Positions 1 to 64,000 of a stretch of DNA of 64,000 nucleotides are shown piece after piece. Under the pieces are notes generated by a model that saw nothing but the letters and a program-made list of their open reading frames with translations, was not told the DNA's origin and did no database searches. Numbering within the stretch: the first letter of the stretch is position 1; each line of letters opens with the position of its first letter. This DNA comes from Macrostomum hystrix (Eukaryota; Animalia; Platyhelminthes), in the NCBI GenBank assembly GCA_950097015.1, contig CATNEN010000039.1, positions 15,872,001 through 15,936,000 on the forward strand, read 5' to 3'. The position numbers were made by a program, and so were the translations under genes.

Positions 1-5
1 CTTAC

Positions 6-1893
6 TTGCTATCAACTCGGATCAACTCAGCAAAGACTTCTTCATCAGCCACTGGTCCGTTGGACTCCAACGCCAAAGAGCGCAGATTCGGCATGCGTTC
101 CAAAAGTTGAGCCAGAGTGTCAACGATGCTGACGTCGGCTGCCACGCGCCACAGACTTTTGGTGATGAAAAATAGCGAATTTATACTTGACATTTTACAT
201 GTACTTTTAGGATGGGAAAATGCCGTACTTTTCAGTATGTAAACTGAACATAGCATAAGGAGGGGTACAGTGGCTCCATTAGCCACTGTAGAAACAGGGG
301 GGTAGAAATCCTGAAGGGTGTGGCTTTATTTTTAGAACAATCTACGAAATTGTACATGCGCACGTGGATCTACATTCACTTTCTTTTTCAAAGCTATTTT
401 TAGAAGCGACATGAGCTTTATCTAAGTACATTCACTTTCCGCAACTAGCTATTTTTAGAGCATATGCATTATTTCAACTTTAAACACGAAAATTTTTGTC
501 ACAAAACGAAGTTTAACCAACCCCCAGAGTTCTCACTTGATGCTGTGAAGTTTTTGCAGTTTCTCAAAGCAGCGTCCCAAAGTGAGCAGCATCGGTGCCT
601 GCAGCTTCCAGTCCTTGATGAAGACCTCCGTGACGCTGTCCTGCTTATCCGGATTGTCCATTTCAACTTGAATGCTCGGCTTCATCAGTTCCAAATAGTT
701 TTTCACGATGAATGTCTTCGGCTTGAAGCCAAGCAGTTCCATTACGGCTGTCGAGAAGAAGCGCGTTAGGATTTTTTAAGTTGGCTGACACATCATTTGG
801 TGACACTAGACCCGCAGCAAGCAAGGAGGCAATCCTGCACATTCCGCTGACTCCTGAGCACACACGCACACAGGTGTGTACATCTGCCCTGACTTTCTCA
901 TCGTGAGGCAGTGACACTCTCCCTGTGCTTTGTAGGTTGGCCCTCAAGGGTGTAAATTGTAAAATCTCTAGGAATATAAGTGAGTTAGTATTGGGACCTG
1001 ACACGCGGATAAAACACTGTATTAGTTTCGTTAAATTGGTTTCCATGACAACTGTAGCTTGGTCTCAGTGAAACACGTTTGGTTTACACATGTGAAAATA
1101 CGAAGTCTGAAAAACATGGATTCGACACGATCGAATGCTCAGATAGGTAACTCACTAATTAAAAAAAAATACAAGGGATAATTTTTTGAGGCAACGAAAA
1201 CTCCTGGCAAGTATTTTTACCCCAATCATCCAGCGGCTGCCCTCGTTCGTCGTCTGATTCTGAGTCTGGGAATATTTCGCCGCGTTAGAGGTTTGAGCTT
1301 TTGTTTTTTAATTTTTAATTCTATTATTACTCGTCGTCAGTTCGCCGGCGAGTAAGCTATTCTGCTACCCCTAAGATGACACAGATTTTTCATCGAGAGG
1401 CGTCTCAGTCTCACCTTTCTCCTCTGGCGACTCCTCCTCAGGCTCAGCCAGCTGCTGCTGCTGTTGCTGTGCGGCGGCCTTCTTGTCCTCCTTGCCCTTC
1501 TTGCCAGTCGGCACCTGGGCATGCTCGATCTGTGTGGACGACGCGTAGAATAATTAATTACAGAATTATTTAAACTAAGGATAAAATAATTATTGCATCA
1601 TTCAAACAAAAATTCCGCTCCACCTTGTCGGGCGAAGTGGGTCTCTTGGCTCGCAGCACAACAGGCGGAGGCCGGCATATTTCTGCTTCTTTGCACAGCT
1701 CAGCAAAATCCGTCTGAAAGTTTCCAGTTGGCTGGTACGGGTCTGTAAAGAAATAATTGAATAGTCTTTGCAATATAAAATTATAACAAAGCTGATAAAA
1801 CGCTAGTTCAAAATGTCCGGGCCGCCTACCCGGCTCCTTGTCGTCCGGTTCTTCGCTGCGCGCAGATCTTTCGCTTTTTTTTGCTCGGCCCAT
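6..1893 (-). CDS. LRRC71: LRRC71-like leucine-rich repeat protein, 5' part (gene continues beyond the left edge)
   Basis: Phase-consistent GT-AG exons at 1893-1830, 1742-1624, 1529-1415, 747-537 and 155-6. The spliced protein contains YQPTGNFQTDFAELC, PSIQVEMDNPDKQDSVTEVFIKDWK and HSINLWRV...LRSLALESN. These match my recollection of human LRRC71 (TDFAELC, PTIQVELEQ, KEIYIRGWK, AINLWKV). Confidence 0.8.
785..960 (-). mobile_element. Dispersed SINE-like repeat, family B copy (intronic)
   Basis: Reverse complement aligns with 56190-56370 and 18085-18212 (gatgagaaagtcagggcagatgtacacacc ... ctcaggagtcagc ... tagtgtcacc). Confidence 0.7.
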
Positions 1894-4324
1894 CTGAAGT
1901 AGCTTAGCCGCGCTGAAAAATAAATTTGAATGCAAAGGTGAGGCAGAGGTGAGGAAAGCTCATCAATTAAAATAAAATAAAAATATAAAACTTAAAACAT
2001 TTTTCATCCGTTTTTTTCTTTATTAGCTCATGCTGTCGGAAAAATGAACACAGTATGTTGGTTAAACCTTAGTGCTCCAATTTTTAATTGCTAAAACACA
2101 AAGTTACTAAATAATGTTGTAGTATACATGATGTAGTAGTATACATAACCATAATCAATGATATGTTGGTTATGGTTTTATGTTGTTATATATTCACCCA
2201 TACAACTTCATAATAGGTTTTCTTCTTGACATATTTTTATGTGTATGAATGAGCTCTACAACAATGAAATAACATGTTTATGAAATAGCATGACAAATTA
2301 GTACTTTAAATTTGCATCTTGATAGAATAAAAAAATAAAAATAGCAGTTATAAAGAATTTTTATGCAGTTCATTTGAGTGTAACTGATTTCGTGTGTTTA
2401 AAGAAGTAAACCCACTTCTGAAAACTTAATTATACATGACTATGTACTTGCAATGCGAAAGGAAATAAGCAGCGTATGTAGCACTTCTATTAGTGCTAGA
2501 ATTATCTAGAATAACTATATAGAAAGCAACAGACTATGATACATTTACATAAACTAGCTTTAAATTAGCTTAAAATGCTTTTGTATGTCATAGTAAATAA
2601 AAGCATTTTACATGAAAGTTAGTTTTTTTTAGTATTTGGTAGGCATTTTATTAATCTTCTGGAAGCAATTTCCAACTTTGCTTAATTTTATTGGGACGAA
2701 ATGAATTTGGGCTTCAAAAGCGAGATATTAATGTATCGGAAAATTAGCAAGGTCATTCGGCTATTTGAAACAGTAAAAAATTCATATGACATTGTTTTAA
2801 ATTAACTAATCCTTAAAATTGCGTATTGATACTTATACTTTTTGTCTCAATCAGCGAGTTAAAGACTGCAAAGAATTTAATTCGCTAGTTAAAAAAAGTC
2901 AAATCTGCACGGTATCTTTACCTTGACGATAAAGGCAGACAAACAAAGTGTTAAGACTTTTAAGGAGTTGAAACAGACTAAGCCTAATTTGTATTTTAAA
3001 AGTTTACGGAAAATGCCGCTATTATCTTTATATTCATCTCTATACTGCTTCAGCAAATTCTTAAACGACATTTAAAGTGAGGGACGGACCACTTATAGAA
3101 TCACCAATGTAGTATATTATAATTACAGTTGGTCCTGGATTTAAACTTCAATATTGTATTTATTTTAATAGCTAACTTCATAGAAAACCCTACTGTATGA
3201 CGGCATTCGGATTGTATAAAAGTACCCTGTACGTACAGAACATACATTTATGAACATATATATGTATTTTTAGATACAGAAAATACAGTTTGCGATAATA
3301 TTCCCAAAAAACCTCACATTTTTTTTCAAATTTAACCAGAGTTAAGTGTCTAGCTAGCTTTCCGCAGGTAAAATGTTTTCTTGCAGTGTCATTTTTGTTA
3401 GAATTCTTAAGTTTAATAAATATGAATCTCATAATTCGGGTTTCGATAAATTTTTGTCAAGACCCAATAAACTAATCTAACATAATCTATTGGAATACAA
3501 TCATACCGGTGATTTTGCAACAGCGAAAATGCAAATTTAACTCCCATATGCTTCCTTGATTCGAGTGCACTTTATAGCAATGCTTCCGTGAGTAGCGCAA
3601 TCACTTTGAGCAGTTCTAATGGCACTCATGGGCATTCTGCTTTCAGCTATTTTCTTCGTCATGTACCTTAGGTCCATCACCAACTGCCAGACACCGCAAA
3701 GGTCTTCCTGGATCAAGGATCAATTCCAATGACTTCAGTCGATGCGCCAGCTGCTATTGACCGCGTTTCAGCGGCCGGACCTCTCCCTCCAATGCACCAT
3801 GAGGGCGTCGACGACCACGGGCGCGTTTTGGTGGCGCAGTTAAACAAGTTCAATTACCAGAACTTGGTAATCTGGTTGGGCCAGGGGGATGAGGACCTTT
3901 AGCTCTTTTCAAACTAAAAAATGGGCTTATTTCAATTCATAAAATTCGATGTCAAATGTCTATAGCGCGTAAATTAGGGCCGTAAATGAATTAGTAACGC
4001 CATTTATGTCCACAGAACTCGAAAAAGACTAAGAATTCGGGACCATATAGAATGTTTGTGATAAACCATGTCAAGTCTGCAAATTGTCGATAATGATTTG
4101 GGCCATTGTCTACTGTTAGTTAGTCCCTAATTTAGTTAGTCTAGTTTGTAGTTTGCAGGCAGAGTGAGTTAGTACACTTGTTTACTGCACATTTCAAAAG
4201 ATGGCTTGTTTAGCTTATTTAACACCTGCTCCCACTGAGCTGAAATAGGGGAATAGGATGCGGGCGGGCTAACAGAAAATGACTAGTTTCGAGATTTGGC
4301 CTCAGCGTGAGTATGTAGAACCTG

Positions 4325-4455
4325 CAGCTGAGGGACACACTCCCTGACTTACTCATTGTCAGGCAGTGTACAGTTGCACTGTGCCTTGAAGATCAAGGGC
4401 TTAAATTGCACGACAAGCCTCCAAATGGCTTCCCTCCGCGGCTGCGCCCCGAATA
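4325..4455 (-). mobile_element. Dispersed SINE-like repeat, family B partial copy
   Basis: Reverse complement ggggcgcagccgcggagggaag...ggcttgtcgtgcaattta...actgcctgacaatgagtaagtcaggg matches 56137-56257. Confidence 0.7.
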
Positions 4456-4669
4456 AGTGTGGCCTCGCCGCGAAATCGAGCTCAGGGACGTTAAATGTTG
4501 AGAGAGACAAACTTCTTAACTTTTTTAAAACAGTTTTAAGTAGAAAACTGTTACTGTACTGTTGAAATAAACTGTTACAAAAATCAATACTATTGAATGA
4601 ACTGCATTTGCTAAAACGAATTAAAAAAAACTGTTAAATCAAACGGAGGTGTCTCCGTTTTTCCGCCTC

Positions 4670-5019
4670 AAAATCCGCCTCAATTTTTTCCTCCCGTATG
4701 TCTCTCATCCCCTGAAGTCTTCATCGGCCTGGCACTTTTCTCCAGCTAGTGAATCTGAATCTACACTGCCAGCGGCCTATAGAAAAAGTTCTTCTACAAG
4801 AAAATTATTGTAGAACATTTTTGCACTCAATTTTTGGGCAGCAAAGAGAGGTGGAATAAAAATAGTAAAATTCACGGCGCTTAAGGGCACAAATTGGGGG
4901 TTGTGGAAGGCAGCGCACACGCACGTGTTGCAGGAAGTCCCCATTTGAAAAATCCGCCCAATTTTTTCCTCCCGTATGTCTCTCATCCCATGAAGTCTTC
5001 ATCGGCCTGGCCTGGCACT
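4670..5019 (+). repeat. ~65-bp direct repeat pair upstream of the RGS gene
   Basis: aaaatccgcc..caattttttcctcccgtatgtctctcatccc.tgaagtcttcatcggcctggc occurs at about 4670-4736 and 4948-5019. Confidence 0.85.
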
Positions 5020-5601
5020 CGCGCTGCTGCTATCTCGTTTCGATTCCCACCTGCTAAGCGGCCCTTGACCGCACGCACACACACACACACACTTACACTC
5101 AGCAATCTGCTCTGCCACATCCTGCTCCGCGCCCGTGTCAGCCTCGTGCGCTCCATGCGCGTCATCGCGTTTCCTAGGCAACTAATCTTTAAGCAGTGGC
5201 CTATCTCCGCCATTTCTATCTCCGAGTCTTTCCCTGCCTTCTCTCCCTCTCTCTCTCCCTCTCTCTCTAGTTTCGAGCGAGGCGAGGGTTGGGCAAACAG
5301 ATTGAGGATTTGAGAGAGCGCACGCAGCCAGGTAAGGAAACGAGGATGAGGAGGTTGAAAATGAAGGAAGAGAGGCGGGGCGGACATTGCGGACGGATTT
5401 TAGGGGACCGCGAGTTTTTAGGAGCAGCAGATTAAAGGGAGGCATGCAGCCGACCAAGGTAAAAAGCAGCGAAAATTCAAGATTAGGGATAAGAACAAGG
5501 GATTGAAGCACGACAATTTGAAGGTACAAAAGCAGACAAGCTGCTCCTTGCAATCAAATCCCCCAGTCAGTCAGGTCTGCTCTGCCCCTTCCAAATTGCG
5601 G

Positions 5602-7993
5602 ATGGCAGATCAGGTCGGTTCTCAAAGCAATGAGGCAGACAGCGAGAATCAGCTGAGCTCAGCGAATCCCTACAGAAACTTGTCCGTTGTCAGGCGCATC
5701 GAGCGGCTCGTTGAAGCCATGCAACATCCGGACACCGGCGTCACATTCAAGGCTCAGAAGGCCTTCCTGTCGACGGTGCCAGCGGCAGTCAGCGGCAGCG
5801 ATCTAGTCGCCTGGGTTCGCAACCGTCTGGCCGCTGTTGGCGAGAGCCACCAGGAAGCCGCCCATATCGCCAGCCTGCTGTGTGTGTACGGCTACATCTA
5901 CCCGCTGGCCGAAGGACACTCGCTGCTAGTGAAGGACGAATCGACCAGTTTGTACCGGTTTCAGGCGCCCTACTTCTGGCTGTCCGTGTCCGGCCGCCCG
6001 GACAATGTCGATTACGCAATTTATCTCACCAAGCGAATGATTCGCAGTAAACAGAAGAGCGGCTTCGAGGAGTACGAGAAGGCTGCGCTGGCGAGGCTGC
6101 AGAAGCTGCTGGCCGACCGATGGCAGTTCATCGCCCTGCAGGCCGAGGAGGAGCTGAAGCTGGCCAGGGAGAGAAAGAAGAATGACCGGATGGTCCTGGA
6201 CATGCAGGTGGGGACTGCGACATTGGCGATGAGATACATCAGACTGGATATAGCCCTTCGAGATGAGACGGATAAGAAACTGGAGATGAGATTCATAATA
6301 ATATATATGAGATACGAGATTAAAGATGCAAGTAAATGTATTCCAAATCAGATGGATGACATGGAAGATGAGGTTTATGAGATCGTAGATGAGGTTTATG
6401 AAATTAGAGGCCTGAGAAGGTCAAGCTTTGAGATGGATCAAAACACCATCCTTGAATCCTTCGCAGGAGCGAGCGTACTGGCGCGTTCATCGCCCACCGC
6501 CCGGCCACATGAACCCCGTTGATCATCCGCTGCAGCGGCATTTCAACGACGGCCAAATGCAGCGTCGAATGGCTCGCGGCCGCGAGCAACAGCAGCAGCA
6601 GCACGATAGGCACATGCTCCTGCGCCTCGAGAAGCAGCGGCTGCAGCTGGAGGCGTCGCTGCAGAGCTCCGTGGCTCAGTCGGGTAACGCGGCAAACAAT
6701 GCCTCGGTGTCTGTTCCAAGTGGAGGCGGAGGGCACAAGTCCATGGACAGCATCGTGTCGTCCTACGAGCAGACGAAAGTGTTCGATTGGTTTCTGAGCT
6801 CGCCGGCTTTCGCCGAGGCGGTCCAGGCCACGGCGGCGATTTCTGGAGACGAGCAGGCGACACCGACGACTCAGCCGGGGGTCGGCGTCGCCTCTCCGTG
6901 GCTGCAGGACGACCAGACGGCATTTTTTGCCTGTCAGGGCACCGGCGAGAGCGGCCTGACGCCGAAGCAGGTGAAACTGTGGGGCACCAGTTTCGACTTT
7001 CTGCTGCGCGACCCGGCCGGGCGTGAGTACTTTAGGCACTTCCTGACTCGCGAGTTCAGCTCGGAGAACCTGCGTTTCTGGCTGGCCGTGCAGGACTACA
7101 AATTCGGCCCATCGAGCCAGCTCCATGCCCGCATGGACAGCATCTTCGCCGAGTTCCTGGCCTCGGGCGCTCCCTCCGAGATCAACATCGACTCGAGAAC
7201 GATGTTAGCCACGCAGCGCGGCATGCAGGAGGCCGGCAGGTTCAGTTTTGAAGAGGCCCAGGAGCACATCTATATGCTGATGAAGAAGGACAGCTATCAG
7301 CGCTTCCTGAGGTCCGAGGACTATCGCTGCCTGCTGCAGGCCTCCACTGACAGGCACGGCCAGCAGGTGCCCAAGACCAAGAAGGCGGCGTTCAGCTTCG
7401 TCAAACGACAAGGCGGCGGCAGCGGCGGCGTCGGTTTGAGCAGCAAGAACCGCACGGAGACAATGAGCAGCAATGAGACCAGCAATAGCAATGGCAGCAA
7501 GCCGGCGACGCGCAGTAATCCGGTGGTCATTGTGCAAATGCAGCAGCAGCTCCAAGCCGCAAGACACGGCGGCGGCCCATCAACTTCCTACGGCATGGCC
7601 GGACGAGGCACCATCGACGAAGTGACTCCCTGGGAGTCGGACAATCAAGTGACACCCTGGGAGATGTCGACCGCGGCTCCTTCAATGGCTCCGGTGGAGA
7701 ATCCCGTGGCTCCGTGGGAAACGTCAGCGAGCGCGCCTCCGAAGCCTTCGATTGCTCCGGCGGCTGCGCCGGCCAGAGAGAGATCCACGAGCGTTGTCGC
7801 CGAGAATCCAGTGGCTCCGTGGGAGTCGGAAACGAACAACCCGGAGAATTCCGTGACTCCTTGGGAGGCCAGCCAGCCGGCACAGGCGGAGCAGCAGAGC
7901 GCGGTGACGCCGTGGGAGAACGCCGACAATAACCCGGACAATCTTGTCACGCCGTGGGAGAAACCGCAAAATGAGGTTACTCCATGGGAATAA
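5602..7993 (+). CDS. R7-family regulator of G-protein signalling (RGS6/7/9/11, EGL-10/EAT-16 like): DEP-DHEX-GGL-RGS plus a PWE-repeat tail
   Basis: Exons 5602-6207 and 6467-7993 (cag|gtgggg, tcgcag|gag, phase 0). DEP/DHEX: GSDLVAW, YRFQAPYFW, DYAIYLTKR, QERAYWRVHRPPPG. GGL: YEQTKVFDWFL...SPWLQDD. RGS box: DPAGREYFRHFLTREFSSENLRFWLAV...EINID...AQEHIYMLMKKDSYQRFLRS. Confidence 0.93.
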
Positions 7994-8394
7994 TTGAAAC
8001 AAGGAGTCAAGACAGATTTTTTCATCGGAAAACATATTATTTTTAAGAGGCTGACAAGCGTTGAGTCTGATGGACTTGATGCACGAGTATTTCGAATATC
8101 TCAGATAAGAATCTTAAAGCTGCGTATGCAAATCTGTTAGGCCACACTCACTCTGATTTGCTTATGTTAATATTGTCGCTTAGGTACATAGTACACACCT
8201 TTAGCTTAGACTTATCGGCTTCTACATTTTGTATAGCTAATCTAGCAGTTCTTTTGCGTATTGATTCCTGTGCAGTAAGCAATATTTTTAAACATTCCAC
8301 TCTGCATACATCTCACTAGAGGTCATATTAAAGGAAACGCACCTTCATTCAGATTAGACACGAGCAGATCAACTTTATATCTGAGCACTAAACA

Positions 8395-8803
8395 GTACTG
8401 AAGTACTTGCGCACTTAAATAATTGAGTAATTGAGAGCATAATTACATTAGTACGTGTGTACTTGGGTGCTTGAGTACGTGTACTTTTGTACTTTAGTAC
8501 ACGTACTTTTGTACTTTAGTACACGTACTTTTGTACTTTAGTACACGTACTTTAGTACTTAAGCACGTGTGTACTTGAATACTTAAGTACGTGAGTACGC
8601 GAGCAAGCCAGTATAGGCTTTAGAGTTGTAGTCTTTAAGTACTTAAGTACGTGTGTACTTGAGTACTTAAGTACGTGTGTACTTGAGTACTTAAGTACGT
8701 GTGTACTTGAGTACTTAAGTACGTGTGTACTTGAGTACTTAAGTACGTGAGCACGCGAGCAAGCTAGTATAGGCTTTAGAGCTTTAGTCTTTGAGTACTT
8801 AAG
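8395..8803. repeat. Palindrome-rich minisatellite (24-bp gagtacttaagtacgtgtgtactt and related units)
   Basis: Tandem units seen directly; each contains the perfect palindrome gtacttaagtac. Confidence 0.9.
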
Positions 8804-9486
8804 TGAGTAACTCCCTGAACAGGTCTGTATGCACAAGCAGCATTGCAAAGGATTTAATTATTTGGTTGAGCGCATATTTTAGCCTAAATTTTAAAGTAAC
8901 TTTTCTTGCTCTTAATGAAAGAAGCAAATCTGTTCAAACACTAGCTGTTGCAAAGGTAAACACGGCGAAACACAGCAAAATAAACCTTGAATAAAGGCTA
9001 GCCTGGTATTATTTTAAAGAAATCTCAACTTGCGCCCTATCCGGCTAAGTTATGACCGTTCCTCAAGTCAGTTTCTATTTTCAGATCTAATGCTCAAATA
9101 CAAATTGTACCTGGTCGATGTTCTAATATACGTTAATTTTTTGAAGCGAGGAATAAGATCAAAGCCTGCTCGGTTGGGATCAGGAACCTTTCTAGAATCC
9201 CGATTTTACAAACTAAGTACACATGGGCAATATTAACGCACTGAGGAACATATTCTAGCGAATAGGAATAACTACCTGAGTTACTGTGCTCAACCTTGTC
9301 TGAGTAGGATGAAAAAAGGTAAGCCAAATATGAGTTATTCAATACTAGCTAAACAGGCACGCCCATAAAATAAGTAGTCTGCTCAACTTGGACTCATATT
9401 ATATCACGTAGGAGTGAGTTTTAGACGTAAGTAGAGGCCCGGTGCTATGGTTGTCAGTCATGAAAAGTACCTCGAGCCACAGTTAA

Positions 9487-9640
9487 CACTAGAAAGATAG
9501 ATGGAGGGATATTTTAAATGCCCGCATTTTTTTTCTACATCTCCTAAAATAGTTAGCCAATCGCCATGAAAATCCTGGTCGCCTGAACAACATTTTCCTC
9601 TCTCTCAGATAAAACAATTTCCAGAATCACAGCACTTTCA
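9487..9640 (+). mobile_element. Truncated copy of the CAGTAGAAAG-TIR MITE family
   Basis: cactagaaaga...ttaaatgccc.catttttt...ccaatcgccatgaaa matches the left ends at 16152 and 25258; no right end is visible before the satellite. Confidence 0.6.
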
Positions 9641-9671
9641 CAAATATTCACAAATATTCACTAATATTTAC

Positions 9672-12600
9672 ATAACTCACAAAGCGAGGGGATAATTCAC
9701 AAAGCGAGGGGATAATTCACAAAGCGAGGGGATAATTCACAAAGCGAGGGGATAATTCACAAAGCGAGGAGATAATTCACAAAGCGAGGGGATAATTCAC
9801 AAAGCGAGGGGATAATTCACAAAGCGAGGGGATAATTCACAAAGCGAGGGGATAATTCAAAAAGCGAGGGGATAATTCACAAGGCGAGGGGATAATTCAC
9901 AAAGCGAGGGGATAATTCACAAATCGAGGGAATAATTCACAAAGCAAGGGATAATTCACAAAGCGAGGGGATAATTCACAAAGCGAGGGATAATTCACAA
10001 AGCGAGGGGATAATTCACAGAGCGAGGGGATAATTCACAAAGCGAGGGGATAATTCACAAAGCAAGGGGATAATTCACAAAGCGAGGGGATAATTCACAA
10101 AGCGAGGGGATAATTCACAAAGCGAGGGGATAATTCACAAAGCGAGGGGATAATTCACAAAGCGAGGGGATAATTCACAAAGCGAGGGGATAATTCACAA
10201 AGCGAGGGGATAATTCACAAAGCGAGGGAATAATTCACAAAGCAAGGGGATAATTCACAAAGCGAGGGATAATTCACAAAGCGAGGGGATAATTCACAGA
10301 GCGAGGGGATAATTCACAAAGCGAGGGAATAATTCACAAAGCGAGGGAATAATTCACAAAGCGAGGAGATAATTCACAAAGCGAGGGGATAATTCACAGA
10401 GCGAGGGGATAATTCACAAAGCGAGGGAGTAATTCACAAAGCAAGGGGATAATTCACAAAGCGAGGGGATAATTCACAAAGCGAGGGAATAATTCACAAA
10501 GCGAGGAGATAATTCACAAAGCGAGGGGATAATTCACAAAGCAAGGGGATAATTCACAAAGCGAGGAGATAATTCACAAAGCGAGGGGATAATTCACAAA
10601 GCGATGGGATAATTCACAAAGCGAGGGAATAATTCACAAAGCGAGGAGATAATTCACAAAGCGAGGGGATAATTCACAAAGCAAGGGGATAATTCACAAA
10701 GCGAGGGGATAATTCACAGAGCGAGGGGATAATTCACAAAGCGAGGGGATAATTCACAAAGCGAGGGGATAATTCACAAAGCGAGGGGATAATTCACAAA
10801 GCGAGGGGATAATTCACAAAGCGAGGGGATAATTCACAAAGCGAGGGGATAATTCACAGAGCGAGGGGATAATTCACAAAGCGAGGGGATAATTCACAAA
10901 GCGAGGGGATAATTCACAAAGCGAGGGGATAATTCACAAAGCGAGGAGATAATTCACAAAGCGAGGGAATAATTCACAAAGCAAGGGATAATTCACAAAG
11001 CGAGGGGATAATTCACAAAGCGAGGGATAATTCACAAAGCGAGGGGATAATTCACAGAGCGAGGGATAATTCACAAAGCGAGGGGATAATTCACAAAGCA
11101 AGGGGATAATTCACAAAGCGAGGGGATAATTCACAAAGCGAGGGGATAATTCACAAAGCGAGGGGATAATTCACAAAGCGAGGGGATAATTCACAGAGCG
11201 AGGGATAATTCACAAAGCGAGGGGATAATTCACAAAGCAAGGGGATAATTCACAAAGCGAGGGGATAATTCACAAAGCGAGGGGATAATTCACAAAGCGA
11301 GGGGATAATTCACAAAGCGAGGGGATAATTCACAAAGCGAGGGGATAATTCACAAAGCGAGGGGATAATTCACAAAGCGAGGGGATAATTCACAAAGCGA
11401 GGGGATAATTCACAAAGCGAGGGATAATTCACAAAGCGAGGGGATAATTCACAAAGCAAGGGGATAATTCACAAAGCGAGGAGATAATTCACAAAGCGAG
11501 GGGATAATTCACAAAGCGAGGGGATAATTCACAAAGCGAGGGGATAATTCACAAAGCGAGGGGATAATTCACAAAGCGAGGGGATAATTCACAAAGCGAG
11601 GGGATAATTCACAAAGCGAGGGGATAATTCACAAAGCGAGGGGATAATTCACAAAGCGAGGGGATAATTCACAAAGCGAGGGGATAATTCACAAAGCGAG
11701 GGGATAATTCACAAAGCGAGGAGATAATTCACAAAGCGAGGGGATAATTCACAAAGCGAGGGGATAATTCACAAAGCGAGGGGATAATTCACAAAGCGAG
11801 GGGATAATTCAAAAAGCGAGGGGATAATTCACAAGGCGAGGGGATAATTCACAAAGCGAGGGGATAATTCACAAATCGAGGGAATAATTCACAAAGCAAG
11901 GGATAATTCACAAAGCGAGGGGATAATTCACAAAGCGAGGGATAATTCACAAAGCGAGGGATAATTCACAAAGCGAGGGGATAATTCACAAAGCGAGGGA
12001 TAATTCACAAAGCGAGGGGATAATTCACAAAGCGAGGGGATAATTCACAAAGCGAGGGGATAATTCACAAAGCGAGGGGATAATTCACAAAGCGAGGGAA
12101 TAATTCACAAAGCGAGGGGATAATTCACAAAGCGAGGGGATAATTCACAAAGCGAGGGGATAATTCACAAAGCGAGGGATAATTCACAAAGCGAGGGGAT
12201 AATTCACAAAGCGATGGGATAATTCACAAAGCGAGTGAATAATTCACAAAGCGAGGGGATAATTCACAAAGCGAGGGGAAAAATTACAAAGCGAGGGGAT
12301 AATTCACAAAGCGAGGGGATAATTCTCAATGCGAGGGGATAATTCACAAAGCGAGGGGATAATTCACAAAGCGAGGGATAATTCACAAAGCGAGGGGATA
12401 ATTCACAAAGCGAGGGGATAATTCACAAAGCGAGGGGATAATTCACAAAGCGAGGAGATAATTCACAAAGCGAGGGGATAATTCACAAAGCGAGGGGATA
12501 ATTCACAAAGCGAGGGGATAATTCACAAAGCAAGGGGATAATTCACAAAGCGAGGGGATAATTCACAAAGCGAGGGGATAATTCACAAATCGAGGGAATA

Positions 12601-13641
12601 ATTCACAAAGCAAGGGATAATTCACAAAGCGAGGGGATAATTCACAAAGCGAGGGATAATTCACAAAGCGAGGGGATAATTCACAAAGCGAGGGGATAAT
12701 TCACAAAGCGAGGGGATAATTCACAAAGCGAGGGGATAATTCACAAAGCAAGGGGATAATTCACAAAGCGAGGGGATAATTCACAAAGCGAGGGGATAAT
12801 TCACAAAGCGAGGAGATAATTCACAAAGCGAGGGGATAATTCACAAAGCGAGGGGATAATTCACAAAGCGAGGGGATAATTCACAAAGCGAGGGGATAAT
12901 TCACAAAGCGAGGGGATAATTCACAAAGCGAGGGGATAATTCACAAAGCGAGGGGATAATTCACAAATCGAGGGAATAATTCACAAAGCAAGGGATAATT
13001 CACAAAGCGAGGGGATAATTCACAAAGCGAGGGATAATTCACAAAGCGAGGGGATAATTCACAAAGCAAGGGGATAATTCACAAAGCGAGGGGATAATTC
13101 ACAAAGCGAGGGGATAATTCACAAAGCGAGGGGATAATTCACAAAGCGAGGAGATAATTCACAAAGCGAGGGGATAACTCACAAAGCGAGGGGATAATTC
13201 ACAAAGCGAGGGGATAATTCACAAAGCGAGGGATAATTCACAAAGCGAGGGGATAATCACAGAGTGAGGGGATAATTCACAAAGCGAGGGGATAATTCAC
13301 AAAGCGAGGAGATAATTCACAAAGCGAGGGGATAACTCACAAAGCGAGGGGATAATTCACAAAGCGAGGGGATAACTCACAAAGCGAGGGATAATTCACA
13401 AAGCGAGGGGATAATCACAGAGTGAGGGGATAATTCACAAAGCGATGGGATAATTCACAAAGCGAGGAGATAATTCACAAAGCGAGGAGATAATTCACAA
13501 AGCGAGGGGATAACTCACAAAGCGAGGGGATAATTCACAAAGCGAGGGGATAATTCACAAAGCGAGGAGATAATTCACAAAGCGAGGGGATAACTCACAA
13601 AGCGAGGGGATAATTCACAAAGCGAGGGGATAATTCACAAA
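9672..13641 (+). repeat. 20-bp satellite (taattcacaaagcgagggga)n, ~4 kb
   Basis: Tandem array seen directly, with point variants and 19-bp deletion units. Confidence 0.98.
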
Positions 13642-13649
13642 CCAAGAAT

Positions 13650-13890
13650 ATAATAATATTAATAATTAATAATAATTGATTACACCTGCCCCAATTGGGT
13701 CAGATGTGCAGCCGACAGCACAGCCGCAGCTATTGCGCGTCGCATCTGAAGGCTGCGTACAGCTGTTCAGTCCATGGACTGGGGGGACGCCACACCCACC
13801 TTCAATTATCCCAGCTGATGCTGGTACCCATTTATCAGCTGGGTGAACTGAAGCAATGCAGAGTTAAGTGTCTTGCTAAAGGACACAAAC
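13650..13890 (-). mobile_element. tRNA-derived SINE, family A (CORE-like domain), with AT-rich tail
   Basis: Reverse complement tgtgtcctttagcaagacacttaactctgcattgcttcagttcacccagctgataaatgggtacc resembles the MIR/CORE domain. It aligns with 24890-25085 and ends in an (ATT)n-like tail. Confidence 0.75.
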
Positions 13891-14391
13891 CAAGAGGATG
13901 ATGTTACGATCGAATCTAATAATTCGAAATCTAGAGATATATTTCTCGATCGAATGGGATAAGTTCTTGAATCAATGTATGGGATATCTAGCAACGTAAC
14001 GCGAAAAAGTACTAATTGAAAAAGGATAATGCACGTTTGTTTGTCATCTAGGAGAAGACTGTGTAGTGTTTCTAATTAATTACAAAGTCTCGTCGACAAA
14101 GCGAAAAATCACTGCTACCCTTGGCATTGGATGGGGTAGCATTTGTTTAAATGAGAATGCCGAGAGTTACTCTTGAATGTACTTGTAATTTCTTAGTTAT
14201 ATAATTTTTAGTTATAGTCAGGTAGGCACAATCGTTATAAGTGCCCGCATTTCTCTTTCACTCGCAGGATGTGTCTCACAGAAGGCTTTTAATTATTTCT
14301 GACACAATGTCACTGTTTTCCATTACTTTACAAATATTGAATCGAAAACGATTTCATCACAAGGAACGATGGCAACTTAGCTAGTAGATAG

Positions 14392-14910
14392 CCAGTAAAC
14401 CATAGACAATGGACCAGTAAACCATAGACAATAAACCAGTAAACCATGTAGACAATAAACCAGTACACCATAGACAATGGGTCAGTAAACCATAGACAAT
14501 GGACCAGTAAACCATAGACAATAAACCAGTAAACCATAGACAATAAACCAGTAAACCATAGACAATGGACCAGTAAACCATAGACAATAAACCAGTACAC
14601 CATGACAATGGACCAGTAAACCATAGACAATGGACCAGTAAACCATAGACAATAAACCAGTACACCATAGACAATGGACCAGTAAACCATGGACAATGGA
14701 CCAGTAAACCATAGACAATGGACCAGTAAACCATAGACAATAAACCAGTGAACCATAGACAATGGACCAGTAAACCATAGACAATGGACCAGTAAACCAT
14801 AGACAATAAACCAGTGAACCATAGACAATGGACCAGTAAACCATAGACAATGGACCAGTAAACCAAGGACAATAAACCAGTGAACCATAGACAATGGACC
14901 AGTAAACCAA
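14392..14910 (+). repeat. 22-bp minisatellite (accagtaaaccatagacaatgg / ...caataa)n
   Basis: Tandem array seen directly; it explains the hydrophobic ORFs at 14328-15185. Confidence 0.95.
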
Positions 14911-16151
14911 AAACAATTGACAATTGGGATGATATCAAGGTTACTGAGGACCCATGTACCTATCATCGCAAGTAATTTAGTAAAAACAGCTTTCAAACAT
15001 TTGTCGTCAAGCAACAGTGATTCTAACGCTATAGGTCCTTTTTTCAGGATAAAGGGGGAAGGATGACACAGTTTTGTCACGCCATGGGAGAGTAAATAGC
15101 CTGTTGATTGACTATGCTTAGTAAACGCTTTTTGTCTAAGAAATAATCGATGATAGAAGGATGCATAGCGTTGATGAGACAGCAATTAAGAGCACTTTAA
15201 TAGGTGACTAAAATTGAGTAGCTGAGTGGCATGGTACGAAATGTTTGCCAATGCAGATCTCGCTAATAACAGAAGGTTTGAAACATGTTCCGGATGGGAA
15301 CAGTAATAGTACTAATAATATACTAATAATAGTACTTTCACTATTGGAGAATTGATAATGCTATTCTGACTAATTCACATTTTAATAAGAAAGAACTAAT
15401 ACGAGCTACCATATTGATTATAATGTTTTACTGAGTAGTTCGCTCGCAAAGTGAAGACATTTATTTTGTGGCTCCAAATATTATGGACAAGATTCAATCG
15501 AATCTCACCTGGTCATTTGTTGCAAACGTTTCGCTGTCGACCCAGCCGACAAATCATTGCATCTAGACATTTGATGCGAGGTGAGCTTGAGTTTACTTCT
15601 ATCTCAGAAAAATCAATCGATTGATCATTAACTGCTAGAGCTAGTTCCTATATCGCCATACGCACGCATATGAACAGAATGACGTTTTTAAATGTAAACT
15701 GCGTTTAAGAAGCCATTTACCAATTGGACCAGGTGGAGCAGAAATAGGTGGAAATTTAGGCACAGCCAATCAGACACCAAACAATGCCAAGGGTTAGCAT
15801 TGGGATATCAAAAGCTGCATCCTTCTGTTCTCATGGTCCGCCCAGCACACCCAATTATTCTGTCTGTGAAATATCATAGTTTGAGTTTTCGCCGGACTCA
15901 GATAGCTAAAGTCCCATGCATAATGCAGGACCTTCACACGAATGACTGCCTGCCATATTAGTGCAATGAGAAGTAACTCTATTGTTCTGCATATTCTCTT
16001 TGCAGCAATTCTTCAGTTGCGTGTTTGAACTAATAATGTCTAAAAATGTAGCCATATCCGAATTGAGCAGAATCAATAGATGGGCTAAGAATTGAGTTTT
16101 AGATGCAGGTAGAAGCTTGTGTTGTTACAAAGAATATTGTAACTCGAGTCA

Positions 16152-16515
16152 CAGTAGAAAGACAATTGGGGGGGCATTTCAAATGCCCCATTTTTTTTTC
16201 AGAACCCAATAAAAAACTTAACCAATCGCCATAAAAAAGCAGAAAATGGTCTAAAACCCGAACTATTCAACGAAACAAACTTTTCTGCATACAAAATTAA
16301 ATAACAATATCTGCTATAATTGTCTATTTTTCATATTTATATCATTGAACGAATATGGATTAACCATAGAGGTTCATACAGAGCAATGCGACTTGTCCTT
16401 GTCACAAGGGTCTCAAGGGTCTTCTACAAGAATGGCTGAATACCTCGACGATGCTGGCATCGGACGGCTTTGAAAGTTGGTTGATTGTAAAAGTTGGAAA
16501 GTTTTCTTTCTACTG
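16152..16515 (+). mobile_element. Non-autonomous DNA transposon (MITE) with TIRs cagtagaaag...ctttctactg
   Basis: 10-bp perfect terminal inverted repeats; internal 16345-16490 is similar to 26113-26250. Confidence 0.75.
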
Positions 16516-16877
16516 TTAATATTAAGGTAGAACCAGTGTGCATTAAAGTACATTAAACCAGCGTGTTAAAATTCGCTTAAATTAAACGCATCACTCATAT
16601 ACCATGAAAAATAGGGACTAACGTGTCCCTATCACACAACGCTGAGATCTGTAAGCAGATTACATAAAAGCCAGAAGCTAATGGTCGCTTAATTATCACC
16701 TGCGGTCTTGCAGTCCGTATCCAAGGTATTATAGACCCAGTGATAAGGCAACTTATACTATAGCCTTTCAAGCCAAAATTTGCGTCAAAATTTGCGTCAT
16801 TCAGAACAGCTAGCCACAATAGCCTACTGGAACCAGCTAAAAAGCACTCAAAATCTCGAGAGCAAACGCTGAAAAAT

Positions 16878-17956
16878 ATGTCCAGCTGCGATGTGATTAA
16901 TGCAGACGATGTCAGCTGCCAGATCTGCAGCGAGGAGATGAAACGACCGACCTCCTTGAACTGCCAGCACACGTTCTGTCTGGAGTGTCTGAAGAAATGG
17001 CACAGAAGCTCAGGCCAGTTTGTGTGCCCAGTGTGCCGACAGGTGACGCCGAAGCTGCCGGAGCAGCTGTCTCAAAATCTGGCCATGGTCAAGCTGATCG
17101 AGGCCAGGCGAATGCTTGAAGCGGAGAGAATCGTCAGCCAACTGCCGAGGAGCTGCAACAAGTTCGTGAGCAGTCCTCGGAGGCGGCGCGTGAAGCAAAG
17201 GAGAAGCTCGACAGAGTCTAGCGCTGCCTGTCGGATGTCGAGTCGAAGCTGCTCCAAGCGGTGGCAGCGCAGTGGGACCGGGCCGAGAACTCACTGGGCT
17301 CTCTCGTGAGGCATCACGAGCAGCGAGCCAGGTGGGCAGCCGAGGCCGAGCAGGTGAGGCGGGCTGTTTTCCAAGGTGGCACATTCGACGACGCGAAACA
17401 TGTTCTCGCTGCATCGCCACGGACGCCACCGTCAGAATTTCTGAGAATCAGAGAGGATGGCGAAGAGTTTGCAGACAAACTGACAGCCATTTTTGCCTCC
17501 CAGTTGACGAAACTGCTGATGACTGAGAGGTAGGTTGAATTAGAATCTTATCCAATAAGTGACTGCACACGTTTCCATCGCGACTACGAATAATTTCGTA
17601 GAGGAGATGGTCAGAGGCAACAGCAGCGACAAGAAATTCAATGTCTGCTAGTTCAACAGAAAGAACAGCCAGTGCCACAGCAAACAAAACAGCAGCAGCA
17701 GCTACAAGGACAGCGGTACCAACTACAAGAATTGCAAATGCACCAGCAAGAGAGTCACAGACGACAGGAGATAAGCACGAAGGAGCTACGGCCAGCGAAC
17801 CGAATCAACTTATCCATGCCAGCAGAACCGGATTCCCGGCTCTACACTTCCACGTCAAGACCTGCGGCCGAACCAAATAAAAGCCTGCCATCGCTGCCGC
17901 CGATTCGGCCCGAAACACATTCAAGAAATCGACCAAATCCGCATGCAAACCAATGA
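16878..17956 (+). pseudogene. RING-HC/coiled-coil (TRIM-like, no B-box) E3 ligase paralog 1, disrupted
   Basis: C3HC4 RING CQICSEEMKRPTSLNCQHTFCLECL...CPVC. Relative to paralog 2 it has a 7-bp deletion at ~17147 and CAG>TAG at 17219-17221. Ancestral structure: exon to 17529, intron 17530-17601, Q-rich exon 17602-17956. Confidence 0.8.
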
Positions 17957-18021
17957 ACGGTACGCTTGCCTCGAAACTAAGATTGCCAAAGCTTACCAAC
18001 GATCAAGACATGTTAGAATTA

Positions 18022-18212
18022 AGGAGCTGAGTGGAAAAAGCGGTTTAAGGTTCGCATTAAGGTTCCACGGCTTTTCGAAAAATTAACGCCTTTGAGGGAC
18101 AACCTGCAAGGCGTTGTTAGTGTTCGCACTTCCTGACGATGAGAAAGTCAGGGCAAGTGTACGCTCGTACACTCCTGTGTGAGTGTGTACTCAGGAGTCA
18201 GCAGAATGGGAA
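18022..18212 (+). mobile_element. SINE-like family B copy with tRNA-like head
   Basis: A-box-like gagctgagtgg and B-box-like ggttcgcatt precede the shared cctgacgatgagaaagtcagg...ctcaggagtcagc body. Confidence 0.6.
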
Positions 18213-18559
18213 ACAGACACCAAATTGCCCACCGCGACAGCAGATTTACCGCATTACTTTAAAAGGCCATGCAGTTTACACAGAATGATAATTTCGTATT
18301 TTTTGCTTTCCATGATGTTAAAGGCATAAATTAGCATATTGTACGAGTTTCACATTTGTTGTCAAATCTATTGTTTTATCTATCACTCATTTTGCTAATT
18401 TGTAAATTGTGGTGAAATATGCATTGTATAGTCATGTTCATTCACGATAATTTAGAATTCGACAAGCTAATTGGTCTGTAATATGGGCTAAAATATACGG
18501 TGCGCAATGCCTCTTAATCTACTCCATGGAGCTTTTCTAAACCTTCTTGACACAGATTT

Positions 18560-19560
18560 ATCCCTTTGTCTCATCTCTCCCGTTTCTCATCTCTCCCGTG
18601 TCTCATCCCTCCTGTGTCTCATCTCTCCCGTGTCTCATCTCTCCCCTGTCTCATCTCTCCACTGTCTCATCTCTCCCGTGTCTCATCTCTCCCGTGTCTC
18701 ATCTCTCCCGTGTCTCATCTCTCCCGTGTCTCATCTCTCCCGTGTCTAATCTCTCCCGTGTCTCATCTCTCCCGCGTCTCATCTCTCCCGCGTCTCATCT
18801 TTCCTTTTCTCATCTCTCCTGTGTCTCATCTCTCCCCTGTCTCATCTCTCACCTGTCTCATCTTCCACCTGTCCCATCTCTCCCGCGTCCCATCCCTCCT
18901 GTATCTCATCTCTCCCGTGTCTCATCCCTCCTGTGTCTCATCTCTCCCGTGTCTCATCCCTCCTGTGTCTCATCTCTCCCGTGTCTCATCCCTCCTGTGT
19001 CTCATCTCTCCCGTGTCTCATCCCTCCCGTGTCTCATCCCTCCTGTGTCTCATCTCTCCCGTGTCTCATCTCTCCCGTGTCTCATGTCTCCCGTGTCCCA
19101 TCCCTCCTGTGTCTCATGTCTCCCTTGTCTCATCTCTCCCTTGTCTCATCTCTCCCGCGTCTCATCTCTCCCGTGTCTCATCCCTCCTGTGTCTCATCTC
19201 TCCCGTGTCTCATCTCTCCCATGTCTCATTTCTCCCGTGTCTCATCCCTCCTGTGTCTCATCTCTCCCGTGTCTCATCTCTCCCGTGTCTCATCTCTCCC
19301 GTGTCTCATCTCTCCCGTGTCTCATCTCTCCCGTGTCTCATCTCTCCCGTGTCTCATCTCTCCCGTATCTCATCTCTCCCGTGTCTCATCTCTCCCGTGT
19401 CTCATCTCTCCCATGTCTCATCTCTCCCGTGTCTCATCCCTCCTGTGTCTCATCTCTTCCGTGTCTCATCTCTCCCGTGTCTCATCTCTCCCGTGTCTGA
19501 TCCCTCCTGTGTCTCATCTTTCACCTGTCCCATCTCCCCTGCGTCCCATCTCTCCCATGT
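18560..19560 (+). repeat. 16-bp pyrimidine-rich satellite (tctcatctctcccgtg)n, small array
   Basis: Tandem array seen directly; same family as 34675-44430. Confidence 0.97.
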
Positions 19561-20187
19561 CTTATAGGATTTAAAAATTTGAGATGAGCATATTTTAGAA
19601 TAACTAAAAACATAAAAAGTTGCAATCAAATAATTGTAAAAGTAAAAAAATTCTGCTTATAGTGTTTTTGTCGCTAAACGAAGGTTCATTGTGTTGGCTG
19701 TATTGGAAATTTCAAAATCAGGAATTCTATTATAGCAAGATTAAAAAAGGTAAACAGCAAGACTAACGAACACGGGCCTGCCAAGTACGCCTCTAGATGT
19801 CTCTGATGTACAGTTAACTGGCACTGACACGGGCATGGCGAAAAGAATATCAGTTAGCTTTCATGACGTTGATGTACACTCTATAGGCTAGTTTAAACCC
19901 TCACTTTTACTCGTAAACCCTCACGCGTTCAATTCCTTTCATCTCTCTCTAAACTGCGTACAAACTTCATGTAATTTTACCCCGAAGAATGCACAGGAGA
20001 AGAGAGGCTGTGCCATAAGCTGGGGTGTGAGATTGAAACTGAAAATGAACAGCGCTAAACACATCGCGGAAATATTAAGGTGTTCATGACTAGCATAAAA
20101 GCAACAGTGATGTGCAATAATTTTTCTAGCCTTTATTTAGAACACAACTCAAGTTTAGGCTAAAATTTTACAGAACAGACCGAAAAA

Positions 20188-23100
20188 ATGTCAGAGCTGA
20201 GATCTGTGATTAATGAGAACGACGTCAGTTGCCCGATCTGCCGAGAGGAGATGAAGCGACCGACCTCCTTGAACTGCCAGCACACATTCTGCCTGGATTG
20301 TCTGAAGAGCTTGCACAGGAGCACAGGCCGGCTGCAATGTCCTAACTGTCGAGAAATGACGCCGAAGCTGCCGGAACAGCTGCCTCAAAATCTGGCTATG
20401 GTCAAGCTGATCGAGGCCAGGCGGATGCTCAGGGCGAGGCGAGTCGCAAGCAAGCTGCCGACTGTCGAGGAGCTGCAACAAGTTCGTGAGCAGTCCTCGG
20501 AGGCGGCGCGTGAAGCAAAGGAGAAGCTCGACAGAGTCCAGCGCTGCCTGTCGGATGTCGAGTCGAAGCTGCTCCAAGCGGTGGCAGCGCAGTGGGACCG
20601 GGCCGAGAACTCACTGGGCTCTCTCGTGAGGCATCACGAGCAGCGAGCCAGGTGGGCAGCCGAGGCCGAGCAGGTGAGGCGGGCAGCCGAACAGACAACC
20701 GACGGTCCGCTTCCCAGCTTGGCCAAGCCGGAAGCACCGACTGAGCCGACTGTGGAGAGCCTGACACTGCGCGACGATGGCGAGTTGTTTGCAGCCGAGC
20801 TTGCCGCTCAATTTGCTGCTGAGTTGAGCAAGCTTCTGTCCCCGCCGGCCACTGCGGCGGCAGCTGCTGATGCTTCGTCAACAAGCAAACAAGCAAAAGA
20901 AGCACCTGATGCGTGAGTCTGCTCAAGTTGTTTTCCTTAGCTAGCAGTTCAGAGTTAACATAGGAGAGACCACACTGTATTTAACCTCTTGGGAGAGACC
21001 ACTCTATATTTAACCTCTTGGGAAAGACCACTCTATATTTAACCTCTTGGGAAAGAGCACTCTATATTTAACCTCTTGGGAAAGACCACTCTATATTTAA
21101 CCTCTTGGGAAAGACCACTCTATATTTAACCTCTTGGGAGAGACCACTCTATATTTAACCTCTTGGGAAAGACCACTCTATATTTAACCTCTTGGGAAAG
21201 ACCACTCTATATTTAACCTCTTGGCAGAGACCACTCTATATTTAACCTCTTGGGAAAGACCACTCTATATTTAACCTCTTGGGAAAGACCACTCTATATT
21301 TGACCTCTTGGGAAAGACCACACTATATTTAACCTCTTGGGAAAGACCACTCTATATTTAACCTCTTGGGAAAGACCACTCTATATTTACCCTCTTGGGA
21401 AAGACCACTCTATATTTAACCTCTTGGGAGAGACCACTCTATATTTAACCTCTTGGGAAAGACCACTCTATATTTAACCTCTTGGGAAAGACCACTCTAT
21501 ATTTAACCTCTTGGGAGAGACCACTCTATATTTAACCTCTTGGGAAAGACCACTCTATATTTGACCTCTTGGGAAAGACCACACTATATTTAACCTCTTG
21601 GGAAAGACCACTCTATATTTAACCTCTTGGGAAAGACCACTCTATATTTAACCTCTTGGGAAAGACCACTCTATATTTACCCTCTTGGGAAAGACCACTC
21701 TATATTTAACCTCTTGGGAAAGACCACTCTATATTTAACCTCTTGGCAGAGACCACTCTATATTTAACCTCTTGGGAAAGACCACTCTATATTTAACCTC
21801 TTGGGAAAGACCACTCTATATTTGACCTCTTGGGAAAGACCACTCTATATTTGACCTCTTGGGAAAGACCACACTATATTTAAACTCTTGGGAAAGACCA
21901 CTCTATATTTAACCTCTTGGGAGAGACCAATCTATATTTAACCTCTTGGGAAAGACCACTCTATATTTAACCTCTTGGGAGAGACCACTCTATATTTAAC
22001 CTCTTGGGAGAGACCAATCTATATTTAACCTCTTGGGAAAGACCACTCTATATTTAACCTCTTGGGAGAGACCACTCTATATTTAACCTCTTGGGAGAGA
22101 CCACACTATATTTAATCTCTTGGGAGAGACCACTCTATATTTAACCTCTTGGGAGAGACCACACTATATTTAATCTCTTGGGAGAGACCACTCTATATTT
22201 AACCTCTTGGGAAAGACCACTCTATATTTAACCTCTTGGGAAAGACCACTCTATATTTAACCTCTTGGGAGAGACCACACTATATTTAATCTCTTGGGAG
22301 AGACCACTCTATATTTAACCTCTTGGGAGAGACCACACTATATTTAATCTCTTGGGAGAGACCACTCTATATTTAACCTCTTGGGAAAGACCACTCTATA
22401 TTTAACCTCTTGGGAGAGACCACTCTATATTTAACCTCTTGGGAGAGACCACTCTATATTTAACCTCTTGGGAGAGACCACTCTATATTTAACCTCTTGG
22501 GAAAGACCACTCTATATTTAACCTCTTGGGAGAGACCAATCTATATTTAACCTCTTGGGAAAGACCACTCTATATTTAACCTCTTGGGAGAGACCACTCT
22601 ATATTTAACCTCTTGGGAGAGACCAATCTATATTTAACCTCTTGGGAGAGACCACTCTATATTTAATCTCTTGGGAGAGACCACTCTATATTTAACCTCT
22701 TGGGAAAGACCACTCTATATTTAACCTCTTGGGAGAGACCACTCTATATTTAACCTCTTGGGAGAGACCACTCTATATTTAACCTCTTGGGAGAGACCAC
22801 TCTATATTTAACCTCTTGGGAAAGACCACTCTATATTTAACCTCTTGGGAGAGACCACTCTATATTTAACCTCTTGGGAAAGACCACACTATATTTAACC
22901 TCTTGGGAAAGACCACTCTATATTTAACCTCTTGGGAGAGACCACTCTATATTTAACCTCTTGGGAAAGACCACACTATATTTAACCTCTTGGGAAAGAC
23001 CACTCTATATTTAACCTCTTGGGAAAGACCACTCTATATTTAACCTCTTGGGAGAGACCACTCTATATTTAACCTCTTGGGAGAGACCACACTATATTTA

Positions 23101-24152
23101 ATCTCTTGGGAGAGACCACTCTATATTTAACCTCTTGGGAAAGACCACTCTATATTTAACCTCTTGGGAAAGACCACTCTATATTTAACCTCTTGGGAAA
23201 GACCACTCTATATTTGACCTCTTGGGAGAGACCACTCTATATTTAACCTCTTGGGAGAGACCAATCTATATTTAACCTCTTGGGAAAGACCACTCTATAT
23301 TTAACCTCTTGGGAGAGACCACTCTATATTTAACCTCTTGGGAGAGACCACTCTATATTTAACCTCTTGGGAAAGACCACTCTATATTTAACCTCTTGGG
23401 AAAGACCACTCTATATTTAACCTCTTGGGAGAGACCACTCTATATTTAACCTCTTGGGAAAGACCACTCTATATTTAACCTCTTGGGAAAGACCACTCTA
23501 TATTTAACCTCTTGGGAGAGACCACTCTATATTTAACCTCTTGGGAGAGACCACTCTATATTTAACCTCTTGGGAAAGACCACTCTATATTTAACCTCTT
23601 GGGAAAGACCACTCTATATTTAACCTCTTGGGAAAGACCACTCTATATTTAACCTCTTGGGAAAGACCACTCTATATTTAACCTCTTGGGAAAGACCACT
23701 CTATATTTAACCTCTTGGGAAAGACCACTCTATATTTAACCTCTTGGGAGAGACCACTCTATATTTAACCTCTTGGGAGAGACCAAAAGACAGACCTTTT
23801 AGGAAGTCATTGTTTGGGGTGTTTATTTCAGGTTTTTTCCTTGTGGATAGAGCAATTGACTTACGACCAAGATGTCTGGAGTTCAAACCTAAGCTCCATT
23901 CTCCTTCGCTTCAGTTCAGCCTGTAGTAGAATGTGTGTCAGCATTAGCTGGAGTAGAAATTAGGGTGCGTGTGACAGCCTCCCACGCGTCCATGGACTCA
24001 ACAGTAACTCATTGATAGACATAGCGTTTCTTTGTAACTTCAGCGACAGCTCAATTCAGCAGCCGGGTGATCAGCAGCAACCGCAGTCACAGCGGCGACC
24101 TGAGCGAGTTAAACGTGTCTTGGTACTCAAATACAAGCCCAGGTTGGATTGA
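20188..24152 (+). CDS. RING-HC/coiled-coil (TRIM-like, no B-box) putative E3 ligase paralog 2, intact
   Basis: Exon 1 20188-20912: RING CPICREEMKRPTSLNCQHTFCLDCL...CPNC, then NLAMVKLIE and a helical coiled-coil. A phase-2 donor gc|gtgagt matches the phase of the paralog 1 intron. Candidate exon 2 is 24044-24152 (ttcag|cgacagc, DSSIQQPGDQQQPQSQRR...LD*). Exon 2 is less certain; the unspliced ORF ends at 20916. Confidence 0.8.
20965..23785 (+). repeat. 29-bp satellite (gaccactctatatttaacctcttggga[a/g]a)n, ~2.8 kb
   Basis: Tandem array seen directly; probably intronic to RING paralog 2. Confidence 0.98.
23845..24005 (+). mobile_element. Degenerate family A SINE with tRNA-like head
   Basis: ggatagagc...ggagttcaaacc (A/B-box like), followed by gcttcagttca and gtccatggactcaacag, shared with the family A copies. 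Confidence 0.5.
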
Positions 24153-24834
24153 TTGGAAAAATACATCAACGACACCCAAGACTTCAATAATCTGATTGTT
24201 CTGATTTTCAGCTTAATTCTGTGAGAAATGATTTCTACAATTAGATTATTATCGAATTTACTTTCACACAGAACCACAAATTCTAACAAACATTTTTATC
24301 AAATACGAGGGGTGTTTCAAAAGTAACGAGCATGCTAACAACGGTAAATAGCGTTTATATGCTCATTCTAGATAAAGTACGGTGTTTTATTGAGTGGAAC
24401 ATTGATTCTAACAAGCGTAAACAAATCATCGTAACGCAATTTAAATAAGAAATGTACTTTTAAAGATTTCAATAACGTTTGCGTTTGAAAATTAAGAAAA
24501 ATTCCTGTTAAATAGGCGTATTTAAATTTGTAAAAATGTAACAAAGGGAATTAGTTAACTCACTCCACTCTACTAATATATCGAGAGTAGCATTGTATGT
24601 GCTTTATCACACAACAATCTTGGAGTTGTGCAAAGGTGCACTGTAACAAAATATACTGGATAATAATGTGATTATACAATACAACTAAGCTTGTGTGGTA
24701 CCTAAGTGCTTTTTCATTTAAAGAAAGTTTTTTAAATATATAATTTATGCGACTCCAAATTTACAGATATTGACATCTAAAATCTTTGCGTTTGAAATCT
24801 TTAGGCAGAACTAAATAATTTTTTTGTGAACCAT

Positions 24835-25095
24835 CGAACTCGCGACTTGACAGTTAGGGGTTCGATTTCCGACTCCGCTAAAACAGTTTGTGCTCTTCAG
24901 CACGCCACTTAACTCTGCATTGCTTTAGTTCACGCAGCTGTTAAACGGGTAAAAAGCATTGGCTCAGGTGGGTGTGTCGTCCCCCAGTCCATGGACTGAA
25001 CAGCCGTACGCAGCTTTCAGATGCGCCGCGCAATAGCTGCGGCTGTGCTGTCGGCTGCACATCTGACCCGATGGGGCAGGTGTAATAAATTATGT
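24835..25095 (+). mobile_element. tRNA-derived SINE, family A copy
   Basis: B-box-like gggttcgatttcc, CORE-like cacttaactctgcattgct, and a 3' body that is a near-identical inversion of 13680-13800. Confidence 0.78.
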
Positions 25096-25257
25096 TGTGT
25101 TATTAAGTAGTAGAACAGAAAATTAATTTTACCTAACCCAGCAAGGTCAGACGTACAGCCAGTGGCCACACAGCTGCTATGCCTCCCAGTTGATTAAAGT
25201 AGACAACAATCGTACAACAAGTTCAACATTAAGTCCGAGGTAACTGTTTCCGTTTGA

Positions 25258-26354
25258 CAATAGAAAGACCACGGCTGGCATTTGAAATACCCAGTTTTCC
25301 TTTTTCTGTATCTATACCAAAATATTTAACCAATCGGCATGAAAGTCCATGGAATATGGTGGGGCTAAAATATTATTACTTTTAACCCCTCAATGCGATG
25401 AAACAACTTTCAGAATCACAAAACATTCTCATCGAGGTGTCTGGTGGCAAACCACCAATAGAGGCAAAGTTTCATTTTCACTATTTCGGCTTCATTAACA
25501 GTAGGACTACCAAGCCATTTTGCCGCCCGTTTTTATACCAAGGGGGGGACCCCCTGAAATTTTTTTGGCAGCGCCTGAATGCTAACAGCGTTGGGTGGTG
25601 ACTGACTGGCTGACAGACTAGACGATGGTGTCCTGCTGTCGAGCTGCTCCTAGTATTTTACGAGTAGCTTAATCAGTGAAATTTGAGAAATTCGCGTCAG
25701 GGTGTCCATTGTGGCCTAGTTCCACCTGTTGTTGCCCTTGTAGGTCCAGCAAATCCGTCTAGATAAAGGTCGGTGACCACCGAAGTCGGAGATGATGCAG
25801 GCACATTCGGGTGACATGCTGATAAAGTTTGAAGGTCTGGAAAGGCCGCACTGAGGCGCAGTGCAAATTCGTGTATAGGGATGTATGAAATACACTAGCT
25901 CTTATGGGAAAAATCGGACCTTCAGCCAGAAACATTGAATATCTCGACGGTCTGAAGAGCTGGCGACTTGTTTCTTGTTTCAGAAGATGCGCAACAAAAA
26001 GTTGGCCCGTGTTCTTGAGTTTCGTGTGCTTGCTTTTTTCCGTTCGGGTGCAGCAAAAAAAATTCCCCCCTCCCTTGGTAGTTCTACTGTTTGACTGATT
26101 CAATTTTCATTTTTGAACCAATATGGATTCGCTAATCAGGTTTGCACAGAGCAATGCTACTTGTTCTTGTCACCAGTGTCTTCGACAAGAATCGCTGAAT
26201 ATCACGACGATGAAGACGTCGGACTGCTTTGAAAGTTGGTTCATTGTAAATCGGTCATTCGGTTTGGGAGCTGTCGTGAAGTAGGCACTGGGTATTTGAA
26301 ACTCGGACCCTGTGGTTCTTCCCCAGTGGGAAAAACAGCGTGGTCTTTCTACTG
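25258..26354 (+). mobile_element. ~1.1-kb non-autonomous DNA transposon of the CAGTAGAAAG-TIR family
   Basis: Left end caatagaaagaccacg and right end cgtggtctttctactg form a 15/16 inverted match; subterminal sequence is shared with 16152-16515. Confidence 0.75.
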
Positions 26355-26482
26355 CTATGGGAGGAGCGACTGCAGTTGTCCGCTCGACGCAACACTGTTT
26401 TTCTAAGATGTGTCACATTGTACTCTGTCACGCCAGTAGAATGTAACGCATTTCCCCGGCATGGATCGAGTTCCGCCTGTGT

Positions 26483-26655
26483 CTAGCAATGCGAGCTGCT
26501 AACGAGATGCACAAAGAACTCCAGCCGGTCACGCGTCTCCAGGCCGCAGCGGCTGCACTTGAACGGATTCTCGCAGCCGTGGCAGGCCATGTGGAGGTCA
26601 AACATCAGCGGCTCCTTGAACACGATGCCGCAGAAACTGCACTCGCCCCAGCGAA

Positions 26656-26706
<51 letters not shown>

Positions 26707-27475
26707 GAGTTGGATTGCTGGGATTCTTCGATGTCAGATCCAACGGAAACTGAAGGGGCATCATCGATCCAAGAAATGGCAGCGTTGGGCACATTGGCGG
26801 CGGCAGCGGCAGCAGCGGAGGCGGTGGCGGCAGTAGAGCAGGCGGCGGCGGCGGCGGCGGCGGTGGCAGCGGTGGTGGCGACTGCTGTTGCTGCTGAGCG
26901 TGAATTCGGCGCGCCGCTGCGCTACCGGGGAGGCCAGGCTTCGGCAGGCTACCGTCGGAGTTCAGCACCGCGGCCGGACGGTGCCCGAACCTGCGCAGAT
27001 GCTGTTTGAGCGAGTGGCAGTACTTGGTGGCGTAGCTGCAGTGCAGGCAGCGGTACTGGTACACATTGGTGTGCGATTTCAGATGCGAGTTCAGCATAGA
27101 CCGGTTGACGCACTGGTAGTTGCACTTAGGACACTTAAATGGCTTGGAACCCAGGTGGTTCCGGATGTGGTACTCCAGGTGGTGCTTGTACTCGGTGACA
27201 AACGGACAGCTGGGGCACTCAAGCAGGCGCTCTATTTTGATGTGACCGCGAGAGTGCTGCCAGAATGCCGGCCTGTCCTCAGTCACGAAGCTGCATTGGC
27301 GACAGCGGAGTAGCTTCTGGCGCGACGAAGGCGCCTTGCCTGAGTAGCTGTCTGGCGGCACCTCCGAGTGGAAGTCCTTCATGTGCCGCTTCAGACGGCC
27401 GTCCGTACGAGACTTGTAGTCGCACGCGGGGCACTGGTACTCGTAGTGGGTGGCCATGTGTTCCTTGAAGGCGTC
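26483..27475 (-). CDS. hb: Hunchback-family C2H2 zinc-finger transcription factor (5' end uncertain)
   Basis: N-terminal finger [22 protein letters not shown]; four diagnostic middle fingers ([55 protein letters not shown]); two C-terminal fingers (CSFCGIVF...[13 protein letters not shown]...FFVH). First ATG at 27457; acceptor-like cgcag just before 27475. Confidence 0.95.
26657..26705 (-). repeat. Pure CAG tract encoding polyQ in hunchback
   Basis: (ctg)n on the + strand, about 16 units. Confidence 0.95.
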
Positions 27476-27524
27476 CTGCGTGGAGCCTGAGGGTTCGGGC
27501 AGCAACGGCCGTTGGATTATGACA

Positions 27525-27680
27525 GATTTTGTTGTGAGTGTGATCAGTAGATTGTGTTGTGAGTGTGATCAGTAGATTGTGTTGTGAGTATGATCAGTAG
27601 ATTGTGTTGTGAGTGTGATCAGTAGATTCTGTTGTGAGTGTGATCAGTAGATTGTGTGAGTGTCAGTGTGAGTGTTGTGA
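27525..27680. repeat. Short tandem repeat (~26-bp gttgtgagtgtgatcagtagattgt)
   Basis: About 5 copies immediately 5' of the hunchback coding exon. Confidence 0.9.
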
Positions 27681-29067
27681 TCTGCATGGCTTGTCTTTGT
27701 CTTTGGTGCCAGGTTTTTTCGCGTATTTCGTAGTCATGTTTTGCATTGTAAATTAGTTATTTGTTATTATCGCGAAAGCCGTGAGTATAATCAAATCGGA
27801 AAAAAAGAGAAAAAAAACATTTTTTCTTCCCCCTGAGAAATCCTGAAAATTGACCATTAAGAAAATTACGCTTTAGAAAGACAAACCTGCAGAACAGATT
27901 CTGCAGAACAGATCATTGTATTGTAGATTTATAAACACACTTGTTCACATTTTCTATTGAACAATGACAGTGCTGTTTACAGTTAAGAAAACAGTAATTT
28001 CGAGCTCCAGATAAATAATAAAAAGGTGGGAGCAGTTATTTTCTCACCGGCGAAGCTGCAAAGGTGACAAAAGTAAATTGTTTGACGACCTGAAGCAACA
28101 GCTGCTGACTGGTGATCGGTTGCAGCAACTCCTTGATCAGATGACTCAGGTGACTGCATTTCCCGTGTCTAGTGATGATGGACTCTTTCAAAGAAGGAAT
28201 GGGAATTTTTCGAAAATGAAGTTGTGTGGTTCTCAGCGACGAATAGACGGCCCTAAAATATTGTCGAATGCGAGTCAGAATTCCTAATCGATCTCTTCAT
28301 AGATATCAGCCTGCAGACAAGTTTTCAACGCTCAAGCCGCGGTCAAATTACCGGCAACAGTTGGAAAACTGGCTTAATTCTTATATAAAAGGCAACAGCA
28401 ACAATGTCTGCCTGTTTGTTGGGTGCTGTCTTGTTTTACAATTGATAATCGATTAAGAATTGGTTAAACTGTTCACAAACACTTCGTGGTCATCGACTGG
28501 CAAAGAAATCTGGGATGTTTGAGTCGCCAGGTCTAGTTGATGCTTTTTCCCTGCTCACTGCACAGCTCAAAGAGAAGATTTAAAAATTTGTATCTGTTCG
28601 TTCAGGTCTAGAGATCCTTGCCAATGAGCTGGAGGTCCTTTGTACCAGCTTTTTTACGACTTGATCGGGTTTCATGCAGAAGAGAAAAATCAATTTTGAA
28701 AACTTTTGACGAATCTCAGGCATTGTACGAGTATTTTGCTTAATCTTAACGTTTTGTTAATGTTTTCTCGCAAAATTCCGTTCTAATTTAACAACCAAAA
28801 CGACTGCAAAACTATACGAAAAATACTTAACAAAGCTTTCATTGACTGCTCAAAATATCGTAGTACTCGCATAGATTTTCGTCAGAAAACTCAAGGTAAT
28901 TTTTCACCTGCCATAGTCACAGCTTCAAAGTCGTCTTGACAAATCGATTTATCAATCATAAACAAAAATCCTATTCAATTCTAGAAATTTTAAACGCAAA
29001 TCTCACTTTGTGAGAAACACTCTACCATGCATCCCACCATTCATTCAAATGAGTGAGATGCATGCAT

Positions 29068-29795
29068 TCAATCTCTACCGGGAATCTCACCCAGTGATGC
29101 AATCTCTACCGGGAATCTCACCCAGTGATGCAATCTCTACCGGGAATCTCACCCAGTGATGCAATCTCTACCGGGAATCTCACCCAGTCATTCAATCTCT
29201 ACCGGGAATCTCACCCAGTGATGCAATCTCTACCGGGAATCTCACCCAGTGATGCAATCTCTACCGGGAATCTCACCCAGTGATGCAATCTCTACCGGGA
29301 ATCTCACCCAGTCATTCAATCTCTACCGGGAATCTCACCCAGTGATGCAATCTCTACCGGGAATCTCACCCAGTGATGCAATCTCTACCGGGAATCTCAC
29401 CCAGTCATTCAATCTCTACCGGGAATCTCACCCAGTGATGCAATCTCTACCGGGAATCTCACCCAGTGATGCAATCTCTACCGGGAATCTCACCCAGTGA
29501 TGCAATCTCTACCGGGAATCTCACCCAGTGATGCAATCTCTACCGGGAATCTCACCCAGTGATGCAATCTCTACCGGGAATCTCACCCAGTCATTCAATC
29601 TCTACCGGGAATCTCACCCAGTGATGCAATCTCTACCGGGAATCTCACCCAGTCATTCAATCTCTACCGGGAATCTCACCCAGTGATCCAATCTCTACCG
29701 GGAATCTCACCCAGTCATTCAATCTCTACCGGGAATCTCACCCAGTGATCCAATCTCTACCGGGAATCTCACCCAGTCATTCAATCTCTACCGGG
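29068..29795 (+). repeat. 31-bp minisatellite (caatctctaccgggaatctcacccagtgatg)n
   Basis: Tandem array seen directly, with gatg/catt variants. Confidence 0.97.
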
Positions 29796-30145
29796 TAATG
29801 TAGATAATGTACAGTCATGTACTATTCTCTGCTGTGATTCAAATGACAATGACTAGATTTAACTTACCGAAAAATTGTTGCCTACAAATTGAACGAGGTT
29901 TAAACTCCAGCTTGCATTTTTTTAATTAGAAAAATTATTTTTGACCGAGAGACAATTTTTAAATAAAGATTCTTCGAATCGGCCCAGTGGCAACCAATCA
30001 GGGAAGAGAGCATGCTCAGCTCATACTTTATTTTTCCCTGCCATTTAGACCAGGTCATTGCTCACATCGGATCCGAATTTTTCACTTACTGCCACCTGTC
30101 TTCACTGATAGCTTTGCAAGAGGTGGCCAATGGCGATTCTAAGTC

Positions 30146-33100
30146 TTCAGTCTCTTGTTCATGCTACATTCAGTCTCTTGTTCACGCTATATTCAGTCTC
30201 TTGTTCAGGCTACATTCAGTCTCTTGTTCAGGCTATATTCAGTCTCTTGTTCATGCTATATTCAGTCTCTTGTTCAGGCTATATTCAGTCTCTTGTTCAT
30301 GCTATATTCAGTCTCTTGTTCATGCTATATTCAGTCTCTTGTTCATGCTATATTCAGTCTCTTGTTCATGCTATATTCAGTCTCTTGTTCAGGCTATATT
30401 CAGTCTCTTGTTCATGCTATGTTCAGTCTCTTGTTCAGGCTATATTCAGTCTCTTGTTCATGCTATATTCAGTCTCTTGTTCATGCTACATTCAGTCTCT
30501 TGTTCATGCTATATTCAGTCTCTTGTTCAGGCTATATTCAGTCTCTTGTTCATGCTATATTCAGTCTCTTGTTCAGGCTATATTCAGTCTCTTGTTCATG
30601 CTATATTCAGTCTCTTGTTCATGCTATATTCAGTCTCTTGTTCATGCTATATTCAGTCTCTTGTTCAGGCTATATTCAGTCTCTTGTTCATGATATATTC
30701 AGTCTCTTGTTCAGGCTATATTCAGTCTCTTGTTCAGGCTATATTCAGTCTCTTGTTCATGCTATATTCAGTCTCTTGTTCATGCTATATTCAGTCTCTT
30801 GTTCATGCTATATTCAGTCTCTTGTTCATGCTATATTCAGTCTCTTGTTCAGGCTATATTCAGTCTCTTGTTCAGGCTATATTCAGTCTCTTGTTCAGGC
30901 TATATTCAGTCTCTTGTTCAGGCTATATTCAGTCTCTTGTTCAGGCTATATTCAGTCTCTTGTTCATGCTATATTCAGTCTCTTGTTCAGGCTATATTCA
31001 GTCTCTTGTTCAGGCTATATTCAGTCTCTTGTTCATGCTATATTCAGTCTCTTGTTCAGGCTATATTCAGTCTCTTGTTCAGGCTATATTCAGTCTCTTG
31101 TTCAGGCTATATTCAGTCTCTTGTTCATGCTATATTCAGTCTCTTGTTCAGGCTATATTCAGTCTCTTGTTCATGCTATATTCAGTCTCTTGTTCATGCT
31201 ATATTCAGTCTCTTGTTCATGCTATATTCAGTCTCTTGTTCAGGCTATATTCAGTCTCTTGTTCATGCTATATTCAGTCTCTTGTTCATGCTATATTCAG
31301 TCTCTTGTTCAGGCTATATTCAGTCTCTTGTTCATGCTATATTCAGTCTCTTGTTCATGCTATATTCAGTCTCTTGTTCATGCTATATTCAGTCTCTTGT
31401 TCAGGCTACATTCAGTCTCTTGTTCAGGCTATATTCAGTCTCTTGTTCAGGCTATATTCAGTCTCTTGTTCATGCTATATTCAGTCTCTTGTTCAGGCTA
31501 TATTCAGTCTCTTGTTCAGGCTATATTCAGTCTCTTGTTCAGGCTATATTCAGTCTCTTGTTCAGGCTATATTCAGTCTCTTGTTCATGCTATATTCAGT
31601 CTCTTGTTCACGCTATATTCAGTCTCTTGTTCAGGCTACATTCAGTCTCTTGTTCAGGCTATATTCAGTCTCTTGTTCATGCTATATTCAGTCTCTTGTT
31701 CAGGCTATATTCAGTCTCTTGTTCATGCTATATTCAGTCTCTTGTTCATGCTATATTCAGTCTCTTGTTCATGCTATATTCAGTCTCTTGTTCATGCTAT
31801 ATTCAGTCTCTTGTTCAGGCTATATTCAGTCTCTTGTTCATGCTATGTTCAGTCTCTTGTTCAGGCTATATTCAGTCTCTTGTTCATGCTATATTCAGTC
31901 TCTTGTTCATGCTACATTCAGTCTCTTGTTCATGCTATATTCAGTCTCTTGTTCAGGCTATATTCAGTCTCTTGTTCATGCTATATTCAGTCTCTTGTTC
32001 AGGCTATATTCAGTCTCTTGTTCATGCTATATTCAGTCTCTTGTTCATGCTATATTCAGTCTCTTGTTCATGCTATATTCAGTCTCTTGTTCAGGCTATA
32101 TTCAGTCTCTTGTTCATGATATATTCAGTCTCTTGTTCAGGCTATATTCAGTCTCTTGTTCAGGCTATATTCAGTCTCTTGTTCATGCTATATTCAGTCT
32201 CTTGTTCATGCTATATTCAGTCTCTTGTTCATGCTATATTCAGTCTCTTGTTCATGCTATATTCAGTCTCTTGTTCAGGCTATATTCAGTCTCTTGTTCA
32301 GGCTATATTCAGTCTCTTGTTCAGGCTATATTCAGTCTCTTGTTCAGGCTATATTCAGTCTCTTGTTCAGGCTATATTCAGTCTCTTGTTCATGCTATAT
32401 TCAGTCTCTTGTTCAGGCTATATTCAGTCTCTTGTTCAGGCTATATTCAGTCTCTTGTTCATGCTATATTCAGTCTCTTGTTCAGGCTATATTCAGTCTC
32501 TTGTTCAGGCTATATTCAGTCTCTTGTTCAGGCTATATTCAGTCTCTTGTTCATGCTATATTCAGTCTCTTGTTCAGGCTATATTCAGTCTCTTGTTCAT
32601 GCTATATTCAGTCTCTTGTTCATGCTATATTCAGTCTCTTGTTCATGCTATATTCAGTCTCTTGTTCAGGCTATATTCAGTCTCTTGTTCATGCTATATT
32701 CAGTCTCTTGTTCATGCTATATTCAGTCTCTTGTTCAGGCTATATTCAGTCTCTTGTTCATGCTATATTCAGTCTCTTGTTCATGCTATATTCAGTCTCT
32801 TGTTCATGCTATATTCAGTCTCTTGTTCAGGCTACATTCAGTCTCTTGTTCAGGCTATATTCAGTCTCTTGTTCAGGCTATATTCAGTCTCTTGTTCATG
32901 CTATATTCAGTCTCTTGTTCAGGCTATATTCAGTCTCTTGTTCAGGCTATATTCAGTCTCTTGTTCAGGCTATATTCAGTCTCTTGTTCAGGCTATATTC
33001 AGTCTCTTGTTCATGCTATATTCAGTCTCTTGTTCATGCTATATTCAGTCTCTTGTTCATGCTATATTCAGTCTCTTGTTCATGCTATATTCAGTCTCTT

Positions 33101-34150
33101 GTTCATGCTATATTCAGTCTCTTGTTCATGCTATATTCAGTCTCTTGTTCATGCTATATTCAGTCTCTTGTTCATGCTATATTCAGTCTCTTGTTCATGC
33201 TATATTCAGTCTCTTGTTCAGGCTATATTCAGTCTCTTGTTCAGGCTATATTCAGTCTCTTGTTCAGGCTATATTCAGTCTCTTGTTCATGCTATATTCA
33301 GTCTCTTGTTCATGCTATATTCAGTCTCTTGTTCAGGCTATATTCAGTCTCTTGTTCATGCTATATTCAGTCTCTTGTTCATGCTATATTCAGTCTCTTG
33401 TTCATGCTATATTCAGTCTCTTGTTCATGCTATATTCAGTCTCTTGTTCATGCTATATTCAGTCTCTTGTTCAGGCTATATTCAGTCTCTTGTTCATGCT
33501 ATATTCAGTCTCTTGTTCATGCTATATTCAGTCTCTTGTTCATGCTATATTCAGTCTCTTGTTCATGCTATATTCAGTCTCTTGTTCATGCTATATTCAG
33601 TCTCTTGTTCAGGCTATATTCAGTCTCTTGTTCATGCTATATTCAGTCTCTTGTTCATGCTATATTCAGTCTCTTGTTCATGCTATATTCAGTCTCTTGT
33701 TCAGGCTATATTCAGTCTCTTGTTCAGGCTATATTCAGTCTCTTGTTCAGGCTATATTCAGTCTCTTGTTCATGCTATATTCAGTCTCTTGTTCAGGCTA
33801 TATTCAGTCTCTTGTTCATGCTATATTCAGCCTCTTGTTAATGCTATATTCAGTCTCTTGTTCATGCTATATTCAGTCTCTTGTTCATGCTATATTCAGT
33901 CTCTTGTTCATGCTATATTCAGTCTCTTGTTCATGCTATATTCAGTCTCTTGTTCATGCTATATTCAGTCTCTTGTTCATGCTATATTCAGCCTCTTGTT
34001 CACGCTATATTCAGTCTCTTGTTCAGGCTATATTCAGTCTCTTGTTCAGGCTCTATTCAGGCTATATTCAGGCACTATTCAGGCTCTATTCAGGCTATAT
34101 TCAGGCACTATTCAGGTTATATTCAGGCTATATTCAGGCACTATTCAGGT
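30146..34150 (+). repeat. 23-bp satellite (ttcagtctcttgttca[t/g]gctata)n, ~4 kb
   Basis: Tandem array seen directly; it decays into 11-bp ttcaggctata sub-units at the 3' end. Confidence 0.98.
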
Positions 34151-34674
34151 TATTTACCGTTTTTTAGGCTAGACCAGATTCACTTTCTCGGGATTTTTTC
34201 AGACAATAATCAGTCTGAAGTGGTTGACGATAAATTAAATTTATTCATTGCATTGTTTTATCATTGCTATTGCAAATTTCTTACAAATTGTTTTAATAAT
34301 GAATCGTGTACTGTTTGTTAGTATTTACGAGTTCGTAAGTTCGACAAAAAGATACAACGTTTCTTTAGTCGCTATATTGACAGTTCTTACTGAACTTAAG
34401 CACTAGATTTGGTCATTGATGGCTTTTCTCGTCTATGACCTGATTTTAGCTACTATGGTCGCATTTTTTTAAACAAAGAATAAGAGAAACCTTAGGCCTC
34501 TTTAAAAGAAGCGCCTAATCTTGACACCTTGGCTTTCGGAAAATCAGTTAGTCACGCAATCGATCTTTTTATTATAATTATAAAATGCGATCAGTGTCGC
34601 TGAAAATATAATACAGGAGGGTCTTAGCAACGGGTGTTTGGGAGCGGCTGCGAATCCGTGGCGACGGTAAGACC

Positions 34675-37600
34675 ATCTCTCCCTTGTCTAATCTTTCCCG
34701 TAACTGATCTCTCCTGTGTGTTATCTCTCCTGTGTCTCATCTCTCCTGTGTCTCATCTCTCCTGTGTGTTATCTCTCCTGTGTCTCATCTCTCCTGTGTG
34801 TTATCTCTCCTGTGTCTCATCTCTCCTGTGTGTTATCTCTCCTGTGTCTCATCTCTCCCGTGTCTCATCTCTCCCGTGTCTCATCTCTCCTGTGTGTTAT
34901 CTCTCCTGTGTCTCATCTCTCCCGTGTCTCATCTCTCCCGTGTCTCATCTCTCCTGTGTCTCATCTCTCCTGTGTCTCATCTCTCCCGTGTGTTATCTCT
35001 CCTGTGTCTCATCTCTCCCGTGTGTTATCTCTCCTGTGTCTCATCTCTCCTGTGTCTCATCTCTCCTGTGTCTCATCTCTCCCGTGTGTTATCTCTCCCT
35101 TGTCTCATCTCTCCTGTGTGTTATCTCTCCCTTGTCTCATCTCTCCTGTGTCTCATCTCTCCTGTGTCTCATCTCTCCTGTGTCTCATCTCTCCTGTGTC
35201 TCATCTCTCCCGTGTGTTATCTCTCCTGTGTCTCATCTCTCCTGTGTCTCATCTCTCCTGTGTCTCATCTCTCCCGTGTGTTATCTCTCCTGTGTCTCAT
35301 CTCTCCTGTGTGTTATCTCTCCTGTGTCTCATCTCTCCTGTGTCTCATCTCTCCTGTGTGTTATCTCTCCTGTGTCTCATCTCTCCTGTGTGTTATCTCT
35401 CCTGTGTCTCATCTCTCCTGTGTGTTATCTCTCCTGTGTCTCATCTCTCCCGTGTCTCATCTCTCCCGTGTCTCATCTCTCCTGTGTGTTATCTCTCCTG
35501 TGTCTCATCTCTCCCGTGTCTCATCTCTCCCGTGTCTCATCTCTCCTGTGTGTTATCTCTCCTGTGTCTCATCTCTCCTGTGTGTTATCTCTCCTGTGTC
35601 TCATCTCTCCTGTGTGTTATCTCTCCTGTGTCTCATCTCTCCTGTGTCTCATCTCTCCTGTGTGTTATCTCTCCCTTGTCTCATCTCTCCTGTGTGTTAT
35701 CTCTCCCTTGTCTCATCTCTCCTGTGTGTTATCTCTCCCTTGTCTCATCTCTCCTGTGTCTCATCTCTCCTGTGTCTCATCTCTCCTGTGTCTCATCTCT
35801 CCTGTGTCTCATCTCTCCCGTGTGTTATCTCTCCTGTGTCTCATCTCTCCCGTGTGTTATCTCTCCTGTGTCTCATCTCTCCTGTGTCTCATCTCTCCTG
35901 TGTCTCATCTCTCCTGTGTGTTATCTCTCCCTTGTCTCATCTCTCCTGTGTGTTATCTCTCCCTTGTCTCATCTCTCCTGTGTCTCATCTCTCCTGTGTC
36001 TCATCTCTCCTGTGTCTCATCTCTCCTGTGTCTCATCTCTCCTGTGTGTTATCTCTCCTGTGTCTCATCTCTCCTGTGTCTCATCTCTCCTGTGTCTCAT
36101 CTCTCCCGTGTGTTATCTCTCCTGTGTCTCATCTCTCCTGTGTCTCATCTCTCCCTTGTCTAATCTTTCCCGTAACTAATCTCTCCTGTGTGTTATCTCT
36201 CCCTTGTCTCATCTCTCCTGTGTCTCATCTCTCCTGTGTCTCATCTCTCCTGTGTCTCATCTCTCCTGTGTCTCATCTCTCCCGTGTGTTATCTCTCCTG
36301 TGTCTCATCTCTCCTGTGTCTCATCTCTCCTGTGTCTCATCTCTCCCGTGTGTTATCTCTCCTGTGTCTCATCTCTCCTGTGTCTCATCTCTCCCTTGTC
36401 TAATCTTTCCCGTAACTAATCTCTCCTGTGTGTTATCTCTCCCTTGTCTCATCTCTCCTGTGTCTCATCTCTCCTGTGTCTCATCTCTCCTGTGTCTCAT
36501 CTCTCCTGTGTCTCATCTCTCCCGTGTGTTATCTCTCCTGTGTCTCATCTCTCCTGTGTCTCATCTCTCCTGTGTCTCATCTCTCCCGTGTGTTATCTCT
36601 CCTGTGTCTCATCTCTCCTGTGTCTCATCTCTCCCTTGTCTAATCTTTCCCGTAACTAATCTCTCCTGTGTGTTATCTCTCCTGTGTGTTATCTCTCCTG
36701 TGTCTCATCTCTCCTGTGTGTTATCTCTCCTGTGTCTCATCTCTCCTGTGTCTCATCTCTCCTGTGTGTTATCTCTCCTGTGTCTCATCTCTCCTGTGTG
36801 TTATCTCTCCTGTGTCTCATCTCTCCTGTGTGTTATCTCTCCTGTGTCTCATCTCTCCCGTGTCTCATCTCTCCCGTGTCTCATCTCTCCTGTGTGTTAT
36901 CTCTCCTGTGTCTCATCTCTCCCGTGTCTCATCTCTCCCGTGTCTCATCTCTCCTGTGTGTTATCTCTCCTGTGTCTCATCTCTCCTGTGTGTTATCTCT
37001 CCTGTGTCTCATCTCTCCTGTGTGTTATCTCTCCTGTGTCTCATCTCTCCTGTGTCTCATCTCTCCTGTGTCTCATCTCTCCTGTGTCTCATCTCTCCTG
37101 TGTCTCATCTCTCCCTTGTCTAATCTTTCCCGTAACTAATCTCTCCTGTGTGTTATCTCTCCTGTGTGTTATCTCTCCTGTGTCTCATCTCTCCTGTGTG
37201 TTATCTCTCCTGTGTCTCATCTCTCCTGTGTCTCATCTCTCCTGTGTGTTATCTCTCCTGTGTCTCATCTCTCCTGTGTGTTATCTCTCCTGTGTCTCAT
37301 CTCTCCTGTGTGTTATCTCTCCTGTGTCTCATCTCTCCCGTGTCTCATCTCTCCCGTGTCTCATCTCTCCTGTGTGTTATCTCTCCTGTGTCTCATCTCT
37401 CCCGTGTCTCATCTCTCCCGTGTCTCATCTCTCCTGTGTGTTATCTCTCCTGTGTCTCATCTCTCCCGTGTCTCATCTCTCCCGTGTCTCATCTCTCCTG
37501 TATGTTATCTCTCCTGTGTCTCATCTCTCCTGTGTGTTATCTCTCCTGTGTGTTATCTCTCCTGTGTCTCATCTCTCCTGTGTCTCATCTCTCCTGTGTG

Positions 37601-40600
37601 TTATCTCTCCTGTGTGTTATCTCTCCTGTGTCTCATCTCTCCTGTGTGTTATCTCTCCTGTGTGTTATCTCTCCTGTGTCTCATCTCTCCTGTGTCTCAT
37701 CTCTCCTGTGTGTTATCTCTCCTGTGTGTTATCTCTCCTGTGTCTCATCTCTCCTGTGTCTCATCTCTCCTGTGTGTTATCTCTCCTGTGTGTTATCTCT
37801 CCTGTGTGTTATCTCTCCTGTGTCTCATCTCTCCTGTGTGTTATCTCTCCTGTGTCTCATCTCTCCCGTGTCTCATCTCTCCCGTGTCTCATCTCTCCTG
37901 TGTGTTATCTCTCCTGTGTCTCATCTCTCCTGTGTGTTATCTCTCCTGTGTCTCATCTCTCCTGTGTGTTATCTCTCCTGTGTCTCATCTCTCCCGTGTC
38001 TCATCTCTCCCGTGTCTCATCTCTCCTGTGTGTTATCTCTCCTGTGTCTCATCTCTCCTGTGTCTCATCTCTCCTGTGTCTCATCTCTCCTGTGTCTCAT
38101 CTCTCCTGTGTGTTATCTCTCCTGTGTCTCATCTCTCCTGTGTGTTATCTCTCCTGTGTGTTATCTCTCCTGTGTCTCATCTCTCCCGTGTCTCATCTCT
38201 CCTGTGTGTTATCTCTCCTGTGTGTTATCTCTCCTGTGTCTCATCTCTCCTGTGTGTTATCTCTCCTGTGTGTTATCTCTCCTGTGTCTCATCTCTCCTG
38301 TGTCTCATCTCTCCTGTGTGTTATCTCTCCTGTGTGTTATCTCTCCTGTGTCTCATCTCTCCTGTGTGTTATCTCTCCTGTGTGTTATCTCTCCTGTGTC
38401 TCATCTCTCCTGTGTCTCATCTCTCCTGTGTGTTATCTCTCCTGTGTGTTATCTCTCCTGTGTCTCATCTCTCCTGTGTGTTATCTCTCCTGTGTGTTAT
38501 CTCTCCTGTGTCTCATCTCTCCTGTGTGTTATCTCTCCTGTGTCTCATCTCTCCTGTGTCTCATCTCTCCTGTGTCTCATCTCTCCTGTGTCTCATCTCT
38601 CCTGTGTGTTATCTCTCCTGTGTCTCATCTCTCCTGTGTCTCATCTCTCCTGTGTCTCATCTCTCCTGTGTCTCATCTCTCCCGTGTCTCATCTCTCCCT
38701 TGTCTAATCTTTCCCGTAACTAATCTCTCCTGTGTGTTATCTCTCCCTTGTCTCATCTCTCCTGTGTCTCATCTCTCCTGTGTCTCATCTCTCCTGTGTC
38801 TCATCTCTCCTGTGTCTCATCTCTCCCGTGTCTCATCTCTCCTGTGTCTCATCTCTCCTGTGTCTCATCTCTCCTGTGTCTCATCTCTCCCGTGTGTTAT
38901 CTCTCCTGTGTCTCATCTCTCCTGTGTCTCATCTCTCCCTTGTCTAATCTTTCCCGTAACTAATCTCTCCTGTGTGTTATCTCTCCCTTGTCTCATCTCT
39001 CCTGTGTCTCATCTCTCCTGTGTCTCATCTCTCCTGTGTCTCATCTCTCCTGTGTCTCATCTCTCCCGTGTGTTATCTCTCCTGTGTCTCATCTCTCCTG
39101 TGTCTCATCTCTCCTGTGTCTCATCTCTCCCGTGTGTTATCTCTCCTGTGTCTCATCTCTCCTGTGTCTCATCTCTCCCTTGTCTAATCTTTCCCGTAAC
39201 TAATCTCTCCTGTGTGTTATCTCTCCTGTGTGTTATCTCTCCTGTGTCTCATCTCTCCTGTGTGTTATCTCTCCTGTGTCTCATCTCTCCTGTGTCTCAT
39301 CTCTCCTGTGTGTTATCTCTCCTGTGTCTCATCTCTCCTGTGTGTTATCTCTCCTGTGTCTCATCTCTCCTGTGTGTTATTTCTCCTGTGTCTCATCTCT
39401 CCCGTGTCTCATCTCTCCCGTGTCTCATCTCTCCTGTGTGTTATCTCTCCTGTGTCTCATCTCTCCCGTGTCTCATCTCTCCCGTGTCTCATCTCTCCTG
39501 TGTGTTATCTCTCCTGTGTCTCATCTCTCCTGTGTGTTATCTCTCCTGTGTCTCATCTCTCCTGTGTGTTATCTCTCCTGTGTCTCATCTCTCCTGTGTC
39601 TCATCTCTCCTGTGTCTCATCTCTCCTGTGTCTCATCTCTCCTGTGTCTCATCTCTCCCTTGTCTAATCTTTCCCGTAACTAATCTCTCCTGTGTGTTAT
39701 CTCTCCTGTGTGTTATCTCTCCTGTGTCTCATCTCTCCTGTGTGTTATCTCTCCTGTGTCTCATCTCTCCTGTGTCTCATCTCTCCTGTGTGTTATCTCT
39801 CCTGTGTCTCATCTCTCCTGTGTGTTATCTCTCCTGTGTCTCATCTCTCCTGTGTGTTATCTCTCCTGTGTCTCATCTCTCCCGTGTCTCATCTCTCCCG
39901 TGTCTCATCTCTCCTGTGTGTTATCTCTCCTGTGTCTCATCTCTCCCGTGTCTCATCTCTCCCGTGTCTCATCTCTCCTGTGTGTTATCTCTCCTGTGTC
40001 TCATCTCTCCCGTGTCTCATCTCTCCCGTGTCTCATCTCTCCTGTATGTTATCTCTCCTGTGTCTCATCTCTCCTGTGTGTTATCTCTCCTGTGTGTTAT
40101 CTCTCCTGTGTCTCATCTCTCCTGTGTCTCATCTCTCCTGTGTGTTATCTCTCCTGTGTGTTATCTCTCCTGTGTCTCATCTCTCCTGTGTGTTATCTCT
40201 CCTGTGTGTTATCTCTCCTGTGTCTCATCTCTCCTGTGTCTCATCTCTCCTGTGTGTTATCTCTCCTGTGTGTTATCTCTCCTGTGTCTCATCTCTCCTG
40301 TGTCTCATCTCTCCTGTGTGTTATCTCTCCTGTGTGTTATCTCTCCTGTGTGTTATCTCTCCTGTGTCTCATCTCTCCTGTGTGTTATCTCTCCTGTGTC
40401 TCATCTCTCCCGTGTCTCATCTCTCCCGTGTCTCATCTCTCCTGTGTGTTATCTCTCCTGTGTCTCATCTCTCCTGTGTGTTATCTCTCCTGTGTCTCAT
40501 CTCTCCTGTGTGTTATCTCTCCTGTGTCTCATCTCTCCCGTGTCTCATCTCTCCCGTGTCTCATCTCTCCTGTGTGTTATCTCTCCTGTGTCTCATCTCT

Positions 40601-43600
40601 CCTGTGTCTCATCTCTCCTGTGTCTCATCTCTCCTGTGTCTCATCTCTCCTGTGTGTTATCTCTCCTGTGTCTCATCTCTCCTGTGTGTTATCTCTCCTG
40701 TGTGTTATCTCTCCTGTGTCTCATCTCTCCCGTGTCTCATCTCTCCTGTGTGTTATCTCTCCTGTGTGTTATCTCTCCTGTGTCTCATCTCTCCTGTGTG
40801 TTATCTCTCCTGTGTGTTATCTCTCCTGTGTCTCATCTCTCCTGTGTCTCATCTCTCCTGTGTGTTATCTCTCCTGTGTGTTATCTCTCCTGTGTCTCAT
40901 CTCTCCTGTGTGTTATCTCTCCTGTGTGTTATCTCTCCTGTGTCTCATCTCTCCTGTGTCTCATCTCTCCTGTGTCTCATCTCTCCTGTGTGTTATCTCT
41001 CCTGTGTCTCATCTCTCCTGTGTGTTATCTCTCCTGTGTGTTATCTCTCCTGTGTCTCATCTCTCCTGTGTGTTATCTCTCCTGTGTCTCATCTCTCCTG
41101 TGTCTCATCTCTCCTGTGTCTCATCTCTCCTGTGTCTCATCTCTCCTGTGTGTTATCTCTCCTGTGTCTCATCTCTCCTGTGTCTCATCTCTCCTGTGTC
41201 TCATCTCTCCTGTGTCTCATCTCTCCCGTGTCTCATCTCTCCCTTGTCTAATCTTTCCCGTAACTAATCTCTCCTGTGTGTTATCTCTCCTGTGTGTTAT
41301 CTCTCCTGTGTCTCATCTCTCCTGTGTGTTATCTCTCCTGTGTGTTATCTCTCCTGTGTCTCATCTCTCCTGTGTGTTATCTCTCCTGTGTCTCATCTCT
41401 CCTGTGTCTCATCTCTCCTGTGTCTCATCTCTCCTGTGTCTCATCTCTCCTGTGTGTTATCTCTCCTGTGTCTCATCTCTCCTGTGTCTCATCTCTCCTG
41501 TGTCTCATCTCTCCTGTGTCTCATCTCTCCCGTGTCTCATCTCTCCCTTGTCTAAGCTTTCCCGTAACTAATCTCTCCTGTGTGTTATCTCTCCTGTGTG
41601 TTATCTCTCCTGTGTCTCATCTCTCCTGTGTGTTATCTCTCCTGTGTGTTATCTCTCCTGTGTCTCATCTCTCCTGTGTGTTATCTCTCCTGTGTCTCAT
41701 CTCTCCTGTGTCTCATCTCTCCTGTGTCTCATCTCTCCTGTGTCTCATCTCTCCTGTGTGTTATCTCTCCTGTGTCTCATCTCTCCTGTGTCTCATCTCT
41801 CCTGTGTCTCATCTCTCCTGTGTCTCATCTCTCCCGTGTCTCATCTCTCCCTTGTCTAATCTTTCCCGTAACTAATCTCTCCTGTGTGTTATCTCTCCTG
41901 TGTGTTATCTCTCCTGTGTCTCATCTCTCCTGTGTGTTATCTCTCCTGTGTGTTATCTCTCCTGTGTCTCATCTCTCCTGTGTGTTATCTCTCCTGTGTC
42001 TCATCTCTCCTGTGTCTCATCTCTCCTGTGTCTCATCTCTCCTGTGTCTCATCTCTCCTGTGTGTTATCTCTCCTGTGTCTCATCTCTCCTGTGTCTCAT
42101 CTCTCCTGTGTCTCATCTCTCCTGTGTCTCATCTCTCCCGTGTCTCATCTCTCCCTTGTCTAAGCTTTCCCGTAACTAATCTCTCCTGTGTGTTATCTCT
42201 CCTGTGTGTTATCTCTCCTGTGTCTCATCTCTCCTGTGTGTTATCTCTCCTGTGTGTTATCTCTCCTGTGTCTCATCTCTCCTGTGTGTTATCTCTCCTG
42301 TGTCTCATCTCTCCTGTGTCTCATCTCTCCTGTGTCTCATCTCTCCTGTGTCTCATCTCTCCTGTGTGTTATCTCTCCTGTGTCTCATCTCTCCTGTGTC
42401 TCATCTCTCCTGTGTCTCATCTCTCCTGTGTCTCATCTCTCCCGTGTCTCATCTCTCCCTTGTCTAATCTTTCCCGTAACTAATCTCTCCTGTGTGTTAT
42501 CTCTCCTGTGTGTTATCTCTCCTGTGTCTCATCTCTCCTGTGTGTTATCTCTCCTGTGTGTTATCTCTCCTGTGTCTCATCTCTCCTGTGTGTTATCTCT
42601 CCTGTGTCTCATCTCTCCTGTGTCTCATCTCTCCTGTGTCTCATCTCTCCTGTGTCTCATCTCTCCTGTGTGTTATCTCTCCTGTGTCTCATCTCTCCTG
42701 TGTCTCATCTCTCCTGTGTCTCATCTCTCCTGTGTCTCATCTCTCCCTTGTCTAATCTTTCCCGTAACTAATCTCTCCTGTGTGTTATCTCTCCTGTGTC
42801 TCATCTCTCCTGTGTCTCATCTCTCCTGTGTCTCATCTCTCCTGTGTCTCATCTCTCCTGTGTCTCATCTCTCCCTTGTCTAATCTTTCCCGTAACTAAT
42901 CTCTCCCGTGTCTCATCTCTCCTGTGTCTCATCTCTCCTGTGTCTCATCTCTCCTGTGTCTCATCTCTCCTGTGTCTCATCTCTCCTGTGTCTCATCTCT
43001 CCTGTGTCTCATCTCTCCCTTGTCTAATCTTTCCCTTGTCTAATCTTTCCCTTGTCTAATCTTTCCCTTGTCTAATCTTTCCCTTGTCTAATCTTTCCCT
43101 TGTCTAATCTTTCCCTTGTCTAATCTCTCCCGTAACTAATCTCTCCTGTGTGTTATCTCTCCTGTGTCTCATCTCTCCTGTGTCTCATCTCTCCTGTGTC
43201 TCATCTCTCCTGTGTGTTATCTCTCCTGTGTCTCATCTCTCCTGTGTCTCATCTCTCCTGTGTCTCATCTCTCCTGTGTGTTATCTCTCCTGTGTCTCAT
43301 CTCTCCTGTGTCTCATCTCTCCTGTGTGTTATCTCTCCTGTGTCTCATCTCTCCTGTGTCTCATCTCTCCTGTGTGTTATCTCTCCTGTGTCTCATCTCT
43401 CCTGTGTCTCATCTCTCCTGTGTCTCATCTCTCCTGTGTGTTATCTCTCCTGTGTCTCATCTCTCCTGTGTCTCATCTCTCCTGTGTCTCATCTCTCCTG
43501 TGTCTCATCTCTCCTGTGTCTGATCTCTCCTGTGTGTTATCTCTCCTGTGTCTCATCTCTCCTGTGTGTTATCTCTCCTGTGTCTCATCTCTCCTGTGTC

Positions 43601-44430
43601 TCATCTCTCCTGTGTGTTATCTCTCCTGTGTCTCATCTCTCCTGTGTCTCATCTCTCCTGTGTCTCATCTCTCCTGTGTCTCATCTCTCCTGTGTCTCAT
43701 CTCTCCCGTGTCTCATCTCTCCCGTGTCTCATCTCTCCCTTGTCTAATCTTTCCCGTAACTAATCTCTCCTGTGTGTTATCTCTCCTGTGTCTCATCTCT
43801 CCTGTGTCTCATCTCTCCTGTGTGTTATCTCTCCTGTGTCTCATCTCTCCTGTGTCTCATCTCTCCTGTGTCTCATCTCTCCTGTGTCTCATCTCTCCTG
43901 TGTCTCATCTCTCCCGTGTCTCATCTCTCCCGTGTCTCATCTCTCCCTTGTCTAATCTTTCCCGTAACTAATCTCTCCTGTGTGTTATCTCTCCTGTGTG
44001 TTATCTCTCCTGTGTCTCATCTCTCCCGTGTCTCATCTCTCCCGTGTCTCATCTATCCCGCGTGCCATCTCTCCCGTGTCTCATCTCTCCCGTGTCTCAT
44101 CTCTCCCGTGTCTCATCTCTCCCGTGTCTCATCTATCCCGCGTGCCATCTCTCCCGTGTCTCATCTCTCCCGTGTCTCATCTCTCCCGTGTCTCATCTCT
44201 CCCGTGTCTCATCTCTCCCGTGTGTCATCTCTCCCGTGTCTCATCTCTCCCGTGTCTCATCCCTCCCGTGTCTCATCTCTCCCGTGTGTCATCTCTCCCG
44301 TGTGTCATCTCTCCCGTGTCTCATCTCTCCCGTGTGTCATCTCTCCCGTGTCTCATCTATCCCGCGTGCCATCTCTCCCGTGTCTCATCTCTCCTGTGTC
44401 TCATCTCTCCCGTGTGTCATCTCTCCTGTC
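34675..44430 (+). repeat. 16-bp satellite (atctctcctgtgtctc / atctctcctgtgtgtt)n, ~9.8 kb, with higher-order structure
   Basis: Tandem array seen directly, punctuated by the variant block cttgtctaatctttcccgtaactaatc. Confidence 0.98.
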
Positions 44431-47400
44431 TCTACCTTTCTGGCCCAGCCTATCATATTTTACAGTTAAATATACGGGGCCCCTGTCCGGGCTTGTATTT
44501 GCTTTGATTTTTCGTGATTTTTATTTTTCCCATTAATTTATTTTAATTAGACACCTGAATAAGGACTAAGTGGCATTTATACAATGAAACTTATGCAAGT
44601 GAACAAACATATTAACCCGAATATGTCCGGTATAGTGCATATTGGAGCTGTTACAAGTTACACCGGTAATAAGCTCCTGAGACAATGCAATGCCCACATG
44701 CATGCAGCATTATAAAAAGAAATAATTAGACCAAGCATTTAAAAAAATGCCGAAAGTTATCCTGACAAGTTAAAAATCGAATTTCATAAAAGTTTTTGCC
44801 TCCATTAGGGCTTCTGGGAGCGAGTTTGCGTTTAATCCCTGATTGCCAGGAAATCTTCGCGTTAATTACTATGTCGCCAGTTGCTCATAGAAGCACACAT
44901 GTTCGTTAGGTGAAGGTGGCGTATAAAGCTCAGCTGCATTGCTGAAAGCTTTGCTCTCACGTTTCCTCTCCCAGAAGAATGGGATTCTCAAAATTCTTTC
45001 TGATTTATTCGCCCACGTCTTAAAATGAATTAGCAAAAATGGAAGGATTATGCTTTTAGTCACCTGAGCGTCTCTTGCTGTCGAGGCGGCGAGGTCTCGA
45101 CAGCGAAACTTGCTTCTAGTAGTTTTTGCAGCTTTTGCAAAAATTAGACACCGGCCGTCTAGAGCTTTCATGTGGCTTTATTAACTTTTCCTTTTTTAGT
45201 GATATATGCAGCTGCATGGCTTCCGTGGATAAACTGTTGAAACTCTTCAGGGGGAACTATTTGTGGATGAGTCCACAACTCTTATTAGACGTCATTAGTT
45301 TTGCTTTTACCAGCTTCCATATGTGCCCTTTCTATATAATCAAAGCGATTAATATAATTATATCAAATAATTTTAAAATAATCAATGGCTTTAGGCTGGC
45401 TGGCTAATGTTGTAGACCAATTGCATAGATTCCCAACGATAAACTTATTCGTTCTTTAGATCCTCTTACAAAAGCCTTCGACGGTGCTACCTATTTTAGT
45501 TCTAAGTAGTACCGTTTTTAGTTTAAGTAGTTTGCGCTGCGCTGCGTGCAGCGCACTTCCAATGCAAACTAATATCCAAGTAATAGCTATTCAAGTGAAT
45601 ACTAGTCTTCACAGCATAATCGTAACTCTTAAAAAATCTAAGCAACTATCAGAAGAAACAAAACCTGATTTCGCATCCCAGATCCCAGAACAGCTGTTTG
45701 GTCGTTGTTACTATGGCGCGAATTTAAGTTCTTTGATTTTTTTCTTAGAACATTGTTGCTGTAAATCTGAATTTGGATTTTGGAACTTGGCAGCTTAATT
45801 GAATTTTTATGTTTTTTGCAACTGTAAATTCAAGTACTTCAAATGTTATAGCCAACATGTAACTGTGTAATTGTTATAATAAAAAACCATGTGGCAAAAC
45901 TCGTATGATAAGAAATGATATCAGGATTATTTATTTTATATTTTTTTACACCACACCAGGTAATTCTATTCTGCTCTACTAACTAGCTGGTCTAGTTATT
46001 TGTAATAGGTCCTTGCTAGCCTGTTACAGTGAAACATTTGTAATTTTTAATTTCCAATCTGATTTATAATAAGCTAACTGTGACAGAGTAGCTAGGGTGG
46101 CATGGGGCCTAATTGCTAGCTAGGGCTTTATATAGGCCATAATGTGCCTAATTGCCTAGTTGAGTAAAAATTTAGCTATTCTTTTAAATAATATACTATT
46201 TGGCCATCGTTGCTTAGTATAACTAGTTGCTTATTTTATTATTTAGCAATACAATATTAGATGACAACAAAATTAGAAAGTTTCTACCCTAATGGGTATA
46301 AAAAAGAGCCAAGATGTGCTAAATATATTCAAGCCATTGACCTAAAAGTGAGTCTAACTAACTGAAAAAATAGAAGCCTAAGGCAAAGCACATATTAGGC
46401 ATTCTAAAACATTGCTTTAGTAGATTCTTAGCTTAAAATTGTGCTATATAGAACTTTTGATATGTTCAACAACCAAAATCTTGACAATATTAATGCCAAC
46501 TTGAGGATAGAGACTTAAATGTCCCTGAGTGTGTGTATTACAGTAAATTAGTATGTGACAGCTCATTGTTGTAATATATTTATATTTACTTTTAGAATAT
46601 TTTCTTAGTTAAGAATTCCCTGATTCCTTGAACTAAGCTCTAGAAATATAATTTAATGCAAGAACAGATAGGGTAATGTATCATCAACCAAACAAGAATG
46701 TGTATTTTTTTAACTTCAAACCTAAGCTACAGATTTTCTATTTAAGATATGATGATAAATCAAAAGCCAAGTTATAGAAAACAGTTACATCTTTCTAAAA
46801 AGTATCTGCTTTTGCTATTTTATCAAATAGAAAAAGTTATTCCTGCTTTTTATCTAAAAGTGAACAATTATTTTCATGTATCTTCAAACCAAACAGAGAA
46901 TTTGATGTTTGGTTTTACAATTTGAGTGAGTGGTTTAATCTTATTTTAAGGAGTGAACTATCATGAATTATGTCATTTGAAAGCATTTTTCATGCTCTAT
47001 CGATAACTACATTTATGGTCATTTAATTGGCAAGCAACCACATACAATCTTTGTCTAAAGTACTGAAAAAACATACTGAAAAAATGTTTTTAAAAAGTAT
47101 AAAAATTTCTACTGAAACATCAATATCTTTCTTTCCTCTTAATGCTTCATTGCACATCATGCCTCAGCTTGTAGATAATTTCTTCTTTTAAATTAGTTGT
47201 TCTGTGAAACACATAGCTTGTTTCTGTCTTTCACGAGACCAAGGAAGAAGTCAAAATTCTTGTTCGGTTTTGAAGATACACTGTTCCGTTGATGATACAT
47301 TATCCTACTGTCTAAACAAAATGGTTAATTAATTTCGATGTAGCTGTATATGCGTCGTAATTTTAAATCCTGAAATGATTTCTGGGAGATTGTGCCACTC

Positions 47401-47502
47401 TTTGCAGAGTATAAAAGCAAATTAGGAAGAAAACAATTGCTTTTTAAAAGGCCAGGCAGTGTGCAGAATTGAGCCAGAAGCAAGGCAGGCGGCAGCCAGT
47501 GC

Positions 47503-49714
47503 ATGGCGGACTGGAGCAGCTGGCTGCAGGATGAGGTATCGGCCATTGGTCACGCGCAGCGCAATGGCCAGCTGAATTGTCCAGCGAATCCAGAGCCGGG
47601 CAGTCCAGATGTTCCGCTGCTGCAGCTGGACTTGATGCCGCTGCTTAGCCAGACGCCGCTTAGTCGCGAATTCATCGCCCACGATTGTCGCCTATGCTCG
47701 GCCAGATTTCCTAGCCTGTTAACCCTGCTGCGTCACCTAGACTGTGCTCACAGTAAGGGACGGAAAAGGCTGCGTGCTAAACGAGGCGCCGCCGCTGCTG
47801 CTGCGGCTGCCGCGGCGGCTGCGGCTGCGGCTGCGGCTGCGGCGGCTCTGATGGCTGATTCGCCAACACTGACCCAAGCCGCTCTGCTAGCAAATTCGCC
47901 TCTGTTATTGACTAGTCCACCCTCGACTCCTGGAAATATTGGCGGAGTCGGCGTTGGTGGCAGCGGCGGCTTATCAGGCGGAGTAAAGAAGCAGAAAACT
48001 ACTGCCGGCTCGTCAAAGAACTCGGCTTCAAGAGTCGTCGCTGTTGACGACGATGAAGAAGACCTGGACGCCAACGCCGACGATGTTGAAGGGGACGAAG
48101 AGGAAGGCGGGGTAGAGGAGGAAGAGGATGTTGACGTTGACGTTGGAAACGGTCACGGCAGCAGCAGCGGTGGTATCGGCGCCAGCCCAATGGCTGCAGA
48201 GGACTCCCAGGTAAGCTCATTAATTCCAGATCCTTAAATTCCTAGATCCTCAAATCATTCAGACACTGCGTCCATTCCGCAGACTCCCCGGCTGCCCGGT
48301 CTTCTAGAAGAGGCACCTGTCAGCGTGTCACTCGAACCGGAGGAGGACGCCGTGCCGGTGGTTCGAATCCGCGAAGAGGACGACTCCTCTGGCGGCGCGG
48401 CCGCGTCTGTGGCGCAAACCGGAGGCGGCGACAGTCTGGGTGGCGACTCTTCCTCCGGCTTTGGCCAGCATCGAGTGCAGCCGCATCACTTGGCCATGTC
48501 GCCGCTGAGTGAGGTCGCTTCCTTGTCGTCGATTACCTCGCAGCAACAGCAGCAGCAGCAGCGTCACAGTCATCAGCACAAGATGCGCGTCCTGCCTTTG
48601 CGCGATCGCGCATTCAACCCAGACATTCACTGCGGCGTCGTGGCAGCCGATTCCGGGCAGCGCTGCGTCCGTTCGCTGACGTGCAAGAAGCACAGTCTGC
48701 GAGATAGGCGCGCTGTGCCAGGACGCACTAGGCCATTTGACGTCTTGTTGCAGGCCAGCCGCAACCTCAAAGCCACCAATGCCACGTCGTCGCAGACATC
48801 CCAGGCTGTTCAACAGTCCAGCGGCGCCTGTTCTGTATCGTCGGCGCCGCCTCCGAATCTGTCCTTAGCGTCGGCGACCTCTTCGTCTACGCTGGCCTCC
48901 GTTAGCAGTTCGCCGCAGTTCTCGTCGCTTTCATCGTCTGCGCAGCAAAAGCAGCAGCATCAGCAGCAGTCAGTGTTCCGCAAGCAGCAGGTGATGCTTA
49001 TTCCAACTGCTAGCGCACTTTTTTCGGCGTCGTCATCATCTCCAGCGTCGCCACCGTCGACTGCGCCAGGCAGTGTTGATGTGAGTTTTATCTACGGTTA
49101 TTTTGTGTAAATTTGCCAAGATAAGCCTACCATGTCCATTGTGTGCCATGTAGATATTCCATCTCTCGCAGGTGTACTCTTCCGACGAGGATTTCCTGGA
49201 ATTTCCGACGCCAGCTCCCACACCTGCGCCGTTGCTTTCTGAGCAGCAGCAGCAGCCAGTTTCAGAGGCTGGCATTGGCGCCCAATTTCGTTGCCTGGGC
49301 GCGCCGCAGCCGCTTCTGCTGTTGCGTCGCAACCGATTTGCAGCGAATTCAAATTCAACAGCTCCCGCCTATACTACTGCCGCTGGCTCAGTAGATGGTT
49401 GCGCTAGCAGCGGCGGGACCTTGGCTCTGCTGGCCTGGGCTCGACGGCGCACCCTGACTCCCATGGCCGGCATCGGAGCTCATTGTCGGAACCGCCTGGC
49501 GCAGCACAGGACCGTCCTGCAGCCGCCACAGCAGCAGCATCATCATTCCATGCTGCAGCACAGCTATTATCAGCAACAGCAGCAACAGCAGAATTTTATT
49601 GCTTCGCCGTTAGTGCTTGGCGGTGGTGGTTCGAATCCGCAACTGTCAGCCTCGGCTATTGTTAAACAACAACAGCAGCAGCAGCAGCTAGCGCATCAGG
49701 CTAAGCAGCGATGA
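47503..49714 (+). CDS. ATXN7: Ataxin-7-like protein (SAGA DUB-module anchor, Sgf73/ATXN7 family)
   Basis: Exons 47503-48210, 48283-49080 and 49172-49714 (all phase 0, GT-AG). N-terminal zinc finger CRLCSARF...[10 protein letters not shown]7 domain [14 protein letters not shown]...[29 protein letters not shown]. Low-complexity A, D/E, S and Q tracts. Confidence 0.88.
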
Positions 49715-49869
49715 ATTGGCTCAAGAAACTCAACAAAATCCTCAGATAGCACGTCTCCGTTTAAATCCCTTCCCAACAGATCACCCTATGTTTTCCATGC
49801 ATCCACATCTACACTCACATTTACACCCTGTCACTCGTTCGTTATTCCAAATTACACTCTCTTTCCAGT

Positions 49870-51487
49870 GTACATGCAATCATTCCCTGTACACCCTCCC
49901 ACTCTAATGTACACTCTCCCACTCCAATGTACACCCTCACACTCCAATGTACACCCTAACACTACAATCTACACCCTCCCACTCCAATGTACACCCTCCC
50001 AATCCAATCTACACCCTCCCAATCCAATTTACACCCTCCCAATCCAATTTACACCCTCCCACTCCAATTTACACCCTCCCAATCCAATTTACACCCTCCC
50101 AATCCAATTTACACCCTCCCAATCCAATTTACACCCTCCCACTCCAATCTACACCCTCCCACTCGAATCTACACTCTTCCACTCCAATCTACACTCTTCC
50201 ACTCCAATCTACACTCTTCCACTCCAATCTACACTCTTCCACTCCAATCTACACTCTTCCACTCCAATCTACACTCTTCCACTCCAATCTACACTCTTCC
50301 AATCCAATCTACACCTTCCCAATTTAGACCCTCCCAATCCAATTTAGACCCTCCCACTCCAATTTAGACCCTCCCACTCCAATTTAGACCCTCCCACTCC
50401 AATTTAGACCCTCCCAATCCAATTTAGACCCTCCCACTCCAATTTAGACCCTCCCAATCCAATTTAGACCCTCCCACTCCAATTTAGACCCTCCCACTCC
50501 AATTTAGACCCTCCCAATCCAATTTAGACCCTCCCACTCCAATTTAGACCCTCCCAATCCAATTTACACCCTCCCAATCCAATTTACACCCTCCCAATCC
50601 AATTTACACCCTCCCAATCCAATTTACACCCTCCCAATCCAATTTACACCCTCCCAATCCAATTTACACCCTCCCAATCCAATTTACACCCTCCCAATCC
50701 AATTTACACCCTCCCAATCCAATTTACACCCTCCCAATCCAATTTACACCCTCCCAATCCAATTTACACCCTCCCAATCCAATTTACACCCTCCCAATCC
50801 AATTTACACCCTCCCAATCCAATTTACACCTTCCCAATTTAGACCCTCCCACTCCAATCTACACCCTCCCAATCCAATTTAGACCCTCCCACTCCAATCT
50901 ACACCCTCCCAATCCAATTTACACCCTCCCAATCCAATTTACACCCTCCCAATCCAATTTACACCCTCCCAATCCAATTTACACCCTCCCAATCCAATTT
51001 AGACCCTCCCAATCCAATTTAGACCCTCCCACTCCAATTTACACCCTCCCAATCCAATTTAGACCCTCCCACTCCAATCTACACCCTCCCAATCCAATTT
51101 ACACCCTCCCAATCCAATTTACACCCTCCCAATCCAATTTACACCCTCCCAATCCAATTTAGACCCTCCCACTCCAATCTACACCCTCCCAATCCAATTT
51201 ACACCCTCCCAATCCAATTTACACCCTCCCAATCCAATTTACACCCTCCCAATCCAATTTACACCCTCCCACTCCAATTTACACCCTCCCAATCCAATTT
51301 ACACCCTCCCAATCCAATTTACACCCTCCCAATCCAATTTACACCCTCCCACTCCAATCTACACCCTCCCAATCCAATTTACACCCTCCCAATCCAATTT
51401 ACACCCTCCCACTCCAGTGTACACCCTCCCACTCCAGTGTACACCCTCCCACTCTTATGTACACCCTCCCACTATAATGTACACCTA
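49870..51487 (+). repeat. 20-bp satellite (acaccctccca[a/c]tccaattt)n
   Basis: Tandem array seen directly, starting ~150 bp after the ataxin-7-like stop. Confidence 0.97.
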
Positions 51488-52189
51488 ATCCGGAGCTAAG
51501 TGCATCACCATCCGACAAGTGCCAGTTGTATCGTGTTCTGAGAGCAATAAAAAGCTAAATGTATGTTTTTTTTCGCTGGACAAAAATAGTGACTGCACTT
51601 CATTTGTCTATAATTCAATAATTTTGCAATTAAATTGCGAATTTATATTCAGAAACACAGATAGGTGCTTTTGTTGGGTTGTAGTATTGCTTGTACGTAC
51701 GTCGTAGAATCATAATAATTAACTGTCTCGTTACTTAACTTAAGGAATGGCTACTCAAGAACCTTTTAAACCTTTGCTCGTGTCGTAGTGGCTTTCAGTT
51801 TGCGTTTCTCTGCATTGACCATTAGAAAAGTGTCAGTTAAAACTGACTGCCCGTTTGAAGAGGTACTGAATTGAAATTTGCTTTAATTTGCAAATCTGTG
51901 CAAGTTTTTTTATTTCCTCCGTTCACTTAAATGAATTTCGTGCATGCTTTAACAGTTGAAATCGGTCTTAACTGAACTGAATTCCTTAGCTTTTTCTATC
52001 GTTTAGAAAACAAAAATACAACAATAAGCGATTTGAGAACTCTGCTTTCATACGCACGTTTTTTACATTTTCAAATTGACTACAGAAAGATTACTTACTG
52101 TTTGTACTTTTATTTAATGCTTATTTGCTGAATAATTCAAATCTATTGTTAAGTACAGTTGGATTGCTTAGTTTATCTTGAGAACAACA

Positions 52190-52542
52190 TTATGATGTTA
52201 GACATGAAGTTTATTACTCCATACTATACATGCATTGACAAGAATATGATAGACAGAGCTCGAACATGTTAGACATAAGCTGAAGCATGGTAGACAATTC
52301 ATAGAACACGTGAGACATAATTAGAACACGTGAGACATAATTAGAACACGTGAGACACGAAATCAAGGATGTTAGACATGAGCTAGAACATGTTAGACAA
52401 TAGATAGAACATATAGTTAGACCTTATATTGAACATGTTGATGATTCAAATGATTAGGTTGGACATTTGATTTTGATCAAACAATCGAACATGTTAGACC
52501 TAAAATCGAATATGTTAGACATGAGCTCGAGCTTGTTAGACT
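52190..52542 (+). repeat. Degenerate ~20-bp repeat around gaacatgttagacat
   Basis: Recurrent gaacatgttagac / gaacacgtgagac motifs. Confidence 0.7.
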
Positions 52543-53091
52543 TCACAAGAGAGCAAATGCTCTCATTAAATTTCTTTGCCAAATGTCTTTCTACGAGTAT
52601 CTGGTCTGATCTTGCTAATTATTTCAATGGAGGAGAAATTTAACGGCTTAATTTCGTGGCCGCGACGGGTGAATGACTTTCCGGCCAATCTCGGTGATGA
52701 TGTCGATTCCAGTATCTGGCAGGCTTCCGCTGCGTCAGGCGTCAACTCTCCGGTTTAGGAGCATTTATTGTGAAATTCCGGCTTTCGAAGCGGATTCACC
52801 TGAGGCATAAAATCGTACGGATCAGCCGCCACGCAGCGGCACAATGGGTCGTGCAGGACGATGCAAACGGCCATTTGTAGTGAAACTCATCGTACACGCA
52901 TTTTTGGAAAAAATCGCCCAGTAGATCTCATGACCTGTACCAAACCGTTGGCGAAGCGCGGCAGAGTTCAAGATCCGTATTATAGTTCATGAACTTGTGG
53001 CCCGGCACACTCAGCGCGATGGCGTTCAGTACACTGCTGTAGGGAAAAAGTTTCAAGACAATGTGTATGGGAATACAATTGATTCAACAGT

Positions 53092-53841
53092 CTGGGATCT
53101 GAATGGTTGGGGATTCGACTGTCAGGGGATCTGAATGGTTGGGGATTTGGCTGTCAGGGGATCTGAATGGTTGGGGATTCGACTGTCAGGGGATCTGAAT
53201 GGTTGGGGTTTCGACTGTCAGGGGATCTGAATGGTTGGGGATTCGACTGTCAGGGGATCTGAATGGTTGGGGTTTCGACTGTCAGGGGATCTGAATGGTT
53301 GGGGATTCGACTGTCAGGGGATCTGAATGGTTGGGGATTCGACTGTCAGGGGATCTGAATGGTTGGGGTTTCGACTGTCAGGGGATCTGAATGGTTGGGG
53401 ATTCGACTGTCAGGGGATCTGAATGGTTGGGGATTCGACTGTCAGGGGATCTGAATGGTTGGGGTTTCGACTGTCAGGGGATCTGAATGGTTGGGGATTC
53501 GACTGTCAGGGAATATGAATGGTTGGGGATTTGACTGTCAGGGAATATGAATGGTTGGGGATTTGACTGTCAGGGGATCTGAATGGTTGGGGATTCAACT
53601 GTCAGGGGATCTGAATGGTTGGGGATTCGACTGTCAGGGGATCTGAATGGTTGGGGTTTCGACTGTCAGGGGATCTGAATGGTTGGGGATTCGACTGTCA
53701 GGGAATATGAATGGTTGGGGATTTGACTGTCAGGGAATATGAATGGTTGGGGATTTGACTGTCAGGGGATCTGAATGGTTGGGGATTCAACTGTCAGGGG
53801 ATCTGAATGGTTTGGGATTCGACTGTCAGGGAATATGAATC
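53092..53841 (+). repeat. 32-bp G-rich minisatellite (ggggatctgaatggttggggattcgactgtca)n
   Basis: Tandem array seen directly. Confidence 0.97.
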
Positions 53842-53969
53842 CACTGTTAAATGTGGTAATATGAGAGTCCCTATTTTAGAAGGCGATTTTTTATATTAGT
53901 TGCATGGCCGATTGTTGCATGGGTTGTTAATAGTCGGTTAACTGTTTATGTCTGACAGTTTATGTACAC

Positions 53970-54090
53970 CAGGGTCGGCAAACTCCGGCCCGCGGGCCAG
54001 ATGCGGCCCTCGAAGCTCCCAAATCTGGCCCGTTGCCCCTTCTAAAACCTATTAGTATCCTGTCTCGTCTCTCCGTGTATCCGAGCCCTG
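53970..54090 (+). mobile_element. 121-bp hAT (Charlie/Buster-type) MITE with 8-bp TSD
   Basis: Left end cagggtcggcaaactccggcccgcgggcca resembles MER58/Charlie termini; right end ccgagccctg. Flanks atgtacac (53962-53969) and gtgtacac (54091-54098) match at 7/8 and have a central TA. Confidence 0.8.
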
Positions 54091-54373
54091 GTGTACACTA
54101 TTACTTTGCCTTGTGGGCTTGCCCCCATGTCAGTACTTGAGGGCTAAATTCATGCCTAGATAAAGCAATCGAGGCACCTTAATAAGTAAATGAATATTCG
54201 TCATCATGAAAAGGCTATTATACTGAAGTGTTTATCTGTTGTACATTAAATCCTTATCAATTTTAGTTGCGCAGATACAGTCTTTTAAATAAAAAGAGCA
54301 GAAATGACTGTCCGAGAGTTAGTCGCGTGGTTTCTCTTTACAGTTACAGATTGTTTTGATCCCTTATTGTGAA

Positions 54374-57300
54374 ATGAGAGCCAAATATTTGCTAACTTTT
54401 ATTTTAACTGGTGCAATCGTACAAGGTGCTTTTGTCCATAGAATGAGCATCAGCAGCAGCAGTTGGCGCTTTTCCGAGGACCAGCGGCAAACCATGGCAG
54501 TAACCAGACTGTCGGAACGCCTACTGGGACACGATGCATCCAGATTTACATTCAGTGTGACTCCAGATGCCCAGCTGCCCAGGCATCAAGCTCTGGTAAT
54601 GCAGACTGTGGTATATTAGCTGTCCTAGGTTTGTTAGAGTAGAAACGCTGCGTTCTTTTTCAAATAGTTATAATCTCACAAGGGAACATGTTTGTGTATT
54701 TGAGGAGCACACTTACATTGACATTGCTTTAGTTCAACTTAGCAATAAAATAGGTATCATTTGCGTGGGAGAGACTAGATCCAAATGCGAGAGACTAGAT
54801 CTAGATGGGAGAGACTAGATCTAGATGGGAGAGAATAGATCCAGATGGGAGAGAATAGATCCAGATGGGAGAGAATAGATCTATATATTTATAGTGAAAT
54901 TCTGGATTTCACTCCTATTCTCCTATTCTAGATGGGAGAGAATAGATCTAGATGGGAGAGAATAGATCCAGATGGGAGAGACTAGATCTAGATGGGAGAG
55001 AATAGATCCAGATGGGAGAGAATAGATCCGGATGGGAGAGACTGGATCCAGATGGGAGAGAATAGATCTAGATGGGAGAGAATAGATCCAGATAGGAGAG
55101 AATAGATCAAGATGGGAGAGAATAGATCAAGATGGGAGAGACTGGATATAGATGGGAGAGTCTGGATCTAGATGGGAGAGAATAGATCCAGATAGGAGAG
55201 AATAGATCCAGATGGGAGAGAATAGATCAAGATGGGAGAGACTGGATATAGATGGGAGAGTCTGGATCTAGATGGGAGAGACTAGATCCAGATGGGAGAG
55301 ACTAGATCTAGATGGGAGAGAATAGATCCAGATGGGAGAGAATAGATCCGGATGGGAGAGACTGGATCCAGATGGGAGAGAATAGATCTAGATGGGAGAG
55401 AATAGATCCAGATAGGAGAGAATAGATCCAGATGGGAGAGACTGGATATAGATGGGAGAGTCTGGATCTAGATGGGAGAGACTAGATCCAGATGGGAGAG
55501 ACTAGATCCAGATGGGAGAGATAAGTTTACATTTAACATTATTCTCAATGATGGAATACACTCGAAAGCATCCCCCTGGTCGCAAGGTAAAAAACACGGG
55601 GCCCAACAGTGTGAGTATCACTGGCAATTCCGGAGTTGCCGCCGCATGGGCCCTTCATCGCTACCTGACTGAGCACTGCTCAGCACTGGTGGCCTGGTCC
55701 GCCGCCCAGGTAGCCCTGCCGCCCGATCACCTGCCCATGGTCCATCAAGGTCAACTGAACCTATCATCATTGGACACGTACACAGCCATGCCGAATGTGG
55801 TTACATTTTCCTATTCCTATGTCTGGTGGAACTTCTCAGATTGGGAACGCCACATCGACTGGATGGCCCTGCACGGCGTGAACCTGGCCTATTCGCTAAC
55901 CGGCTTTGAACAGGTGTTCGCCAACGCCATGCTCAGTTTTGGCCTAACAGCAGCCGATCTGGAGACCTATTTTCCTGGGCCTGCCTTTCTGGCCTGGTGA
56001 GGATTTGAAAGTTGCTGGGCTTATAAATCTGATGTTAAGTAATAAATAAATAAATTTATGATAATTAATGTCAGGTGTTACTTCTGACTCTCGCAAAAGT
56101 GAAGCCCCTGTGGGCGGTCAACGGTCAATTTTTTTGGGGCGCAGCCGCGGAGAGAAGGCTTGGGGGCTTGTCGTGCAATTTACGCCCTTGTAGGCCAACC
56201 TCAAAGGCACAAAGGCAAAGGAGAGTGTACACTGCCTGACGATGTAAAAGTCAGGGTAGATGTACACACCCTGTTTAAGCGTACGGTGTGCGTGTGTGCT
56301 TAAGAGTCAGCGAAATGGGCAGAATTGCCTCCTCGCTGGTTGCGGGTTAGTGTCACCGAATGATGTGCCATTGCGCGCAACACTCCTGCAAGCATTATTA
56401 TTATTGCTTAGTGATCAGAGTGATGGACTTCAGATGCTCCGCGCAATAGCTGCGGCTGTGCCTCACAGACCCTGCAGATATTATCATTATCAAACAGGCA
56501 AAAGGGACAGAACATCCGTGTCTTATACTAATGGACTTTGCCTAATTGTGCTTAGACTATCTTTTACTCGGCATTATTTACAGGGGCCGCATGGGTAACC
56601 TGAAGTCCTGGGGCGGCCCTTTGCCAGACTTCTGGCGCCGGAACCAAGCCGACCTGCAGCGCCGAATTCTTGAAAGGATGACGTCACTGGGCATGACGCC
56701 CGTGCTGCAGGGCTTTTCTGGCATGGTCCCTGACGCATTTGTTCAGTAAGTTTTAACAAATATTTGTTCATCGTCAAATATTTTTTTGTTTTGAGCTACG
56801 TAGCTTTGTGTTAAAACTTTTTCCAACTTCTATATAATTGGAAATAGTTGGATGGGGCTGTTCAGTCCATGGACCACCTTCAATTATCCCAGCTAATGTA
56901 GTTAAGTGTCTTCCAAAGGAACACAAATACTCGTAGTTTCAGTGGACTATGGAGTTCAGTGAACTCCAAATCTTAAAGTTGTGAGTCTGACAGTCTAATC
57001 TAGGCTACAGTCCTTGTTGAGCAACATGAGCTAAGCTATGTGATTTCTGTGAATTTCCAATATTGAAGGACGTTTTTCAAAAAGGCAGTCAATCAATTAG
57101 TCTAAAAATGAATTTGTTTAAACTAAACTCAAACGAATTGCAAATGGTAGCATGGCGGGTCAAGCGCAAGGCAGTTCCAAAATAGGAAAATACGAGTATT
57201 GACCAATGCTATTTCTATCGGTAAAGTTAATTCCTAGTAACAGTTCAAATACCATTTAAATCGATGTGCACTTAGATTAGATTAGCTAATCGCTTTTAAA

Positions 57301-60300
57301 TTGGCAGCTGTATCAGCAAATAGCTAGCCATTGTTAATGTTTAAGCTCCCTTCAATATTCATTGGTAGACGCTAATTGACCGCTCCGAACTGAGTGGTCA
57401 ATTAACCAAAAACGTTTGCCCTAAGTGGCACACCTGCTCAGCAGTCAAACAAGAAGCAGCGGTATAAATCTGCGAAATAAAACTGGCGTCCTGAGCAGTC
57501 TGAAATCCAGAGTTCGACCTTCTTTGCGGTGATCTGAGCTTTGCTACTAGCCCAAACCTGCTGTTCTTATGAAGGCCACCGCTCTCTGCCTGCTGTGGCT
57601 GGCCACTGCGGCATCCGTGCAGTGCCAGTACACCAGCTATGTCTCAGCACTGCCGTCCGCCAACTGCTATCCGAGTCACAACTCCGGCAGCTACCCGTCC
57701 TACTCAAGGATGATCACCTGGACCACTCACTACCCGACCAGCTCCTGGTATCCGACCAGCTCCTGGTATCCGACCAGCTCCTGGTATCCGACCAGCTCCT
57801 GGTATCCGACCAGCTCCTGGTATCCGACCAGCTCCTGGTATCCGACCAGCTCCTGGTACCCGACCAGCTCCTGGTATCCGACCAGCTCCTGGTACCCGAC
57901 CAGCTCCTGGTATCCGAGCCACTCGTGGCGTCCATCTAGCTCCTGGTACCCGACCAGCTCCTGGTATCCGAGCCACTCGTGGCGTCCATCTAGCTCCTGG
58001 TACCCGACCAGCTCCTGGTATCCGAGCCACTCGTGGCGTCCATCTAGCTCCTGGTACCCGACCAGCTCCTGGTATCCGAGCCACTCGTGGCGTCCATCTA
58101 GCTCCTGGTACCCGACCAGCTCCTGGTATCCAACCAGCTCCTGGTACCCGACCAGCTCGTGGTATCCGAGCCACTCGTGGCGTCCATCTAGCTCCTGGTA
58201 TCCGACCAGCTCCTGGTATCCTAGCCACTCGTGGCATCCGACCAGCTCGTGGTATCCGAGCCACTCGTGGCGTCCATCTAGCTCCTGGTATCCGACCAGC
58301 TCCTGGTATCCGACCAGCTCCTGGTATCCGAGCCACTCGTGGCGTCCATCTAGCTCCTGGTATCCGACCAGCTCGTGGTATCCGAGCCACTCGTGGCGTC
58401 CATCTAGCTCCTGGTATCCGACCAGCTCCTGGTATCCAAGCCACTCGTGGCGTCCATCTAGCTCCTGGTATCCGACCAGCTCGTGGTATCCGACCAGCTC
58501 CTGGTATCCGAGCCACTCGTGGCGTCCATCTAGCTCCTGGTATCCGACCAGCTCGTGGTATCCGAGCCACTCGTGGCGTCCATCTAGCTCCTGGTATCCG
58601 ACCAGCTCCTGGTATCCGAGCCACTCGTGGCGTCCATCTAGCTCCTGGTATCCGACCAGCTCGTGGTATCCGACCAGCTCCTGGTATCCGAGCCACTCGT
58701 GGCGTCCATCTAGCTCCTGGTATCCGACCAGCTCGTGGTATCCGAGCCACTCGTGGCGTCCATCTAGCTCCTGGTATCCGACCAGCTCCTGGTATCCGAG
58801 CCACTCGTGGCGTCCGTCAAGCTCCTGGTACCCCAGCCACTCGTGGTCCGGATACGCCCGTTCGAGCTCCTACAGGCCATCAAGTCGCTATTATTACTAG
58901 GTCTAAGACCGCACCAGCTCTGATGCAACCCTGGATTTTCTGATTTCGCCCATGACCTGAAATATTTATTTAATAAACTTTGGTGGTGGAATCAGCCAAA
59001 TTATGTCACAACTGCTAACAACTACCTGCCAGGAAGAAAAAGAATGCGAGAAATTCTCCTCTGACCTGTCAACAAAAATATATCTATTTGTACAAGCTTG
59101 TGTGGCCATTGTTCTGTTTAGATAAGTCTATGAATGAAAGCGGTGCATATAAATGATCTCGATGGCTTCATTGTTTTTTTTTTTTATCGAATCTTAAGCG
59201 AATCGAACAATTTTACAGGTTGCAAAAGTGTGTGTAGAAATGAATTTTTAATCAGAATTTTATAAGGGCTCATTCATTTGGAGTGGGCTTGTCGGGCAAT
59301 TTATACTAACTAGGGCCGACACTTATGTGTTCTTGTGTTCTCAACTGCTCTTTGGGTGTTCTTTAGTATAAATGTGTGTTCTCAAGGAGTCAGAGCACGG
59401 GGAATAAAGGTACGAGGTAAATTTTATAAAATTTCTACACATTTTCAGAAAGTACCCAAGCGTCAACTACACGCGGTTGTCCGATTGGAACAACTTTGGA
59501 CAGAACTATTCCCAGTGCGTACTCATCTCATACTCAGTTTTTCGGGGATGCCATTGATGCAAACTATTGATGCCATTAATTCAATTTCCAGGGTTTACTT
59601 TGTTAATCCGAAAGACCCGATGTTTGTCAACCTGTCGGTGGCCATCATTAGAGAGGTGAACTCAAAATTGTTGTTTTATCATTGGTTCACTTTTTGGAAC
59701 AAAACTTTTTATCAGGCAAGTTAAGCGTTGTCCGCACTGTCGTGGGTTGGGTGTCAACTCACATCTTGCTCCTGGCATCCGACAAGCTCCTGGTACCCAT
59801 CTAGCTCCTGATACCCATCTAGCTCCAGGTACCCATCTAGCTCCAGGTACCCATCTAGCTCCTGATACTCATCTAGCTCCAGGTACCCATCTAGCTCCTG
59901 ATACCCATCTAGCTCCAGGTACCCATCTAGCTCCAGGTACCCATCTAGCTCCTGATACCCATCTAGCTCCAGGTACCCATCTAGCTCCAGGTACCCATCT
60001 AGCTCCTGATACTCATCTAGCTCCTGGCATCCGACAAGCTCCTAGTACCCATCTAGCTCCTGGTACCCATCTAGCTCCTGGTACCCATCTAGCTCCAGGT
60101 ACCCATCTAGCTCCAGGTACCCATCTAGCTCCAGGTATTCTGCAAGCTCCAGGTATTCTGCAAGCTCCAGGTACCCATCTAGCTCCAGGTATTCTGCAAG
60201 CTCCAGGTACCCATCTAGCTCCAGGTATTCTGCAAGCTCCAGGTACCCATCTAGCTCCAGGTATTCTGCAAGCTCCAGGTACCCATCTAGCTCCAGGTAT

Positions 60301-63300
60301 TCTGCAAGCTCCTGGTACCCATCGAGCTCCTGGTACCCATCGAGCTCCAGGTACCCATCTAGCTCCAGGTATTCTGCAAGCTCCTGGTACCCATCGAGCT
60401 CCTGGTACCCATCGAGCTCCAGGTACCCATCTAGCTCCAGGTATTCTGCAAGCTCCTGGTACCCATCGAGCTCCTGGTACCCATCGAGCTCCAGGTACCC
60501 ATCTAGCTGAGTTGTTGGGTGTCCACTCTGTGATTTTTTCTTTGGGTGTCCACTTACTTATTTCTTTGAAATTGAAATATCTTAAAATGTAATTCGCAGA
60601 ATGTGAAGCTTTTCGGCCCAGTTACTCATCACTACGCCATGGACCCATTCAACGAGATTCTTCCGTCCGATAGGTGCGCGAAATTTCGTTTTTTGTCAAC
60701 GTCAGTTTAGTTCAATTTAGTCGTGATTTTTGACAAAAAACTAGTAATTTCTGTCAGAACTAGCATGTTAAAATAAAAAGGAGTTAAGCGAAATAACAAG
60801 CATTTTTCCAATTTCCTCAAATTTTAGCGATCCCGCGTTCATCAGTGCGGTGAGTGCGGCGATTCTCAATGGCTTCTTAACAGCCGATCCGGCTGGAATT
60901 TGGTGAGTTTGATTCGCGCCGCACCACCTTAATGGGAAATCCATTCAACTCGCTGATTGGATAGAAAATTTGAGGGGAATTCTTTGCTAGCAGTGTTTCT
61001 ATTTTTAGAAACTGAAAACGTAAATTGAATAAATCAAAAAACCAGAAAACTGAAAAATCATAGGGTACTGCAGAGTTGGTTTTTGAACAACGCTGCCGAC
61101 TTTTGGACCCTGGACCGAGCCAAGGCGTTCTTTAATCCAATTGATCCGGTAAGCAGTTTTTGGATTTACTATTGACTCAAATTTTGCTGAAATTCAACAT
61201 CAGAGTACCCATTGCTTGTACTTTGCTTAGTACCGGCACTTAATCTTGCAACAGTCGAAACAGAGAACTTTTTGATAGTAAAATTTGGGAATACGTAGAT
61301 TGGGGATAATGAAGATTGGGGATAATGAAGATTGGGGATAATGAAGATTGGGGATAATGAAGATTGGGGATAATGAAGATTGGGGATAATGAAGATTGGG
61401 GGATAATCAAGATTGGGGATAATGAAGATTGGTAATATGAAGATCGCTAATAGTGAAGTTTGGAAAACTTGGTCGTGTCTCTTAGGCGTACATTTTCTGA
61501 CATGCTTTTCGAAGCCCTGCTATGAAGCCAACTTCCTGCTTCTAGAACCACCTGCTAGTGATGGAGCTGTGGGGCGAGACAGTCGACCTACCGCAGAACT
61601 TGAACGGATTTTTCGGGCACAATTTCGTTTGGACTGCGTTGCACAACTTCGGCGGCAACAATGCCATGTACGGAATGCTGGAACAATTCAACCAGCACGG
61701 ACCTTTCGCGTTGCGCCGACAGTTTCCTAGAAACATGCTTGGCACAGGCGTCATGCCCGAGGGCATCGGGCAGAACGAAGTGGTGTACGAGCTGCTCATG
61801 GAGTTCAATAAGCTAGCTCAGCAGCCTGAGCAGCTCAACCTATGGATTCGGGATTATGCGAGGAGGCGATATGGACTAGAAAACTCGATCCTGCAGGACG
61901 CTTGGGAAGATCTATTGGTGAGCAGGTCTCGCTTGCATTGTTGCAGCTGTTGATAGCGGCGGCTGCTGTGCTGTTGATTGCATTGCTGTGCTGTTGATTG
62001 CATTGCTGTGCTGATTATTGCATTGCTGTACTATTGATTGCATTGCTGTGCTGTTGATTGCATTGCTGTGCTGTTGATTGCATTGCTGTGCTGTTGATTG
62101 CATTGCTGTGCTGTTGATTGCATTGCTGTGCTAGGTTGATTGCATTGCTGTGCTGTTGATTGCATTGCTGTGCTGTTGATTGCATTGCTGTGCTGTTGAT
62201 TGCATTGCTGTGCTAGGTTGATTGCATTGCTGTGCTGATGACTGCAGCTGCTGCTGTGCTGATGGTTGCAGCTGCTGCTGTGCTGATGGTTGCAGCTGCT
62301 GCTGTGCTGATGGTTGCAGCTGCTGCTGTGCTGATGGTTGCAGCTGCTGCTGTGCTGATGGTTGCAGCTGCTGCTGTGCTGATGGTTGCAGCTGCTGCTG
62401 TGCTGATGGTTGCAGCTGCTGCTGTGCTGATGACTGCAGCTGCTGCTGTGCTGATGGTTGCAGCTGCTGCTGTGCTGATGACTGCAGCTGCTGCTGTGCT
62501 GTTGATTGTAGCTGCTGCTGTGCTGTTGATTGCAGCAGCTGCTGTGCTGTTGATTGCAGCGGCTGTTGTGCTGTTGATGGGAGCTGCTGCTGTGCTGATG
62601 ATTTCAGCTACGATAGTGCTGCTACTAAATGGAAAACTAAAAGTTTCTTAGTAAACAGCGGGCTAAATGTCGCAGTTGATTACGAATGCTCAAACTCCAG
62701 GCCACAGTGTACCAGACTCCCAGGGATGGCATGCTCGTGCCGGTGCTTGTTCTGCGCCCGTCTCTATCGTTGAGCGAGACTGCAGACTACAATGCCACTC
62801 TACTTGAGGTCGCATGGAAGAAGCTCATCTTGATCAACGACACCGACAATGTCATGCTGAAGTAAGCTTAAATCGTGAGCACGATTTTTTAAATCTTAGA
62901 TTCTAGAGATTTTTAGAAAAGAACAAACTTTTACAAACAAAAAAGAAAATAAATTTTGCTATGGCCGAATGAAGATTCTGAAGCTTATGGAAAACAACAA
63001 ACTAGCTAATTTTATTAATAGACAAATAAAAGCAATAAACTTGATTAAAATTGACAAACGAGAAAAATGAGAAAACGGAGCAGGGGCTGGAAATTAATGA
63101 AAAAAAAATTCACTGAGAAAAATAACGGTACTTAAAATAAAAAACTGACAATTGTTTCTTAGAAAAAATGATATTCATAAAATTCGGAAATTTAATATAA
63201 CTTTTTATAACTTTATAACCGCATATAGTATATGTATATAATATTATATAATATAACGTATTTAATATAATATATTAAATATATAAATATAAATTATATA

Positions 63301-63951
63301 TAAATATAATATATATATATAACATGTATGTATATATAAAATGTAATATATATAACATATTTAATTTTATATATTGTAATACTATATAGTATACAACTAC
63401 ATAATATAACTTTAATATTACAACTTTTTTATCAATTCAAGTAATATTTCTATATTTTATTCGCATTTTATAAATATAAATATATATGATCAGTTATAGA
63501 AACTTTCATTTTCGAAACTAGAATATTAGAACTATACATTTTAAAAAATAGAAACTAGTCTATCTAAACATTACCACAACTATAAGAACTAAAAAAGTGG
63601 AACGAAAAATTAGCAAAAAAACTAAAGCAAACTTGAATAGATTATAGTTAACTAAACTAAATTAACCAACGAAACTAGAAATTAATGGAACGTTTTAATT
63701 TATCGGTAATTAAAATTGATGTTAATTTAAAGTTAATTGAAGCGCTATACTAATTCAAGGCTTTTAAGTATACAGTGGACTTCACAACTAATATGCGACT
63801 TCTAGCCTGCAGTCGGATAAATTTTTATTAAATTTTCAATTTACAGCTACGATCAAGTGGATGTCACCAGGCAGATGCTCCAGGTGCGCTTCTTTCAGTA
63901 TTACTCAGTGCTCAAACGAGCCGCTCTCGCTGAGAACGTCACAGCCGTTGA
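54374..63951 (+). CDS. NAGLU: Alpha-N-acetylglucosaminidase (GH89), partial; continues beyond the right edge
   Basis: Phase-consistent exons 54374-54595, 55587-55996, 56584-56745, 59449-59514, 59592-59655, 60600-60673, 60828-60902, 61064-61148, 61546-61917, 62701-62861, 63847-63951. Signal peptide; motifs [65 protein letters not shown]. Both catalytic Glu motifs are present. Confidence 0.95.
54765..55521 (+). repeat. 20-bp minisatellite (gatgggagaga[a/c]tagatcca)n in NAGLU intron 1
   Basis: Tandem array seen directly, interrupted at ~54883-54928. Confidence 0.95.
56137..56407 (+). mobile_element. SINE-like family B, longest copy, with (TTA)n tail, in NAGLU intron 2
   Basis: Shares sequence with copies at 785, 4325 and 18022; ends in attattattatt; followed by a family A fragment (56425-56462). 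Confidence 0.7.
56853..57008 (-). mobile_element. Internally deleted family A SINE
   Basis: gctgttcagtccatgga, ccaccttcaattatcccagct and agttaagtgtctt...aaagga.caca are collinear with 13762-13890. Confidence 0.65.
57463..57500 (+). promoter_or_regulatory. TATA box and initiator-like site of the nested repeat-protein gene
   Basis: TATAAA at 57463-57468; gcagtc ~34 bp downstream; ATG at 57569. Confidence 0.6.
57569..58900 (+). CDS. Secreted Ser/Trp/Tyr/Pro-rich hexapeptide-repeat protein, nested in NAGLU intron 3
   Basis: ATG plus signal-peptide-like [19 protein letters not shown]; a unique N-terminal segment; about 62 repeats of [18 protein letters not shown]; a unique C-terminus ending RYYY*. 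Unit variants are mostly synonymous (tat/tac, ccg/cca/cct/ccc, tcc/tcg). TATA upstream and AATAAA downstream. Confidence 0.85.
   Translation: MKATALCLLWLATAASVQCQYTSYVSALPSANCYPSHNSGSYPSYSRMITWTTHYPTSSWYPTSSWYPTSSWYPTSSWYPTSSWYPTSSWYPTSSWYPTSSWYPTSSWYPTSSWYPSHSWRPSSSWYPTSSWYPSHSWRPSSSWYPTSSWYPSHSWRPSSSWYPTSSWYPSHSWRPSSSWYPTSSWYPTSSWYPTSSWYPSHSWRPSSSWYPTSSWYPSHSWHPTSSWYPSHSWRPSSSWYPTSSWYPTSSWYPSHSWRPSSSWYPTSSWYPSHSWRPSSSWYPTSSWYPSHSWRPSSSWYPTSSWYPTSSWYPSHSWRPSSSWYPTSSWYPSHSWRPSSSWYPTSSWYPSHSWRPSSSWYPTSSWYPTSSWYPSHSWRPSSSWYPTSSWYPSHSWRPSSSWYPTSSWYPSHSWRPSSSWYPSHSWSGYARSSSYRPSSRYYY
58972..58977 (+). terminator. Polyadenylation signal of the nested gene
   Basis: AATAAA 72 bp after the stop codon. 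Confidence 0.6.
59765..60508 (+). repeat. 18-bp minisatellite homologous to the nested-gene repeat, non-coding, in NAGLU intron 5
   Basis: Units agctcc[t/a]ggtacccatct read [12 protein letters not shown]; the array includes tggcatccgacaagctcctggtac (WHPTSSWY) and in-frame TGA/TAG at Trp positions. Confidence 0.9.
61298..61445 (+). repeat. 16-bp minisatellite (gattggggataatgaa)n, intronic
   Basis: Tandem array seen directly. Confidence 0.93.
61935..62610 (+). repeat. Compound minisatellite: 20-bp (ttgattgcattgctgtgctg)n changing to 24-bp (gatggttgcagctgctgctgtgct)n, intronic
   Basis: Tandem arrays between NAGLU exons 9 and 10. Confidence 0.93.
63195..63490. repeat. AT-rich low-complexity tract
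   Basis: Nearly pure A/T with (TA)n runs. Confidence 0.85.
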
Positions 63952-64000
63952 GTGAGCAGTCATCATTTTTCCATTAATACGTGTTTTTTCGAGTAGGATT

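Follow-up and report, generated by a model that had tools for sequence, protein, structure and literature searches.

Analysis of a 64-kb window of the Macrostomum hystrix genome (the whole stretch of DNA that was analyzed) revealed an apparently intronless open reading frame nested within an intron of the gene NAGLU and encoding 62 consecutive hexapeptides that each carry a Trp residue. We judge it reasonably probable that M. hystrix possesses here a genuine, lineage-restricted protein-coding gene whose product would form part of a secreted material. The locus is unique in the genome, its repeat array is transcribed, the reading frame shows frame-specific constraint, and no relatives of the protein were found in the collections searched.

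Layout of the nested gene and its host

The host was assigned to the lysosomal-enzyme gene NAGLU by Pfam matches to NAGLU_N and NAGLU. Two of its exons lie upstream of the nested gene, namely 55586..55995, identified by Pfam and by spliced RNA contigs from the runs X7 and X8, and 56583..56745, the last before the gene-bearing intron; the frame joined across the GT..AG joint 55995>56583 reads NAGLU. The intron holding the nested gene spans 3.8 kb from 56746 to about 60600, with the next NAGLU-like exon starting near 60601 and the NAGLU domain resuming at 61558-61953 according to Pfam. Both exons and the intron lie on the + strand and the nested gene runs in the same direction as its host.

The earlier note had described a discrete, nested, intronless unit with a TATA box at 57463, an ATG at 57569, a stop codon at 58900, and an AATAAA signal at 58972. 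All four positions were recovered on re-reading and the description of the unit was supported, as it is apparently intronless and carries its own promoter-like and poly(A) signals. By direct reading of the + strand, the TATA box (TATAAA, 57463-57468) lies 34 nt 5' of the A at 57497 within an initiator-like GCAGTC (57495..57500), transcription being predicted to start at ~57497, and the ORF extends from the ATG at 57569 to the end of the stop codon at 58900 (57569-58900, 443 aa). Its coding sequence includes the start codon and a signal-peptide-like leader (aa 1-19, heuristic reading; 57569..57625), a unique N-terminal region that is single copy in the genome and holds the worn units YPSHNS and YPSYSR in frame (57626..57730), an array of 62 x 18 nt that encodes the hexapeptides ending in W and is organized in higher-order repeats of 54 and 180 nt (57731..58846), and worn C-terminal units with the stop codon (58847..58900). 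Beyond the stop codon, 58972..58989 comprises AATAAA as poly(A) signal (58972-58977) and, 3' of it, a GT-rich element (58980-58989). The TATA, initiator, AATAAA, and GT-rich elements were read at canonical spacings, as expected for a protein-coding gene. The ORF listing gave the Trp frame as the sole ATG-started ORF across the array; two further frames are open through the array and neither had a listed ORF of at least 80 aa.

Upstream of these elements, a 13-nt inverted repeat TAATTGACCGCTC / GAGTGGTCAATTA (57373..57404, without strand) lies 60-90 bp 5' of the TATA box and is a possible transcription-factor site. A genome-wide search for this promoter palindrome returned no second locus and thus no evidence for a co-regulated gene set. 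The repeat words likewise occur only at this locus in the 220 Mb genome. Genome searches for paralogs that used the promoter, the 5' part, or the N-terminal 54 aa as query returned a single copy, the locus itself. Other genomic matches to the whole protein were to unrelated 18-bp minisatellites.

Transcription and coding constraint of the repeat array

RNA contigs from four runs were compared over the stretch 55450-57850; these contigs carry neither strand nor transcript ends. Contigs of 2263 and 2490 nt from X7 and X8 joined the host exons across the GT..AG intron with 0 mismatches, and contigs of the two runs covered almost nothing of the unique intron, which is the behavior expected of RNA data from M. 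hystrix. The X7 record 19, a contig of 76 nt with a depth of 210.4, was identical to window positions 58102-58177, the sole 76-mer to fit, and differed from 57778-57845 at four positions including G>A at 57808, with the loose end GCCACTCG. As every 31-mer of this record occurs a single time in the gene, its per-copy depth is ~210 compared to 21.7 for the host exons. The array was therefore covered at about ten times the depth of the host mRNA, and the depth was 0 over the greater part of the unique intron, among it the entire 480 bases that precede the array. On this pattern, background from the host intron was rejected as the source of the RNA signal, and a dedicated promoter is indicated.

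With regard to the ~1.5-kb transcript for which the earlier note had proposed a check, the array is present in RNA-type data far above intronic background, and the stretch 57232-57717, which holds the promoter, 5' UTR, and signal-peptide sequence, was represented by no contig in any of the four runs. The shares recorded for the runs (0.36-0.40) equal the fraction of the distinct words of the gene that fall within the repeat (329/914), and the contigs may accordingly contain nothing beyond the array. The missing 5' contigs could be explained by the assembler clipping short dead ends beside repeat words that are 6-14 times deeper. The array is transcribed, and we infer the strand and the ends of the RNA.

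Minisatellites make up more than half of the 64-kb window, and unrelated 18-bp minisatellites elsewhere in the genome contain ORFs 300-1200 aa long, including one in which Trp accounts for 12.7% of the residues. Long ORFs are thus common in unrelated minisatellites of this genome and the open frame alone carries little weight. A decayed, non-coding twin array of 40 units on the + strand (59794..60513; consensus TACCCATCTAGCTCCAGG, YPSSSR) lies 0.9 kb downstream of the gene and is related in sequence to the gene array. The TGG codon is intact in nine of its 40 units and replaced by AGG in 24, and six in-frame stops interrupt it, whereas all 62 Trp codons of the gene are intact. The worn units at both edges of the gene array also remain in frame.

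Patterns of change among the repeat units support a coding-type constraint specific to the ORF frame, on a small number of events. A spanning network of the 12 distinct 18-mers, built from DNA only, contained 18 changes of which 11 fell at codon position 3 (P = 0.014), and 6/7 single-step unit changes were synonymous when read in the ORF frame, compared with 0-1 for the remaining + frames and no more than four for any minus frame; these statistics draw on few events and non-independent units in a recently homogenized array, with five variants at one position within CpG. The suggestion in the earlier note that variation is mostly synonymous and at third positions was borne out by these two counts but is weaker than had been stated, as the differences among the main three unit types are mostly non-synonymous.

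The predicted protein and its nearest analogs

Exactly 62 uninterrupted hexapeptides with Trp at the sixth position were counted from 57731 to 58846 (29 YPTSSW, 17 YPSHSW, 15 RPSSSW, and 1 HPTSSW), in agreement with the approximate figure given earlier. The full 443-aa protein consists of 34.8% Ser, 14.9% Pro, 14.4% Trp, 12.6% Tyr, and 4.5% His, has two Gly residues, and lacks Asp, Glu, and Phe; its sole Lys is residue 2 within the leader. The composition thus bore out the claimed absence of acidic residues, and the RYYY C-terminus was also found. Cys occurs at residues 7, 19, and 33, which with a predicted leader of aa 1-19 leaves the one Cys after cleavage that had been described. In a heuristic reading, the leader is organized into n, h, and c regions like a signal peptide, with Lys2, a core of hydrophobic residues (3-16; Kyte-Doolittle means of 1.6-2.2 over 9 residues), and the small residues V-Q-C before Gln20, consistent with the signal-peptide-like N-terminus previously noted; no further hydrophobic segment was found in the 443-aa protein and it is probably secreted.

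The predicted mature chain has a mass of ~51 kDa, is 28% aromatic (63 Trp and 56 Tyr) and 60% Ser/Thr/Pro, and contains 19 Arg and 20 His but neither acidic residues nor Lys, from which a net charge of about +20 at pH 7 and +37 at pH 5 is computed. Every repeat Arg precedes Pro, with about one Arg per 18 residues, and no dibasic or other peptide-releasing processing sites were found in the protein. A single-sequence AlphaFold2 model (pLDDT 43.7, pTM 0.29) placed an isolated beta-bridge at each Trp and is unreliable, too weak for use.

No protein relatives were found in two protein collections of 5.8 and 1.84 billion entries, in Pfam, or in the literature, and the 443-aa protein itself was absent from the searched protein collections. 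The N-terminal 70 aa gave no match in a homolog search, and full-length searches returned short, low-complexity, convergent matches only. A phmmer search of the 1.84 billion representatives had a best score of 91 bits with nothing below 1e-30, and the longest W-x5 run among its best 150 matches was 14 units. Pfam assigned no family or domain to the 443-aa protein, and the best ESM Atlas result was a 0.75 match to an arthropod 'per-hexamer repeat protein', below the useful range. Literature searches on the peptide motifs, on Macrostomum with tryptophan-rich, and on rhabdites with tryptophan yielded nothing relevant. The lack of a recognized family reported in the earlier note was therefore upheld, as no family or described protein matched. 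The lack of any ortholog or paralog also means that conservation is not in evidence, which counts against the gene.

The protein was further compared with known secreted materials. Flatworm eggshell precursors such as Fasciola vitelline protein B and Schistosoma p14/p48 are Tyr/DOPA-rich, quinone-tanned, and rich in Gly, Tyr, and Lys; to our knowledge, Trp is no feature of known eggshell proteins. The nested-gene protein, for which secretion is predicted, resembles them in being repetitive and in Tyr (12.6%) and His (4.5%) contents suited to oxidative cross-linking, but it has only two Gly and no mature Lys and no homology to them was found. Foot protein 1 of the green mussel Perna viridis (Pvfp-1) is built of decapeptide repeats and contains Lys. 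Pvfp-1 is presented as a Trp-based adhesive in which Trp and not DOPA is the key aromatic (Zhao et al., 2009, via PMC4275877), with secreted tandem repeats, O-glycosylated Thr in a Pro/Thr-rich repeat context, and Trp that is C-mannosylated and 7-hydroxylated. A Trp content of ~1/6 is extreme, as had been claimed, but has a precedent in this mussel protein (PMC4275877). Pvfp-1 is the nearest functional analog for a Trp-based secreted material, whereas the nested-gene protein has hexapeptides and no mature Lys, belongs to another phylum, and shows no sequence relationship to it that was found. The short aromatic/cationic tandem repeats and basic charge typical of mussel foot proteins are present, and no homology to a known adhesive of this type was detected in protein and Pfam searches.

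Within the genus, temporary adhesion, also that of M. hystrix, is assigned mainly to the giant proteins ap1 and ap2 (5,407 and 14,794 aa), which account for the adhesive vesicles; they contain EGF, lectin, vWD, TIL, TSP-1, and LDL domains, ap1 being partly polycationic via Lys/Arg-rich regions and ap2 O-glycosylated (PMC8621496). In situ hybridization and RNAi are both feasible in M. hystrix (PMC8621496). The nested-gene protein shares with them a repeat-rich sequence, predicted secretion, and the genus but departs from their architecture, with 443 aa, no domain, no mature Lys, a Trp-based repeat, and no similarity. A function as the main tail-plate glue was rejected as unlikely, given that ap1 and ap2 already fill this role (PMC8621496). 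In short tandem repeats rich in Ser, Thr, and Pro (60% of the predicted mature chain) the protein is like mucins, and neither mucin end domains (VWD, C8, CK, SEA) nor a membrane anchor were found by Pfam and hydrophobicity. The same hexapeptide grammar occurs in W-x-P-(S/T)-x-(S/T)-W stalks of unrelated eukaryotic proteins with a local identity of up to 60-67%, such as P0001 of the amoeba Dermamoeba algensis, where the stalk connects a CAP-like extracellular portion to a membrane anchor. Those stalks are 4-14 units inside larger proteins, whereas here 62 units form nearly the whole protein, and the resemblance would most simply be convergent low-complexity sequence.

Alternative readings and a candidate secreted material

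Four other readings of the locus were weighed. According to one, it would be a transcribed intronic 18-bp minisatellite with a fortuitous ORF that opens with a hydrophobic peptide, its RNA being non-coding or spurious and no functional protein resulting. The abundance of minisatellites over more than half of the window, the ORFs of up to 1,200 aa in unrelated 18-bp arrays (one with 12.7% Trp), the two other open frames, the related and clearly non-coding twin 0.9 kb downstream, and the unique 5' coding part missing from the RNA contigs all fit this account. We nevertheless consider it rather improbable because an ATG, a signal-like leader, and canonically spaced TATA, initiator, and poly(A) elements accompany the Trp frame and no other; because variants are mostly synonymous in that frame alone (6/7 single steps); because 62/62 Trp codons are intact where the twin is without most of its own; and because an RNA depth ~10 times that of the host exons, with none over the 480 unique bases before the array, argues for a dedicated promoter. 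If the protein is made, it could instead be a fast-evolving reproductive secretion (prostate or seminal fluid, or female antrum or cement glands) with repeats under sexual selection, and not a structural body material. This would suit an orphan gene without relatives in very large protein sets and an array recently expanded by 54-nt and 180-nt higher-order repeats, and reproduction-related genes of Macrostomum, especially those of the tail region, turn over fast and often have no detectable homologs (PMC10468722), which counts in its favor. Composition does not discriminate between such a secretion and a granule or material protein, and these readings can overlap; we rate the reproductive reading as unlikely.

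Two further readings assign the residues other roles. One is a surface or lubricant protein of mucin-like type with dense O-glycosylation, in which Ser/Thr/Pro spacers would carry the glycans and the aromatic residues would be incidental; for it, a predicted mature chain with 60% Ser+Thr+Pro in short tandem repeats behind a signal-like leader and the similar W-x-P-(S/T)-x-(S/T)-W stalk of D. algensis P0001 can be cited. It is an improbable explanation in view of the absence of Cys-rich, VWD, or other mucin end domains in Pfam searches and of the retention of Trp in 62/62 units with adjoining Tyr/Arg, which argues that the aromatic and cationic residues are the selected feature. A defensive polycation, in which a secretion rich in Trp, Arg, His, and Pro would act against microbes or predators and chemically resemble Trp/Pro-rich host-defense (antimicrobial) peptides, appears very unlikely: the net charge of about +20, the 15% Trp and 15% Pro, and the lack of acidic residues agree with it, but there are no dibasic or other processing sites for peptide release, all repeat Arg precede Pro, and the charge density is low (~1 Arg per 18 residues) in a chain that is mostly Ser.

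In the favored reading as a gene for a secreted-material protein, the TATA/initiator promoter of its own would drive an mRNA of ~1.5 kb at roughly ten times the level of the host mRNA in whole-animal-type RNA data, and the 19-residue leader would direct the product into the secretory pathway. The mature ~51-kDa chain, highly aromatic, Ser/Thr/Pro-rich, and devoid of acidic residues and Lys, would then follow a grammar of a W-Y or W-R pair and a P-(S/T)-x-S spacer, which may make it an extended, probably O-glycosylated, sticker-and-spacer polycation. Such a chain could condense in secretory granules via pi-pi and cation-pi contacts or on polyanionic glycans. It might lend cohesion or structure to a secreted material other than the main tail-plate glue, the candidates being epidermal granules (rhabdites or others), the cement or shell of eggs, and a male accessory secretion. 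The role as a biomaterial (glue, eggshell, or granule protein) that the earlier note had put forward is plausible on composition alone. We hold as a tentative and rather doubtful extension that the protein represents an unrecognized class of Macrostomum secreted material based on periodic Trp instead of DOPA or cysteine, in which an abundant 62-unit protein would align its Trp residues along a polyproline-II-like or beta-ladder chain, perhaps hydroxylated or glycosylated as in Pvfp-1, and so drive condensation and cohesion.

If made and secreted, the protein would be the most regular Trp-periodic natural polypeptide found by the searches, with 62 consecutive W-x5 units, and an uncomplicated natural system in which to study sticker-and-spacer condensation by aromatic residues and also Trp-based cohesion, for which a single mussel protein is otherwise the main known case. 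The presence within one intron of a coding tandem repeat and its non-coding satellite derivative is also relevant to how genes arise and decay in a genome rich in minisatellites. As the mature chain has no Lys and all its repeat Arg precede Pro, trypsin-based proteomics would largely miss the protein, and short-read assemblies break the array. With these two blind spots, it may be an overlooked abundant component of Macrostomum secretion.

Gene Structure and Genomic Position

The Trp-hexapeptide-repeat gene comprised a TATA box (TATAAA, 57463-57468, +), a start codon (ATG, 57569, +), a stop codon ending at 58900 (+), and a poly(A) signal (AATAAA, 58972-58977, +) with a GT-rich stretch immediately after it, and direct reading of the sequence matched exactly the layout put forward in the earlier note. 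An initiator-like GCAGTC with its A at 57497 (+) was also read from the sequence and the ORF contained 443 codons. The strand, start, end, and intronlessness of the transcript are predictions based on sequence signals. A 13-nt inverted repeat (TAATTGACCGCTC / GAGTGGTCAATTA) with TAATTG homeodomain-like cores was located at 57373-57404, 60-90 bp 5' of the TATA box, and its pattern had no second occurrence in the genome.

The ORFs flanking the gene were identified as NAGLU (Pfam). RNA contigs spliced 55586-55995 to 56583-56745 across a GT..AG intron such that the joined frame encoded NAGLU, the next NAGLU-like exon began near 60601, and the NAGLU domain resumed at 61558-61953 (Pfam). As NAGLU exons lay on either side, the gene is therefore nested in a host intron of approximately 3.8 kb and in the same orientation. 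Other genes recognized by eye in the window were two tandem RING-finger paralogues with an N-terminal half common to both (16878-17309 and 20188-20916, +), a C2H2 zinc-finger gene resembling hunchback that contains long runs of poly-Gln and poly-Pro (26483-27505, -), and a poly-Ala-containing gene resembling ataxin-7 (47503-49714, +).

The leader of the encoded protein consisted of Lys, a 14-residue hydrophobic core, and small residues ahead of Gln20. The array (57731-58846) contained exactly 62 uninterrupted 18-nt units, each closed by TGG, in agreement with the approximately 62 Trp hexapeptides counted previously, and was made up of 29 YPTSSW, 17 YPSHSW, 15 RPSSSW, and one HPTSSW. Its units were arranged in 54-nt (A-B-C, the three main unit types) and 180-nt higher-order repeats and were flanked on both sides by worn units that kept the reading frame, including YPSHNS and YPSYSR on the N-terminal side. 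The computed mature chain was approximately 51 kDa with 63 Trp, 56 Tyr, 153 Ser, 66 Pro, 34 Thr, 20 His, and 19 Arg; it lacked Asp and Glu, as had been claimed, as well as Lys and Phe, and its computed net charge was approximately +20 at pH 7 and +37 at pH 5. Another Trp-periodic stretch in the window was a C-terminal tail of around ten (V/A)(T/A)PWE copies in a DEP/RGS-type (RGS7/EGL-10-like) gene identified by eye (5503-7993, +).

Coding Gene or Chance-Open Satellite

A serious rival explanation is that the array is a satellite that merely has an open frame. Minisatellite makes up more than half of the window, with arrays spread over 8444-55521 (e.g., 9672-13641, 20963-23785, and 30146-34126) including a 9.8-kb array with a 304-bp higher-order unit (34674-44433), and many of these arrays gave ORFs of 500-2279 aa. 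When the genome was searched with the protein, the matches included dozens of unrelated 18-bp arrays that encoded ORFs of 300-1200 aa, and Trp made up 12.7% of one of these. The array of the gene was also open in two other frames. Since long ORFs are common in minisatellite arrays, ORF length is worthless as gene evidence in this genome. However, the Trp frame alone had an ATG-started ORF spanning the array; this ORF opened with a signal-like leader and was bracketed by promoter and poly(A) signals. The array was also transcribed according to RNA contigs, and its unit variants were frame-specific in a network of 12 distinct units built from DNA alone, without translation-defined classes. Within this network, 11/18 changes were at codon position 3 (P = 0.014) and six of the seven single-step changes were synonymous in the ORF frame compared to 0-1 in each of the remaining + frames and no more than four in a minus frame. 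The earlier claim of mostly synonymous unit variants was thus upheld in direction, and the support for coding is moderate because the sample was small and five variants shared one position within a CpG.

A natural control was provided by the twin array 0.9 kb downstream (59794-60513), a non-coding array of 40 units with the consensus TACCCATCTAGCTCCAGG and a relic HPTSSW unit just before it. Its 18-nt slice CCATCTAGCTCCTGGTAC had four exact copies in the gene and occurred there at C-to-A unit junctions, and the twin array appears to derive from such a slice. The Trp codon was mostly lost there, with TGG retained in 9/40 units compared to 62/62 in the gene, and the same frame contained AGG in 24/40 units and six stops (Fisher P = 2e-18, a value overstated by non-independence of the units although the contrast is plain). 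Against the chance-open satellite, a real, expressed gene is considered likely.

RNA Contigs Across the Locus

Ten sequencing runs contained part of the gene stretch, and contigs were placed over 55450-57850, beside and into the start of the array. Runs X7 and X8 behaved as RNA runs from the same species: their host contigs (2263 and 2490 nt) were spliced and matched with zero mismatches, almost no contig fell on unique intron sequence, and none fell on the 480 bases preceding the array. The start of the array was covered in both runs by many short contigs, among them a 76-nt contig of X7 (record 19) with a depth of 210.4. This contig was placed at 57778-57845 with four differences, including G>A at 57808, and a loose end (GCCACTCG), and was identical to 58102-58177; no other 76-mer of the gene fitted. 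All its 31-mers occurred once in the gene so its depth is per copy, i.e., approximately 210 versus 21.7 for the host exons of that run. Words of the repeat array had no other occurrence in the 220-Mb assembly (220,453,370 bases in 42 contigs), and the array is therefore transcribed from this locus at approximately 10x the host mRNA level and not as intron background.

No contig from any run was placed on the promoter, 5' UTR, and leader (57232-57717), a gap in contig cover that is not proof of absence. The share of the gene stretch found in the runs (0.36-0.40) equaled the repeat fraction of its distinct 31-mers (329/914), suggesting that the run contigs contain the array only. Graph simplification during de Bruijn assembly may have clipped a dead end of 150-230 nt, or a short bridge into the spliced leader, attached to repeat words 6-14x deeper, and breakage of repeat-rich transcripts by short-read assembly is likewise reported in a study of Macrostomum adhesion (PMC8621496).

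Runs X1, X2, and X4 from organism A contained 11-25% of sampled words of 57400-59100, and X1, the one of the three whose contigs were placed, had none on host exons or the first A-type units. This signal could reflect an orthologue whose units are ordered differently, a sample from a restricted tissue, or a very abundant transcript carried over from one library to another. A dispersed repeat in the host intron (56098-56502) reached summed RNA-contig depths in the thousands in both X7 and X8, where variant contigs and loose ends were numerous, and looks like an expressed multi-copy element whose ORF motif GLVSPNDV recurs at 663-1046.

Proposed Function and Relatives

A dedicated TATA/initiator promoter within the NAGLU intron would produce abundant mRNA, and the leader would direct the product into the secretory pathway. 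Secretion is probable and a material function plausible. The mature chain would be an extended Ser/Thr/Pro-rich polymer, probably O-glycosylated, displaying a W-Y or W-R pair at each sixth residue. Self-association via pi-pi and cation-pi contacts and binding of polyanionic glycans would be expected because of the absence of acidic residues and the positive charge of approximately +20. His may confer pH sensitivity suited to packing in acidic granules and a state change upon release, and Tyr and Trp may be sites for oxidative cross-linking or modification as in the mussel Trp-based adhesive protein Pvfp-1 (PMC4275877). This chain of steps, up to a secreted low-complexity material protein, is favored with moderate confidence, and less confidence is placed in any particular gland as its source; candidates are epidermal granules of the rhabdite type, the cement or shell of the egg, and a reproductive accessory secretion. 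A role as the main temporary glue is unlikely because the adhesive vesicles of Macrostomum, including those of M. hystrix, are already explained by ap1 and ap2 (PMC8621496).

The N-terminal peptide, 5' part, and promoter were each single copy in the genome, with no paralogs found, and Pfam gave no match, in agreement with the lack of a recognized family noted earlier. Among 5.8 billion proteins, a word-indexed search yielded two matches only, both short and convergent, and zero matches for the N-terminal 70 residues. With phmmer, 152 matches of low complexity were obtained among 1.84 billion representatives (top 91 bits; none < 1e-30), and the longest six-residue-spaced Trp run among the matches listed was 14 units compared to 62 in the gene. 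The Atlas returned a single match below the useful range, the array's peptide motifs were absent from searchable papers, and a single-sequence AlphaFold model was unreliable (pLDDT 43.7) and nothing was concluded from it. The most similar stretch was a short WYPTSSW/WYPTQSW hexapeptide stalk between the extracellular part and membrane anchor of a Dermamoeba algensis protein (P0001, EukProt), which most simply shares this hexapeptide grammar by convergence.

Homology to repeat families of invertebrate adhesives was tested and none was found, although the product resembles their aromatic, cationic tandem-repeat proteins in working principle, with the Trp-based Pvfp-1 closest. Tail-region genes in Macrostomum are reported to have fast turnover and missing homologues (PMC10468722), a pattern that the fast turnover and lack of homologues of this gene fit. 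The product is best classed as a lineage-restricted, probably secreted repeat protein that is extreme in its Trp periodicity.
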